From: Wolbachia endosymbiont of Fragariocoptes setiger
Lineage (GTDB): Bacteria; Pseudomonadota; Alphaproteobacteria; Rickettsiales; Anaplasmataceae
Direction of reading: 5' to 3'
Assembly (NCBI GenBank): GCA_019061405.1
Contig: JAHRAF010000005.1
Span: 4,188-68,187, forward strand
Length of the DNA: 64,000 bases
In this document: piece by piece, positions 1-64,000 of the stretch
How the letters are laid out: each line of letters opens with the position of its first letter
How positions within the stretch are numbered: position 1 is the stretch's first letter
Program-made: the position numbers and the translations under genes
Notes under the pieces: generated by a model
The model's database searches: none
The model's input: the letters and a program-made list of their open reading frames with translations, nothing else
What the model was told of the DNA's origin: nothing

Positions 1-1568
1 ATCCATTTGATTTCACTCACAGTAAGCATTTTTTTATCTATCAACTTTTTATCATATGGAACGCAAGTAAGCTGTTTAAAACATAAATATCCATCTTCTT
101 GCTTATCAACATACATAAGGTTCTCTATTCGTATTCCATATTGATAGGGAATGTAATAACCAGGTTCATTTGAAACAATCATACCAGGTATAAGTTTTAC
201 CTTATTTCCTCTAGATATTGATTGAGGTCCTTCATGTACTGATAAGTAACTTCCCACTCCATGTCCAGTTCCATGCATGTAATCCATAGAAAATTTCCAT
301 AAGTGTGAACGTGCTAATATATCTAACTCTCCACCAGTAATGTCTGAAGGAAAAATAGCACTTGCAATAGCGATATGAGCCTTTAGTACTACAGTATAGT
401 GAAAAATCTGTTCTCGTGTAGGAATACCAATAGCAACAGTACGAGTCACGTCAGTTGTTCCATCTGAATATTGCCCTCCAGAATCAATTAGATATAATCC
501 GTTTGTTATTACCTTATTTGTTTCAGCAGTTGCTTTATAATGAATAATAGCAGCATTTTCATTAGATGCTGAAATTGTAGGAAAGCTATTCTGTTGAAAT
601 AATCTACTTTCCTTTCTGAATTCTAAGATCTTATCTTCAGCATCAAGTTCTGTAACTTTCTTATCAATATTATTTTCTAACCAATGCAAAAAATGTGTAA
701 CTGCTATTCCATCTCTAATATGTGCATTGATTGCTCCCAAGATTTCTATATGATTTTTAGTAGCTTTGCTAACAAGACATGGATCTCCTTTTTCAATTGT
801 GTGCTTATCTTTAACTAAGTTTCCAATACTCATAGGAGTTGTACTTGGATCAACGACTATGGAATTTAGTTTACGCAGTGCAATTTCAAGCTCACTGATA
901 TTGAAAATACTTATATGATCATCTAATTCTAGATCTAGCTCATCATTTTCTAAAAAGAGGTCAACGTTACCATTTTTGTACAATATAGCACGACAAATCA
1001 CATGTGGAGTGTATTCTGTATATTCATCTCTAATATTTAGTAACCATGATATCGAGTTCACATCTGTTAAAAGAGTATCTTCATCAATAGTACTTGCTAT
1101 TCTTTTACACTTACTTTGGCTACTCTCACCTGAATATTTTATTGGATGTACAACTATCTTTTTTTTTGATTTTACGTTCTTTCTTGTGCTTATACAAGGC
1201 ACTAACTTGCAGATCTGCTCATACTTTTTTATATCCTTTATACTAAAATAGCGAGAATAATAGCCCGAGGTAGTAGTTGATGATAAATTTTCTCTCACCC
1301 ACTCACATGGATCTCTTTCTTGTGTGTTGTATACTTGAAAATGTTTGTGGTCAAGTTGATTGTGGGCTTGTGTAATGTAACGACCATCTGTAAAAAATGG
1401 ACACTTATTATCTTGCGTCATAATAAGTAGTCCATTTGTACCTGTAAAACCGCATAGATCACTTAAATCATTTGCGCACGACCGTAAATATTCATCATTA
1501 GTATTTAATATAAATACCTCAACGTTCATTTCCTTCATAAAAGAACGAAATCTTTTAATTTTTGACAT
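1..1568 (-). CDS. pepP: Xaa-Pro aminopeptidase (aminopeptidase P, M24 family), 3' end runs off the window
   Basis: Not in the ORF track (no stop in window). Manual translation from ATG at 1568 (MSKIKRFRSF...) is open to position 1, with GFTGTNG, FFTDGRY, DSGGQYSDGTTDVTRT, HGTGHGVGSYLSVHEGP, NEPGYY and GIRIEN motifs. Confidence 0.93.
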   Translation of the reverse strand, partial: MSKIKRFRSFMKEMNVEVFILNTNDEYLRSCANDLSDLCGFTGTNGLLIMTQDNKCPFFTDGRYITQAHNQLDHKHFQVYNTQERDPCEWVRENLSSTTTSGYYSRYFSIKDIKKYEQICKLVPCISTRKNVKSKKKIVVHPIKYSGESSQSKCKRIASTIDEDTLLTDVNSISWLLNIRDEYTEYTPHVICRAILYKNGNVDLFLENDELDLELDDHISIFNISELEIALRKLNSIVVDPSTTPMSIGNLVKDKHTIEKGDPCLVSKATKNHIEILGAINAHIRDGIAVTHFLHWLENNIDKKVTELDAEDKILEFRKESRLFQQNSFPTISASNENAAIIHYKATAETNKVITNGLYLIDSGGQYSDGTTDVTRTVAIGIPTREQIFHYTVVLKAHIAIASAIFPSDITGGELDILARSHLWKFSMDYMHGTGHGVGSYLSVHEGPQSISRGNKVKLIPGMIVSNEPGYYIPYQYGIRIENLMYVDKQEDGYLCFKQLTCVPYDKKLIDKKMLTVSEIKW

Positions 1569-1628
1569 CCTGTAAAAGTTTGATTTTTTACTATACTCTA
1601 TAGTACAGAAGGTTTAGCTGTAAATAAA

Positions 1629-2693
1629 TTGAAAAAGATTTTCTTGCTACTCATTATTAATGTTATTGCTATATTCTCTCTTGGTATTGCAGTACAATAC
1701 TCTTCTGCTGGGGGAAAATGGTCACCCTTAGCAACTCACCAAATAGCTATGTTTTGTATGTCGTTACCAGTAGTAGTACTCCTACTATATTTAGAATTAG
1801 AACGCTATTCATATCTTGTTTATGCTTTAACAATAATCTTACTATTAACAGTAGATTATTGTGGCATACACGTGATGGGTGCAACAAGATGGATAAGAAT
1901 AGGTCATATCAGTTTACAGCCTTCAGAATTTGCAAAAATTGGTTTGATACTTGCACTTGCACGCTATTTCTCCAAAAAAAGTATATATAAAATTATGGAA
2001 CTAAGAAGATTATTAGAAGTCGTTATAATTATAATTATACCTGTACTTCTAGTTCTCAAGCAACCTAACTTAGGAACAGCTGTCATAATGTTATGTATAG
2101 GAACAGCAATAATATTCTCTGCGTTAATAAAAACATCTCATTTATTAATTTGCGGATTATTAAGTATTTTAATGATACCAGCTGTATGGCCTTTTCTGCA
2201 CAATTATCATAAAAAGAGAATCATATCGTTTTTAAATCCATCAGAAGATCCTTTAGGAATAGGATATAACGCAAAACAGTCACAAATAGCAATAGGTTCA
2301 GGTGATTTATTTGGCAAAGGTTTTGTCAATGGCAGCCAAACTCAACTTGGATTCTTACCAGAAAAACATACAGACTTTGCTTTTGCTGTACTTAGTGAGG
2401 AGTTGGGATTTTTAGGTAGTATGACTCTAATTTCACTTTATTCTTTACTACTTACTATATCGTATATCATTGCTCATAGAGTAAGAAGTTACTTTTTTAA
2501 ACATGTATCTATAGGAGTGTTTGCTTTTTTCAGTTCCCATTTTTTTATCAACATAGGAATGACTATAGGATTTTTACCAGTGATAGGAGATCCATTACCA
2601 TTTTTATCCTATGGAGGAAGCATAACATTAACAAGTTTGATTTGCATAGGACTATTATTGGCTTCAATTAGAAGCAATAAGCATTGTATTTAA
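1629..2693 (+). CDS. rodA: Rod shape-determining protein RodA (SEDS family)
   Basis: Polytopic; GATRWI, SLQPSEFAK, KQPNLGTA, QSQIAIGSG, LPEKHTDFAF and PLPFLSYGGS motifs. TTG start. Confidence 0.93.
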   Translation: MKKIFLLLIINVIAIFSLGIAVQYSSAGGKWSPLATHQIAMFCMSLPVVVLLLYLELERYSYLVYALTIILLLTVDYCGIHVMGATRWIRIGHISLQPSEFAKIGLILALARYFSKKSIYKIMELRRLLEVVIIIIIPVLLVLKQPNLGTAVIMLCIGTAIIFSALIKTSHLLICGLLSILMIPAVWPFLHNYHKKRIISFLNPSEDPLGIGYNAKQSQIAIGSGDLFGKGFVNGSQTQLGFLPEKHTDFAFAVLSEELGFLGSMTLISLYSLLLTISYIIAHRVRSYFFKHVSIGVFAFFSSHFFINIGMTIGFLPVIGDPLPFLSYGGSITLTSLICIGLLLASIRSNKHCI

Positions 2694-2799
2694 GAAATAA
2701 TGAAGAAAAATTCTTACATCATATGCACTGAAAGATTACTACTATGACAAAGTATATGTGTTTTGATTAACCTATTACTCAATCTACAGTAACAGATCT

Positions 2800-4233
2800 C
2801 TATTTACTATTAAATTTAAATAAGCTGTATATAAAAAAGTAAATTGGTAAAATCTCTAACCTTCCAAGTATCATTAAGAATGATAAAAATAATTTCACTT
2901 CATTGTTAAAAAAAGAGTAATCATCTGAAGATCCTATTACATTACCAATTCTTGGACCAGAATTTGTTAGTGTAGCAGACACTGAACTAATGCTAGTAAG
3001 AAAATCAGCCTTACTAAGATATGCCATTAGTATTGATGAAATGGCAAATGTTAGAATATAAATGACAAAAAATATTAAGATAGCAAGAATTTCATTATCT
3101 GTGATAATCTTTTTATTAAACTTCACTTCAATGCTTGATTTAATTCCTAGTGTATTCTTTAAATAACTCTTCATTGATTTGAATAGAACAATAATACGAA
3201 AAATCTTTATACCACCACTAGCAGATCCATTACATCCACCTATAAAAGTTAATAAGAAGGTTAAAACTGCAACAAATCCTGAATCTGTATACCTTGAAAG
3301 TGTATAACCTGTTGAAGTAATAAGCGATACAATTGTAAAGGTACCATATCTCACAGAATCCAATGCCTTAAGATCAGACTCTCCATATAACCATAAAAAA
3401 GCAAGTAAAGATGCCAAAATAATTGTTCCCAAAAAATAATACACTTGCTCATCATGCTAAACACTAAAATGTTTCATATTTCTTAGATAGCTAAGAAAGG
3501 GTAAGGAACCTAGAATCATAAAAGTCATAGTTATAGATTCAAATATAGAGTTATTATAATGTCCTATTGAATTGCTATAATTTGCAAAACCACCTGTTGA
3601 TACAGTAGACATTCCATGACATATAGAGTCAAATAGTGACATACCAGCTAAATAATAACAAAACATACATAGTAAAATTAACCCGTAGTATATCATGGTG
3701 ATATCAAGCACCACACTTCTTATATTTGGTAAATTTCTTTTTGTTGCATCTGAATATTCAGAATAAAGAAAGCTGTTTATACTAAAATTTTTAAACATGG
3801 GAAAAACTGCAATTCCAGTCGTAATAATACCAATTCCACCAATACTGTGTAACATTGCCCTCCACAACAATATGTTCCTTGGTTCTAGCTCAATACTTTT
3901 AACAATAGTTGCACCAGTTGTTGTAATCCCAGATACTGCCTCAAATAATGAATCAACATAACTATAATTATTAAAATAAAATGGAACAGCAGCAAACAGT
4001 GATAGTACTATCCATATACAACTGGTAGTCATAAAAACCAAAGATATACCATGCAATTTATTTACTTTACCTAACAGAATACAAACTATACCTGAAAGAC
4101 AAGTAATGATAAATCCTGATATAAATATTATCCTTTTACCATCAACAAAAATTGGAATAATCATTGTGACACTGAACAATAGTAAAAATATTCCTATGAT
4201 GAATAGAATCGAACGTAAAGTGCGCATTTTCAA
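2800..4233 (-). pseudogene. trkH: Trk-system K+ uptake protein TrkH split by one in-frame TAG
   Basis: ORFs 3457..4233 and 2800..3444 are in the same frame, separated by TAG (3457-3459) plus CAT GAT GAG CAA. Pore-loop motifs: SGITTTG and VSTGGF in the N-half, ITSTGY and TNSGP in the C-half; also GSASGGIK and GRLEI. Confidence 0.88.
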
Positions 4234-4300
4234 GAGAATTTATTAGATAGCTCTTATCTTATAGTTATGAATTTTGTATTATTTATAATGATAAATTTAA

Positions 4301-6973
4301 CTAATAACACTTAGTAGGACTACCAGTTGGACCCATGAGAACTATCAATTCACCTACTCTTAAATATTTACATAAATTAGAAGAACCTCCAGTTTCAAGT
4401 ACAACGACAGAAATTGTTCCCTTCTTACGGTTCACTTCAGTACCAGTCACAGCTATTCCTTCCATAGCCAACTGAGTATTATTGATTTTTCTGCTATTTA
4501 TCACAAAATTCTGTAACTTAAAGAATTGCCCAGGCTTGAAATTCTTTGCAGCCAAAGGCGCTTTAATAGTTATTCCTATAACCTTGTCAGTTAAATGTTC
4601 TACTTTTATAACCTTTGCAGTGAATTGTTCTCTAATTCTACAAAAGAATTTTTCACTACTTTCTGATCTTATATAGTTTATCTCTTTTAATATTTTAGAG
4701 ATTATAGGATAACCATTTTTAGCACTTGCCATAGCTTTTACAACACTACCACTGTATGAAGGATGTAAATCTCCAAAAAAACTAATTGTTTTATGACCTT
4801 GCTTATATGCTAATATTCTATCTTTGTTTTGCATTTTAGGAGAAAAGATTTGCTCTACTTCTCTTCCTAATGAGTCAAAGTGAGTAAAATATCCATTTTT
4901 CAATTGAAAATGTTCTTTATCTTCAATACTAATCACTGTATTTGCTTCAGTACCAGCTGCTATGAAAACAGAACGTGCTTTCATATATTGAATTTCACCA
5001 GATATACTATTAACAAACTTGATTCCTTTAATATTTTTATATTTATCTAAGACCATTTCAAATGGTTCCAAGTTTTCAATAAAACATACTCCCTCTGATA
5101 GTGCATTTTGTACTTCTTCACTATTCAATCGATAACTCGGTGCATTTTTTAATTCTCTTCTATATATAATATTTACTCCACCAAGCATCTGCATTAATTC
5201 CCGTAATTTTTCCCCGTTCTCCCTAATTAATTTTGCATGTAATATAAATTCATACGCTATCTCACACTCTTCATCTGTCCAACTTTGCTCAACAAAGTTC
5301 TTTCCATATTTATTTACTAATATTTCATACCATGATAGGAATTTTTCTACTTGTACTGGATAATATGCTAATGCCTCTGTTGCTGTATCAATTGCTGTCA
5401 GCCCACCTCCTATAATCATTATAGGCATACGAACTTGAAAATTTGTTATAGAGTCACTCTTAAAAGCACCAGTAAGCTGCAGAGACATTAAAAAATCTGA
5501 TGCCATATTGGCTAGCATATTGTCTATTTTTATTATTTTAGGTTTACCTGAACCAAGTGCTAAAGCAACGTGATCAAATCCTAATTTAAAGGTATCATTT
5601 ACATTAATTGTTCCACCAAAATTAATACCCCCATAAAGTGCAAAGTTCTTACGCCTTTCTAGAATTAATCTAATTATTCTTAAATAGTTTTTATCCCATC
5701 TAGAAGTAATTCCATATTCTGCCACTCCCCCAAATCCTGCAGCATAACGTTCACTTAACTTATCATATTGTAAATTTTTAATAGGTCGAAAATCATCAAT
5801 TAGAGGCTCAATTTTTAATCCATCGATAGCAATAACATTATGACCTTCATTTAACAAATGATGTGCTAGGTTAAAACCTGCAGGTCCAAGACCAACGATT
5901 AAAACATTTCTCTCCGTATTTTCTCTCGGTAATGGACGTTGAAAATTTAGAGGATTCCACCTACTCAAAAGTGAATATATTTCAAATCCATACGGTAAAT
6001 TTAATACATCATTTAAAGTTCTTGTTTCTATCATTGGTATATTAACAGGCTCTTGCTTTTGATATATACAAGAATTCATACAGTCATTACATATTCCATC
6101 ACCCGTTGCAGCACATAAAGGATTATCTATCATTGCTATTGCCAAACTAGCAATACTATAACCTTCTCTTTTTAACATATTCATTTCTGATATCTTCTGC
6201 TCTAGCGGACAGCCATGCAAGTCAACTTTTAGACAAGATTTCTTGAAGATTTCATTATTTTCAATTATTCCTTTTGAACAACTATCTTTACCTTGTTTAT
6301 GACAAAATATACAATAGTTAGCATTGTCTAATGCTTCGTATAAATTAGGTTTTTTACTGGTTAGATCAAACCCGTATCTACGTTTGATTTTATTTGAATA
6401 TAAAATCTCAACTCCATCAATTTTTTTTGTGATATAAGATACAAGATTATCATGGTCCATCTTCTTATATGTACTAAACAATATACTACTTTTATTTTTC
6501 ACCCTCCAAACTGCATATTGTGCTGCAAGTTCTATTTCATTTTGATACTTTTCTCTATTCTCAAACCAATACATCACTTGCTCAGCAAAATTTTTATCTG
6601 TACATGGTAAAGGAATAAAATGGCTCAGCTCTTCAGCAACATCTTTTATATCACTTTCTATATATCTTTTTAATGCATAGCGTTGAACAAACAGCCTCTT
6701 ACACTTATATATAATAGCAAAATCATTATGTTTTTTTGCTAACTTTTTAACCTCTACTTCAATAGAAAAAAGTTTAGCAATAAATTCATCAAGTAGATAT
6801 GAGAGATCTATCAGTAGCTCACTATCAGAGATTTTTTCTCTTCTTGAAGTTATAAGAAGCTGACACAGGTCTTTATTATTATTCTCTACATATTGCAAAA
6901 ATACTTGGTCTAATGTGATCAATCCATCACGTGAATATAAATCAGAAAATAAAATGTTAAATTTTAACTGCAT
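4301..6973 (-). CDS. FAD/Fe-S oxidoreductase (GltD/dihydroprymidine dehydrogenase-like) with C-terminal FNR-type FAD-binding segment
   Basis: Cys clusters CIFCH..C, GCPL and CNDC..SC; dinucleotide-binding motifs VGLGPAG and IGGGLTAID; C-terminal PGQFFKLQ...MGPTG segment. Confidence 0.8.
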   Translation of the reverse strand: MQLKFNILFSDLYSRDGLITLDQVFLQYVENNNKDLCQLLITSRREKISDSELLIDLSYLLDEFIAKLFSIEVEVKKLAKKHNDFAIIYKCKRLFVQRYALKRYIESDIKDVAEELSHFIPLPCTDKNFAEQVMYWFENREKYQNEIELAAQYAVWRVKNKSSILFSTYKKMDHDNLVSYITKKIDGVEILYSNKIKRRYGFDLTSKKPNLYEALDNANYCIFCHKQGKDSCSKGIIENNEIFKKSCLKVDLHGCPLEQKISEMNMLKREGYSIASLAIAMIDNPLCAATGDGICNDCMNSCIYQKQEPVNIPMIETRTLNDVLNLPYGFEIYSLLSRWNPLNFQRPLPRENTERNVLIVGLGPAGFNLAHHLLNEGHNVIAIDGLKIEPLIDDFRPIKNLQYDKLSERYAAGFGGVAEYGITSRWDKNYLRIIRLILERRKNFALYGGINFGGTINVNDTFKLGFDHVALALGSGKPKIIKIDNMLANMASDFLMSLQLTGAFKSDSITNFQVRMPIMIIGGGLTAIDTATEALAYYPVQVEKFLSWYEILVNKYGKNFVEQSWTDEECEIAYEFILHAKLIRENGEKLRELMQMLGGVNIIYRRELKNAPSYRLNSEEVQNALSEGVCFIENLEPFEMVLDKYKNIKGIKFVNSISGEIQYMKARSVFIAAGTEANTVISIEDKEHFQLKNGYFTHFDSLGREVEQIFSPKMQNKDRILAYKQGHKTISFFGDLHPSYSGSVVKAMASAKNGYPIISKILKEINYIRSESSEKFFCRIREQFTAKVIKVEHLTDKVIGITIKAPLAAKNFKPGQFFKLQNFVINSRKINNTQLAMEGIAVTGTEVNRKKGTISVVVLETGGSSNLCKYLRVGELIVLMGPTGSPTKCY

Positions 6974-7307
6974 AACTTTAATTAAGTATAAGCCTATTTA
7001 AGGTAATGAAAAGCCTGCATATTATAATTTCCGATTCTGATATAGTCATAATTTAATTACTAACTATGAACTTCATACGTTAGATCTGGTAGGAACACAT
7101 TTTATATTTTTTCAAGATCAGAATGAAGTGTATATATCATCTTTACTTCAGAAAGCTTGATTTAGAGAGTTTTATGGGATATTACACGTCATGAAATCCA
7201 ATAATACTTGAAGGAATAGAAACAATACTACTTAGATATACTTAATGGTTTTTTAACTTCGATAGTTTATTGTCTATACTCCGATACATAAGTAAGGAAA
7301 TACTTTT

Positions 7308-7898
7308 ATGGTAGATAATGCTTCTTTAGTACTAACTAATAAAGATAAGAAACTTTTTATGCAAATCGCCGCATGGTTAATAGACAAGACTAGTTTAACC
7401 TTTTATCAAATAGCACAATGCTGCAAATTAGACTTTCAAGAAGTACAAGATATAGCTGACGGCGAATTAGATGTTGGGGAATACAATCCAATTGCCTCTG
7501 GAATTATTAGTGAAAAAGAGATCAATAAATGTAGTAATGATGCCAATCAAGTACCTACATTAAATAAAAATATAACAAAAAAGAAAGGTAGATCTACAAG
7601 CAATGCTTTTGGCTTCACTCCTGCAGCAAGGAGAAGAGACAAACCTGATGGAATTTATTATTTAATAAAGAAATATGATTGCTTAGACTACAATGCTATT
7701 GCCAGACTAATAGCTACAACAATTAATACTGTAGAAAAAATTGCTAATAGTTCTCATCCAAATATGCCAAATATTAAGCCTCAAGATCCTGTACTACTAG
7801 GCTTATGCTCTCAAAAAGATTTAGAAGACGAAGTTGAAAGAGCAGAAGTCGCAAAAGAGAAACAGGAAAGATTAAAAAATATTAAGAATGACTTTTAA
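7308..7898 (+). CDS. trcR: DUF1013 family cell-cycle transcription factor TrcR
   Basis: AAWLIDKTSLTFYQIAQCC...IADGE, RRDKPDGI, IATTINTV and PQDPVLLGLCSQ match the alphaproteobacterial DUF1013 pattern. Confidence 0.8.
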   Translation: MVDNASLVLTNKDKKLFMQIAAWLIDKTSLTFYQIAQCCKLDFQEVQDIADGELDVGEYNPIASGIISEKEINKCSNDANQVPTLNKNITKKKGRSTSNAFGFTPAARRRDKPDGIYYLIKKYDCLDYNAIARLIATTINTVEKIANSSHPNMPNIKPQDPVLLGLCSQKDLEDEVERAEVAKEKQERLKNIKNDF

Positions 7899-7936
7899 AA
7901 AAAAGTCTTTTATATTTTTGTTCTAATTGAATTCAC

Positions 7937-7964
7937 TTGACTTAAAATGGATTATTGATATAAC
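7937..7964 (+). promoter_or_regulatory. Putative sigma70 promoter of rho
   Basis: TTGACT-N16-TATAAC with an extended -10 TG, ~110 bp upstream of the rho ATG. Confidence 0.4.
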
Positions 7965-8073
7965 AAGCAGGGATAGTCTTTTAAACAAAGGCTCGTAAAA
8001 ACTAGTTAGTTCAATTTACAACCCTATAAACACGTTTGAGATAAGCAACGCCAGCTAAAACTTTTGGAGAATT

Positions 8074-9489
8074 ATGACAACTGTTGATGAAGATATTTTA
8101 GTAAAAAATTCCGAACCATTTAAAATACATGAAGATACTTCCATAGATAAAGAAGATAGAGGATCAAGTGAACTTAAAAAAAACACGAATGATGATGAAA
8201 AAACCCCAAAGACCTTAGATCTAAGTGAACTGAAAAAAAAAACAGCAGAGGAGTTGTTACGGCTAGCAGAAGAAAGAAACATATCAACTCATGGAAAACA
8301 TAATGGCAGAATGCTTAAGCAAGAAATAATATTTAGCCTTATGAAAAAAATTAGTGAGGAAGGAGGTATTACTACAGGTAGTGGAGTACTAGAAGTATTA
8401 CCTGAAAACTTTGGATTTTTACGTTCAGCAAGTGCTAACTATGCACCGAGTAGTGACGATATCTATATTTCCAATGGACAGATAAAAAAGTTTAATTTAC
8501 GTACAGGTGATATAGTACGTGGAGAAATCAGATCACCTAATGATAAAGAAAGATACTTTACACTCACTAAGGTGCAAAGTATTAACTTTATTGAAGTAAA
8601 TGAATTAAAAAAATATGTTCATTTTGATAATTTACTACCTCTTTATCCTGAAGAAAGCCTAATACTTGAAAATCAAACCATTAACGACAATAAAAAAGAC
8701 ATTAGCATGCGTGCTATAGACATAGTTACTCCTCTTGGTAAAGGACAAAGGGCATTAATAGTTGCACCACCACGAACAGGTAAAACAATACTACTACAAC
8801 AGATGGCACATTCTATAGCCACAAACCACCCTGATATAGAGTTAATAATGCTGTTGATAGGTGAAAGACCTGAAGAAGTAACAGATATGATGCGTTCTGT
8901 TACTGGAGAAGTAGTAAGTTCTACTTTTGATGAACCAGCTTATCGGCATGTACAGCTTGCTGAATTAGTAATAGAAAAAGCAAAAAGAATGGTTGAACAT
9001 AAGAAAGACGTTGTGATCTTTTTAGATTCAATTACAAGGCTTGCCCGTGCCTATAATGCAGTCATTCCCTCTTCTGGAAAAGTGTTAACCGGTGGTGTAG
9101 ATTCAAATGCATTGCAAAAGCCCAAAAGCCTTTTTGGAGCAGCCCGTAACATTGAGAACGGTGGATCTCTCACAATAATTGCCACTGCATTAATAGAAAC
9201 TGGTTCAAAAATGGATGAAGTTATTTTCGAAGAGTTTAAAGGTACTGGAAATGCTGAAATAATCTTAGATAGAAGACTTTCTGATAAGAGAATATTTCCT
9301 GCTATTGACATTACAAAATCTGGTACTAGAAAAGAAGAGCTTCTAATTGATAAGCTACCACTTAATAAAATATGGGTTTTACGTAGAATACTTAATCCTA
9401 TGGGTTCTGTTGAAGCAATGGAGTTTTTACGCGATAAACTACTTCTTACAAAAAGCAACGCTGATTTCTTTAATTCTATGAATAGTTAA
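8074..9489 (+). CDS. rho: Transcription termination factor Rho
   Basis: GFLRS, RNA-binding domain, Walker [40 protein letters not shown]. Confidence 0.98.
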
Positions 9490-9558
9490 TTGCAAGTAAG
9501 TATTCACACATCTGAGAAAGATTGCTACTCTTAACAAAGCAAAAAGTGATTTGTAATT

Positions 9559-12500
9559 ATGCCAAAACGTACAGATATAGAATCTATATTGTTAATAGGG
9601 TCTGGTCCTATAGTAATAGGCCAGGGATGCGAGTTTGATTATTCGGGTACACAAAGCTGTAAAGTACTAAAGAGCGAAGGTTATAGGATTGTATTGATTA
9701 ATTCAAATCCCGCAACCATTATGACAGATCCAGAATTTTCAGATGTAACCTATATTGAACCTCTACTACCAGAAGTAATAGAAAAAGTCATAATTAAGGA
9801 AAGACCAAACGCGATACTGCCAACAATGGGAGGACAAACAGCTCTTAATTGTGTTGTAAAGCTTGCAGATAGTGGAGTACTTGATAAGTATAATGTAGAA
9901 TTAATAGGAATAAATAGAGAGGCTATAAAGAAAGCCGAAGATAGAAAATTATTTTGTCAGTCTATGGACAAAATAGGCCTAAAATATCCAAAAAGTATTA
10001 TCGTTAAAAATCAAGATGAGATAAAAAAAGCATTGAATTACATAGGATTACCTGCGGTTATTCGTTCATCATTTACTCTTGGAGGAACAGGTAGTGGTAT
10101 CGCATACAATAAGGAGGAGTTTTTTGATATTGCAGAGAATGCTTTAAAAAATTCACCAATATATGAAGTACAGATAGATGAATCAATTATCGGATGGAAA
10201 GAATATGAAATGGAGGTAGTGCGTGACTACAAAGATAATTGTATAGTAGTTTGCTCAATAGAAAATGTTGATCCAATGGGCGTACACACAGGTGATAGTA
10301 TTACTGTTGCTCCAGCTCTAACTTTACGTGATGCTGAATTTCAGCAAATGAGAAATGCTTCTATATCAGTGTTAAGAGAGATAGGAATAAATGCTGGTGG
10401 TGCAAATGTACAATTTGCAATTAACCCTAGAGAAGAAGGTAGCTTAGTTGTTATAGAAATGAATCCCAGAGTATCTCGCTCTTCTGCCCTTGCTTCAAAG
10501 GCTACAGGGTTTCCTATTGCAAAAATTGCAACAAAGCTTGCTATAGGTTACTCACTTGATGAAATACGTAACGATTGTGCTCCCATAATACCAGCATCGT
10601 TTGAACCTGCTATTGACTATATTGTTACTAAAGTCCCTAGGTTTGAATTTGAAAAATTCAAAGACACAAATTGTGAGTTATCAACCTCTATGAAATCCGT
10701 AGGGGAAGTCATGTCAATCGGACGCACCTTTAATGAGTCACTTCAAAAAGCTTTACGTTCACTGGAAATAGGACTTACAGGATTAGATGAAGTATTTCCC
10801 GAAAATACCGATTTAGACTATGTTTATTCTCAATTAGCCCGGCCTTTGCCAAATAGAATATTGATTATAGCTGATGCTATACGTCTTGGAGTAAGTCTCA
10901 AGGAAATCAACACAATCACTGGTTATGATTTTTGGTTTTTACAGAACTTACAACAAATCGTTTTTGCTGAACAGACAATTAAAAAAAATGGATTACCTAA
11001 AACTGCACATGAAATACTACAACTTAAGAAAATAGGTTTTTCTGATGCAAGGTTGGCAAAATTAAGTAAAAAAGAAACAGGGCAAATAGAAAAATTAAGA
11101 AAAAACCTTAATGTCAAACAGGTTTATAAACGTGTAGACACTTGTGCAGCTGAATTTAAATCTGCCACTTCTTATATGTATGGCTGCTACGAAGGGTATT
11201 CTGGTCAAGAGGAATTAAGAAAAGCGGAGTGCGAAGCTAACATTTCTGAAAGAAATAAAATTGTTATTTTAGGGAGTGGTCCCAATCGCATCGGTCAAGG
11301 AATAGAATTTGATTACGCATGTGTACACGCAGTCTCTGCAGCAAAAGAAATGGGATTTGAAACAATAATGATTAATTGTAATCCTGAAACCGTATCAACT
11401 GATTATGATACTGCTGACCGTTTATACTTCGCACCTCTGGTTGCAGAAGATGTAATCGAAATACTAGAAAAAGAACAAGAAAAAGGTTCATTAGTCGGAA
11501 TTATAGTACAAATTGGAGGACAAACACCTTTGAAATTAGCAAAAATCCTTCATCAAAATGGATTTAAAATCTTAGGTACTTCATTTGATTCAATAGATCT
11601 AGTTGAAGATAGAAAGAAATTTAAAAAACTTGCCATAGAACTCAATCTCAAACAACCTGAAAATGCTATTTGTTATTCAGTTGATGAAGCTCTAGAGTGT
11701 GCAAAAGAAGTAGGCTTTCCTTTATTAGTGAGGCCATCTTATGTTTTAGGTGGTCAATCTATGTCAATAAGATATGATATCGATACCCTTAAAGAATATC
11801 TTCTTAATAATACTAAAGTTTTTCAGTATGGACCTCTATTACTCGATAGATTTTTGATGAATGCAGTTGAAGTTGATGTTGATGCTCTGTGTGATGGAAA
11901 AAATGTTTTTATTGCAGCAATTATGGAACATATAGAGGAAGCAGGTATTCATTCAGGTGATTCAACATGTTCAATGCCAACCAATACTTTAAGCCCTGAA
12001 GTCACTTTAGACATTAAATTACAAACTGAAAAAATAGCCTCTATGCTAAAGGTAATAGGCTTGATAAATATTCAATTTGCTATTCAAGAAAAGGATGTAT
12101 ACGTACTTGAAGTAAATTTGAGAGCTAGTCGCACAATTCCTTTTGTTTCTAAAGTTATCAATATACCAGTAGCAAAACTTGCTACTAAAGTTATTTTAGG
12201 CAAAACTTTAGATGAAAAGAATAGGTCATTTAACTATTTTGCTGTTAAAGCTGCAGTTTTTCCATTTGAGCGTTTTTCAGAAGTTGACATCTTGCTTGGA
12301 CCAGAAATGAAATCAACAGGAGAAGTAATGGGTATCGACTCTTCGTTTGAAGCAGCCTTAGCAAAAGCATATATGGCAGCAGGACATAGATTACCAACAG
12401 GTGGTACAGTTCTGATCTCAGTGAAAGATGACGATAAAGAATTTATGTTGCCAATTGCTAAGATGTTAAATAATCTGGGATTTGAGATTTGTGCAACTCA

Positions 12501-12816
12501 GGGCACAGCTTTGTACTTAAATAATAATGGTATTTTTGCTAAAGCTGTAAATAAAGTGAGAGAAGGTAGACCCCACATCGTTGATATGTTAAAGAATGGT
12601 ACAATAGCTTTAGTAATTAACACATCAAAAGGTATAAAGTCAGTTTCCGATAGTAAGGATATTGGAAGAAATGCTATTGTACATAATGTAGCGCATAGCA
12701 CAACTATTTCTGGAAGTAAAGCATTGGTAATGGCAATAAGCTATGTTAAGAATAGTAGATTAGAAGTAAAATCTCTACAAGAATACTTCAAGAAAGACTT
12801 ATGCAAAATAAATTAA
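9559..12816 (+). CDS. carB: Carbamoyl-phosphate synthase large subunit
   Basis: [24 protein letters not shown], duplicated ATP-grasp halves, C-terminal MGS domain. Confidence 0.98.
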
Positions 12817-12884
12817 GTAGAAATAAGACTTTTCACACACCTATATTTTTATGATAATTAAATCCATGTTATTTAGTAAAAAAA

Positions 12885-13892
12885 ATGATACTTAGAGCTC
12901 TGATACTGATCTTTATGATCACAATATTTCCTCCTACTGAAGCAAGAGAATATATTAGAATTGTTGGTTCTTCTACTGTCTTTCCATTTGTATCATTTAT
13001 TGCTGAAGAGTTTAATCGTGTTTTTTCATTTAAAACACCAATTGTAGAGTCTATAGGAAGTGGTGCAGGATTTAAAATGTTCTGTTCAGGGTTAGGAGAT
13101 ACTACACCTGATATAAGTACATCATCTCGTCGAATAAAACAAGTAGAAAGGGAACTCTGTCAAAGAAATAAGGTTAATGATATAATAGAAATCATTATTG
13201 GCTATGATGGAGTTGTTATTGCAAATTCAAAGCAAAGCAATAAATTTGATTTTACAATAAATGACCTATTCAATGCACTATCAGCATACTCTGAGAAAGA
13301 TGAAAAACTAGTGAAAAATAACAAAAGATTTTGGTCTGATGTAAATAAGATTTTTCCGGAAGCAGAAATTGAAATTTATGGTCCTTATCACAATACTGGA
13401 ACTTACGACACTTTAATTAATTTTGTCATGCATAATCAATATTCATGCATGAATTCAAGAATTTTTAAAGACATTTATAAAAATATAGAAGAGAGAAAAA
13501 ATGCATGTAGCACCATACGGGATGATGGTCGATATGTAGAGGTTGCAATTAATGAAAACATAATAATACAAAAACTTAAAAGTAATAAAAATGCTCTTGG
13601 TATATTTAGCTTTAGTTTTTTAATGAGGAATCAGGATAAAGTACAAGGAAGCACTATTGCTGGCATTGAACCCACATATGAGAATATACTATCAGGGAAA
13701 TACATTCTAGCCAGACCTTTATATCTCTATATAAAAAAGGATCATATCGACCTTATCAAAGGATTGAAAGAATTCATTAGAGAAATTAAATATGCTGTTA
13801 ACATTGAAAATGGTTACCTTTCTAAATTAGGCTTAATACCATGTACAAGTGATGAACTCAAGAAAATCACTGATATAATAGATAATATTTAA
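12885..13892 (+). CDS. pstS: Phosphate ABC transporter substrate-binding protein PstS
   Basis: Signal peptide; IRIVGSSTVFPF, GSGAGFKMFC, IGYDGVV, GTYDT and YILARPLYLY motifs. Confidence 0.88.
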   Translation: MILRALILIFMITIFPPTEAREYIRIVGSSTVFPFVSFIAEEFNRVFSFKTPIVESIGSGAGFKMFCSGLGDTTPDISTSSRRIKQVERELCQRNKVNDIIEIIIGYDGVVIANSKQSNKFDFTINDLFNALSAYSEKDEKLVKNNKRFWSDVNKIFPEAEIEIYGPYHNTGTYDTLINFVMHNQYSCMNSRIFKDIYKNIEERKNACSTIRDDGRYVEVAINENIIIQKLKSNKNALGIFSFSFLMRNQDKVQGSTIAGIEPTYENILSGKYILARPLYLYIKKDHIDLIKGLKEFIREIKYAVNIENGYLSKLGLIPCTSDELKKITDIIDNI

Positions 13893-14015
13893 AAATCCTT
13901 ATCAAGGAAGTGGTCTACTACATTAAAAATCTGGGTATAGTGAAAGAAAAGGAGAATTTCATGCCTTAGACAGATAATCTATAAATATGTTTCTTTTTCA
14001 ATCTAGACAAAGGTA

Positions 14016-14046
14016 AGGAGAAGAACTTTTTTTAAAGACTTCTCCT
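14016..14046. terminator. Putative bidirectional intrinsic terminator between convergent pstS and 14074..15624
   Basis: AGGAGAAG (14016-23) pairs with CTTCTCCT (14039-46); inner CTTT/AAAG stem; T-rich flank. Confidence 0.55.
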
Positions 14047-14073
14047 CCTTTTATAAAGGTAGTTTTTATAAAG

Positions 14074-15624
14074 TTATCTAGAAAGAAGAGAGTAGATACA
14101 TGAAAAAATATTACCTTTCTTTTTTTGCTTCTCTTGAACTAAATTACTGACTTGAGGTTCTTTAACGAATGAAGTTTGTGGTTTTTGCTTCTTACTAGTG
14201 TTTCCTACTTTATCAGTATTCTTTTTAAAACTTTTTTTCTTAATCGATGAAATATACATGTTTTCTTTATTATCATCCTGGTTCAAGGATGAGGTCGTAT
14301 GTGTCTCTCCATTAGTCTTTTTTTCTAAAGATTTTTGATTAGTATTGTTTTTCATAGCAGGGTTAGATATATTGTCCGCATACGTTTCTTCACTAGTGGT
14401 ATATATTTGCTCATGAACGTTATTTTGTTGTGCACTATTAACTGAAGAAACTCTGGGCCTCTTTAATGGCCTGCAACCAAGCTTTCTTTCATGCGTTAAA
14501 CTTGGATCAATTTCAAATCGACCATTTGCAGTCACGAAAGAATTTCTTATAAAAGTCTGAATTAAATTAGTAAGCTGTTTGTTAGAGATACCATATGTCC
14601 CTCCGTTCTTTTTTCCTTTGGTCGATTCGGTTTTACCTTCAATGTTACTTATCGCATCTCCACAATTAAGATACTTGAAGGCGTTATTAATTGCTTGTGC
14701 TTCTCTACTGTTTAGGTACCTTGTCTTACCATCACCATTTTTTATGGCAGGAATCATGACGATACGCTCTTCATTTCTTATCTTTTCTTCTTCTTCATGA
14801 ATGAAATTATCGCATATATAACCATCTATTTCCATACCTGTGAGAATGAAAATAGTCTCAGTTACAATATCCTTATAATTTCCAATCTTTTCATCTTGAC
14901 TCCTTAAACAATTGAAATCCTCTGCTATTCTCATTTTAGTAAGTGACGACATTTTTCGAACAAACTCTTCATTGAAGTTTGCTTTTTTTAACATCATTTG
15001 ACAATCATCTGATGATATATTCCAATGATCTCTAATTTCAACACCAAGAAACTGTGTTATACTCTTAAGAAGTGTAACCGACTTAATCAATAAGTCATAC
15101 GAATGTCCATCTTGAGTTCCCTCTGTAACAAAGGATGCGCTATGTAAGTATGGTGATGAGCTGTCTAAGGGTTCATTTATTATCATCTTTGTCATCTTTC
15201 CCATATTTTTCTCTTGAGACTGCTGGCATAGGAATATTCGCATATTTAGAAAAACCCCATGAGCAAAGTATTTCTTAAGATTGTCAACCACTTCCTCATC
15301 AACCGGCGTTGCAAACTCATACATATCTTCACTCACAGGCCGTAACTTATCCTTGGTTAAATTAAAAGGGAAACTATCAGTATTAAAGTACTTTTTTGTG
15401 TTATTTTCACTAAAATAGAATTTCTTTACCACCCCTTCTCTCATTTTGAATAAATATTGCTCAGGTTTAGTGCCTTGACTACAAGAAATATTAGTCACTA
15501 ATTCATTAGTCTCTTCTCTATACCAAAAGTTAGTACTTATATCATCAATACCACAATTAATATTATTAAACTCGTCAATTAAAGCTTTTATTAATCCAGC
15601 ATCTTGAGAAGTTATTGCGCTCAT
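14074..15624 (-). CDS. Hypothetical 516 aa protein with low-complexity basic C-terminus (candidate effector)
   Basis: Long ORF with GGAGG RBS upstream of the ATG; no recognised family motif; Lys/Ser/Asn-rich tail with RPLKRPR and KQKKK. Confidence 0.75.
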   Translation of the reverse strand: MSAITSQDAGLIKALIDEFNNINCGIDDISTNFWYREETNELVTNISCSQGTKPEQYLFKMREGVVKKFYFSENNTKKYFNTDSFPFNLTKDKLRPVSEDMYEFATPVDEEVVDNLKKYFAHGVFLNMRIFLCQQSQEKNMGKMTKMIINEPLDSSSPYLHSASFVTEGTQDGHSYDLLIKSVTLLKSITQFLGVEIRDHWNISSDDCQMMLKKANFNEEFVRKMSSLTKMRIAEDFNCLRSQDEKIGNYKDIVTETIFILTGMEIDGYICDNFIHEEEEKIRNEERIVMIPAIKNGDGKTRYLNSREAQAINNAFKYLNCGDAISNIEGKTESTKGKKNGGTYGISNKQLTNLIQTFIRNSFVTANGRFEIDPSLTHERKLGCRPLKRPRVSSVNSAQQNNVHEQIYTTSEETYADNISNPAMKNNTNQKSLEKKTNGETHTTSSLNQDDNKENMYISSIKKKSFKKNTDKVGNTSKKQKPQTSFVKEPQVSNLVQEKQKKKGNIFSCIYSLLSR

Positions 15625-15637
15625 AGTTTTAACCTCC

Positions 15638-15889
15638 TTACCTACTAAAACCTTTTTTTCCTAATTCTTCTTTATTTCTTCTTGCTTCTTCTCTACTTTT
15701 TCTTGCTTCTTCCATCATTTTCCTAACTACTTCACTAGTGTTGCGAGATTTATCATATTTACTCGGATCTATAGGACCTGTAAGTGCACCACCTGGTGGA
15801 TATTTTTCTATATCATCATACTTTGAGCTCGATGAACCTTGTGATGAACCTTGTGAACCTTGATTATTTTTTTTCATATTATTCTCCAT
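15638..15889 (-). CDS. Small hypothetical protein (79-83 aa), charged, with QGS repeats
   Basis: Tightly packed between two orphan ORFs (13 and 26 bp gaps); a GGAG RBS precedes the second Met (MKKNN). Confidence 0.65.
   Translation of the reverse strand: MENNMKKNNQGSQGSSQGSSSSKYDDIEKYPPGGALTGPIDPSKYDKSRNTSEVVRKMMEEARKSREEARRNKEELGKKGFSR
15831..15863. repeat. 12-bp tandem repeat (GATGAACCTTGT)x2 plus a partial copy, encoding QGSQGSSQGSS
   Basis: Read directly from the sequence. Confidence 0.8.
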
Positions 15890-15915
15890 TAATAAACATA
15901 TTTTAAATACACTCT

Positions 15916-17142
15916 TTATATCCTTGCATAAGACTGTAATCCATTTTGTAGACGAATATCTTTATCATTAAGTTGTGTCGAGACAGCTGTGGCATGGTTA
16001 GGGAGATCTACTCTCTTGGAACCAATATCAAGGCCATTAAGCAGATCAGTCAAAGTGTTTTTTTCGTTCTGCATTGGTATGTTAAATGCTTTCACTCTTG
16101 TAGCACATCTATTTTCTTGTGTTGAGAAGTTAGAAGAACCTCTTCTTTCTTTCCCATCAACCTCCCTATTTCCTGACTTAGAATTTTCCTCTCTACGCTC
16201 ACTCTTAGCAGTTGATTTGTTATTATCCACATTAGGTTTCCCTTCAAACTTTTTGTCTTGTGGGAATTTTTTAATCATTTGTTCTGCAGGATGAAGAGGA
16301 ACTTTTGCACTTTTTAGCTTTATTATTGGTGGTATTGTTTCTTCTCTTGGTCTTCCTAAATTCGCTATACGTCCAGCATGAGCAGAGATTACTATAATAC
16401 CTGCTACAAGGTTGTATTCGATATTTGTACCATTGATCATGTTATATCTTTGATTGTAAAGTGATTGCTCGTTCACTTTTTCCTCCTCTAGTCTCTCGCT
16501 GCTCATATTAACATAATTTTCATTCTTTACAACATCTAATTTCAAAGAATCTACTATTTTTGTAATAAATGATGATAATGATGTTACTATTAGACCCATC
16601 ATTGACGTTATCACAAGGAAAAGACTGAGTGTTCGTAGCTTTTGCCCTATTTTAAATATCTCATCCTTAGATAAACCAGCAACTTTCAATTTCTCTAAAA
16701 GTTTATCTATTTCTTTCAACAATGTTTCATTGAAATTTAATTTCAATTGAGGGTGAAAAACTTTATTAAGCAAAAGTTTAAAAAACCTAACCATTTCAGC
16801 AAGGAAATTTTTTCTCTTATTTTCATGAGACATAAGCAACTTCTCAACCTCATGATATTCATCATTTGACAGAAATAACTGAAAAAGATGTTTAAGAGCA
16901 TTAAATCCTTTATGTTTTCTCTCATCTCCCTCAGTACTTGAATACATCTCTGTGACTTTCTCAAGAAGAAGAGTCAGATTTTCACTCACTTCATCCTCAA
17001 TTTTATTGGATAACTCAATTGATTCCTGAGTTGTTTTTTCTATTTCCTTAAGATCAACTAATTCTTTAATGTTTCCAGATGTTTCCTCCTTTATCTTTCC
17101 ATAAAAAATTTCATCATCGCAGTTGTTAATGTATTTACTCAT
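15916..17142 (-). CDS. Hypothetical 408 aa protein: helical N-half, central hydrophobic segment, disordered C-half
   Basis: Long ORF with GAGG immediately before the ATG; hydrophobic LSLFLVITSMMGLIVTSLSSFI; no recognised family. Confidence 0.75.
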   Translation of the reverse strand: MSKYINNCDDEIFYGKIKEETSGNIKELVDLKEIEKTTQESIELSNKIEDEVSENLTLLLEKVTEMYSSTEGDERKHKGFNALKHLFQLFLSNDEYHEVEKLLMSHENKRKNFLAEMVRFFKLLLNKVFHPQLKLNFNETLLKEIDKLLEKLKVAGLSKDEIFKIGQKLRTLSLFLVITSMMGLIVTSLSSFITKIVDSLKLDVVKNENYVNMSSERLEEEKVNEQSLYNQRYNMINGTNIEYNLVAGIIVISAHAGRIANLGRPREETIPPIIKLKSAKVPLHPAEQMIKKFPQDKKFEGKPNVDNNKSTAKSERREENSKSGNREVDGKERRGSSNFSTQENRCATRVKAFNIPMQNEKNTLTDLLNGLDIGSKRVDLPNHATAVSTQLNDKDIRLQNGLQSYARI

Positions 17143-17314
17143 TCCTCAGTACCCACTAATTAAGATGCATATTGTGATTATACTTTAAAGTATTTAATAA
17201 CTATTAATTAATAATGTCAACTATTATAGTCATTAATATATACATGACATATTAAAGATATTTAATATTCTCATAGACACTATTCTATTAATATAGTTTA
17301 TTCAATAGATAAAA

Positions 17315-17944
17315 CTATTGACCTTTTAAAAGCGAATTTATAAAAGGAATTGTAATATTTACTCCTGTAGATTTATTATCAACTTTTTCTATGAGATTAC
17401 TAACACTAAGAAAAGAGCGTTCTATTCTTGATAAAATATAATCAATTACTTTTAAGTCTATTTTCAATTGTTTGTCAGAAAATTGTTTAATTAGCATTAT
17501 TTTCAATAATTCTTCACTAGCCGGATAAATCCTTATTTGAGGAATTGATAGTATACGAGAGCTCAAATCTCTTAACTTAAATCCCATTCCTTTTGCTGGT
17601 AATAAAGAGGTGATTAACAATCTCTTATTGTTTTCCTTTAAGTAATTATAACAATGTAATAATTCTTTCTCATTTTTAATATTGTGCACATCTTCTAAAA
17701 TAAATGCATTGCTATATCTAAGATCACTTATAAAGTTATTAACATTGATAAAAATTGCACTATTTATTACTCTCCAAATATGAGCAAGATGCGTTTTTCC
17801 TGATTTTCTCGGTCCAAAAAGTATTAGACACTGCCAAGATAAATCATTTACTACTAGGTCATAAACACTTTTATTCTCATCTAATACAATGTAATTCTCT
17901 TGACTATAATCAACCGAATCATTAGTAAATAGGTTTAATTGCAT
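17315..17944 (-). CDS. hda: DnaA regulatory inactivator Hda/HdaA
   Basis: Likely start ATG 17944 gives MQLNLF (beta-clamp motif); Walker A GPRKSGKT; DnaA-like AAA+; lies downstream of an AI-2E gene as in other alphaproteobacteria. Confidence 0.8.
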   Translation of the reverse strand: MQLNLFTNDSVDYSQENYIVLDENKSVYDLVVNDLSWQCLILFGPRKSGKTHLAHIWRVINSAIFINVNNFISDLRYSNAFILEDVHNIKNEKELLHCYNYLKENNKRLLITSLLPAKGMGFKLRDLSSRILSIPQIRIYPASEELLKIMLIKQFSDKQLKIDLKVIDYILSRIERSFLSVSNLIEKVDNKSTGVNITIPFINSLLKGQ

Positions 17945-17945
17945 A

Positions 17946-19019
17946 TCAACCTTGTTTATAAAATAAACTTTGACAGTATTTATTAAAAGCAATGCTTAGT
18001 GACACATTTATAATCGCTATTATAGGAATAAATAATAATATACCTATAAAACCAAAGTATGATGTACACAATGCTATTCCTAAAATAATTGTTACAGGAT
18101 GCATATGTACTTTTCTTCCTATCAAAAAAGGAACCAATATATTAGCATCTATGATCTGACCAACCAGAAATAGTACTAAAACACTAAGAATTTTTACCCA
18201 TTCACTAAACTGAGTGATAGCACTTAAAAAACCAATGGTAGAATATAATAATGAACCCATGTAAGGTACAAATGTCAATATTCCTGATAAAACTCCCATA
18301 GCAATAGAGTGTTTTAAACCTATTATATTTAGGCCAACTGAATAAAATATCATCATAATAATGCAAATGTTTACTTGCCCTCTGAGATAATTGGAGATAA
18401 TGAAATCTACTTTTAAAAAATAATCTTTAACTTCCTTTCTATATGGAATAGGAATAAGGTTATTCATTTTCTCTATAAAAAAAGGCAAATCACGCAAAAC
18501 ATAGAAAAATATTATAGGAGTAATTACTAATAAGGACATGGTATGGACTAAACTAAAGCTAGAACTTAGTATGTGAGTTAAAAAGTTACTTATAACCTTA
18601 AAAGCATTGATAATATAAATTAAGTAATCATCATAATTATCTGTTAAATTTTTTGATAACTGACTGAACAAATTATTATCAAATTTCATATCACAAAACT
18701 CCAATAAATAGGGAATGACTTTATTTTTTAGTAGTGGTATCTTATTTCCTAAAAAGTCTATTATATTAATAATTTGTACATATATGACAGGCAAGACAAG
18801 TATAATAATTAATATCAAAATCGTTGATAAGATAAACATTATTAAAATGACTGAATAGAGTCGTGGTAGCTTGTATTTTTCTAATTTAAGCACCAAAGGA
18901 TTAAATAAATATGCGATCACTATAGAAGTTATGCATGGAAAAATTATTGGATGCATTAGGAATAATACAGCTATCAGAAAAAGCAATATAGAACAGATGG
19001 TTATGTAACGTTTCTCCAT
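17946..19019 (-). CDS. AI-2E (PerM) family transporter
   Basis: Polytopic; IAYLFNPLV, YLRGQ, FVPYMG, LVPFLIG and HPVTII motifs. Confidence 0.85.
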   Translation of the reverse strand: MEKRYITICSILLFLIAVLFLMHPIIFPCITSIVIAYLFNPLVLKLEKYKLPRLYSVILIMFILSTILILIIILVLPVIYVQIINIIDFLGNKIPLLKNKVIPYLLEFCDMKFDNNLFSQLSKNLTDNYDDYLIYIINAFKVISNFLTHILSSSFSLVHTMSLLVITPIIFFYVLRDLPFFIEKMNNLIPIPYRKEVKDYFLKVDFIISNYLRGQVNICIIMMIFYSVGLNIIGLKHSIAMGVLSGILTFVPYMGSLLYSTIGFLSAITQFSEWVKILSVLVLFLVGQIIDANILVPFLIGRKVHMHPVTIILGIALCTSYFGFIGILLFIPIIAIINVSLSIAFNKYCQSLFYKQG

Positions 19020-19164
19020 TCTTCTAGTTTATTTGATTTACCCAGTGAAATATAGCGTTTTCTCATTGAAAACATTTTAAAAGTTTTATAATCCTAATCT
19101 TCACTTTTACACCTCGCGTTATACAATAACACTTTTAAATCGTTGTAACATTCAATTTAGTTAT

Positions 19165-20301
19165 CTAGATATCAAGGTTATAATGAGTATGTAAATCTCT
19201 TAATAAAGTTTCAGCGTACTTTCTTTCTACAATTATACTAATTTTAATCTCTGATGTTGAGATAGCAAGCATTTCTATCTTATTTCTATTCAGAACCTTG
19301 AACATACATGATATGACATCCATATTGGACATAACGCCAATACCGATAATTGAAATTCTCGCTATATCATAATCAATTTCACAGTCACTCAATAAACTTA
19401 TTATTTTTCTAATATCAGATTTAGAAATAACAAGACTTGTACCGTGTATCATATGTATATTTATTCCGGTACTTACCATACTTTCTATAGTATGCACACT
19501 AAGTGTGGAGAAATTAATTAACGCTTCATCAGTACTACATGTTATTCCAGTGACTAAATGTTCTTCCATATTTGACAATACAGTAGTCCCTTCTGTATCT
19601 CGAAATGTCGAAAGCACTTGCAATTTTATATTATATTTCATCGCTAGCTGAATTGAACGGCTATGTAGGATTTTAGCACCAGATGAAGACATTTCCAATA
19701 TTTCACTATAGGAAATAGACTTCAGCTTAGACGCTTTAAAAACAATCTTGGGATCAGCAGTATATATTCCATCAACATCAGTAAAAATCTGACAATTGGT
19801 TACATTCAAAGCTATTGCTAAAGCAACTACAGATATATCAGATCCTCCCCTACCAAAAGTAGTCAATCTATTCTCAAAAAGACCTTGAAAGCCAGCAACT
19901 ACTGCAACTGTATATCCTTCACAAAAAGATTGATGTAAGCATTCAACTTTTATATCCGTTATCCTAGACTGAGAGTGAAAGTTATTAGTAATAATTGGCA
20001 GTTGCCATGCAAGCCATGACCTAGCATTTACACCTATTGATTGAAGAAGCATTGATAATAGTCCACAAGAGATTTGTTCTCCTGAAGAGAGCAGAACATC
20101 GTACTCGGATAATTCTTGATTGTTATTTAAATTCGAGATTTGCTGTGCCTGTAAAACTAATTGGTTAGTTACATCTGCAATTGCAGATACTACTACTACT
20201 ACATTATAACCTTTTACCACATCACGTTTAATGAGGTTTGCAACTCTTCTCAGGTGAACTAAAGATGTTCCGCCAAATTTTTTTACAATTATATTATTCA
20301 C
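19165..20301 (-). CDS. lysC: Aspartate kinase
   Basis: VKKFGGTS, VVVSA, AGFQG, TTFGRGGSD, DVDGIYTADP and ACT-like STSEIKIS. Probable GTG start at 20301 (track start 20379 is likely over-extended). Confidence 0.93.
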   Translation of the reverse strand: MNNIIVKKFGGTSLVHLRRVANLIKRDVVKGYNVVVVVSAIADVTNQLVLQAQQISNLNNNQELSEYDVLLSSGEQISCGLLSMLLQSIGVNARSWLAWQLPIITNNFHSQSRITDIKVECLHQSFCEGYTVAVVAGFQGLFENRLTTFGRGGSDISVVALAIALNVTNCQIFTDVDGIYTADPKIVFKASKLKSISYSEILEMSSSGAKILHSRSIQLAMKYNIKLQVLSTFRDTEGTTVLSNMEEHLVTGITCSTDEALINFSTLSVHTIESMVSTGINIHMIHGTSLVISKSDIRKIISLLSDCEIDYDIARISIIGIGVMSNMDVISCMFKVLNRNKIEMLAISTSEIKISIIVERKYAETLLRDLHTHYNLDI

Positions 20302-20402
20302 TATTTGCGAAAACTCAATACAATATACTAAATACGTTACTACAGTCTTTAGTGTAATTTTGATTTTACTTAAAATCAATTGTAATTAAGAAGAAGTCTT
20401 GT

Positions 20403-20489
20403 GGAAAGGTGGCTGAGAGGTCTAAAGCACACGCTTGGAAGGCGTGCACATACGAAAATATGTCGAGGGTTCGAATCCCTCCCTTTCCG
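20403..20489 (+). tRNA. tRNA-Ser (anticodon GGA)
   Basis: Acceptor GGAAAGG/CCTTTCC, anticodon arm CACGC-TTGGAAG-GCGTG, long variable arm, GGTTCGAATCC T-loop; CCA not encoded. Confidence 0.95.
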
Positions 20490-20523
20490 TTTTTTAATTA
20501 CCAAAGCCTAAAATCAGTGTCGA

Positions 20524-21696
20524 TCATCTATCAACTTCTCCAAAAACTATATCTAGAGAACCAAGAATTGCTGCTATATCAGCTAGCATATGACCTTTTG
20601 CCATAAAATCTAAGGCCTGCAAATGCGCGAAACCAGGAGCTCTTATTCGACACCTATAAGGTTTATTTGTTCCGTCTGACACTATGTATACTCCAAACTC
20701 ACCTTTTGGAGCCTCAACAGCAACATAGGACTCACCTTCTGGCACATGATAACCTTCTGAGTATAACTTAAAATGGTGAATTAGAGCTTCCATAGACCTT
20801 TTCATCTCAGCTCTTGGTGGTGGAGAAATTTTTCTATTATCAGTTTTAACAAGACCTTTTGGAAGTTTTTCTATGCACTGCTTTACTAGAGAAATTGATT
20901 GTCTAATTTCTGCCATTCTTACAAGATAACGATCATAACAATCACCGTTTTGACCAATAGGTATATCAAAATCGAGCTGATCATAGATTTCATATGGCTG
21001 GCTTTTCCTTAAATCCCAAGGAATTCCTGACGCTCGCAACATGGGACCAGTAAAACCCCAATCAAGTGCTTGCTTAGATGAAACTATACCAATTCCCACA
21101 GTACGCTGCTTCCAGATTCTGTTTTCTGTCAACAAGTTATCAACATCATCAATCTGTTTAGGAAATTCATCAATAAATTTTGCTATACTATCAACTAGCT
21201 CATTAGTAATATCAGCAGCAACTCCACCTGGTCTAATATAAGCTGCATGAAACCTTGCTCCTGAAGCTTTCTCATAAAATGAAAGTATTTTTTCCCTTTC
21301 CTCAAATAACCATAAAAGAGGTGTCATTGCACCAACGTCCAATGCTTGAGAAGAGACACTAAGTAAGTGGTTTAATATTCTAGTGAGTTCGCAAAATAAG
21401 ACACGTAGGTACTTTGCTCTAGGCGGAATTTCACACTGTAATAAACTCTCTACACATAATGAATATGCATGTTCTTGTGCCATTGGTGACACATAGTCAA
21501 GACGATCAAAGTAAGGTAAAGCCTGAAGATAAGTTTTATATTCTATCAATTTTTCAGTTCCACGATGCAAAAGTCCTATGTGAGGATCTGTCCTTTCAAT
21601 AATTTCACCATCCATTTCTAATACTAGGCGTAAAACACCATGTGCTGCAGGATGCTGCGGTCCAAAATTTAATGTCATGGTTTTTAGATCAGGCAT
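20524..21696 (-). CDS. nuoD: NADH-quinone oxidoreductase subunit D
   Basis: [37 protein letters not shown] and C-terminal DIVFGEVDR. Confidence 0.98.
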
Positions 21697-21857
21697 ATAA
21701 CAAGTGTTTAAACTACTAAGTTATATAAATTTAAGAGTATTAAAAGTCAATAAATTATAAAGTAACTTTCTAAAAATTAATTTGATGATAGTATTGTTTT
21801 AATTATAAAATAATATATAATTATTATTATAAAGATTAGATTTTTAGGTATATTATT

Positions 21858-22238
21858 ATGACGGGTAATGGGCAAGAAGACGAATTCATGAAAGAGTACA
21901 TGAAAACCTGTAAAGAGCAGATAGAAAAACTAGCTAATGACCCTGAACTACTCAATCAAACTCTAAGGCCGTTTATGGAGATGTCGCAACAGTTAATGAC
22001 CGGAGGAGTATTAGGTGATAGTGCCACATCTAAGCCTATGATCTCTAAATCAAGTGGTATGACCATTGAAACGGTGATACCCCAAATTTCTGAAATGATC
22101 AATTACATTAAAGAAAATCATAAAGATATAGTCACATCATATGAATTACAAGATGAGATGATTCAAAACCTTGATGAGTATAGCAAAAGGTTCAGATCTC
22201 TAGTTAAGAAGTTAATAGAAAAATTTGACAACAAATAG
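21858..22238 (+). CDS. Hypothetical helical protein
   Basis: 126 aa ORF that fills the gap between nuoD and fabH with normal composition. Confidence 0.65.
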   Translation: MTGNGQEDEFMKEYMKTCKEQIEKLANDPELLNQTLRPFMEMSQQLMTGGVLGDSATSKPMISKSSGMTIETVIPQISEMINYIKENHKDIVTSYELQDEMIQNLDEYSKRFRSLVKKLIEKFDNK

Positions 22239-22243
22239 GTTAA

Positions 22244-23197
22244 TTAATAACGTAATAGCACAGATCCCCAACTCAAGCCTGCACCTATTGATACCAGCAG
22301 TAGTAGGTCTCCTTTCTTTAATCTTCTACTCTGTACTGCATAGTCCAGTGCTAACGGAATCGATGCAGATGAAGTATTTGCGTGGTTAGCTACTGTGCTA
22401 ATTACTTTCTCGATAGAAAAGGATAATTTACTGTTTATCGCTTCGATAATACGTATATTTGCTTGGTGTGGAATCAACCAATCTATATCATCTTTTTCTA
22501 AACAATTAAGTTTTAATGTTTTCTCTATTAGATTTGTTAACTTATCTACCGCATTTCTAAATACCTCTCTTCCATTCATAAATATCTTTCCCGATTTGCT
22601 ATTTGTACATAATATATCTATATTACCATCAGAATATAAATCTGTTGATATTATACCCATTTCCCTAGAATAGCCAATATCATCAATAGATTTCATTACT
22701 ATTGCGCCTGCACCATCTCCAAACAGCACACAAATCGATCTGTCTTTCCAATCAACAATTCTAGACATTATTTCAGCACCTATCACTAAGGCATATTTTA
22801 CTTTACTGTTGGATCTCATAAGTGAATCAGCAACTGTCATACCATATACAAAACCAGAGCATGCTGATTGAACATCGAAAGAAAATGCATTTTTACATTT
22901 TAATTTATTTTGTACAATTGTTGCACAACTAGGTAAAGCCCTATCTGGGGTAGTTGTTGCTACTATAATGAGATCAATATTATCTACCGAAATTTTGGCA
23001 TTCTTTATAGCTCTCCTTGCTGCTTCTACAGCCAAATCTGATGTAAGTTCTTCTTCATCTGCTATATGCCTCTGAACAATGCCAGTTCTTTGAGTAATCC
23101 ACTCATTACTTGTATCAACTATCTTAGCAATTTCATCATTGCTCAATATTTTTTTTGGTAAGTAAGATCCAGTACTTAGTATTATATTTTTACTCAA
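22244..23197 (-). CDS. fabH: Beta-ketoacyl-ACP synthase III
   Basis: WITQRTGI, catalytic ACSGF, LFGDGAGA, PHQAN and ANTSSASIP. Confidence 0.97.
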   Translation of the reverse strand: MSKNIILSTGSYLPKKILSNDEIAKIVDTSNEWITQRTGIVQRHIADEEELTSDLAVEAARRAIKNAKISVDNIDLIIVATTTPDRALPSCATIVQNKLKCKNAFSFDVQSACSGFVYGMTVADSLMRSNSKVKYALVIGAEIMSRIVDWKDRSICVLFGDGAGAIVMKSIDDIGYSREMGIISTDLYSDGNIDILCTNSKSGKIFMNGREVFRNAVDKLTNLIEKTLKLNCLEKDDIDWLIPHQANIRIIEAINSKLSFSIEKVISTVANHANTSSASIPLALDYAVQSRRLKKGDLLLLVSIGAGLSWGSVLLRY

Positions 23198-24224
23198 TGT
23201 TACTTACTCCATTAACTATTTTTTGATTTAGATTTTGTTTTATACACTTCACAGCAAACTTAATCGCATGGGCGAGTGAAATAAAATCTGAATTTCCATG
23301 GCTTTTAATTACAATACCATTGAGGCCAAGAAACATAGCTCCACTTCTAATTTTAGGGTCAAAGCGTACTAATGCTTTACTAAGTTTAGCTTTTATTAAT
23401 AAACTAAATAACTTGATTACCCATGATTTCAATAATTCTTGTTTTATTATATTAATAAAAGTGCTTGCAGTAGCTTCAGCCGTCTTTAACATTACATTAC
23501 CAACAAAACCATCTGCAACAATAACATCTACCTTGCCTTCTAGAAAATCAATCGCTTCTATGTAACCTTTAAAATTGATACTTGAGGCATTTTTCAGTAA
23601 TTCAAATGCCCCACGGACTGAATCAGTACCTTTAATTTCCTCCGTACCTATATTAAGTAAAGCCACTTCAGGATTATCAACCTTCAGTGCAACTTTTGCA
23701 AATATACTCCCCATTAATGCAAATTGAAATAATGAATCAGCATTGCAGTCAACATTTGCTCCTAGATCAAGCAATATAAAACTCTTTGATTTTGTAGGAC
23801 ATACAGATGCAATAGCAGGACGATATATATTTGGCAATGTACCAAGAACAAAACGAGAAATCGCCATTAACGCTCCCGTGTTACCTGAAGATACTAATCC
23901 AGAAACTTTTTTTTGTTTCACTGCTTCGACTGCTGCTCTCATACTTGAATTTGTACGACGTCTTAAAGCAAAGGAAGGCTTATCATCTGCTAAAACATTA
24001 TCGTGGCAATGAATAAATTCGGAATTGTTTTCCAGCCTACTATACCTTGAGAGTATTGGAAGAACCTTTTGCTGATCACCATATATCTGAAAGGAAACTT
24101 GGACATTAGTATCAAGCAAATTACTAAGAAAAAAGTCAGCACCTTGTATAACTGAAAGAGGAGCAAAATCCCCACCCATAGCATCGAGAGCTATTACTAT
24201 CTTGCTACTAATAGTAGATAACAT
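23190..24224 (-). CDS. plsX: Phosphate acyltransferase PlsX
   Basis: IALDAMGGD, SGNTGALM, LDLGAN, NIGTEEIKG, DGFVGN and KSHG; order rpmF-plsX-fabH. Confidence 0.97.
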   Translation of the reverse strand: MLSTISSKIVIALDAMGGDFAPLSVIQGADFFLSNLLDTNVQVSFQIYGDQQKVLPILSRYSRLENNSEFIHCHDNVLADDKPSFALRRRTNSSMRAAVEAVKQKKVSGLVSSGNTGALMAISRFVLGTLPNIYRPAIASVCPTKSKSFILLDLGANVDCNADSLFQFALMGSIFAKVALKVDNPEVALLNIGTEEIKGTDSVRGAFELLKNASSINFKGYIEAIDFLEGKVDVIVADGFVGNVMLKTAEATASTFINIIKQELLKSWVIKLFSLLIKAKLSKALVRFDPKIRSGAMFLGLNGIVIKSHGNSDFISLAHAIKFAVKCIKQNLNQKIVNGVSNIE

Positions 24225-24235
24225 AACATATAGAA

Positions 24236-24421
24236 CTACTCTGTGGTTTGATTTTTAACAAAAATCTTTCTATCACCGTAATAACCATCAACTGCTATAC
24301 TGTGTGGTAGCATGAGCTCACCAGTAGTAGAATTAGTCACGATATTTTTAGGCTGAATAGCATGATGAGAACGATGCATATCGCGCCGAGATTTAGATTT
24401 TTTTCTTTTTGGAACAGCCAA
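24236..24421 (-). CDS. rpmF: 50S ribosomal protein L32
   Basis: MAVPKRKKSKSRRDMHRSH. Confidence 0.95.
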   Translation of the reverse strand: MAVPKRKKSKSRRDMHRSHHAIQPKNIVTNSTTGELMLPHSIAVDGYYGDRKIFVKNQTTE

Positions 24422-24501
24422 TGTCTCTCTCCATTAATAGACTACAAGTTATTGATAACATATTTCATGTAAGAAGTAAACAATCTAGATAGAAGAACCC
24501 T

Positions 24502-24530
24502 AGGGAAGTTGTTTACTTTACAACTTCCCT
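24502..24530. terminator. Perfect 11-bp stem-loop downstream of 24577..25104 (terminator or stability hairpin)
   Basis: AGGGAAGTTGT-ttacttt-ACAACTTCCCT; lacks a strong adjacent U-tract. Confidence 0.55.
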
Positions 24531-24576
24531 TAGAGTGAACATTAATTAATCAATAGCAACAGCTTTGCCTTGTCCA

Positions 24577-25104
24577 TTATGAAGCAGTTTTGCTGCATTC
24601 GTTGTTATTAATTAAAGAAGCTGTCTCAACATCAGTTAGTGATGTCTTTGCGTTATCAAGTAATGCTTTTGCTTTTTCAACATCTTTCACTACAACTTGT
24701 CCATTTCTTTCTTTAAGAGCTTGATTGATATTTTCATTAATATTCTTAATTTCTTGATTTTTATCATGATTCTTGACTGCAAGTGTAATAAGCGTTGCAA
24801 CTACAGCAGCAGCTAATGTAGCAAAGACTATTGGATGATGAGATGCTGCAAATGTAAATCCAGCTGTAATGCCGCTACTAACTGCAGCAAGAGCAGGAGC
24901 AACAAATCCGCTAACTTTAGATACATACGCACCAACAAAAGATGCATAACGCGGTGAAAAGTAGCAAGCAATTGCAGAAAACGTTAATGCAGACACAACA
25001 AATCCAATGGCACCCGCTTTCCATTGATTGTTTTTTACCCAATCATACGTTGAATTATATTGGTTTGTGCACTGTGTTTTAATTTTTTCTAAGTAATTTG
25101 TCAT
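24577..25104 (-). CDS. Hypothetical membrane protein with long Ala-rich hydrophobic core and coiled-coil tail
   Basis: 175 aa ORF, AGGAG RBS, two or three hydrophobic segments, then a charged helical C-terminus. Confidence 0.75.
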   Translation of the reverse strand: MTNYLEKIKTQCTNQYNSTYDWVKNNQWKAGAIGFVVSALTFSAIACYFSPRYASFVGAYVSKVSGFVAPALAAVSSGITAGFTFAASHHPIVFATLAAAVVATLITLAVKNHDKNQEIKNINENINQALKERNGQVVVKDVEKAKALLDNAKTSLTDVETASLINNNECSKTAS

Positions 25105-25147
25105 AAGGTTTACTCCTGAATATAGAATACTAAAAATATATTAACTA

Positions 25148-25177
25148 AGTGTACACTAAGTAATGATCATATGTCAA
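25148..25177 (-). promoter_or_regulatory. Putative sigma70 promoter of the 24577..25104 gene
   Basis: Minus strand TTGACA (25177-25172) - N18 - TACACT (25153-25148), ~45 bp upstream of the ATG. Confidence 0.55.
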
Positions 25178-25259
25178 ACATTACTAAATTTTAACATATT
25201 TTAGTTTACAATTTCAGGAGTTTACTCTTAAAACCATAGCAAAAACAGTACTATTTTTT

Positions 25260-26044
25260 TCACATAGAATTACGACGTTTTTGCTGCATTTCAGTTATGA
25301 CGTTAATTAATGAATGACTTGTAGCATTTTTAATCTTAGGATGCAACTCTCTCATCATTGTCTCTGTGATAGAATCAAACCAAGAACTATAGTTTTTTAT
25401 CATTACACCTCTTCTAATCTTATTTTCATTCATTTTTATGATAATAGAAGAGTTTAATTCTTCCATTTCTGAATAAAATTCATCTTGATTGACTGTAGAA
25501 TTCTTAAAAAGTTCTCATACCCTTCATAAAGTTTATCACTTGCAAGCCTTTCTTCACTGAAAGAATATTTTAGCTTTTCTTGAAAGAGTTTCAATAATTC
25601 TATAGGTTGCGAGGGAAAAATCGCATTCTCCATAATTTTCAATTTAGACATAAATTCTTCACAAGTTTCCTCCAACTCACTTAACTTCTTATCTAAACAC
25701 ATAAATAAACTATTCAGTAGATCGTCTTGCTCATAAATAATCTCCTGTATGGCAAATTTTTCTAGCATAAGAAATGCCTTGATATTTAAACGTTTTCCAC
25801 CTTGAGAATCACATAGACGTATCCACTCTAAAGGAACATTTCTATTATTGCCATAATCTATTAACTCATTGATAATACCTGTGCGTCTTAGCGTTTTAAT
25901 ATACTTTAAAATTTTTTGTATGACTTCGTTATATTCTTTATCATCACTAATTGTAGGAAGAAGAAATAATGATTGTATAAATTTTGCTTGCACATCGTTA
26001 TTTTGAAAATCGTCGTCTTGTAACATATTAAATGACCAAACCAA
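25260..26044 (-). pseudogene. Hypothetical gene, possibly frameshifted into 25454..26044 and 25260..25466
   Basis: The two ORFs overlap; the downstream frame is open further upstream (ELFKNSTVNQDEFYSEMEEL) back to a T5 run. Could equally be two coupled genes. Confidence 0.4.
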
Positions 26045-26166
26045 TTAAATATGATGAGGTAAAAGTTTTTAATAAGATATTAATTATCATTTTGAATAAA
26101 CCTCAACATTGATGATTTTTTATATTCTAGTTTTTCAATTTACAAAGTTTTTCAATCTGTTTTAGG

Positions 26167-27963
26167 TTAGTCGCTAATCTTCAAAGCTTGAATAAAAGCA
26201 TTCTGCGGAATGTTGACATTACCAACTAAATGTAACCTTTTTTTACCTTTCTTTTGTTTTTCAAGCAATTTCATTCTTCGTGTAACATCTCCACCATACA
26301 ATTTAGCTACAACATCTTTTCTGTATGGATTAATAGTTTCTCTAGCAATAACCTTACTGCCTATTGCGGCTTGAATTGCTATTTTATATTGCTGGCGCGG
26401 TATTAAATCTTTCAAACGATTACATATCTCACGACCTCGTTTCTCTGCTCTACTCTTATGTACTATACAAGCCAATGCATCTACTGGTTCCCCATTAATT
26501 AAAAAATTCAATCTATCTATTTGACTTGCTTTATATTCAGATATTTCCCAGTCAAGACTGGCATAACCCTTGGAAATTGATTTTAATCGATCATAAAAAT
26601 CAAACACAACTTCAGATAGAGGTAATTTGTATTTTAAAAGTGCTGTTGTTGTATGACTTGCATATGATAAATCTTCTTGTAAACCTCTTCTTTCCTCACA
26701 CTGAGATAAAATCTCTCCTAAATACTGATCTGGTACCATAATGGTTGCATTAATCCATGGCTCTTCTACAGTTTCAATTTTAGTTGATTCTGGCATATCA
26801 TTTGGATTATGAACATTTAGAACTTTACCCTTATAAGTTGTAATTTTATATATAACGCTTGGCGCAGTAGCCGTAAGATCAAGATCAAATTCTCGCTCAA
26901 GTCTTTCTTGTATGACTTCAAGGTGTAACATGCCTAAAAAGCCACAACGAAATCCATAACCAAGTGCATTTGAAGTTTCGGCTTCAAAAGTAAAGCTAGC
27001 ATCATTTAAATGTAGCTTTTCTAATGCCCCTCTTAAATATTTAAAATCATCTGTATTATTAGGAAAAATACTACAAAATACTAAAGGATAAACCTCTTTA
27101 AACCCAGGCAATGCTTCATTACAGGGATTTTTTTCATCAGTAATAGTATCTCCAATTCTACAATCAGATACTTCTTTTATTGAAGCAGTTATAAATCCAA
27201 CTTCTCCAGTAGAAAGCTTCTCAGTCATAACTTTTTTAGGAGTAAAAATTCCAATATTATCTACTTGATAAGTAGCGTTATTTGACATCATCCTAATCTT
27301 CATTCCTTTCTTTAGTACTCCGTTTTTAATTCGCACGAGAATTACCACTCCCAGGTAAGTATCATACCAACTATCAACTAGAATTGCCTGAAGAGGTGCA
27401 TTTACATTACCGTTAGGAGCCGGAAGCTTTTCAACTATAGCCTGTAATACATCTTTTATGCCAAATCCTGTTTTTGCTGATATCAAAATCGCTTCACTTG
27501 CATCAATTCCTATGACCTCTTCTACTTGCAGTTTTACTCTCTCTGAATCTGATGCAGGAAGATCAACTTTATTCAGTACAACAATGATCTCATGATTGTT
27601 ATCAATTGCTTTATAGACATTTGCAAGAGTTTGTGCCTCAACACCTTGGCTACTATCAATAATCAACAAGGAACCTTCACATGCAGCCAAACTACGACTA
27701 ACTTCATAAGAAAAATCAACATGCCCTGGAGTATCCATAATATTTAAACAATATTGATTACCATCATCAGCAATGTATTTTAGTCTTACAGTCTGTGCTT
27801 TAATAGTGATACCACGTTCACGTTCTATATCCATTGAATCGAGTATCTGGTCAACCATTTCCCTAGCTTCAAGACCATTACATTCTTCTATAAGACGATC
27901 GGCAAGTGTTGACTTGCCATGGTCTATATGTGCTATTATTGCAAAGTTTCTTATATTATTCAT
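26167..27963 (-). CDS. lepA: Translation elongation factor 4 (LepA)
   Basis: [43 protein letters not shown] and C-terminal [10 protein letters not shown]. Track start is 27990; the homologue-like start is 27963. Confidence 0.97.
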
Positions 27964-27979
27964 TTTATTTTTATAAAAA

Positions 27980-28537
27980 TTATTTGACAAGTGGTAAAGT
28001 GATACCTTGCTGACCCATATATTTACCCTTTAAATCACTATAAGATAGTTCACATTCGGTATCACCACTCAAAAATATGAACTGACATGCTCCTTCATTA
28101 GCATAAATTTTTGCAGGAAGTGGTGTTGTATTTGAAAACTCTAATGTGACATGTCCTTCCCATTCTGGTTCCAGAGGTGTAACATTTACTATAATTCCAC
28201 ACCTAGCATAGGTTGATTTACCAACACAAATAACTAATACGTTCTTGGGTATTCGAAAATATTCAATTGTACTTGCAAGAACAAAGCTATTAGGTGGAAT
28301 AATACATACATCAGTTTCCCTATCTATAAAACTAGTGTCACAAAAATTTTTAGGATCGATAGTAGCTGAATTCACATTAGTAAATATTTTAAAGCTATTG
28401 CCTACCCTTGCATCATAGCCATAAGATGATAAACCATATGATATAACATTGTTGCTATTTTTATAATCAATAAACGGTTCTATCATTAATGAATTATAAG
28501 ATTGTTCTCTTATCCACTTATCAGACATCACTGCCAT
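27980..28537 (-). CDS. dcd: dCTP deaminase
   Basis: [28 protein letters not shown] and [10 protein letters not shown]. Confidence 0.95.
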
Positions 28538-28604
28538 AAGGTTCCTCGAATATGTACGATAATATTAAGTAAAATTTAGACTGTAAACCAACTATGTTTT
28601 ACAC

Positions 28605-28626
28605 AAAGCATCCTAAAAGCATCCTA
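28605..28626. repeat. Perfect 11-bp tandem repeat AAAGCATCCTA x2 in the dcd/ihfA divergent spacer
   Basis: Read directly from the sequence. Confidence 0.6.
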
Positions 28627-28681
28627 GATAGTTGATACTATACAACAAATTGTTATACTAAAAAATAGAATTGCATATATC

Positions 28682-28987
28682 ATGATTGAACAAGAGTACA
28701 AAAAAACAATCACAAAAGCAACAATAGCAAAAAAAATAAATCAAGAAATAGGATTATCCGAAGAAAGTTCCAATGCAATAATAGAACATATATTAAATGA
28801 AATTAACAATTGTCTCATAAAAGATGGAACAGTAAAAATATCCTCATTTGGAACATTTTTAGTTGTTGATAAAAGTGAAAGACCTGGAAACGTTCCAAAT
28901 ACATCGCAAAAAGTCGTAGTCAAAGCAAGAAAATCAATTTCTTTCAAACCATCTAAAATTCTAAAGAAATCAATAAACAATGCTTAA
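28682..28987 (+). CDS. ihfA: Integration host factor alpha subunit
   Basis: HU/IHF fold: TITKATIA, VKISSFGTF, RPGNVPNT and SFKPS; followed by a MerR gene as in alphaproteobacteria. Confidence 0.85.
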   Translation: MIEQEYKKTITKATIAKKINQEIGLSEESSNAIIEHILNEINNCLIKDGTVKISSFGTFLVVDKSERPGNVPNTSQKVVVKARKSISFKPSKILKKSINNA

Positions 28988-29303
28988 AGAAAAGTTATTT
29001 CATTCCATTGGAGAAGTAGCAGTAGAATTAAAATTAGAACAACATGTTCTAAGATTTTGGGAAACTCAATTCAAGCAAATTAACCCTATAAAACATAAGG
29101 GAAGACGCTTATATGATAAAAAGTGTATAGAGAATATAAAAAAGATAAAGGAAATGCTATATGAAAAAGGCTATACAATAAAAGGTGTGCAAAAAGAATT
29201 TGATCACCAGATCACAATTGATTTAACTAAAGAATCACTTATCAATATATTACAAGAAATGATTGATTTAAGAGATCTTCTAATTAGCAAAATAGAAGAC
29301 TAG
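28980..29303 (+). CDS. MerR-family transcriptional regulator
   Basis: SIGEVA..LKLEQHVLRFWE..F..I.P.K..GRRLY and GYTIKGV; coupled to ihfA. Confidence 0.88.
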   Translation: MLKEKLFHSIGEVAVELKLEQHVLRFWETQFKQINPIKHKGRRLYDKKCIENIKKIKEMLYEKGYTIKGVQKEFDHQITIDLTKESLINILQEMIDLRDLLISKIED

Positions 29304-29416
29304 CTCAAATCTATAATTATTATAAAATATCCTGTCTACTCTTTACAATAACTGTTGCAAATCATCTCACTATATTGCATACTGTAACTTACAGGTGCGG
29401 CTCGAGGAAAATAACT

Positions 29417-30941
29417 ATGGAAAAATTACGTCAACTACTTATTTCTTGCAGAACAGAAGAAGAATGTATCAACTTTCTTAGTGAATACTTTTCAGAATAC
29501 AATGATATAATAGACTTTAGTAACCTAGAAGAGAGCTCAGGCAGTTCTCCTTTCTAAAAGAAAGATTATATCTTAATGAATTAATATTAAGTACAGACAC
29601 TAATTATAACAATCTTATACATATAATGGCAAAGAGAAATTTCTCATCCGTTCTGAACATTTTTTTTTGCTAGTGCCAATATTATATCATTCGACGGAAT
29701 ATTATTATGCGAACAGCACGATGTAATTGGAGGCATATTTCAGAAAATCTCGATAACTATACACCTCTTGATTTAGCTATAGAAAATAATTCTATAAAAA
29801 GCATAGAAGTTATCTTAAATCAGTTAAACAAAATGGATGGCGTACATCATTATATTCAATATAGATATAACGAACTTAATGACGAAACAGTAGATTCAAG
29901 TGATCATATCACAATAAAAAATAATAAAATTACCTTATTACATAATCTAATTCTTTCCAAAAAATACACAATTATAGAATTGTTCTTACAGCATATCTCT
30001 GATTGTCATAGTATGAATAACAGTTATACACTAAACTTGATAACAGAGCTAAAAGATACAAATAACAAGTCAGTGTATGATCTTGTAAAAGAAAGTGATG
30101 ATATCAAGACAATGAATTTGTTCATTACATTTTATAAGGATTATATTAATTACTCACAAGAAGTAGTAAAGTATTTGGATGACATAATAAGAAAAAGAAG
30201 ACATAGGTCAGAAAAATACAATATATATGCAGGAATAACAGGTACAATAGATGGAGCGCTTGATTTCTCCAATTTTTTTTTATAAGTAATTTTATAGGAA
30301 CCAACGTAGCACTCAAAGGATTATTAGTAGCTACTCACTCCATACCCGTTATGCTGATTGTAGCATAACTATATTGTACTGCCAAATTATATAAATCTCA
30401 AAAAATCAAAGATAACTTGAATGAAAACGAAAAAATGTGTAGAGATAAAATTCAGGAGTTAGAGAGTATTATACTTGAAAGAAAAATAGACGATAAAATA
30501 ATAAAAATATCTTCACATATTTCCCCATGTATATCAATAATGCTTTCATCTACATCTATAAAAGAAAATACTGCTAAGATCTCAGATAATTTCTCTCAAG
30601 GAAAAGTATCATCAGCCAACGTATTACGAATGTCAAGCAACGCTAAACTGCATAACTTAAGACATTCTTTTCCTCATTCGTGCATTATTGCAGCTGAATC
30701 GAATGTTTCTTTTAAGTTACCTGTAAAAAGTTCTGCTAAAGCTCTGAAAATTTACAAAAAATCACATGAAAGACGCAATACTTTAAGCAATATTACAGGA
30801 ATTCCTAATAATCAACCAATATATACAACATCTAGTAAAGCTCATTATGAGAGTTTATCTAATAAAAGTACACCTTTACCAAGGTCATTAACTACTGATA
30901 TAGCATCACTACTATCACCATTTCTAGAAAAGATGATATAA
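29417..30941 (+). pseudogene. Fragmented ankyrin-repeat / transmembrane protein gene
   Basis: Joins ORFs 29375..29557, 29707..30285 and 30417..30941 via a frameshift (~29524-29555), TAG 29671 after a T9 run, a T9 frameshift (30273-30281) and TAA 30366. ANK-like NNLIHIMAKRN, YTPLDLAIENN and TLLHNLI, plus a hydrophobic pair. Confidence 0.7.
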
Positions 30942-30966
30942 GATTATGTTTCTCTTCTAATCATGA

Positions 30967-31533
30967 TCAAGGGTATAATTGTTCTACCTTCCATTTATCT
31001 TTCTCGGTAAGAGTATATCTAAGTCTTAGATGTCTTCTATGCTTTCCTTCCCGCCAAAATTCTATCGCTTGTGGTACTAAACAAAATCCTACCCAAAAAT
31101 CTGGACGTGGAATTTGCTGATTATAAAATTCCTTATCTTTTAATATTATATCTTGTTCAAAATTCTGCCAGCTTTCTAAAACACTAGATTGCTTTGAACA
31201 CCATGCACTAATTTGACTTTCACGTGAACGAGATGAATGATATTGATCTATTTTCTGAGTGTCTAAAAGTTTGACTTTTCCCTCAACTCTTATTTGTTGA
31301 GAGCTTTCCTCCCAATAAAACACCAATGCCGCATATGGATTTTCTTTTAGTTCCTTGCCTTTTCTACTATTTATATTGGTAAAAAATACAAATTCTCCTT
31401 CATTATATTGTTTTAATAATACTATTCTTGCAGATGGTATACCACTTTTGCTACATGTCGCAAGTGTCATCACTGATGATCTTGAATGAATAGCATTATA
31501 CCATTCTTTAAATAAAGAAAAAGGTTCTGTCAT
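30967..31533 (-). CDS. pdxH: Pyridoxamine 5'-phosphate oxidase
   Basis: MTLATC, PSARIVLLK, FFTNINSRKG, QIRVEG, IEFW and RLRY. Confidence 0.95.
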   Translation of the reverse strand: MTEPFSLFKEWYNAIHSRSSVMTLATCSKSGIPSARIVLLKQYNEGEFVFFTNINSRKGKELKENPYAALVFYWEESSQQIRVEGKVKLLDTQKIDQYHSSRSRESQISAWCSKQSSVLESWQNFEQDIILKDKEFYNQQIPRPDFWVGFCLVPQAIEFWREGKHRRHLRLRYTLTEKDKWKVEQLYP

Positions 31534-31636
31534 AGATTGATATTCTCCTAGAAAAAACTCTTTATATATCGTGTTAGTGGGTAAGTAAAATGAAAAAAAC
31601 TGTATGTTTATTTTTACAGTTATAAGTTTGAAGTAT

Positions 31637-32794
31637 TTAAGGTTTCAGCATTCTAGCACACATTATGTAATTAACATCAACATTCTCAGTTAATTGCCAC
31701 TGACATTTTGTTATGCTATATTCTATTCCCTTCATGTCTTGTAATAGAACATTATTCTCTCTGAGAAAGCTTGCAATCTCTGAAGGTTTAATAAATTTCT
31801 TCCAATTATGTGTACCTCTTGGTAACCATCTTAGTACATATTCTGCGCCAATTATTGCGAAAAGAAAGGCTTTAATAGTCCTATTTATTGTAGATATAAA
31901 AATTATACCTCCTGGTTTTAGTAGTCTTAATGTTTTATTTATAAAAAACTTTAAGTCATCTACATGTTCAATGACTTCCATCAGCAATATAATATCATAT
32001 TTCTTATTATCACTCATCTTTTCAATACTAGTACAAATATACTTTATATCTAATTCCACTTTTTCTGCATGTAATTGTGCTACTTGAATATTCTCTTGAC
32101 ATGGATCAATTCCTACAACATTTAATCCCATACGAGCCATAGACTCAGATAAAATACCTCCTCCACATCCTACATCAAGAACTGATAATTTATGCTTCAA
32201 TTTATATTGTTTTATCTTATCTACTATATACATTACTCTGATAGGGTTAATCATATGTAATGGTTTGAATTTACCATTTTCATTCCACCATTCGTGAGCT
32301 ATTCTAGCAAATTTTGATATTTCATCCTTATTACACGTACTCACTCTACGAGAAACAATGTTATTAAGCTTTTTAAGTCGTTCTTTATGTCTGATTTCTC
32401 CTGAAAATGAAGTATCCAAAAATTGCTTTACTATTTGCTTTGCTAATTCAGTTTCGGTAAATCTTGCACCTAAACATAATATATTTGCATCATTGTGTTC
32501 ACGAGCTAATCGTGTAACTTCAACATTACTACATACAACTGCTCTTACTTCTCCAAAACGATTCGCTACAGTTGCCATACCTGCACCAGTACCACATATT
32601 AGTATTCCATAGCATGATTTTTTATCTATAATATCCTGAGCAACTTTATCAGCATAATCCAAATAATCCACACTTTTTTGTTCAGAGGTACAACCATGAT
32701 CTATTACCTCGTATTCTAGCTCTTTTAGATAAGGTATTATTTCTTCTTTAAGCATGAAGCCGGCATGGTCTGAAGCTATCGATATTATAGACAT
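31637..32794 (-). CDS. rpiB-ubiG: Fusion: ribose-5-phosphate isomerase B plus UbiG O-methyltransferase
   Basis: N-terminal ASDHAG, ICGTGAG, AREHNDAN and RHKERL; C-terminal EISKF..IAHEWW..GKFKPLH..NP.R, LDVGCGGG and EVIEHV; one uninterrupted ORF. Confidence 0.9.
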   Translation of the reverse strand: MSIISIASDHAGFMLKEEIIPYLKELEYEVIDHGCTSEQKSVDYLDYADKVAQDIIDKKSCYGILICGTGAGMATVANRFGEVRAVVCSNVEVTRLAREHNDANILCLGARFTETELAKQIVKQFLDTSFSGEIRHKERLKKLNNIVSRRVSTCNKDEISKFARIAHEWWNENGKFKPLHMINPIRVMYIVDKIKQYKLKHKLSVLDVGCGGGILSESMARMGLNVVGIDPCQENIQVAQLHAEKVELDIKYICTSIEKMSDNKKYDIILLMEVIEHVDDLKFFINKTLRLLKPGGIIFISTINRTIKAFLFAIIGAEYVLRWLPRGTHNWKKFIKPSEIASFLRENNVLLQDMKGIEYSITKCQWQLTENVDVNYIMCARMLKP

Positions 32795-32869
32795 AAATTT
32801 TGCTTAGCAGTCCTATAGATTATACTATATAGTGAAGTATATCAATTATTCAAAGAACCTATATAGGTA

Positions 32870-33397
32870 TTATTCTTTTATATCATTAATTCTACTATAT
32901 AGTTCTAGTTTGATTATATTATTAATTTTATCAATGTAATCTGCGAAACCTCTATACTCCTCATCAGTATAATTTTCACCAGAGGCTTTTTCTTCAATAA
33001 ATAGTTCTTTTAATTTGGATAAATCAGAATCTTGATCACTCAATACAATATTTCTTTCTATATAGATAAAGTCTGATAGTAATAAACTTACTTTTAGCAA
33101 ATCTTGACTAGATACATTTGAAAGATTATCTAAGTTATCTATGATATAAAAGAACTCACTTTTATCTTGAGCAAATTTTTTATCTTCCATAATAAGTTTA
33201 TGATGATTGATAAACTTATCATCGAAAGCTTTATTAAGATCAACGAAATTAATGTCATCGTTTTTAGTATTATCAAGCAACATATCCATTCTTGCCATAC
33301 GGGCATTCATTACATCATTATAGTCATTAAGCTCTATCTTACCATCTTTATCTTGAAACAATCTATAATAATCAAAACCTTTAAAGTTCTTCATCAC
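32870..33397 (-). CDS. Acidic hypothetical protein with two EF-hand-like loops, coupled to virB6-4
   Basis: ATGA overlap with the virB6-4 stop (33394-33397); loops FQDKDGKIELNDY and DNTKNDDINFVDL. Confidence 0.7.
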   Translation of the reverse strand: MMKNFKGFDYYRLFQDKDGKIELNDYNDVMNARMARMDMLLDNTKNDDINFVDLNKAFDDKFINHHKLIMEDKKFAQDKSEFFYIIDNLDNLSNVSSQDLLKVSLLLSDFIYIERNIVLSDQDSDLSKLKELFIEEKASGENYTDEEYRGFADYIDKINNIIKLELYSRINDIKE

Positions 33398-36300
33398 TTA
33401 TCCTCTTTTTCACTATGAGTTTCGGGTTTTTTATCATTTTTAGTAGTTTCATTGGTTTTTTCATTCTTATCGATAAAATCTTCTCTCTCAGGGTTTTTAG
33501 ATGCACCTTCTTCTATCTTTTTTATTAAATCTTGTCTTATTTTAGATTGAAATTTTTCAAATTCTCTAAAATCATAACTATGATTATCAACAGAATTTCT
33601 TCTTGGATTAGTAAGTTTAATGGGTCTTGACTTTTTACTATCGCCATCTATACCTGCTTTTTCATTTATGCTTTTTTGCTTGAAAGTTTTAGGTACATTT
33701 TCACTTGTTTGTTTTTTTAGTCCTGCCAGTTCAGAATTATCTATAGAATGCCTTCTTTTATTAATCAATTGAATAGATTCAGATTTTTTACTACTTATTT
33801 GCTCAAAGCCTACTTTTTCATTTCTTTTTTCTTCAGTTGAATAGTCGAAACTTATATTATTTTCTTTTAATGCATCTTCTTCTTTACTATTTTTTCTCTC
33901 AGTTTGATTGAGTTCAGAATTCTCATTAAAGATTGACGAAAGATCGTATACTCCAAAATCATCAGAATCAACTTCTCTTTTTCTTTCCTCTCTTTCAGTA
34001 CGTTTCTGATAACCATCAAAAAATGAAGATAGATAATTATCTTCATTCATTACGTCATCATCGGTTAATCCTTTTCTTCCATGATGATCAGAACTATCTT
34101 TAAAAGCTTTGACTTCTTCACTTTGTTGATCCTGATTAGGCTTGTCTTTCTCAGGTTCAACCTTACTACTAATCACCTCAACTTCTTCTTTACTATTTTT
34201 TCTCTCAGTTTGATTAAGAGCAGAATTCTCATCAAAGATTGACGAAAGATCATATACTCCAAAATCATCAGAATCAACTTCTCTTTTTCTTTCTTCGCTT
34301 TCAATACGCTTTTGCTTTATTGCATCTTCATCGATAAATCCTTTTCTTCTAGAAGTTTGATCATCTTTTTCTATTTCTTCACTATTTTTACCTTCACTAG
34401 GATGACCTTTTTCGGGTTTAATTTTTCTACCAATTGTTTCATCATATAGCTTTTGTAAAAAATCCTTTCTATAAAGCTTTGCCATGTAGAGTAGATCATT
34501 TTTATGATCAAATTCTCCTGGATTGGTTTTCTGATCAGATTTTCTTCCTATAGAGTGAAGACCATATGACCAATAAAATTTCATAGCATCATTTAACGTA
34601 TAACCTAAGTGTGACCCCACATACCCCTTATAATAGTTTAAATACTTATTAATTTTCCTATGGCCAATATCATCAACATCTTCTCCAAATGCTCTGTAAA
34701 TTTTTTCCTCTAATTTAGCAACATCGTTTTTAGGCGATGTAATAAATTTTGTTGTCTCAATTGCACCGTAAACCAACGTACGTGGTAAATATTTTAATCC
34801 CTTACCAATTACTGGCACTCGACCCAAAAGGTTAGTTGTTCCGTCAAATAAACGACCAGGTACACTAGTAACTCCATTGATAACACTACCAATATAATGA
34901 CCACCTATATTACTTAGTCCGGACAATAAGTTCATGAGAGGAGCACCATCACCGTACATACTAGAAATAGTATAAAACGACCTTCCACCTGAAAGAGCCG
35001 CACCAATTTCTTGTGCTAAACTAAGTAACGAGTATATTAATAGTGAAAGCATAAATAGCATAAATACCTCCACCAAACTAATCAGATCACCCTGTTGAAT
35101 GTCTTTTATTCTCTGATAATCGCTATTTTCTTTATAATCCCCCTTTATTTTGCCTAACTGACAATTGTTTTTTGTTATTCTTTCTTTAATCGAATCTTTT
35201 ATTTTGTCTTTTCCTAAATCTAGCCTCAGTTTTTCACTATTATTTATTTCTTGATTAATTTTCTCAATAAGAATTCGCATATCCAGTTTATCTGACGCAT
35301 GTAATAAGCTATTTGTTAATCGAGCCAGACTTTTTGCATAGTCACCACACCCACCATCACTCAAGATTATGTCACTATCATCTATGTAGTAATCAGATTC
35401 AGGAAAAGGATCTAAAAATGGGTAGTCTATATATCTAAATCGTGATTTATCATAATTAGGAGGAATGGGAATATAACCAGCACCACCAGTAAATTTCACT
35501 GTACCAGGACTGTGACTAGTAGCTTGAGGAATAGAATAGGGAACAAAAGTTTGACCAGGAGTCCAAGAAAAATATTCTTTATCGACAATACAAAAACCTC
35601 CAAACATCCAACTTGGAGCACATAACTTAACCTCTAACCACTTATTATAACACGTAGTAAAACCCAGTTGTTTATAGATAGTATTCATTATCAATGCACC
35701 AAATAACGACACTAGAATAAATACCATCACTGATTGAAGGCAGAAACTTATACACAACTTCACCCAACCATCAAATAAATTTTTTAATTGCGCGAATAAA
35801 ATACAAATTAAAAACAATGGCATCATTGCTATTAGAAAAGCTAAACCGAGAAAGCCAGAGAGAAACATAACAAATGCATAAAAACAGAGTATGGTATATA
35901 AAATTATACTCATTAAAATCATTGGTATGATAAGAATACTCACCCACATTTTATAAATAAATAACCCTAGTAACTTCCTCCAGAATGAATAAGAAAAAAA
36001 CTTGTATAATATAGTTTCTATGAAGGGAAATAACACATCATTATCTGAATTTGGCATAAAGTTAGTAACAGTTTTTATAAGCTGTTCAGTACCATTCACA
36101 AATAAAATCAAGAAGTTGTTATAAAAAAATTCAAAGCTACCAGGAGATAAAAGTGTTACTACCAACGTAACCTTTATCATTCTTATGAGTAGATCATGCT
36201 TTGTCTGTTGAATCATACCAAAAAGGTAGAGAAGAGATGAAATCACTATAAATAGTACAAGTAAGGCAAATACAAAATTACGAAAACTTAAATTATTCTC

Positions 36301-37281
36301 AGCAATATTTTTGAACATCACTTGTGCAGCTGCACATAGGTTGTCATCATTATCACTATTTGCACATTGCTTGTCGCCCTTGACACAACAATTCTTATTA
36401 CTAGAAATCAAAAGAGTATCTTTCAAGAATTTATATATAACATCAAGAATTTTTACTCTTCCTTCCTGATCTATTACCCCATTTAAAAACTCAAATGAAT
36501 AGCCACCTGCATTATTATAATAATATTGATCCAATATCTTAACATATATTTCCCATCCTGATTCCAATTTAACAGAGTTACAACTAGCATCTTTTAATTT
36601 GTTACTTCCTAAATGAAAAATTCCATCTCCTTGTTGCGCTACAGAATTATAACCCATATGTACAGTACATGATTTAGGATAACGCATAGTTTCTAAAGTC
36701 TCATTTGGATCTGGATCATTCGGTTTTCTAAATAAAAGGTAGGCACCATAACCATTTCTAAACCAACATGGTTTAGAGTTTTCTCCAATCCGTTGACAGT
36801 TACCACAGTTATTTGCAGAAGTAGATTCATATTCACTACAAACTAAATCAAAATTAGGTAGGTGATTATCATCATCACCAAAATATTTCAACTGCTCTAA
36901 TTTTTGCGGATCTACATATTTACTTTTTGCCTCTCTTGCATTATCTACAGTCCATGAGGTCCAAGCACCACTTGTTCTCACTCTTAAATCCTCTCCATTT
37001 GTCTTAAACCCCGTCTTCTTCCATTTTACTACTTGATTAAAGTGAAAACCCCAATTAGGAGTACCTTTATCATCATTATATTTACCATCTAATGGAATAA
37101 ATTCATCTTTGTCAGCTTGAGAAAAATAAGCATTCACTCCAACAGGTTTAGGGCCAAAATAATCGGCTGACAAACATCTTGGGAAAGGTATATCTTCTCT
37201 CGTAGGGCTACAACCAATTACCATGATAAATGCCGCAAAAAGCAACAACCTAATCCAACTCTTACCTGAATGCAATGGCAT
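33394..37281 (-). CDS. virB6: Type IV secretion VirB6/TrbL paralogue 4 (long, repeat-bearing C-tail)
   Basis: Lipobox VIGC; TrbL-type membrane core (RMIKVTLVV..L, LFDGWVK); fourth virB6 of the operon. Confidence 0.9.
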   Translation of the reverse strand: MPLHSGKSWIRLLLFAAFIMVIGCSPTREDIPFPRCLSADYFGPKPVGVNAYFSQADKDEFIPLDGKYNDDKGTPNWGFHFNQVVKWKKTGFKTNGEDLRVRTSGAWTSWTVDNAREAKSKYVDPQKLEQLKYFGDDDNHLPNFDLVCSEYESTSANNCGNCQRIGENSKPCWFRNGYGAYLLFRKPNDPDPNETLETMRYPKSCTVHMGYNSVAQQGDGIFHLGSNKLKDASCNSVKLESGWEIYVKILDQYYYNNAGGYSFEFLNGVIDQEGRVKILDVIYKFLKDTLLISSNKNCCVKGDKQCANSDNDDNLCAAAQVMFKNIAENNLSFRNFVFALLVLFIVISSLLYLFGMIQQTKHDLLIRMIKVTLVVTLLSPGSFEFFYNNFLILFVNGTEQLIKTVTNFMPNSDNDVLFPFIETILYKFFSYSFWRKLLGLFIYKMWVSILIIPMILMSIILYTILCFYAFVMFLSGFLGLAFLIAMMPLFLICILFAQLKNLFDGWVKLCISFCLQSVMVFILVSLFGALIMNTIYKQLGFTTCYNKWLEVKLCAPSWMFGGFCIVDKEYFSWTPGQTFVPYSIPQATSHSPGTVKFTGGAGYIPIPPNYDKSRFRYIDYPFLDPFPESDYYIDDSDIILSDGGCGDYAKSLARLTNSLLHASDKLDMRILIEKINQEINNSEKLRLDLGKDKIKDSIKERITKNNCQLGKIKGDYKENSDYQRIKDIQQGDLISLVEVFMLFMLSLLIYSLLSLAQEIGAALSGGRSFYTISSMYGDGAPLMNLLSGLSNIGGHYIGSVINGVTSVPGRLFDGTTNLLGRVPVIGKGLKYLPRTLVYGAIETTKFITSPKNDVAKLEEKIYRAFGEDVDDIGHRKINKYLNYYKGYVGSHLGYTLNDAMKFYWSYGLHSIGRKSDQKTNPGEFDHKNDLLYMAKLYRKDFLQKLYDETIGRKIKPEKGHPSEGKNSEEIEKDDQTSRRKGFIDEDAIKQKRIESEERKREVDSDDFGVYDLSSIFDENSALNQTERKNSKEEVEVISSKVEPEKDKPNQDQQSEEVKAFKDSSDHHGRKGLTDDDVMNEDNYLSSFFDGYQKRTEREERKREVDSDDFGVYDLSSIFNENSELNQTERKNSKEEDALKENNISFDYSTEEKRNEKVGFEQISSKKSESIQLINKRRHSIDNSELAGLKKQTSENVPKTFKQKSINEKAGIDGDSKKSRPIKLTNPRRNSVDNHSYDFREFEKFQSKIRQDLIKKIEEGASKNPEREDFIDKNEKTNETTKNDKKPETHSEKEDK
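33876..34311. repeat. ~130-bp direct repeat (33876-34005 and 34182-34311; period 306 bp) in virB6-4
   Basis: Two copies of ERKREVDSDDFGVYDLSSIF(D/N)ENS(A/E)LNQTERKNSKEE. Confidence 0.9.
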
Positions 37282-37366
37282 ACTTTAAATATTCTCTCAA
37301 CAGACGAGTAACAAATTCAAAAGATCTTACTTTTAGTATCTTGTTACCACATTTACATACTTTAGT

Positions 37367-40303
37367 TTAATCAATAGACTTATCATCAGAAGAAATCTTT
37401 TCTCCTATATCATTAGAAGAACCTCGACTACTTAGTGCTTCAGAAGTATTTTTATCTTCCTTAATATCTGGTTTTAAATCTTTTTCACCACCAGATTGAA
37501 ACTTCATCCTTGTAGGATCTCTACTTGATTGAGATTTGATGCTCTCTATCATACTTTGAGTATTATTATCAAGACCAACAGTTGATAATATAGATTGTGA
37601 TGCACTATTAGCTAAGAAACTAATAGAACCTGCAAATCCATTACCAGTGTTCAATATGCTTTGAGCAATAGTTTCAGATAATCCAACAAAAGACTTCATT
37701 ATATAAGCAATAATGAGGTATATGAATACTTGAATTAAATCAATAGGTAGAGCAGCAAAGAAACCATTTGTTTTTCTACCATCTAGTACATTTTCTATAG
37801 ATGTATCAGGATTATATCCAACTGGTAACATACCATGAAAAATACAAAAATCAGTATCAAAAATATACACACTCATTACACACTGGTTACATGCTGCAAA
37901 GTTTGTTAAGTTATATAAAACCGAATACATCAACTGATTTAAAAGGGATAAAGATAAAAATAGAATGATTGGTTGTAGTGCAACATGAGCTATGGACTTA
38001 ATCCAACCATCAAATAAATACTTTGTTTGTTGAAATAAAATAAATACAATAAATAAAGGTGTTAATGAAAGCAAGAATCCACACAGAAGTATAGCGATAA
38101 TATACTGTATTATTGCACCCATTATGCATTTAAAAAACACAAAAGTGGCATGAAGTATTACTCCAAATGCTATAAAGCCGAAAGGTCCAGAAAAAATTAA
38201 TGATAAAAACTTTAACCAGGTTTCTCCTGTAAAAAATATTCCTACAGTTGAATCTAAGAATGCTAAGTTTTTATTCTTATTATCCGCGATAAAACCAGAA
38301 AAATTATTAACCAATTGGTTACTTCCATCAATAAAAAACATAGACAAGTTTTTTCCTAAAATCTCCCAGCTTTTATCACTAAAAGCAAATGCTATGAATG
38401 CTATTTTAGTTATCCTTATAATGAAATCATAATTGTTTAGCTGCACTGTTCCCAGCATATAACCTATAACAGAAAACATTAAATACAAGATTAATAAAGC
38501 TCTTACGGTAAGAACTAATCCTTTTCTATATCCTTCATATGTTTCTCTAACAGTATTTACAATGCCATCACCTTGAGATTCAGAACCTTTTACAAATTGC
38601 ATTAACCTATCTACAGAGGATGAAAGAAAGTTATTCACATTCTTTTTTAAGTTTAAGGTTACTGTGTACTGATTATTTTCATAGTAATCACGATTACTAT
38701 CTGTAATATCACTTTTCTCAATATCACGAAGATCAACTCCAAAATATATCTTTTGAGGTTTATCTTCTAATAAATCACGCGCTTCGATTGTATACTCTCC
38801 ATCTTGCTTATAATATTTAATTCCACCTCCTATTTGTTCTGATATTTTGGCTACTTCATAACCCTCAATTTTATCCCCTTTTGGACGATCATTACCTATA
38901 TATAGGTATAGTTTATTTCCTTGATTGGATATACAAGATTTACTTACTTTTACATGATAACCGCCACGATTAGCACTACGGTCTCCATTATTCGCTATTG
39001 CAAGCATAACACTGCTTTCATGCTTCACATGTGATTGCACTTCGTATTCATGGTCTAACTTTAAAGAAAAATCCTTAAAATCCTCAGTAACATCTGTACA
39101 GATACCACTATTACCTTTTGGAAGACACTGAGTACCTTGAGAATCATAATCCATATCATCATGTTTCGTAGAATCGTCAATAACAATGCTAGTCGCAGAT
39201 ATTTTTGCAATAAGTGCTTCAGCCCAAGAATCTTTCTCGATAAGATCTTCAGCCCAAGAATCTTTCTCGTTTTGACCACTTCCTTTTAACTTTTCTATTT
39301 TATCTTCTATTGACTCAAAATAAGAGTACATATTACACTTATTCTCTGCATCATACTTTCCATATCTTATTGAGGAAACACAGTTTTGATGTGAATTTTG
39401 TAAAGTCCCATTCCACATACCACTGTCATTATAGCAAATATTTTGATTATAACAGTTCAACTCATAAGAGTTATACTTTTTTTCTTCACTATCATTTTTA
39501 TCTTTGCTTGACACAACTTTATTTAATGCTATCTTGTGTCGACGTAAATCTAATAGCGAACCTATCTTCCATGGACTATTGTCCTTTATATGCTCTACAT
39601 TAAAATGAACCTTGTTATCATAGGGGGTATATCCATTCCCGACTAAAATATCATATTCATTGTCTTTCGAATCTTTATCTTCTAATGACTTGAGATCTGA
39701 TTCAACACATTTATTCTTATCCTGTATAAAGAATTTACCACCCTTACATATTGCATCTGTACTAGCTTTTTGCTTACATTTGTTATCTAAATAATAATTT
39801 TCGTCTAAAGTTACACCTTGTAAATTGTTACAATTAATTTTCATTTTCCTTGGTATTAAACTAAAAGTTAATTTATCACCAGGATTAACCTTAATTTTAC
39901 TATCAATGTAACGTCTTTTTATCTCTTCTTTCTGAAAAACTCCTAAACATAAAGATGATAAATCTTTACCAAAATTATCTTCTACTTTATTAATGTATTT
40001 TGCTTGATCGTAATTAGGTTCTGAACCATCAGCACAAAATACAGCAGGAACTAAAATTTCCACAGGATTCTTACCTTTTTTTTTCGGACAAAAATCAATT
40101 TCTCCATTAACATTAAATTTTATTGACTCCCCTTTACTAATTACTTGCTCTGAATCAACCCAATGCATTACAGAGTTCGCATCATCTTTACGTAGCGGAA
40201 CCTCAACATGAAAACTAATGTCTCTACTCTGTAAACCAGGTTCAACACAGTCCATGTTACAACTAGTAATAAAAAAACATAATATTATTATCAATAATCT
40301 CAT
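37367..40303 (-). CDS. virB6: Type IV secretion VirB6 paralogue 3
   Basis: Lipobox ITSC; TrbL core (IRITKI, PLFIVFILFQQTKYLFDGW). Confidence 0.9.
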   Translation of the reverse strand: MRLLIIILCFFITSCNMDCVEPGLQSRDISFHVEVPLRKDDANSVMHWVDSEQVISKGESIKFNVNGEIDFCPKKKGKNPVEILVPAVFCADGSEPNYDQAKYINKVEDNFGKDLSSLCLGVFQKEEIKRRYIDSKIKVNPGDKLTFSLIPRKMKINCNNLQGVTLDENYYLDNKCKQKASTDAICKGGKFFIQDKNKCVESDLKSLEDKDSKDNEYDILVGNGYTPYDNKVHFNVEHIKDNSPWKIGSLLDLRRHKIALNKVVSSKDKNDSEEKKYNSYELNCYNQNICYNDSGMWNGTLQNSHQNCVSSIRYGKYDAENKCNMYSYFESIEDKIEKLKGSGQNEKDSWAEDLIEKDSWAEALIAKISATSIVIDDSTKHDDMDYDSQGTQCLPKGNSGICTDVTEDFKDFSLKLDHEYEVQSHVKHESSVMLAIANNGDRSANRGGYHVKVSKSCISNQGNKLYLYIGNDRPKGDKIEGYEVAKISEQIGGGIKYYKQDGEYTIEARDLLEDKPQKIYFGVDLRDIEKSDITDSNRDYYENNQYTVTLNLKKNVNNFLSSSVDRLMQFVKGSESQGDGIVNTVRETYEGYRKGLVLTVRALLILYLMFSVIGYMLGTVQLNNYDFIIRITKIAFIAFAFSDKSWEILGKNLSMFFIDGSNQLVNNFSGFIADNKNKNLAFLDSTVGIFFTGETWLKFLSLIFSGPFGFIAFGVILHATFVFFKCIMGAIIQYIIAILLCGFLLSLTPLFIVFILFQQTKYLFDGWIKSIAHVALQPIILFLSLSLLNQLMYSVLYNLTNFAACNQCVMSVYIFDTDFCIFHGMLPVGYNPDTSIENVLDGRKTNGFFAALPIDLIQVFIYLIIAYIMKSFVGLSETIAQSILNTGNGFAGSISFLANSASQSILSTVGLDNNTQSMIESIKSQSSRDPTRMKFQSGGEKDLKPDIKEDKNTSEALSSRGSSNDIGEKISSDDKSID
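39211..39270. repeat. 30-bp tandem duplication in virB6-3 (EKDSWAEDLI/EKDSWAEALI)
   Basis: 23-bp identical core at 39217-39239 and 39247-39269. Confidence 0.9.
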
Positions 40304-42618
40304 TTTGATCCTTGTGATCTGATCATTTTCATTCTTGGAACCGCAGGCTTATTTTGCTGTTGACCTTGATTCCAACCAGTGAAAGCCTGCAAATGTTTCC
40401 GATAAGATGGACTCGGTTCATGATTAGTATGAGTATTAAATAATGTATCAGACATTATACGAGCAGAACCTATTACCGCCTTCATAGAGTGACCTAAAAT
40501 TATAAATGCTATAATCGAGGTAATGTTAGGTGTGTGTTCTGCAGCATACATATACAAAACACATACAGGAATGTTAGCATCTGATGATATCCATGAAGGA
40601 ACAAAAATTCCTAAATTAAGGTTAAGTACACATTGCGAACACACGGTAAAATTAAAAACTGAATATATAATATAATCCATTGCTCGACCTATCACAGATA
40701 TAAAAATCATCACTATTACAGGAATCATAGTAAATCTCCCTAAATAATTAATCCAGGTAGTAAACATTTTTTTAGTATATGAAAATAAAAGACAAATAAT
40801 AAATATAGGAGAGAGAGAGAGCAATAAAGCAATTACTACTATAGATGTTACCATAACCAACAAGGCGTCAAAAGTTGATAAAAATGTCACCTTTATTCCC
40901 CAGATTAGCAAAAAGAATGATACAATACCTAAAGGCCCAGAAAAAATGAGAGATATTATCAAAAGCACTGAATGTGATGATAACAACCTATTTAACGGAA
41001 GATCAAGAAATGCAAGAACTGAGTCATTTTTACTTATATTTTCTATATTTGCTATTGCGATCAATTGTTTTGGAGCATTGATAAATAATGAAAATAGATT
41101 TTCATAGAAAAAGTTCCAGCTATTATCCTGTAAAAGCTGTACAATAATTCCTATTCTTACACACATAATCAAAAACTCATATATAGAGGAATGAGATAAT
41201 CCAAAAAAGTAGTATAAAGTATATAAGATTATAGATAATACTAGTAATGCTACTATTGTAGATCTAATATTACTTATTTTATCTGATCTTATAAAGCTCT
41301 CATAAATAGTTCTTGTTGGACTGTTTCCACGACTATAGTTACCTAATTGATAATGAGATCCAAAAAATGCTTCATTTACAGATTTATTCAGAAAATTATA
41401 TATCACACTTATATTGTCTATAGAAGGTCTTTTCATTGTAACTCTAACATCGAACGCACCTTCGTTATTATAATTGCAGCCATGATCCCTAATTCCAAAA
41501 TATATCTTTGATTCTCCTTTTTGTAATTTATTCTTTATTAAATCCTTCAAATACTCAGCATCATGGATTCTACTAATATCAACTGGTATATCATCACCAT
41601 CACCTGGTTTATGACTTGGCATACTATTTCCAGTGTGAATATAAAAAACCTTTTCTGGATTTATATTAATATGACGTTTACTCCTAATATTATACCCACC
41701 CTTACCTGAAGAAGAAAATTTAAACTTTAAATTTTCTTCTTCAGGATGATCTACCTTAACTTCATTTTCATAATTAGTTATTACACCACCCTGTGGTGAA
41801 TGTAAAAAATCCTCACCTTCCATACTAACTTTCAGTAATGGAATATAAGTTTGCAATGAAATAGTTCTTTTTACTTTTTCAATAATATCATTTTTAGTCT
41901 CATTTTCTTTTATATGTTCACGTATATCTTCTGTTGACTCAGAGTAAATATAATTACTATCATTACATCCCCTTTTTATCACAAAATTCAGAATATATGT
42001 ATCCATTTCTTTAAAAAGGTTATTTTCAAATTTATTACACCAAAGTTGCTTACTCAAATCAGAATGATTATTTTTTATTTCATTTTTTCTAATTTCTTCT
42101 TTTTTGTCCTCATCCAAACTTATATATTCTGCACCTTTTAACCATTCTTGATTATCAGGAATATACTTATTAGGACAGAATTTAATAGAGGAATCATCTT
42201 TACTCACAATACAAGCATCTTTGTTCAGAATTTTAGCGAAATATTCTTTTTCATTTTCATTACAATTATTATTAATAGATATCATTCTCTCTTCTTTCTT
42301 ATCATTTATGCAAATTTTGTTTGGAATCACACTGAAACTTATCTTATCACCAGGTTCAAGCTTGAATGGTAATTTAATTGTTTTAGATTGATCATCTATA
42401 TAGTTATCAGCATCATTACTATCTTTGCAAAAATTAAGATTTCGAGGAATAATGTCAAGTTCTGTAATATTACCCAGGATTTCCATTTCCATCCATTCTT
42501 TCTGTTTTGTAGAGAGTGAAATTGATCGTTTACTAACTCCTAAATCAGTTGGCTGAATACAATCATTACTACATCCAAAAATGAAGAAAAACGATATGAA
42601 TAATAAAAATTTTATCAT
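40300..42618 (-). CDS. virB6: Type IV secretion VirB6 paralogue 2
   Basis: Probable start ATG 42618 (MIKFLLFISFFFIFGC lipobox); the track start 42756 overlaps virB6-1. TrbL core present. Confidence 0.88.
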   Translation of the reverse strand: MIKFLLFISFFFIFGCSNDCIQPTDLGVSKRSISLSTKQKEWMEMEILGNITELDIIPRNLNFCKDSNDADNYIDDQSKTIKLPFKLEPGDKISFSVIPNKICINDKKEERMISINNNCNENEKEYFAKILNKDACIVSKDDSSIKFCPNKYIPDNQEWLKGAEYISLDEDKKEEIRKNEIKNNHSDLSKQLWCNKFENNLFKEMDTYILNFVIKRGCNDSNYIYSESTEDIREHIKENETKNDIIEKVKRTISLQTYIPLLKVSMEGEDFLHSPQGGVITNYENEVKVDHPEEENLKFKFSSSGKGGYNIRSKRHININPEKVFYIHTGNSMPSHKPGDGDDIPVDISRIHDAEYLKDLIKNKLQKGESKIYFGIRDHGCNYNNEGAFDVRVTMKRPSIDNISVIYNFLNKSVNEAFFGSHYQLGNYSRGNSPTRTIYESFIRSDKISNIRSTIVALLVLSIILYTLYYFFGLSHSSIYEFLIMCVRIGIIVQLLQDNSWNFFYENLFSLFINAPKQLIAIANIENISKNDSVLAFLDLPLNRLLSSHSVLLIISLIFSGPLGIVSFFLLIWGIKVTFLSTFDALLVMVTSIVVIALLLSLSPIFIICLLFSYTKKMFTTWINYLGRFTMIPVIVMIFISVIGRAMDYIIYSVFNFTVCSQCVLNLNLGIFVPSWISSDANIPVCVLYMYAAEHTPNITSIIAFIILGHSMKAVIGSARIMSDTLFNTHTNHEPSPSYRKHLQAFTGWNQGQQQNKPAVPRMKMIRSQGSK

Positions 42619-42631
42619 GATACAGGGTACA

Positions 42632-45100
42632 TTAGGAGTCACTACTCTTTGATAATGATTCAGATGATTTACATCCTCCCCCATCAGAACTATCTTTATC
42701 TTTTGAATCAGAAGACCCAGACGCAGCTTTGAGTGCAGCTCCAGCGGCTTTAGCACCAGAAATAGCTTTTTTAATCATATTTTTAGGAGTTTCACCACTA
42801 CCAAGAGCTGCTCTAGGATTGCCTGCAAGTTCTGCAACTATTGAAGGGAGAATTCCTAGAAATTGATAAAATAAGAATAATATCAGGCTTAATTTCAATA
42901 TTTCCCCAAGAACAGAATTCTCAAATTCAATATAGGCGAATTTAAACAGACCAAAAACATTACCATTCTCCCAACTATAATTCTGAAGCAAGCATGCAAG
43001 AGTATTAGTATGAGCCTTACACATATTATCTTCTAACTTAAACCATACCTTTTTTTGTGGAGCTAGAGCTTCAATAGGATACTGATGAAATGTTAATCCT
43101 TTAAAAAAGATCTTATCACATGATATAAACATAAAAGATAGAAAAGCAAAAAGCAAAACAGGGTATACACTATAAGTAGTAAATTCTTTTATCCAACCAT
43201 CAAAATATCCTTTAGTATGCTGAAATAGTACCATTGGAACAAATAGTGGTGATAAAATTATGAGTACATTTAAAGCAATATATGACAAAATAAAAGTATA
43301 TGACACCCATAAAATAATCATCATCATCATTATAGCCATAAATAGAGCTACTAAAGCTGTTAGAATCTGACTACCAGCAAATATTATTCCCAGTATTGAA
43401 CCTAGAGTCAAAAGAATTGGAGCACTGCCAAAAAAAGCAGCTACTACAGAGATTCCTCCAGTGGAAAGCGCTCCAGATACACCATTCAGGGGAGCGCCAA
43501 AGTAAAATAGTATTCGACAATCAAGTTTATCCCAGGGAGCAAGATAGTTATATCTCACTTCTCTTACACCATCAGTGTATACGTAATCCTTGATGTTATA
43601 ATTGCATATCCCTTGACTCTCAGAAGATGCTTTCAATACTATATCTGACAATCCATTCGAGATATCAACTAAGTAGCGAGAGTAAGTAGCCATACCATTA
43701 CCTGCTGTAAAGTACATAACTAAGGCAAATTTAAGAATTAACATATACATTTCTGATGGACTACGAACTCCACCAGACATCACTTTTATAGAAAACAATA
43801 TCAAAGCTAAAACTAAAGCAGCAGTAACTGTATCCTTTAAAGTTTTTTGAGCCTTTGATAAAAAAGTCTTCCCTTCCGATTTACCTTTTCCAACAATTAA
43901 GGCATCTAAAGATTCCTTAATACACTGTACTACCATCGATGTAATCGGAATAGGTGTTAACGATTTACTGCCAGCATCACTATAACAAGACTGTGAAATA
44001 TAGTCTGGAAAGCAGCCACTATTATCGTAACCCATAAAGATTTTTCCTTCTTTTTTAAAATCCCGTATTATATCCTTATAGTCTCTAGATTTGTCTATGC
44101 CCTCTAAGGAGGTCACTTCATCTCCTTTATATGAAAATTTCATCTTAGATTTTTCACACATTGGAGCACCTGGATCTGGAGGTAAATATGTACAACCCAT
44201 ATCAACTCCGCTTGGCCATGGAGTCATTTTAATTTTCAACCAGCTAACACTCTTTAATTCTACACATAACTTAGACCCTCTTCTCACTGCTCTAAATTTT
44301 GATCCATGAATGTCTACTTCTTCTCCAACTTTAAGAGTTTTGCACTCTAGATTACCATCAACCTGTGGAAGCCATACTTTACCAGGATTTCCCAACTCTT
44401 TTTCCCTAACATCAAAATTTTTCTGAATTTCACTTGGATCTTTTATCAGTGTTTCAGCATTAAATGCTAAATGCTCTCTGTTACAAATTTCTATATAATC
44501 ACTGTATTCCACAGCATTCTTAGGCCAGTAGTACCCATTATCAGGTTCATATTGATCCAGATTAAATAAATCTTTTTCAATCTTTTTTCCTTGCCCTATT
44601 GAATTACCTCCTAATGCTTCAAAATACTCATCCTCTGTTTTATATGTTTTATCTAATTTGACTTTATGCGATAAACCACTCTGAGAAAGTTCAAAAGCTC
44701 TATACTTCCCTTTATCATCTCGCATAACAGGATGTCTTACAAAACTATGTTGACATACTACTAAACCACCTATTGCTTTCCATACTCCTATAGTTGCAGT
44801 AATCATTCCGGCAATAACAAAAAGAGTAAGTATACCCATTGAAGAAACCAGCATAATTATCCCTGTCCACAGAGCCCCAACTAATATAGCTATCCCTGCA
44901 ACGGCTGCACCAGTACTAAATTGTCCACAATCAGGGTTAGATGCTCGATTGAAGGTATCTGTACTGTTAAACCTACTTATGATCTCTGATTTTTTACTAC
45001 CTGTGTAGGCTTCTTCAGCAAAAGCCTGAAATAACAGGAAAACGTCAATATTTAAAAGAAATATTGCAGCAAGCAATAACGAAAGTTTTGTCTTAAACAT
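42632..45100 (-). CDS. virB6: Type IV secretion VirB6 paralogue 1
   Basis: Signal peptide ending AFA; TrbL core (LILFSIK, PLFVPMVLFQHTKGYFDGW); overlaps the virB4 stop. Confidence 0.9.
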   Translation of the reverse strand: MFKTKLSLLLAAIFLLNIDVFLLFQAFAEEAYTGSKKSEIISRFNSTDTFNRASNPDCGQFSTGAAVAGIAILVGALWTGIIMLVSSMGILTLFVIAGMITATIGVWKAIGGLVVCQHSFVRHPVMRDDKGKYRAFELSQSGLSHKVKLDKTYKTEDEYFEALGGNSIGQGKKIEKDLFNLDQYEPDNGYYWPKNAVEYSDYIEICNREHLAFNAETLIKDPSEIQKNFDVREKELGNPGKVWLPQVDGNLECKTLKVGEEVDIHGSKFRAVRRGSKLCVELKSVSWLKIKMTPWPSGVDMGCTYLPPDPGAPMCEKSKMKFSYKGDEVTSLEGIDKSRDYKDIIRDFKKEGKIFMGYDNSGCFPDYISQSCYSDAGSKSLTPIPITSMVVQCIKESLDALIVGKGKSEGKTFLSKAQKTLKDTVTAALVLALILFSIKVMSGGVRSPSEMYMLILKFALVMYFTAGNGMATYSRYLVDISNGLSDIVLKASSESQGICNYNIKDYVYTDGVREVRYNYLAPWDKLDCRILFYFGAPLNGVSGALSTGGISVVAAFFGSAPILLTLGSILGIIFAGSQILTALVALFMAIMMMMIILWVSYTFILSYIALNVLIILSPLFVPMVLFQHTKGYFDGWIKEFTTYSVYPVLLFAFLSFMFISCDKIFFKGLTFHQYPIEALAPQKKVWFKLEDNMCKAHTNTLACLLQNYSWENGNVFGLFKFAYIEFENSVLGEILKLSLILFLFYQFLGILPSIVAELAGNPRAALGSGETPKNMIKKAISGAKAAGAALKAASGSSDSKDKDSSDGGGCKSSESLSKSSDS

Positions 45101-47498
45101 TTTTTACCTTGTCATAAAATATAGGGAGCCAAACCTTTGGATTATCTCCCACTTCTCTCAATATATCATGCAATAATAAAACACTTTCAGCACGTCCAGA
45201 TAGTACATTAATTATGTCATCTAAATCCTTCAAATCTATTCTAGCTACAATAGCATTAACGCCTTGTTTTACTAAAAAATATCTAGTGCTAGGATCTGTA
45301 TGTTTTATTAATATATATTCACGTTCAGTGAGCATAAAAACATCTCTATAAACATTTGTAGCCTTCAAGTTAGGTAGAAAAATCTGCGTTGCTGTCTGCT
45401 GTACAAGTGTATCACTAATAGCACTTTTGCTTGCATCTTCAACGCTCTGAGTTGCAAAAATCACAAAGGCATTTAATTTTCTGAGGACTTTTAACCAATC
45501 CTTTATTTTAGGAGCAAAAACTGGATTATCTATCAATGCCCATGCTTCATCTAATACGATCATAGATGGGGTGCCATCAAGAGACATATTAATTCTATGA
45601 AAAAGATATATCAGCACTGGACCAAGAGCAACAGGATCTTTTAGTAGCTTAGCCATCTCAAAACCAAATACTCTTGCTCGAGAAAAATCTAAGAGATCAT
45701 CTTCATTATCAAATATTGCAGCATGAGAACCATCACCATGCCACATTGATATTGATCCCGCTAATGTATCAGGACCTGCCAAACCTAAGAATGGAACAAG
45801 ATTACTTAAAATTCTATCTTCTTTTTTTAATTTAAAGTTACCTTCAATTGCATCATTAATTCTCGATATATTCTCAGAGGTAAATTTATCAGTATATACC
45901 GAGACTAAAGATTTCATCCACTCCATTAAAAATGTTCTGTTATCTGGAGTATCATCAAGTTGTAGAGGGTTAAAATTTGTTTGAGTTCTTGGTTCAATGA
46001 TAGTATATATTCCACCAAGAGCTCTAAGGAAAATTTCGGCGCCACAATCTTTATCAAAGAAAAATATTCTTGGAGAAAATTTCATTGTTTGGGCACATAG
46101 AAAGTTCATCAGAACTGTTTTTCCAGCACCAGTTGGACCAATTATCATTGTGTGACCAACATCTCTAATATGAAAATTAAAGAAGAATGGAGTCTTAGAT
46201 GTTGTATCAAAAACTGTTACAGCATCTCCCCAATGGTTATCAAATTTTTTACCAGTAGGATAATTGTGCTGAGATGCAAACCCTGAGAGATTAAGACTAC
46301 TTATAGTCGCTTTTCTGACTATATAGTCAAAGTTACCAGGAAGCTGTGCCCAAAAAGATGGCTCAAGATTTACTCTCTCTCTGACGGGATAAATACCACA
46401 ATTAGAAAGCTCCGATTCTACTAATGATAAAGCATTATCCAGTAATTTAGGACTTTTTTCTATACATAAAATAGTTAAATGGTGCTTACCAAATGCAATT
46501 TTACCACTTGTTGCATCATCAAGTGCTTGGGAAATCTCTGCGATTTGCGAAATGGCTTTATCCTCAGATTGTATCATGCGATTTTGTTGTATTTGCATCT
46601 TTGTGACGGCTAGCTGTCTATTGATAAAGTGAAAAGACTGAGTAATAATAAATTCATGATCAAGCTGTAAAAATGCATCAAGCATTCCTGCAGAAGTATG
46701 ATTGCCATATTCTTTTATACTCACTATTCCAGCATATTTGCTTTCATTATGAGTCACAACCTGTATAATTTTTCGACCAAAAAACATTCTATGCACAGGT
46801 AGATATCTTGATATCTGAGTATTAAGTGGAAAAAGTGTACTAGTTACAAAACCACAATTAACGATTCTAGATAAAAACTCCATGATTTCACAAAATAACC
46901 CTCTAGGAGTTTCCCTAACTCCTAAAATCTTAGGAGAGTAATTTCTTAAACTTGTCATCACACGATTTGTGGTCTCTTCCAGATCTTCATAAACGGCACG
47001 CATGTCATCTTCCCATGCATGTTTTGAAGTCACATGACCAAATTTTTTAAGTAAATATGATAAAAATTCCACTCCATTCTTATCTACCTTGCGAATAATT
47101 GAAATGTATAAATCGTTAACAAATGAACGCCTAGTTGAATGTTTCTCTCTCCACTTCTGATTTACATGATTAGCAAAAAAATTTGGTAAATTCTGATTTG
47201 CAAATTCATCAGAAAAAATATTTTTCTTTCTTCTAATAGTATGAAAATACAAACTAAATGCGGGAGATGAGATGCTCCTTAACATCTGATTTCTAATGTT
47301 ATTCTGTATTACCAAGTCTTCATCATCAGCTGTTTCAAATGCGAACCCATTGAGCTTTATTATCTTAACTAGCGAATCTCCATTTGTTACTAGAGTGGTA
47401 CTATTCCAGTAGCAAGAATAAGGTATAAATTTGGCAGCATGGACTTCTCTATTTAAAATAGACTTATTCTTTGATCTAATGACCTTAAGATTCAACAT
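45093..47498 (-). CDS. virB4: Type IV secretion ATPase VirB4
   Basis: Walker A GPTGAGKT, FFFDKD, Walker B DEAW and FATQS. Confidence 0.97.
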   Translation of the reverse strand: MLNLKVIRSKNKSILNREVHAAKFIPYSCYWNSTTLVTNGDSLVKIIKLNGFAFETADDEDLVIQNNIRNQMLRSISSPAFSLYFHTIRRKKNIFSDEFANQNLPNFFANHVNQKWREKHSTRRSFVNDLYISIIRKVDKNGVEFLSYLLKKFGHVTSKHAWEDDMRAVYEDLEETTNRVMTSLRNYSPKILGVRETPRGLFCEIMEFLSRIVNCGFVTSTLFPLNTQISRYLPVHRMFFGRKIIQVVTHNESKYAGIVSIKEYGNHTSAGMLDAFLQLDHEFIITQSFHFINRQLAVTKMQIQQNRMIQSEDKAISQIAEISQALDDATSGKIAFGKHHLTILCIEKSPKLLDNALSLVESELSNCGIYPVRERVNLEPSFWAQLPGNFDYIVRKATISSLNLSGFASQHNYPTGKKFDNHWGDAVTVFDTTSKTPFFFNFHIRDVGHTMIIGPTGAGKTVLMNFLCAQTMKFSPRIFFFDKDCGAEIFLRALGGIYTIIEPRTQTNFNPLQLDDTPDNRTFLMEWMKSLVSVYTDKFTSENISRINDAIEGNFKLKKEDRILSNLVPFLGLAGPDTLAGSISMWHGDGSHAAIFDNEDDLLDFSRARVFGFEMAKLLKDPVALGPVLIYLFHRINMSLDGTPSMIVLDEAWALIDNPVFAPKIKDWLKVLRKLNAFVIFATQSVEDASKSAISDTLVQQTATQIFLPNLKATNVYRDVFMLTEREYILIKHTDPSTRYFLVKQGVNAIVARIDLKDLDDIINVLSGRAESVLLLHDILREVGDNPKVWLPIFYDKVKNV

Positions 47499-47507
47499 TA
47501 AATAAAC

Positions 47508-47804
47508 TTAACTAATATCATAGGAATTGGCCCCGTGGTAACCATGATTCAGACACATTGGACACTTTTGCATTTTTACCATAAACAATTCAATAAATAA
47601 AGGTTCCTTAGCAGAAGCTATGTAACCTAATCCATGTATTGTTGGTAAAAGTAAAAGAATGACCCTTAAATCACTTGTATTAATAAATGTTACCATACAA
47701 ATCATAACATTCAGTATAGCGAACATATAACTGACACCAAAAAGCATTACTGGCCTAGTTAAACCTTTAAATAATTGATCTGTTTGTATATTACCTGTCG
47801 ACAT
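47508..47804 (-). CDS. virB3: Type IV secretion VirB3
   Basis: LFKGLTRPVMLFGV and KEPLFIELF; directly upstream of virB4; probable ATG at 47804. Confidence 0.93.
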   Translation of the reverse strand: MSTGNIQTDQLFKGLTRPVMLFGVSYMFAILNVMICMVTFINTSDLRVILLLLPTIHGLGYIASAKEPLFIELFMVKMQKCPMCLNHGYHGANSYDIS

Positions 47805-47911
47805 ATTTTTATAGATAAATTTAAAAGTTATACTAATACTACACAAGTATATTAAAAATTCATTGAAGTTAATAGCATTTTTGATAGAATACGTTGGTTA
47901 ATAACTTAACA

Positions 47912-49435
47912 ATGATGAACTGGCCCTTTCAAGAAGCAAAAAAAATATTACAAACATTCCCTAATAAAAAAGAAATAATATTTGAAACCGGTTACGGTCC
48001 ATCAGGATTACCACACATAGGAACTTTTGGAGAAGTATTTCGCACCACAGTTGTAGTAAATGCATTAAAAAAATTAGCCCCTGATATAAAAACTAAAATC
48101 ATTGCAGTTTCAGATGATATGGATGGATTACGTAAGATACCAGATAATGTACCAAACCAGGAAATGCTAAAACAGCATCTAAATAAACCATTAACTATGA
48201 TACCAGACCCATTTGGAACTCATGAAAGCTATGGTCATCATATGAATTCTTTATTACGTAAATTTCTGGATCTGTTCGAATTTCAATATGAATTCAAAAG
48301 TGCAACAGAATGTTATAAGTCTGGTATCTATGATGAAAAGCTTCTTCTCCTACTTAAAAACTATGACAAAATAATGGATGTGATATTACCATCATTGAGA
48401 GAAGAAAGACAACAAACATACAGTCCCTTTTTACCGATATGTCCTCAAACTTCTCAGGTTTTACAAGTTCCTATAACTGAAATACATTTAGAAAAAGGTT
48501 CAATAACATATGAAGACATTCATAGAGAAAAAGTAACAGTACCAGTCACAGGTGGAAGCTGCAAGTTACAATGGAAACCTGACTGGGGAATGAGATGGGC
48601 TGCTCTTGGAATAAATTATGAAGCTCACGGAAAAGACTTAACACCATCTGCTATTCTCTCAAGTAAGATATGTAAAATACTAGGTGAAACACCCCCTAAT
48701 CTATTTTGTTATGAATTCTTTCTCGACAAAGAAGGAAAGAAAATTTCAAAATCTAAAGGCAATGGAGTTTCTATTGAAGAATGGTTAACTTATGCACCAA
48801 CAGAAAGTTTAGCTTATTATATTTTTCAAAATCCTCAAAAAGCTAAACGCTTACACTTTGATGTAATACCAAAATCAACAGATGAATACTTGGAATTCAT
48901 CAAATCTTACCATGAAAGTGGAAAAGAAGATTTAACTAATCCTGCTTGGCATATTCATCAAGGTAAAGTCCCTATAATTAACACTTCTGGTATAAATTTT
49001 ACCTTACTTCTAAATCTCGCGACAGCTTGTAATGCTGAAAATAAAGAAATTCTTTGGGGATTTATCTCAACTTACTCACCAAATGTCACACCAGAAAACA
49101 ACATTATGCTTAACAGACTATCAGAATTTGCAGTCAAGTATTATCATGATTTCATTAAGCCAATAAAATCATATAAAGCCCCTAATGAACGAGAAAAAAA
49201 TGCATTATTAGATTTAAAAGTAGTTTTATCTCATACTAAAACTGCTGAAGAAATTCAATCTGATATATTCTCAATTGGTAAAAAACATCAATATAATAAC
49301 TTACGTGAATGGTTTCAGATGTTATACGAAACATTACTTGGTCAGAAAACAGGACCTAGAATAGGATCTTTCATCAAACTCTATGGTATAGAAAATACTA
49401 TTTATCTTATAGATAACGCACTAAACAGAAAATAG
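47912..49435 (+). CDS. lysS: Lysyl-tRNA synthetase, class I
   Basis: ETGYGPSGLPHIGTFGE, KLQWKPDW, GKDL, KISKSKGN and GPRIG. Confidence 0.96.
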   Translation: MMNWPFQEAKKILQTFPNKKEIIFETGYGPSGLPHIGTFGEVFRTTVVVNALKKLAPDIKTKIIAVSDDMDGLRKIPDNVPNQEMLKQHLNKPLTMIPDPFGTHESYGHHMNSLLRKFLDLFEFQYEFKSATECYKSGIYDEKLLLLLKNYDKIMDVILPSLREERQQTYSPFLPICPQTSQVLQVPITEIHLEKGSITYEDIHREKVTVPVTGGSCKLQWKPDWGMRWAALGINYEAHGKDLTPSAILSSKICKILGETPPNLFCYEFFLDKEGKKISKSKGNGVSIEEWLTYAPTESLAYYIFQNPQKAKRLHFDVIPKSTDEYLEFIKSYHESGKEDLTNPAWHIHQGKVPIINTSGINFTLLLNLATACNAENKEILWGFISTYSPNVTPENNIMLNRLSEFAVKYYHDFIKPIKSYKAPNEREKNALLDLKVVLSHTKTAEEIQSDIFSIGKKHQYNNLREWFQMLYETLLGQKTGPRIGSFIKLYGIENTIYLIDNALNRK

Positions 49436-49507
49436 AATAAGAAAGAACTTTTACTAAAACAATATTCTTGTTATATTCTAGCCTGTACTGAATTTTCAAC
49501 ATTTAAA

Positions 49508-50407
49508 GTGCTAGTGACTAACAAAATAAAAAGAATCTTAGACTATTATGAGAGTGATAACCCAGGCACAAAAGCCAACCTCACTCGTATTTTAATGCAT
49601 GGAAAACTTGGAGGTACAGGTAAACTAATTATTCTTCCAGTTGATCAAGGATTTGAACATGGACCAATAAAGAGCTTTGAGGTTAATCCTGATGCATATG
49701 ACCCACACTATCATTTCCAACTTGCAGTTGATGCGGGGTTAAGCGCCTATGCTGCTCCACTTGGCATGATCGAGGCTGGTGCTTCAACTTATGCTGGCAT
49801 ACTTCCACTTATTTTAAAACTCAACAGCTCTAATTCCTTACATGCTAAAAATCTCACAGATGACCAAGCAATTACTGCATCAGTAAAAGATGCCTTGCGT
49901 TTAGGTTGTACAGCTGTAGGTTTTACTATATATCCTGGATCTGCAAAATGTTTTGATATGATAGAAGAAGCGCGTAAAGTTATAGCAGAAGCTAAGTCTT
50001 ATGGTCTCGCAACAGTATTGTGGTCTTATCCACGTGGAGAAGGGATTTCCACCAAAGAAGGAGAAACAGCTGTTGATATAATAGCTTATGCCGCACACAT
50101 AGCAGCGCTTCTTGGAGCTAATATAATAAAAGTAAAACTTCCATCTCAGCATTTAGAGAAAGATAAAATTAACAATATTGATTCTTTACAAGAAAGAATC
50201 AAATACATCAAAAAGTCTTGTTTTGCAGGAAAAAGAATCGTAGTCTTTTCCGGTGGTGAATCAAAGTCTATTGAGCACATATATGATGAAGCAAGAGAAA
50301 TTAATAATGGAGGAGGTAACGGATCAATCATTGGGAGAAATACCTTTCAGCGAAAAAAAACCGATGCTTTATCAATGTTACAAGGTATAATAGGTATCTA
50401 TAAATAA
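49508..50407 (+). CDS. fbaB: Class I fructose-bisphosphate aldolase (DhnA/FbaB)
   Basis: LPVDQGFEHGP, AVGFTIYPGS, WSYPRG, GANIIKVK and GSIIGRN. Confidence 0.93.
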   Translation: MLVTNKIKRILDYYESDNPGTKANLTRILMHGKLGGTGKLIILPVDQGFEHGPIKSFEVNPDAYDPHYHFQLAVDAGLSAYAAPLGMIEAGASTYAGILPLILKLNSSNSLHAKNLTDDQAITASVKDALRLGCTAVGFTIYPGSAKCFDMIEEARKVIAEAKSYGLATVLWSYPRGEGISTKEGETAVDIIAYAAHIAALLGANIIKVKLPSQHLEKDKINNIDSLQERIKYIKKSCFAGKRIVVFSGGESKSIEHIYDEAREINNGGGNGSIIGRNTFQRKKTDALSMLQGIIGIYK

Positions 50408-50411
50408 AAAT

Positions 50412-50483
50412 GGCTGGGTGGCAGAATGGCTTATGCAGAGGACTGCAAATCCTTTTATACCGGTTCAATTCCGGTCCCGGCCT
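50412..50483 (+). tRNA. tRNA-Cys (anticodon GCA)
   Basis: Acceptor GGCTGGG/CCCGGCC, anticodon arm GAGGA-CTGCAAA-TCCTT, GGTTCAATTCC T-loop, U discriminator. Confidence 0.95.
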
Positions 50484-50584
50484 CTTAACCCTATTACTCT
50501 AATAAGTTAAAGTTTTAGTTCTCAACACTAGACTTATTTTAAATTTTCTATAAAATTAAGACTTCAACTATCATTTTAATATTT

Positions 50585-52420
50585 ATGTCAATAGAATTTA
50601 ATTCAATTCGTAATATCGCAATAATTGCACATGTTGATCATGGTAAGACTACCTTACTTGATAATATGCTAAAGCAAAGCGGAATGTTCCGTGAAAATCA
50701 AGAAATTCAAGAGCGAGTTATGGATAGCGGAGACCAAGAACGTGAGCGAGGAATCACTATATTGGCAAAGTGCACCTCAATAATGTGGGGTAATGATAAA
50801 ATTAATATTATAGACACTCCAGGACATGCGGATTTTGGCGGCGAAGTAGAAAGAGTATTATGTATGGCAGATGGAGTATTGTTATTAGTCGATGCTGCCG
50901 AAGGTCCAATGCCTCAAACTAAGTTTGTATTATCAAAAGCACTTAAATCCAATCTAAAGCCAATAGTGATAATTAATAAAGTTGATCGTCCAGATAGCCG
51001 AATTGATGAAGTATTAAATGAGGTATATGATTTATTCTTTAATTTGGATGCTACAAATGAACAATTAGATTTTCCAGTATTATATGCCTCAGGAAGAAAC
51101 GGTTGGTGTATTAAAGAATTATCAGATGAACGAAAAGATTTAACTCCTTTGTTTTTAACTGTTTTAGATTATATAAAATCCTCTATTTATGATTACGATG
51201 CTCCATTTGCTATGCTAGTAACGTTACTTGAATCTGACAAATTTCTTGGCCGAATATTAACTGGAAAAATTTACCAAGGTATTGCAAAAGTCAATTCAGA
51301 CCTTAAGGTACTTGATTTAGAAGGTAAGATAATTGAACGTGGAAGGTTAACAAAATTACTCTCATTTTCTGGTTTAAAGCGTCTTCCAGTAGAAGAAGCT
51401 GTAGCCGGTGATATCATTGCAATTGCCGGTCTTGAAGAAGCTTCTGTATCAAATACTATAGCAGTACCAGAGGTAACAACTTCTATACTTTCAACTCCAG
51501 TAGATCCACCAACAATGGCAATAACCATTAGTGTTAATGATTCGCCTTTTGCTGGACAAGAAGGCACAAAGCTTACTTCAACTGTAATAAAAAACCGTTT
51601 ATACGCGGAAGCAGAAACTAATGTTGCCATTACTGTTACCCCAACACCAACTGGTGAAGCATTCGAAGTAGGAGGACGTGGTGAGTTACAACTTGGAGTG
51701 CTCATTGAAAATATGAGAAGAGAAGGATTTGAGCTTTCAGTTTCACGCCCAAGAGTCTTGTTTAAAGAAGAAGGTAGTAAAAAACTTGAACCTATAGAAG
51801 AAGTAGTCATTGATGTAGACGATGAATACAGTGGTATTATCATGGAAAAACTTAGCTTTCGTAAAGGTGAAGTAATTGATATGAGACCATCAGGTAATGG
51901 CAGAACAAGATTAATATTCCTAGTACCATCAAGAGGATTGATTGGCTATCAAGGAGAATTTTTAACAGCCTCTAGAGGCACAGGTATAATCAATCGCTTG
52001 TTTCATAGTTATGCTCTACATAAAGGTCCAATTTCTGGAAGGAGAAATGGTGTTTTAATCTCCACAGATAAAGGTGAAGCCATAGCTTATGCAATTTTTA
52101 ATTTGCAGGACAGAGGAATCATGTTTGTTAAACCACAAGATAAGGTATATTGTGGTATGATTGTTGGACAACACAATCGTGATAATGATTTAGAAATAAA
52201 CGTATTAAAAGGAAAACAGCTAACAAACGTAAGAGCATCAGGAAGTGACGAAGCTATTAAACTTACTCTACCAAGGATAATGACACTCGAAGATATGATA
52301 GCATATATAGATGACGATGAATTGGTTGAAGTGACACCAAAATCTATTCGTCTAAGAAAGAAATTTCTTGATCCTAATGAAAGAAAACGTGCTAGTAGAG
52401 CAATGCGTAGCAGTATGTAA
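50585..52420 (+). CDS. typA: Translational GTPase TypA/BipA
   Basis: IAHVDHGKTT, DTPGHADF, NKVD, GRGELQL and EVTPKSIRLRK. Confidence 0.97.
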   Translation: MSIEFNSIRNIAIIAHVDHGKTTLLDNMLKQSGMFRENQEIQERVMDSGDQERERGITILAKCTSIMWGNDKINIIDTPGHADFGGEVERVLCMADGVLLLVDAAEGPMPQTKFVLSKALKSNLKPIVIINKVDRPDSRIDEVLNEVYDLFFNLDATNEQLDFPVLYASGRNGWCIKELSDERKDLTPLFLTVLDYIKSSIYDYDAPFAMLVTLLESDKFLGRILTGKIYQGIAKVNSDLKVLDLEGKIIERGRLTKLLSFSGLKRLPVEEAVAGDIIAIAGLEEASVSNTIAVPEVTTSILSTPVDPPTMAITISVNDSPFAGQEGTKLTSTVIKNRLYAEAETNVAITVTPTPTGEAFEVGGRGELQLGVLIENMRREGFELSVSRPRVLFKEEGSKKLEPIEEVVIDVDDEYSGIIMEKLSFRKGEVIDMRPSGNGRTRLIFLVPSRGLIGYQGEFLTASRGTGIINRLFHSYALHKGPISGRRNGVLISTDKGEAIAYAIFNLQDRGIMFVKPQDKVYCGMIVGQHNRDNDLEINVLKGKQLTNVRASGSDEAIKLTLPRIMTLEDMIAYIDDDELVEVTPKSIRLRKKFLDPNERKRASRAMRSSM

Positions 52421-52433
52421 AAAGCTGCTTTTT
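52419..52433. terminator. Short palindrome filling the typA/iscS convergent gap
   Basis: AAAAAG-CTG-CTTTTT; weak, may act as a bidirectional terminator. Confidence 0.3.
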
Positions 52434-53588
52434 CTATATTAAATTTTTTCTATATATAGAATACCAACAGTTTATTATTTTTTCTATATCCTGAAATGTA
52501 GTATTATAACCTATACTGATTCTGATAGAGCATTCCATTTGTTCTCTAGTTGCTCCCATTGCCTGCAATACGTGAGAAGGTTCAATTTTACCAGAAGAGC
52601 ATGCAGACCCATTACCAATAGAAATACTACTGAGATCAAAGCTCATTAACTGTACGTCGCTCTTTACTTTTGGCATATAAATACAGCTTGTATTTGATAG
52701 CCTATTAGAGTCCTTTCCAAATATTCCAACATCCTTTACAAGGTTTAATATTTCATGTTCTAATTTATTTCGCAACATTTCTATTTCCTTTACTTTAGAT
52801 AAAAGTCTAGGAATATCACATAATGCAGAAGAAAGACCTGCTATTGCAACTACATTCTCTGTACCAGCACGTAATCCTTTTTCTTGTTTACCACCATGAA
52901 TTATAGGATCTATCTTGAGATCTTTCCTGAATATTAAAACTCCACTTCCAGCTATGCCACCAAACTTATGAGCAGATAAAGTTAACAAATCCACTCCTAA
53001 TTCTTCTATATTTACATCAATTTTTCCAATACCTTGGGCAGCATCAGTATGATATATAGCTCCAAATTCATGAACAATTTTAGCTATTTTCTTCACTGGC
53101 TGAATTACACCAGTTTCGTTATTTGCCATCATTATTGAAACTAATACCTTCTCTCCTTTAAGCATATGAAGAGCTTTTTCTAATTCTGTAATCTCAATAA
53201 CTCCATCTCTATTGACTGGTATTATATATGGGTTACTGACAGATCGTAGAACTGAATGATGTTCTATTGCTGAAATAATATGTTTATACCCTTTCATACC
53301 CATTATTGCTAAATTATTCGCTTCAGTTGCAGAAGAGGTGAAAATTATTTCTTTGTTGTTTGACGCTCCAAGAAATTTATATACATTTTCTCTTGCATCT
53401 TGAATAATTTTTCTCGCTTTTTGACCATCTTGATGCATAGAAGATGGATTAAGAACCTTTAGTGATAGAGCTGATAATATGTTTTTTATTACATTTTCAC
53501 TAATTGGAGTGGTTGCATTATAGTCAGCATATACACGATTTTCTGATGTAACTAAACTTGTCTTACTTTTCATAGGACATTCAACCAT
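52434..53588 (-). CDS. iscS: Cysteine desulfurase (IscS/NifS group)
   Basis: YADYNATT, FTSSATEANN, PLP lysine SAHKFGG, RAGTEN and catalytic GSACSSG. Confidence 0.92.
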   Translation of the reverse strand: MVECPMKSKTSLVTSENRVYADYNATTPISENVIKNILSALSLKVLNPSSMHQDGQKARKIIQDARENVYKFLGASNNKEIIFTSSATEANNLAIMGMKGYKHIISAIEHHSVLRSVSNPYIIPVNRDGVIEITELEKALHMLKGEKVLVSIMMANNETGVIQPVKKIAKIVHEFGAIYHTDAAQGIGKIDVNIEELGVDLLTLSAHKFGGIAGSGVLIFRKDLKIDPIIHGGKQEKGLRAGTENVVAIAGLSSALCDIPRLLSKVKEIEMLRNKLEHEILNLVKDVGIFGKDSNRLSNTSCIYMPKVKSDVQLMSFDLSSISIGNGSACSSGKIEPSHVLQAMGATREQMECSIRISIGYNTTFQDIEKIINCWYSIYRKNLI

Positions 53589-53672
53589 AATAAAAACTTA
53601 TTGCAAAAAAAGGGAATTTAATCAATACTCAAGTAGTATTCTATACTGCTAAGCATCTTATCAAAGAGTAAT

Positions 53673-54362
53673 ATGGTAGAAGTTTTTTTAAATAATACAA
53701 TAGAAAAAATTGAAGGTGAGTATCATCAAAGCAAAAATTTAGATTCACCAATTGCATTAGTATTGCATCATCATCCTCAGTATGGTGGAAACATGGAAAG
53801 TAAGATGGTTCATACTGTCTTCTCCTCCTTTGTTAATAATCACTTCTCTGTTTTAAAAATTAATTTTCGCGGCGTAGGAAAATCTACAGGCACTTTTGAC
53901 AAAGGTATGGGAGAACTAGTTGATGCCGCAATAGCAATTGATTGGCTACAAGAACATAATTCAAACAATGTACCAATTTGGGTTGCAGGTTTTTCTCTTG
54001 GAGCATGGGTAGCAATGCAACTAACAATGCGTCGTCCGGAGATAGTAGGGTTTATAGCTATTTCTCCTCCCTTAACTAATTATGACTTTTCTTTCCTTTC
54101 TCCATGCCCAGTACCTGGACTTGTTATACAGGGTAGTCATGACATCAGTTCAGATCAAGGTGATACACTACCTCTAGTAAAAAGGCTTGCTAGTACAGCA
54201 AAAGTTGATCATATGCAACATCATATAATAAATCATGGCAACCATTTTCTACGAAATAAAGAAGAGGAAGTTGGGGAGATCATAAGTAACTATATTCAAT
54301 CTAGATCCGATCTACAAAATGATTACCATAGTATTGAATTAAAAGAGGAAGAATATGTTTAA
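53673..54362 (+). CDS. Alpha/beta hydrolase (conserved next to cysteine desulfurase in alphaproteobacteria)
   Basis: HHHPQYGGNM, NFRGVGKS, nucleophile elbow GFSLG and NHF. Confidence 0.88.
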   Translation: MVEVFLNNTIEKIEGEYHQSKNLDSPIALVLHHHPQYGGNMESKMVHTVFSSFVNNHFSVLKINFRGVGKSTGTFDKGMGELVDAAIAIDWLQEHNSNNVPIWVAGFSLGAWVAMQLTMRRPEIVGFIAISPPLTNYDFSFLSPCPVPGLVIQGSHDISSDQGDTLPLVKRLASTAKVDHMQHHIINHGNHFLRNKEEEVGEIISNYIQSRSDLQNDYHSIELKEEEYV

Positions 54363-54500
54363 ATCATTAATGCTCTTATTACTAGCCTTCATAGTCTCAG
54401 GTTGTATACTGAACAAACAACGCAATCTAAAAAGCCCATGCCTTAAGAGCAATCAAGACATCTCGTGTAAACTATACCCTGTTAATGATCACTGGTTGAA
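54363..54500 (-). ncRNA. ssrS: Probable 6S RNA
   Basis: Minus strand folds as a rod: CAGG-GUAUA/UAUAC-AA-CCUG, central bubble with CACGAGAUGU (cf. E. coli CACAAGAAUGU), GAUGU/GCGUU, terminal GCUC/GGGC. G-U wobbles favour the minus strand; a TAAGAT -10 lies just upstream. Not confirmed with a covariance model. Confidence 0.5.
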
Positions 54501-54514
54501 AAAATCTTAAATAA

Positions 54515-55903
54515 ATGCGAATAGAATCAGATAGCCTCGGAAAAGTACAAGTGTCAAAAGAGCAGTACTGGGGAGCTCAGACACAACGCTCTTTGGAAAA
54601 TTTTAAAATAGGTACAGAAAAAATTCCTATTTCCCTAATCAAGGCTTTAGCTACTGTAAAATTAGCAGCAGCCAAAGTAAATATGGAATTTAATGCTATA
54701 GAGAAACAAATCGGAAATGTGATTTGTCAAGTTGCACAAGAGGTAATAGATGGTAAATTCAATAAAGAGTTTCCTCTTGTTGTATGGCAAACCGGTTCTG
54801 GTACACAAACTAACATGAACATTAACGAAGTTATAAGTAATCGTGCTATAGAAATACTAGGTGGTACATTAGGAAGTAAATTTCCTGTACATCCAAATGA
54901 CCACGTAAACTATGGTCAATCATCAAATGATACTTTTCCCACAGCAATGCACATAGCTGCAGCTCAACAAGTTAACAATTTACTCATTCCCAACTTGAAA
55001 AAGTTATATGAAGCTCTAGAAAAAAAGGTAGAAGAGTTCGAAAATATAATAAAGGTAGGACGTACACATTTACAAGACGCAACGCCACTAACATTGGGCC
55101 AAGAGTTTTCTGGATATGCAACTCAAATTAATAAGAGTATTGAAAGAGTGAAATCAGCTTTGAACAATGTTTATGAACTTGCACAAGGAGGAACAGCTGT
55201 TGGTACAGGACTCAATAGTAAACATGGATTTGCAGAAAATTTTGCTAAGGAAGTTGCAAAAATTACCAATTTACCTTTTACTTCCGCAAACAATAAATTT
55301 GAAGCATTGGCAGCAAATGATGCATTGATTGAACTAAGTGGTTCTCTCAATACTGTAGCAGTAAGTTTAATGAAAATAGCAAACGATATAAGACTTCTTG
55401 GATCAGGACCGAGATGCGGAATTGGTGAAATAATATTACCAGAAAATGAACCGGGGTCATCAATTATGCCAGGCAAAGTCAATCCCACACAATGTGAAGC
55501 AATAACGATGGTCTGTGCACAAGTGATGGGTAATCATGTTGCCGTAACAATTGGTGGTGCCAACGGTCATCTCGAACTTAATGTATTTAAACCACTAATA
55601 ATTTATAATGTCTTGCAGTCAATTCAACTTTTGAGTGATTCAAGCCTAAACTTTACAGAAAAGTGCATCTCTGGCATCACAGCAAATAAAAAAAGAATAG
55701 ACTCTCTGCTCAGTCAATCGCTAATGTTAGTCACTGCACTCAACACTCATATAGGCTATGATAATGCAGCTAAAATTGCTAAACTTGCATATCAAGAGAA
55801 TATAACTCTAAAAGAATCAGCGATCAAACTCTCCTTATTAACTAAAGAAGAGTTTGAAGAAATAGTAAAACCCGAAAAAATGGTATTCAGTAACAGCAAA
55901 TAG
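54515..55903 (+). CDS. fumC: Fumarate hydratase class II
   Basis: [26 protein letters not shown] and signature [11 protein letters not shown]. Confidence 0.98.
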
Positions 55904-56570
55904 CACTTTTCCAAAGTGTGTCATAGCTAGGAACTAATCCCTCTTCGTTATGGTTTTCTGCCACTGACATGAGTGCCGTTGTTGTAGTATTTGGAATACT
56001 AGCTGCTACCTTCTCAGCTATCTTATTAGCTACTTGAGTATTATCAGTACCAAGTTTTATTAAAAAATCTGTTCGTTTACTGTTCTCAAAATTACTAGCA
56101 TCCGTTTTGAGGAATGTATTACTTAGTGCAGTTGTAACAGTATTATCTACAATTTTTGTTGGTAATTCTGATACTGTGATTGGTTTGTGATCCGCTGTGG
56201 TTATTTTATTCAACAAATTAGTCACATCAGTGTCTGTTGCATCATTTTTATTAAGGAATGTATTACTCAAACTTTTTTCCAATGCATTATCGGTACCATC
56301 CTTTACTTCCAGCAACTTTTCAACAAAAATCTTATCTAAGCCTATACCATCAGTTTTAACAAAGTTACTTGTATCCACTGTAGTTAAACCTATTTCATTT
56401 TCAGTTAAACTCCCTCCTGATGGTTTATATCCTAGTTTAAACTTATCATTAGAAAAATCTATACTATACTCATTAGAGTCAGCATCTGTATAACATACAT
56501 ATTTTGTTTGAGATGGATTATTTGATTCACTACCATCTTTACTATTATAAAACCTTAAACCTGCTGTCAT
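55887..56570 (-). CDS. Hypothetical Thr/Asn-rich protein with xSNxFLKTD-like repeats
   Basis: AGGAG RBS; [18 protein letters not shown] and LSNTFLKTD; 14-bp direct repeat at 56110-56123 and 56254-56267. Confidence 0.7.
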
Positions 56571-56597
56571 ATTATCTCCTTTTAATTATCAAATGTT

Positions 56598-57386
56598 TTA
56601 GCTCTTGGTTGCAAAATGAACAGTCATACCCACTTCTATTCCATGCGTACCAAAATAATTGTTTTCTACTTTAAGCTTGTCACTAGTTTTTACAATGTTA
56701 TATGGTTTTGTTGCTTGGGTCATGACCTTGATTTGCTGATTTTTGAGAAATATCAAATTCTCCTGATACACCACTCATCACTCCAAAGTGCCTATACCCA
56801 ACATAAACATATCGGTATCTTCAGTCATTCTATAGTTAACACCAGCTTTTAATTGATATCCAAGCCCTATTGATTCTTTTTCAAAGATCTCTGTTCTCGT
56901 TACACCAATTCCCGCTCCGACATATGGCGAAAAAGAAAAACGATCTTTCCCACTGATAATACGTATTTATCATACCAGATATATTAGTAATCTGATCGTT
57001 ATTTAAATCGATTTTATATGTTGGTGAGCCTGATTCATTCTGATAATGAACAGATATTCTACCATCAGCACTGGCTTTCACTCGTGAATATGTGAACTCT
57101 AACTCAGTCTTATTTCTCCAGGATATAGTCCTTTGTAACCAAGAGCTACACTAGCAGCAAAAGGTGCATTATGATTAGGATTATATTTGGAAAAAGCAAT
57201 TCCTTTATCAGTATTACTATTTACGGTTAAACTATTACTATTTATATCATCTTTTAAACCAGTAATTTTAATTGAGCCATCGTGATTAAAGAATTCACCT
57301 TTATACCCACCCTGTGCATAAAAGCTGCCTGCAAAAGATTGCTGTGACAGCAACAAGGCAACGGCTAGGACTTTTTTATTTATCAT
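56598..57386 (-). pseudogene. Wsp/P44-Msp2 (Surface_Ag_2) family outer-membrane protein pseudogene
   Basis: Pieces in different frames: signal peptide + FYAQGGY..APFAASVALGY; ELEFTYS..NNDQITNISGMINTYY; FSPYVGAGIG..GYQLKAGV; VGYRHFG; THGIEVGMTVHFATKS*. At least four frameshifts. Confidence 0.85.
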
Positions 57387-57473
57387 GTATTATTCTCCAT
57401 TCATAAAAAAGGTGAGTCTAATATGAAATTCTTAAGAATAAATGATTACTAAAATAGACCTATGATATATATG

Positions 57474-57941
57474 TTATATCTCTTTTATCTCATTTAAAAC
57501 ATCATCAACATGTCCATTAACCTTAACATTTCTCCATATCTTGATTACTTTACCTTCTTTATCGATTAAAAAAGTTGCTCTCTCTATTCCCATGTATTTC
57601 TTTCCAAACATACTCTTTTCTATCCATACTCCATATTTTTCTAAAATCTCGCCATCTTCATCAGAAATTAGGTGAAACGGTAAATCATACTTCTTTTTAA
57701 AACTAGCGTGACATTTAACACTATCTTTTGAAACTCCAATTATGACTGTCTCATATAAAGAGAAGCTATCCATGTTATCCCTGAAACTTTGCGCCTCAAT
57801 TGTACATCCTGGAGTGTCATCTTTCGGATAAAAGTAAAGTACTACATTTTTTTTCTTTAAAAATGCATTTAGTGATAATTTTTCTCCAGAATCTGTTGGT
57901 AAAACAAAGTTAGGAGCAATATCTCCGATAATTAGTGTCAT
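57474..57941 (-). CDS. bcp: Peroxiredoxin Bcp/PrxQ
   Basis: VLYFYPKDDTPGCTIEA, GVSKDSVKCH and IERATFLID. Confidence 0.95.
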   Translation of the reverse strand: MTLIIGDIAPNFVLPTDSGEKLSLNAFLKKKNVVLYFYPKDDTPGCTIEAQSFRDNMDSFSLYETVIIGVSKDSVKCHASFKKKYDLPFHLISDEDGEILEKYGVWIEKSMFGKKYMGIERATFLIDKEGKVIKIWRNVKVNGHVDDVLNEIKEI

Positions 57942-57987
57942 ATGTATATAATTTTGATTGCTTTAATATATCACAATCTCTACATCA

Positions 57988-58405
57988 TTCAACCACTATG
58001 GTCTGTAAGTCCATAGTCTGAATTAAAAGAGAGAATGCTAATTGAAAATCACCAAATTTGTCATACTTTTTAGCATAGGCTTTTATCATCTGATCAGTCT
58101 GTTGTTCTCACAAAATAGCTTGTTATCCATAGATGATTTTCACCAATCTTAACTCTAGAAAATTTTGCTGTATCTTTCTGAAACTTTTCCCTTGCATTAG
58201 TGCTTAAGTACAGAAACATATATGATTTACAGTAACTCTACCTGATTCTCTCAACATATTCCTTGTACAATTTCTTTGGTCTTACTTCCTATATCACTCA
58301 CTAGTACAGGATTTTATTATGTGGTACCTACACTGCGTGGCTACCTTTCCTATACATTCTTTCAATTTCCATTTGAAAGGATAGAGCTCAAGTCCAGGGG
58401 TTTTC
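57988..58405 (-). mobile_element. tnpA: Degraded IS200/IS605-family element (tnpA fossil with end hairpin)
   Basis: Frame-broken translation from ATG 58357: MYRKGSHAV, RYHII, PVLVSDIGSKTKEIVQGIC, QGKSFRKIQQNF, HLWITSYFVRTT and DQMIKAY; subterminal hairpin ACTATGG/CCATAGT (57995-58017). Confidence 0.8.
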
Positions 58406-58437
58406 TCCCAAATTTGAGATAATAAATAATCTTTATA

Positions 58438-59430
58438 CTAAGGTAACCTTAACGATGGATTATTTGCATGTTGCTGCAAATCTATCAAAGTATTTAAATT
58501 ACTTGAAGGAGCATTGTTGCAATTTATAGCAAGGTTTTGAGTACTACAATTTCTTAAACTTTCACTACTCTTATTATTCATATAGTCTAAAAACTTTTTC
58601 AAAGAATCACTAAGAACTAAATCATTTATATATAGTTCCTTATTATATTCAGCTAGTTGTAAAACCTCTATCATATTATCAACTGGTTGATTATTCACAT
58701 AAGCACTACTTATTTTATTGATACCATTTTTATCAATATTAACAATAATTTTACATATTGCAGTGTTATCACTTTTCAGCTTTACAGGCCAACTTATTAC
58801 CATTTCATAATTTGCGTTCTCAAGAAACATGTAACACCTTGCATTATTGCTCTTTTTATAAAGAGTTATTTCCGATTTATAATTAGAACAAAGCATCAAT
58901 TTATCAGAATATTTTAAAATATCGCTAATCTTTGTTAAATCTTTTAGACTGCTATTAATAAGAGTAACTACCATAATTTTACGATTGTCCTTAGCAACTA
59001 TATTATAACCATCAAAACTTAATCCTGTACCAAAATATTTATTTACTATGTTATTAACCGCAACTTTTGATTTTTTCCAACTACTAGACATCTTGTCCCC
59101 CATATATTGACGAAAACACTCTTTGTAAAACAACGTGAAAAATGATCAATTAAATTGAGACTCTACCATAAATAAATCAAAGCTATAATCTTGCTCTTTA
59201 CATTTTGTAAAAAAATCAATGCATAGAGGTATTCTATTTATAGGAATATTCTTTCGTTTCATATACGCAATCACAGTTTGTAAAAGATTATCTACCTTAT
59301 TTGTATCATCATTAACATCTGATGTTACAATAGCTTTTTCCCTTTCATTACAATGATATCTTACTTCTTCAAAGCTCTCAAAACCATTAGGTGATTTATT
59401 ATTACCCTCAGGCATTTCTATGCTTGTCAT
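58438..59430 (-). pseudogene. Hypothetical gene split by one in-frame TGA
   Basis: 59146..59430 and 58438..59133 share a frame; TGA 59146-59148 is followed by TCA TTT TTC ACG TTG. Only the upstream piece has a promoter (TTGACT-N17-TAAGGT) and an AGGAG RBS. Confidence 0.6.
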
Positions 59431-59628
59431 TACTCTCCTTCCTGGTCTTAAAATATTATGTTAACTACCTTATTGATGCTTTGAGATATAGTCAAGCGAT
59501 AATTTTATATTACAATTCAACTATAATAAGATCCTTTTCGAAGGACTTGGGCAGAATAAACATACTTTCAACAAGCAGTTTACTAAAACTGAAAAATAGT
59601 CATAATAAGATAAATAACTTAAGATACT

Positions 59629-60915
59629 GTGTTAAGTCATCAGACAAAAGTATTGCTATCCAATATATTTTGTAGAATAGCAATATGGTATGACCATATG
59701 CTCTTTATTGACCTAGTGAATATAATCAGCAGAGAATTTTTTTGCGAAAGGCACAACGTTTACCACAATATATTTCAACTTTTTTTAATATCAGGAATAG
59801 GAGCGATTGCAAGACCCCTAGGTGCATTTATATTTGGTCACGTTGGAGATAAATATGGCCGAAAAATAGCATTACCTATCTCAATTCTTCTGGTATCAAT
59901 TCCATCAAGTATGATCTCAATTCTTCCTAGCAATAACGAATTAGGAATAGCTTCCTCTGTAATATTACTTATAGTTTATGTTATACAAGGAATTGGATTA
60001 GGAGCTGAACAGGGTGGAAGTTCTGTTTACATGATAGAACATCTATCTGATAAGAAAAAAAAACTTGGTATGCTTTTTGGTATTACAGGCTTTGGTCGCT
60101 CTATTGGTATATTTCTTGCCGCAATAGTGGTAATGATATGCAAAAAAGTAACTGATTTTGATAACTTTGGTTGGAGAATACCATTTGTTTTTTCAGCTGT
60201 ATTAGGGTTTATTAGCGCATACAGTATATTCAAGTTAGGAGAAACACCTCTATACAAATCAAGTAGCAAGCAAGTGAACTTACCTATAATAGAACTATTC
60301 AAACATTATAAAAGATCATTTACTCTTGCTATTTTGATAGCTGTTCCTGTAAATGTAGTTGTTGGATTTAGTATATTTCTCCGCACACTTGTAAAAGCAA
60401 TAATATCAGTAGAGCTGTATACGACAACTTATATAAATGAAATTGTCTCTATTGTTACTAGCATATTAATGCCTATATTTTCAATATTGTTTGGAATATT
60501 ATCTGACAAAATAGGAAGAGAAAGAACTTCAATTATTTTTATATTAATAACAATAATAATCAGTTGTCCCTTATTATCAATTGCATATCATTGCAAAAGC
60601 TATCTTATAATGATGTTAAGTATCATGACTCTTTCTTTAATAGAAAGAGGTATCAATCCAATAGGAATAATTGCACTTGAGTTGTTTCCCACTAACGTGA
60701 GGTTCAGTGGACTTACTTTATCAAGGAATATTTCATATGCTTTACATGGATCTTTTACTCCTATGATATGTATGTGGTTTACCATTATGTTTCCTCAGGT
60801 AAATTTTGCTGCAGGAATCTATGTAGCATTTTGTCTATTTATCAGTTTGATCGCAATATTGCAAATAAAGCCAACAGACAAAAAAGGGTTAATTTCTGAA
60901 AAATTTTTAGTTTAG
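59629..60915 (+). CDS. MFS transporter, ProP/metabolite:H+ symporter family
   Basis: 12 TM; ARPLGAFIFGHVGDKYGRK, QGIGLGAEQGG, GWRIPF, LSDKIGR and ELFPTNVRFSG. Confidence 0.9.
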   Translation: MLSHQTKVLLSNIFCRIAIWYDHMLFIDLVNIISREFFCERHNVYHNIFQLFLISGIGAIARPLGAFIFGHVGDKYGRKIALPISILLVSIPSSMISILPSNNELGIASSVILLIVYVIQGIGLGAEQGGSSVYMIEHLSDKKKKLGMLFGITGFGRSIGIFLAAIVVMICKKVTDFDNFGWRIPFVFSAVLGFISAYSIFKLGETPLYKSSSKQVNLPIIELFKHYKRSFTLAILIAVPVNVVVGFSIFLRTLVKAIISVELYTTTYINEIVSIVTSILMPIFSILFGILSDKIGRERTSIIFILITIIISCPLLSIAYHCKSYLIMMLSIMTLSLIERGINPIGIIALELFPTNVRFSGLTLSRNISYALHGSFTPMICMWFTIMFPQVNFAAGIYVAFCLFISLIAILQIKPTDKKGLISEKFLV

Positions 60916-60970
60916 AACTATTGCTATTATTTTATAATCTTGCTAAGATAATAGAAAGTTTATACATAAC

Positions 60971-61471
60971 ATGTACATATTATCTATACTTCTGTTTTCA
61001 TTAATATTTTCACTAAATCATACAAAACAACTACTAGTTTGCTCCTTTCTATTTGTATCCTCGACATTCATAGCAAATACCATAACAGAACTATACAGTA
61101 GAAAAAAGGCGATAAATATTCTATCACTATGTATATTAACAAGTATAATACTACTATGGAATACTCTCGACTTTATGTTAATACTCTCTTTTGCCGGAGT
61201 ATTTGTATCGATTTCTGTGAGTATGATGTTTCTTGGGAGCTCTAAAAATCTTTACTTTAGAAATTTTATAAGCTTAACTTTAGCTACGTTGATAGACAGC
61301 AGCATAGTAGCTCTTGGTCTACTAAGTAAGTTTCCTTTTAGTAAAGTCATTACCATAGGGATTAAGGATTGTATATTTAAATTATCTTACATATCTTTGA
61401 TAGGACTCTGTATGTTTTTAGTACTACAGTGGTTACTAAGAAGAAAAAAACATCTACAAAAAATATGCTAG
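60971..61471 (+). CDS. Putative VUT/YhhQ-family (queuosine precursor) transporter
   Basis: Small polytopic protein; TFIANTITELYSRKKA, RNFISLTLATLIDS and KDCIFK resemble YhhQ motifs. Confidence 0.55.
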   Translation: MYILSILLFSLIFSLNHTKQLLVCSFLFVSSTFIANTITELYSRKKAINILSLCILTSIILLWNTLDFMLILSFAGVFVSISVSMMFLGSSKNLYFRNFISLTLATLIDSSIVALGLLSKFPFSKVITIGIKDCIFKLSYISLIGLCMFLVLQWLLRRKKHLQKIC

Positions 61472-62729
61472 ACCCTTCCATATATATCATCTAATCTTAC
61501 TATATCATCTTCTGATATATAACTTCCTGTTTGAAATTCAACAATTTCAAGAGGCCCTGCTTCACCCTTGTTTTCAATTTTATGACAAGTATTCTTTGGT
61601 ATCATTATTGTATCGTTCTGCTCAAGAATATCAGTTTCTATTCCTAAGCTAATATGATATTCATTTCTATAATTGTGAAGTTGTTTAGATGTACAACTTA
61701 ATGGATTAATACAAAGATATTTTACAAGAAAATTCTTACCAACCAGAATAACGTTAAAAAATCCCCATGGTCTATATTCTGTATGAATGACCTTAACTCT
61801 CTTAATATTATTGATAAATGAAATTAAACTTTTACTAAGAACATGAGGATTTTCTGATATTTGCTCTAAAAAAAATTCTCCATCTTCTTCACATAAACAA
61901 TCATTAGGTGAAAAAGAGCATTGTGCCTAATCTCTTAATATTACAACTGAATTCCATGTTCCCACATCAATCCAATCAAATTCAACTTCTATCATTGCAA
62001 TATTTGTAGTCTTTTCCATCACTAAGTAATCAATAGAAATGTGCTGGACTCCTTGAAAATCCTCATGTGATAGATAAAGAAAATTTTCCTGTAAAGGATG
62101 ATGAGTAAGAGCTCTGCAACACAGTTCATAAAGATCAGGAGCAAATTTTTTAACCTCATCTATATAACGCTTTGCTTTAAATACAAAAATACCTGAATTC
62201 CAATAATGATCATTACTTAGTTCAACTTTTGGTTTTTCACAAAAACTTTTTACTATATGATACCCCTTATTTTGATCATATAATGCATTAATATACCCAT
62301 ACTCTGAATTAAACTCATAAGGTTTAATCCCTAAAGTAACTATAGCATCGTTTTTACATGTCACTTGACGTGCTTTTTCAATCACATCATGAAAATTATT
62401 TACATCTGTTATAAAATGATCTGAAGGCAAAACTAACATCACTTCATTCTCATCACACAAAAGCGTAGCCATCAATATGGCAGCAGCTGTACCAATTTTA
62501 ATTGGTTCAAAAATCACTTTGTATTCATGCAAAACATATAAATCCTTCATGACAAGAGATTTATATTGAATGTTTGTAGCAATTATAGGCGGGAAGATAG
62601 TCAACTTTTTAATCTCAGTAGAGTATCCTGAAACATCGTATGTTGACCAAACATATTATTAAATTGTTTTAGTCTAGAAAGTGGCCACAATCTATCTCCA
62701 CTGCCACCACATAGTACTATAGGACGCAT
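61468..62729 (-). pseudogene. manC: Mannose-1-phosphate guanylyltransferase / mannose-6-phosphate isomerase, disrupted
   Basis: ATG 62729 gives MRPIVLCGGSGDRLWPLSR; frameshift in an A5 run near 62606-62612; in-frame TAG 61927; then the cupin domain (YRPWG, CHKIEN, EFQTGSYISEDDIVR) is open to TAG 61468. Confidence 0.88.
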
Positions 62730-62847
62730 GGCTGAATTAGGTTAATTAGTTTATATTATATATTAAATATATAATAAATACAAGTTTTTAGTAATTTACA
62801 CTAAGTCAGTTGCACTTTAAAATAAGTGTTTATGCATTACAATTGAT

Positions 62848-64000
62848 ATGTCTAATGTAATCACTAGATTTGCTCCATCACCAACAGGCTTTTTGCATAT
62901 AGGAGGAGCACGTACTGCTTTATTCAATTTTTTGTACTCAAGAAAGTATGGTGGTAAGTTTTTATTGAGAATTGAAGATACCGATAGAAAACGTTCTACA
63001 CAAAAAGCTATAGATGCAATAATAAGTGGTCTTATATGGCTTGAAATAAATTACGATGGAGAAGTGGTATATCAGTCAAAAAGAGTTACTAGACATATAG
63101 AGATAGCAAATCTTCTAATCAAAAAAGGTAAAGCATACTATTGCTATTGTTCTGAAAATGAAATTGAGAAAGAAAAAATACTTACGAAAAATGAAGGAAA
63201 GTTATATAAGCACAAATGTGTTATGAATTCTGCACAAAACATCAATCCTGTAGTACGATTTAAAATAGAAGATTCACAAGAAATTATTCTTAATGATCAA
63301 ATATATGGAGAAATTAAAATAAATAGTTCTCAATTTGATGACATCATCATTCTACGTTCTGATAATACCCCTACATATATCTTCGCTGTTGTAGTAGATG
63401 ATCATGATGCTGAAATCACTCATATAATAAGAGGTTCTGACCATCTAACTAATACTTTCAAACAACTATTAATATATCAAGCTTTAGACTTTGATATTCC
63501 TACTTTTGCACATGTGCCACTTATTCACGGTGAAGATGGAAATAAGTTATCAAAAAGACATGGTGCAACAAGTGTATATGACTATAAAAAAATGGGAATA
63601 CTACCTCAAGCAATGCGTAACTACTTGCTTAGACTTGGTTGGAGCCATGGTAATGATGAAATTATCAGTCACGATCAAGCCGTAGAGTGGTTTAATTTAC
63701 ATAGCATTGGACGTTCACCTGCACAACTCGATTCAAAAAAATTAGAACATTTAAATAATTATTATATCAGCAATACAAGTAATGAAGATATTTTATCTAT
63801 ACTAACTGAGGATTTAGATCTTTCTGATATCAAAAAGCATTATTTACTTCACGGATTAACAGAACTAAAAAAAAGGGCAAATTATCTCACAGAGTTACCA
63901 GAGTTAGGTAAGTTTTACATAGAAGATATACCTTTTCAGTTAAGTGAAGAAACCCTTACCATAATAAAATGTAATATAAATACAATAAATTTACTTACAT
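62848..64000 (+). CDS. gltX: Glutamyl-tRNA synthetase, 3' end beyond the window
   Basis: Not in the track. MSNVITRFAPSPTGFLHIGG, LRIEDTD, VVDDH, RGSDH and KLSKR; frame open to the window end. Confidence 0.96.
   Translation, partial: MSNVITRFAPSPTGFLHIGGARTALFNFLYSRKYGGKFLLRIEDTDRKRSTQKAIDAIISGLIWLEINYDGEVVYQSKRVTRHIEIANLLIKKGKAYYCYCSENEIEKEKILTKNEGKLYKHKCVMNSAQNINPVVRFKIEDSQEIILNDQIYGEIKINSSQFDDIIILRSDNTPTYIFAVVVDDHDAEITHIIRGSDHLTNTFKQLLIYQALDFDIPTFAHVPLIHGEDGNKLSKRHGATSVYDYKKMGILPQAMRNYLLRLGWSHGNDEIISHDQAVEWFNLHSIGRSPAQLDSKKLEHLNNYYISNTSNEDILSILTEDLDLSDIKKHYLLHGLTELKKRANYLTELPELGKFYIEDIPFQLSEETLTIIKCNINTINLLT

What the first reader, a model, noticed from the sequence alone, without database searches (positions are those of the whole stretch)
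36480..42618. LecA/PA-IL-like lectin signatures in the N-terminal domains of VirB6-2, -3 and -4
Seen: the large extramembrane N-terminal regions share motifs. VirB6-4 has WKKTGFKTNGEDLRVRTSGAW (36961-37023) and IYVKILDQYYYNNAGGYSFEF (~36488-36559). VirB6-2 has LEPGDKISF and IYFGIRDHGCNYNNEGAFDVRV (~41440-41505). VirB6-3 has WVDSEQVISKGESIKFNVNG, VNPGDKLTF and ANRGGYHVKV. Established: P. aeruginosa LecA contains IIYNPGDVITI and [21 protein letters not shown], where the D...NN residues bind Ca2+ and galactose. Inference: these uncharacterised VirB6 extensions may be tandem LecA-like jelly-roll domains, giving the Rickettsiales T4SS a Ca2+/glycan-binding module. I know of no description of this.
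Basis: partly seen in the sequence, partly recalled or inferred. Interest (0 to 1): 0.72.

Follow-up and report, generated by a model that had tools for sequence, protein, structure and literature searches.

The report
Lectin-like domains on Rickettsiales VirB6 proteins
Three of the four VirB6 proteins of this Wolbachia-like bacterium's type IV secretion system start with a lipid-anchored, beta-rich periplasmic domain that looks like a distant, insertion-bearing relative of the Pseudomonas lectin LecA, which gives a testable idea (calcium or sugar binding) for a domain with no assigned function.

Summary
The quoted motifs are all present in VirB6-2, VirB6-3 and VirB6-4 of an Anaplasmataceae virB3-virB4-virB6x4 operon on the minus strand. 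They are not chance. The VirB6-4 motifs are nearly invariant in 121 Rickettsiales sequences (D251 118, Y254 121, D/N256 121, N257 120, G259 120).

The LecA reading is partly supported.
- **For:** profile-profile comparison with Pfam-confirmed PA-IL proteins aligns both motifs in the right order. With the insertions cut out, VirB6-4 gives probability 94% (P 9e-8), VirB6-3 87-90% and VirB6-2 80%. Controls stay at P 1e-3 or worse, or 4e-5 with the motif order reversed. Foldseek of the weak VirB6-2 model puts the PA-IL-family lectin EclA at rank 8, with the highest probability in the list (0.25, TM 0.47).
- **Against:** Pfam PA-IL never matches. Foldseek of the better VirB6-4 model (pLDDT 79) finds only generic jelly rolls and nothing significant. 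Untrimmed probabilities are 6-50%. The "NN" pair is not conserved in VirB6-2 or in the first VirB6-3 motif. LecA's sugar-contacting His50/Gln53 loop has no counterpart.

The domains follow lipoprotein signal peptides, so they are periplasmic. I read them as PA-IL-like beta-sandwiches with insertions. A calcium site is plausible in VirB6-4, and they probably form the periplasmic part of a T4SS that lacks VirB5. Lectin activity is unproven.

The parts
33394..37281 (-). virB6-4 (1295 aa): lipoprotein signal peptide, N-terminal beta domain, TrbL/VirB6 membrane domain (aa 341-545), long acidic C-terminal extension
   Evidence: ORF. Pfam TrbL PF04610 E 9.7e-12. 46 orthologous loci in Anaplasmataceae.
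37210..37212 (-). VirB6-4 lipobox cysteine C24 (VIGC|S)
   Evidence: Sequence checked. A [LVI]-x-[GAS]-C box is present in nearly all orthologues. Wolbachia VirB6 is a published lipoprotein (PMC4197220).
36322..37212 (-). VirB6-4 N-terminal periplasmic domain (aa 24-320), modelled as one compact beta-rich domain
   Evidence: AF2 pLDDT 79.4, pTM 0.77. Its HMM matches all 152 VirB6-like representatives tested. No Pfam family covers it.
36952..37032 (-). VirB6-4 N-motif hairpin VVKWKKTGFKTNGEDLRVRTSGAWTSW (aa 84-110). It aligns to LecA residues ~11-37, the stretch that holds the Ca-site carbonyl of Tyr36.
   Evidence: hhalign. W87 121/121, G96 115/121, W107 120/121, W110 116/121. Predicted as a beta-hairpin.
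36772..36951 (-). VirB6-4 insertion (aa 111-170), Cys-rich and partly low-confidence, interrupting the PA-IL-like core
   Evidence: pLDDT is below 50 over part of it. Cutting out aa 113-169, most of this insertion, raises the hhalign probability against PA-IL from 50% to 94%.
36481..36558 (-). VirB6-4 C-motif GWEIYVKILDQYYYNNAGGYSFEFLN (aa 242-267). It aligns to LecA 92-117, the last two strands plus the Ca/galactose loop. D251 matches D100, N256 matches N107 and N257 matches N108.
   Evidence: hhalign P 1.7e-4 to 2.9e-5 for this motif alone. D251 118/121, Y254 121/121, D/N256 110+11, N257 120/121, G259 120/121.
37367..40303 (-). virB6-3 (978 aa): lipobox C15, N-region aa 15-600, TrbL domain aa 605-803
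   Evidence: The N-region is homologous to the VirB6-2 N-region (BLASTP E 1e-16; hhalign 99.2%).
40088..40165 (-). VirB6-3 N-motif 1, HWVDSEQVISKGESIKFNVNGEIDFC (aa 47-72)
   Evidence: hhalign to PA-IL 11-40, P 1.4e-3. W48 34/34, G67 33/34, C72 34/34.
39854..39913 (-). VirB6-3 N-motif 2, RYIDSKIKVNPGDKLTFSLI (aa 131-150)
   Evidence: hhalign to PA-IL 11-28, P 1.5e-3. G142 and D143 34/34.
38939..39016 (-). VirB6-3 C-motif 1, SSVMLAIANNGDRSANRGGYHVKVSK (aa 430-455). PA-IL-like last strands, but the Ca-ligand positions are degenerate.
   Evidence: hhalign P 8e-4. Spliced N1+C1 gives 89.6% (P 1.9e-6) and N2+C1 87.4% against PA-IL. GGY 34/34, but position 446 is R in 27/34.
38636..38752 (-). VirB6-3 C-motif 2, KIYFGVDLRD...DYYENNQYTVTLNLKKNV (aa 518-556). 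This membrane-proximal unit is homologous to the C-half of the VirB6-4 domain.
   Evidence: hhalign of VirB6-4 family positions 149-269 against VirB6-3 457-573: probability 71%, E 3.7e-5. D535 30/34, N543 25/34, N544 33/34, Y546 34/34.
40300..42618 (-). virB6-2 (probable start ATG 42616-42618; the mechanical ORF runs up to GTG at 42756): lipobox C62, N-region aa 62-498, TrbL domain aa 505-694
42319..42366 (-). VirB6-2 N-motif, FKLEPGDKISFSVIPN (aa 131-146)
   Evidence: D137, F141 and S142 27/27. Spliced with C-motif 2 it gives hhalign 79.5%, P 1.5e-5, over PA-IL 19-110.
41671..41712 (-). VirB6-2 counterpart of the VirB6-3 GGY strand, SSGKGGYNIRSKRH (aa 349-362)
   Evidence: Alignments A3 and A6. 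G353, G354, N356 and R358 27/27. It has no D/N ligands.
41434..41511 (-). VirB6-2 C-motif 2, SKIYFGIRDHGCNYNNEGAFDVRVTM (aa 416-441)
   Evidence: D424 26/27, N431 27/27, G433 27/27. N430 is N in only 3/27 (K 14, E 9).

Best explanation
VirB6-2, VirB6-3 and VirB6-4 each begin with a lipoprotein signal peptide. This is followed by a disulfide-rich, beta-sandwich periplasmic module that sits directly in front of the TrbL/VirB6 membrane domain.

The module is most likely a very divergent relative of the PA-IL (LecA) jelly-roll fold, with large insertions spliced into it: about 60 aa in VirB6-4 and more than 250 aa, partly helical, in VirB6-2 and VirB6-3.

In VirB6-4 the three side chains that hold Ca2+ in LecA (D100, N107, N108) have nearly invariant counterparts (D251, D/N256, N257), next to a conserved G-x-W-x-S-W loop. 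That copy probably binds a metal ion. In VirB6-2 and in the first VirB6-3 motif the site is degenerate, so those copies are probably structural only.

The Rickettsiales T4SS has no VirB5, and canonical VirB6 forms the base of the periplasmic stalk under VirB5. I therefore infer that these modules build or decorate the periplasmic stalk of the machine.

Shown: the motifs, their conservation, the beta-rich models and the profile-profile similarity. Inferred: the fold assignment, metal binding, periplasmic location and stalk role. Sugar binding is possible but has no specific support.
For: - **Operon and domains:**
- **Lipobox:** present in all three proteins and their orthologues. Wolbachia VirB6 is a known lipoprotein (PMC4197220).
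- **Distribution:** the domain is Rickettsiales-wide. There are 46 Anaplasmataceae loci. The joint N-domain plus membrane-domain profile found 1984 proteins at E<=0.001, and an N-domain-only HMM then matched all 152 representatives tested. Members include Neorickettsia and Ca. Sarmatiella.
- **Models:** VirB6-4 N-domain pLDDT 79, pTM 0.77, mostly strands. The VirB6-2 N-region has beta parts at pLDDT 70-88 around a disordered or helical insert.
- **hhalign against 8 Pfam-confirmed PA-IL sequences:**
  - VirB6-4 core: 94.4%, P 9e-8, 94 columns covering PA-IL 12-110.
  - VirB6-3: 87-90%.
  - VirB6-2: 79.5%.
- **Controls:** reversed profiles P 0.14-0.21. Best of 30 block shuffles P 8.5e-4. Reversed motif order 3.6e-5 to 1.3e-4. 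VirB6-1 and the VirB6-3 insert alone P 0.01-0.17.
- **Strand agreement:** the aligned LecA segments fall on predicted strands of the AF2 model (aa 88-95, 99-108, 205-208, 241-249, 258-267).
- **Foldseek:** 6ygq_B, the EclA PllA-like lectin, has the highest probability in the VirB6-2 list.
- **Ligand-position conservation:**
- **Background:** absence of virB5 and virB1 in Anaplasma is stated in PMC7648143.
Against: - Pfam PF07828 does not match any VirB6 N-domain tested.
- PDB sequence searches give no LecA.
- Foldseek finds nothing at E<=0.001 for either model. For the better VirB6-4 model the top 50 hold picornavirus capsid jelly rolls, ZmpC and LipL32, but no PA-IL protein.
- The EclA hit has E 0.98.
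- Without trimming, hhalign probabilities are only 50% (VirB6-4), 12% (VirB6-3) and 12% (VirB6-2), and rest on 12-30 columns.
- The trimming was guided by the hypothesis, and several splice variants were tried.
- The middle of the domain contributes almost nothing to the score.
- The loop from D to DN is two residues shorter than in LecA, although it equals that of the PA-IL members L053b and L055b.
- No coordinates were available, so I could not check whether D251, N256 and N257 cluster.
- Surface-trypsin data in Anaplasma concern the C-termini, not the N-domains (PMC7648143).
Confidence: 0.5

Rival explanations
1. First reader's full claim. The N-domains are working Ca2+-dependent, glycan-binding lectin modules (tandem LecA-like jelly rolls) that give the Rickettsiales T4SS a sugar-recognition function.
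For: All the fold and motif evidence listed for the best explanation applies here too. In LecA, Ca2+, Asp100 and Asn107 are what hold galactose O3/O4 (PMC12684298), and their counterparts are nearly invariant in VirB6-4. PA-IL domains do occur in tandem and fused to carbohydrate-binding modules in metagenomic proteins.
Against: - LecA His50/Gln53, which read galactose O6, sit in a loop that does not align.
- The ligand positions are lost in most VirB6-2 orthologues and in VirB6-3 motif C1.
- VirB6-4 has one interrupted domain, not a tandem.
- The domain is predicted to be periplasmic and tethered to the inner membrane at both ends.
- It is conserved in Ehrlichia and Anaplasma. From general knowledge, not checked here, these lack peptidoglycan and LPS, which leaves no obvious universal periplasmic glycan.
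- No binding data exist.
Confidence: 0.15
2. The domains are periplasmic beta-sandwiches of some other, or a new, jelly-roll lineage. The 'G-D-x-I-x-I...G-W' and 'D-x-x-Y-x-D-N-x-G-x-Y-x-V' signatures are convergent features of edge strands and metal loops, not evidence of common descent with PA-IL.
For: Foldseek of the best model ranks viral capsid jelly rolls, ZmpC and Ca-bound LipL32 first, and no PA-IL protein appears in the top 50. Pfam PA-IL never hits. Only the two motifs carry the hhalign score. Block-shuffled profiles still reach P 8.5e-4 through the C-motif alone.
Against: Both motifs recur in the same order in three paralogous families and not in VirB6-1. The chained alignment reaches P 9e-8 against a best control of 3.6e-5. 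The only named lectin that stands out in an unbiased fold search is a PA-IL family member. Predicted strands coincide with the aligned LecA segments.
Confidence: 0.3
3. The resemblance is chance, helped by the N/K/Y/I-rich composition of an AT-rich genome.
For: The window has 30-35% G+C. Single-sequence comparisons with LecA are not significant. The window's own copies score below 8 bits against the PA-IL-like HMM.
Against: The motif residues are the most conserved positions across 121, 34 and 27 sequences from lineages of different composition. Shuffles give 0.1-1%. Reversed and shuffled profile controls fail.
Confidence: 0.05

Closest known systems
PA-IL / LecA family (Pfam PF07828: P. aeruginosa LecA, Photorhabdus PllA, Enterobacter EclA N-domain)
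   Same: Both have a small beta-sandwich. Both have an N-terminal hairpin of the form 'TG-x-x-l-x-x-G-[DE]-x-[IV]-x-[IV]-x-x-x-G-W'. Both end in two strands of the form 'l-x-l-x-x-x-D-...-Y-x-[DN]-N-x-G-x-[FY]-x-[VF]', with the Asp/Asn Ca2+ ligands conserved in VirB6-4. The motifs are co-linear. hhalign probability is 80-94% after the insertions are removed. EclA is the best-probability Foldseek hit for VirB6-2.
   Different: The VirB6 domains are not recognised by the Pfam model. They are interrupted by insertions of 60 to more than 250 aa. They are Cys-rich, lipid-anchored and fused to a polytopic membrane protein. There is no counterpart of the His50/Gln53 sugar loop. The D-to-DN loop is 2 residues shorter than in LecA. 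The ligand positions are degenerate in VirB6-2 and in VirB6-3 motif C1. The soluble lectins are cytoplasmic or outer-membrane-associated tetramers or dimers.
Canonical VirB6/TrbL (A. tumefaciens VirB6, R388 TrwI; PDB 7o3v)
   Same: The TrbL/PF04610 membrane domain is present in all four paralogues, with a weak TrwI match. The N-terminus faces the periplasm. The genes sit in a virB3-virB4-virB6 operon.
   Different: Canonical VirB6 proteins are about 300-350 aa and have only a short periplasmic N-terminus. Here there are 300-600 aa N-terminal beta modules, lipoprotein signals and long C-terminal extensions (the 'extended VirB6-like' type of Rickettsiales; PMC2653234, PMC7648143).
VirB5 / TraC minor pilin-adhesin (functional analogue only)
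   Same: It sits on top of the VirB6 pentamer in the periplasmic stalk of conjugative T4SSs and acts as an adhesin at the pilus tip. It is absent from Rickettsiales, whose VirB6 proteins instead carry extra periplasmic domains.
   Different: VirB5 is an all-helical protein. No sequence or fold relation is claimed. The substitution is an inference from gene content.

Membership tests
PA-IL / LecA-like lectins (Pfam PF07828) | Match to the Pfam PA-IL model above its gathering score (22.5 bits) | tested here: not met
   The four window proteins, their isolated N-regions, 36 diverse VirB6-4-type domains and 8 further orthologues gave no PA-IL hit at E<=10. Positive controls: LecA scores 236.6 bits and the metagenomic members 29.6-68.5 bits.
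PA-IL / LecA-like lectins (Pfam PF07828) | Small jelly-roll beta-sandwich superposable on LecA, PllA or EclA | tested here: inconclusive
   The VirB6-4 model (pLDDT 79) found only insignificant generic jelly rolls, with no PA-IL protein in the top 50. The VirB6-2 model (pLDDT 59) found 6ygq_B EclA at rank 8 with probability 0.25 (highest in the list), TM by target 0.47 and E 0.98.
PA-IL / LecA-like lectins (Pfam PF07828) | Profile-level sequence homology over the whole ~115-aa domain | tested here: inconclusive
   Untrimmed hhalign probabilities are 50%, 12% and 12%, on motifs only. With insertions removed they are 94.4% (P 9e-8, 94 columns), 87-90% and 79.5%. Controls are clean, but the trimming was guided by the hypothesis.
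PA-IL / LecA-like lectins (Pfam PF07828) | Ca2+ ligands Asp100, Asn107 and Asn108 (LecA numbering) conserved | tested here: met
   This is met for VirB6-4 only: D251 118/121, D/N256 121/121, N257 120/121. It is partly met in VirB6-3 motif C2 (D535 30/34, N543 25/34, N544 33/34). It is not met in VirB6-3 motif C1 (R446 27/34) or in VirB6-2 (position 430 is N in 3/27).
PA-IL / LecA-like lectins (Pfam PF07828) | Sugar-specificity loop (His50, Pro51, Gln53 in LecA) | tested here: not met
   The corresponding region does not align. It is replaced by the insertion and the PCWF-NG-x-G-x-Y segment. The residue roles come from PMC12684298.
PA-IL / LecA-like lectins (Pfam PF07828) | Ca2+-dependent galactoside binding | not testable with these tools
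   This needs recombinant protein, ITC or DSF, and a glycan array.
TrbL/VirB6 family (Pfam PF04610), extended Rickettsiales subtype | TrbL membrane domain above the gathering score, inside a virB3-virB4-virB6 operon | tested here: met
   Scores are 38.8-62.8 bits against a cutoff of 25.9 for all four paralogues. The operon order is shown, and the same synteny occurs in L056.
Bacterial lipoproteins (SPase II substrates) | N-terminal hydrophobic region followed by a lipobox [LVI]-x-[GAS]-C | tested here: met
   The lipoboxes are VIGC24 (VirB6-4), ITSC15 (VirB6-3) and IFGC62 (VirB6-2, counted from the mechanical ORF start). They are conserved in orthologues. This was a pattern check only, because no LipoP or SignalP was available. 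Lipoprotein status of Wolbachia VirB6 is published (PMC4197220). VirB6-1 has an AFA-E type signal instead.

The most novel reading that the evidence does not exclude
The N-terminal modules of the extended Rickettsiales VirB6 proteins are functional Ca2+-dependent lectins descended from a PA-IL-type domain. They replace the missing VirB5 adhesin. Assembled as a hetero-oligomeric stalk or tip from the four or five VirB6 paralogues, they would recognise a glycan, on the bacterial envelope or, if extruded, on the host vacuole or cell. That would couple target recognition directly to the secretion channel.
Probability: 0.1. Interest if true: 0.85.

Novelty: new variant of a known kind. Interest (0 to 1): 0.55.

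Why it matters
The extended VirB6 proteins are the most peculiar parts of the Rickettsiales vir-homologue T4SS, the main effector-delivery machine of Anaplasma, Ehrlichia, Rickettsia and Wolbachia. The function of their large N- and C-terminal additions is an open question.

No Pfam family covers the N-domain, and I found no paper that assigns it a fold. A PA-IL-like fold with a nearly invariant Asp/Asp/Asn site gives a concrete hypothesis that a few residues can test. Does the domain bind Ca2+? Does it bind a sugar? Does it stand in for VirB5 in the stalk?

The finding also defines a domain family conserved from Wolbachia to Neorickettsia and Rickettsiaceae, which could be curated as a new Pfam entry or clan member. 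The value is limited for now, because the fold assignment rests on remote, insertion-trimmed comparisons and on one weak structural hit.

Tried and rejected
**Searches that found no LecA link**
- Single-sequence and small-profile searches of the PDB.
- Direct BLASTP of the four N-regions against LecA; nothing significant.
- hhalign of the VirB6-4 alignment against the single LecA sequence; probability 0.95%.
- hhalign against a profile of only the 4 PDB PA-IL proteins; probability 7-22%. This improved only after adding Pfam-confirmed metagenomic PA-IL members.
- Global-mode hhalign; it fails.
- Foldseek against BFVD; only weak capsid jelly rolls.

**Searches limited by the tools**
- The search for homologous proteins with the VirB6-4 N-domain returned only 3-4 hits, too shallow for modelling.
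- The representatives search profile unintentionally included the membrane domain (635 positions). Its list is therefore dominated by VirB6 proteins and could not reveal stand-alone lectin relatives.
- An exact look-up of the window's own VirB6-2 found no record.

**Readings rejected**
- *A 'tandem' reading for VirB6-4:* its two motifs belong to one interrupted domain.
- *VirB6-1 carrying the same module:* hhalign P 0.03-0.17.

Full report
**What is in the window.** Positions 33394-47846 on the minus strand hold virB3, virB4 and four consecutive virB6 paralogues:
- VirB6-1: 42632..45100
- VirB6-2: 40300..42756 as a mechanical ORF
- VirB6-3: 37367..40303
- VirB6-4: 33394..37281

Each paralogue has a TrbL/VirB6 Pfam domain above threshold. 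G+C is 29-36%. The arrangement is that of Anaplasmataceae. The best relatives of the VirB6-4 N-terminus in one genome per species are Wolbachia at about 50% identity, followed by Mesenet, Anaplasma, Ehrlichia and Neoehrlichia. A syntenic metagenomic relative (L056) has the same gene order.

**The observation.** One coordinate pair is about ten bases off. The LecA sequence and its two motifs were confirmed against PDB entries.

**Are the motifs meaningful?** They are the most conserved parts of the domains.
- In 47 Anaplasmataceae VirB6-4 orthologues the invariant residues include W87, G105, W107, C172, W173, G177, G179, Y181, G242, W243, Y246, I249, D251, Y254, N257 and G259.
- A profile search of 1.84 billion representatives found 1984 VirB6-like proteins. 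That profile also covered the membrane domain.
- An HMM of the N-domain alone matched all 152 representatives examined.
- Named members include Neorickettsia and the Rickettsiaceae symbiont Ca. Sarmatiella.
- In a 121-sequence alignment the counts are D251 118, Y254 121, position 256 D 110 plus N 11, N257 120, G259 120, W87 121 and W107 120.
- For VirB6-2 (27 sequences) D137, D424, N431 and G433 are conserved. The first N of the 'NN' pair is K or E in 23 sequences.
- For VirB6-3 (34 sequences) W48, G142-D143 and G447-G448-Y449 are invariant. In the quoted ANRGGY motif the LecA-N108 position is Arg in 27 sequences. A second, membrane-proximal motif (D535...N543-N544-x-Y546) keeps the Asp/Asn pattern.
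- Residue shuffles reproduce relaxed versions of the motifs in 0.1-1% of trials. Those patterns were written after seeing the data.

- VirB6-2, VirB6-3 and VirB6-4 all start with a hydrophobic segment ending in a lipobox: IFGC, ITSC and VIGC. So do their orthologues.
- Wolbachia VirB6 is already described as a lipoprotein (PMC4197220).
- The N-domains contain conserved cysteines.
- They should therefore lie in the periplasm, held to the inner membrane by a lipid at one end and by the TrbL helices at the other.
- VirB6-1 has an ordinary signal peptide and none of the motifs.
- The N-regions of VirB6-2 and VirB6-3 are homologous over their whole length (E 1e-16; hhalign 99.2%).
- The C-terminal half of the VirB6-4 domain matches the membrane-proximal part of VirB6-3 (probability 71%, E 3.7e-5).

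**Standard family tests are negative.**
- Pfam PA-IL (PF07828) matches LecA at 237 bits. It matches none of the window proteins, their N-regions, 36 diverse family members or 8 further orthologues, even at E<=10.
- No other Pfam or NCBIfam model covers the domain.
- PDB sequence searches with one sequence or a small profile give no lectin.

**Structure prediction.**
- With a 36-sequence alignment, the VirB6-4 domain (aa 24-320) gives a usable model: pLDDT 79.4, pTM 0.77, mostly strands, with a low-confidence insertion.
- Foldseek against the PDB finds nothing at E<=0.001. The best hits (E 0.02-0.1, TM about 0.2) are picornavirus capsid jelly rolls, the ZmpC M60 domain and Ca-bound LipL32. No PA-IL protein is in the top 50. 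BFVD gives the same picture. The model is a jelly-roll-like sandwich that Foldseek cannot place.
- The VirB6-2 N-region (aa 62-498, 18 sequences) gives a poor overall model (pLDDT 58.6). Its beta segments reach pLDDT 70-88 on either side of a disordered or helical insert.
- Its Foldseek list is also non-significant. Rank 8 is 6ygq_B, described as 'EclA N-terminal domain; PllA-like lectin', a PA-IL family member. It has the highest probability in the list (0.25; the next is 0.09), a TM-score of 0.47 normalised by target, and an alignment that spans the insert.

**Profile-profile comparison.**
- I built a PA-IL profile from the four distinct PDB sequences (LecA, PllA, 30ew and EclA). I added four metagenomic proteins found with PA-IL patterns. 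All four pass Pfam's PA-IL threshold at 29.6-68.5 bits.
- Against this strict 8-sequence profile, the untrimmed VirB6-4 family aligns its C-motif to PA-IL 85-110 (probability 50%, P 1.7e-4). As a second, co-linear hit it aligns its N-motif to PA-IL 12-33 (11%, P 2.8e-3).
- When the roughly 60-residue insertion (aa 113-169) and the N-terminal extension are removed, the two hits chain into one alignment. It has 94 columns covering PA-IL 12-110, with probability 94.4% and P 9e-8.
- The aligned LecA segments fall on predicted strands of the AF2 model: aa 88-95, 99-108, 205-208, 241-249 and 258-267.
- Controls:
  - Reversed profiles give P 0.14-0.21.
  - The best of 30 block-shuffled profiles gives P 8.5e-4.
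  - Putting the two parts in the wrong order gives 3.6e-5, which is the C-motif alone.
  - VirB6-1 constructs give P 0.01-0.17, and the VirB6-3 insert alone gives 0.027.
- The same treatment gives 87-90% (P 2-4e-6) for VirB6-3, with either N-motif joined to the ANRGGY motif. It gives 79.5% (P 1.5e-5) for VirB6-2, with LEPGDKISF joined to the IYFGIRD...NNEGAFDVRV unit.
- A PA-IL-like HMM scores some VirB6-3 orthologues at 20-24 bits, summed over the N- and C-motifs. An Anaplasmataceae MAG, for example, has the full 'ISDEKDSYHDNAGGYHVKV'. The window's own copies score below 8 bits.
- Caveats: the trimming was guided by the hypothesis, several variants were tried, and nearly all of the score comes from the two motifs.

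**Functional residues.**
- In LecA, galactose O3/O4 complex the Ca2+ ion and hydrogen-bond to Asp100 and Asn107. The Thr104 and Tyr36 carbonyls are adjacent. O6 is read by His50 and Gln53 (PMC12684298).
- The alignment puts D251, D/N256 and N257 of VirB6-4 on D100, N107 and N108. It puts the conserved A-W-T-S-W loop on the G-W-A-S-Y36 loop.
- The spacing between Asp and Asp-Asn is two residues shorter than in LecA. It is identical to that of the PA-IL members L053b and L055b.
- The His50/Gln53 loop has no counterpart.
- A metal site is therefore plausible in VirB6-4 and possible in the second VirB6-3 motif. It is unlikely in VirB6-2 and in the first VirB6-3 motif. Sugar specificity cannot be inferred.

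**Interpretation.**
- The most economical reading is this: Rickettsiales extended VirB6 proteins carry periplasmic, lipid-anchored beta-sandwich modules that are very distant, insertion-bearing relatives of the PA-IL fold. There is one module in VirB6-4. VirB6-2 and VirB6-3 have one or two; their order of two N-type and two C-type motifs allows a tandem or a nested arrangement that I could not resolve.
- These T4SSs lack virB5 (PMC7648143). From general knowledge of the R388 structure, canonical VirB6 forms the base of the stalk beneath VirB5. I therefore infer a structural role in the periplasmic stalk, with Ca2+ as a likely stabiliser in VirB6-4.
- A genuine lectin function remains possible but has no specific support.
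- The main rival is an unrelated jelly-roll lineage with convergent edge-strand and metal-loop motifs. The Foldseek result for the better model leaves this open.

**Novelty.** Full-text searches for VirB6 with lectin, PA-IL or jelly-roll found no description of this. Papers on Rickettsiales VirB6 describe the N-terminal region only as a variable periplasmic or hydrophilic extension (PMC2653234; PMC7648143). The lipoprotein signal is already known. I rate the finding as a new variant of a known kind. It is of moderate interest, and the decisive structural and biochemical tests are still to be done.

Noticed in passing
window 42616-42756 (-): The mechanical VirB6-2 ORF starts at a GTG at 42756 and overlaps the 3' end of virB6-1 (stop at 42632) by 125 nt. 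The database protein identical to it starts 24 codons further in.
   Followed up: partly
window 33853-33993 and 34159-34299 (-), VirB6-4 aa ~995-1041 and ~1097-1143: The C-terminal extension of VirB6-4 has two copies of a ~47-aa unit, EERKREVDSDDFGVYDLSSIF[DN]ENS[AE]LNQTERKNSKEE, about 100 residues apart. This is reminiscent of the repeat-rich C-termini described for Anaplasma VirB6-3 and VirB6-4.
   Followed up: partly
window ~39210-39270 (-), VirB6-3 aa 346-365: The insert of VirB6-3 has a short tandem duplication, EKDSWAEDLI / EKDSWAEALI.
   Followed up: no
window 36322-37212 (-), VirB6-4 aa 24, 36, 148, 159, 162, 172, 234: Seven cysteines of the VirB6-4 N-domain are invariant or nearly so across 47 orthologues. 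This suggests several disulfide bonds and fits a periplasmic location. VirB6-2 and VirB6-3 also share a conserved C-x3-C right after the lipobox.
   Followed up: partly
window 32870-33397 (-): A 175-aa ORF overlaps the virB6-4 stop by 4 nt. An ORF of 174 aa with no Pfam hit occupies the same position in the syntenic relative L056. It may be an unrecognised operon member.
   Followed up: no
window 31637-32794 (-): A 385-aa ORF appears to fuse a ribose-5-phosphate isomerase B (LacAB_rpiB) domain to a class I SAM methyltransferase domain. The L056 orthologue (388 aa) carries both sets of Pfam hits.
   Followed up: no
whole window; P0154-P0159, L056: The source organism seems poorly represented. 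VirB6-4 N-domain identity to the best species-representative genome is only 51% (Wolbachia). The only near-identical protein on record apart from the window's own VirB6-2 (P0157, listed without a source) is a 99.7% copy of VirB6-3 in a Logan run assembly (P0154). Relatives at 66-84% occur in a Logan assembly and one ENA metagenome scaffold. It is likely a distinct Anaplasmataceae lineage near Wolbachia.
   Followed up: partly
P0161 (Wolbachia wCfeT VirB6-2), alignment A6 columns ~85-215: This Wolbachia VirB6-2 carries an extra ~130-aa segment inserted between the first N-motif and the PGD-type motif. The same site in the N-domain therefore tolerates further insertions.
   Followed up: no
L053 and L055 (metagenome loci): Each of these metagenomic proteins contains two PA-IL-like repeats. 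Pfam recognises only the second repeat of each. Very divergent PA-IL repeats that escape the Pfam model therefore exist outside VirB6 as well.
   Followed up: partly
window 42632-45100 (-), VirB6-1: VirB6-1 has a signal-peptidase-I type signal (FQAFA|EE) and not a lipobox. Two hydrophobic segments follow it, and it has a different, non-PA-IL-like N-region. That region is conserved in 39 loci but unrelated to those of VirB6-2, VirB6-3 and VirB6-4 by hhalign.
   Followed up: partly
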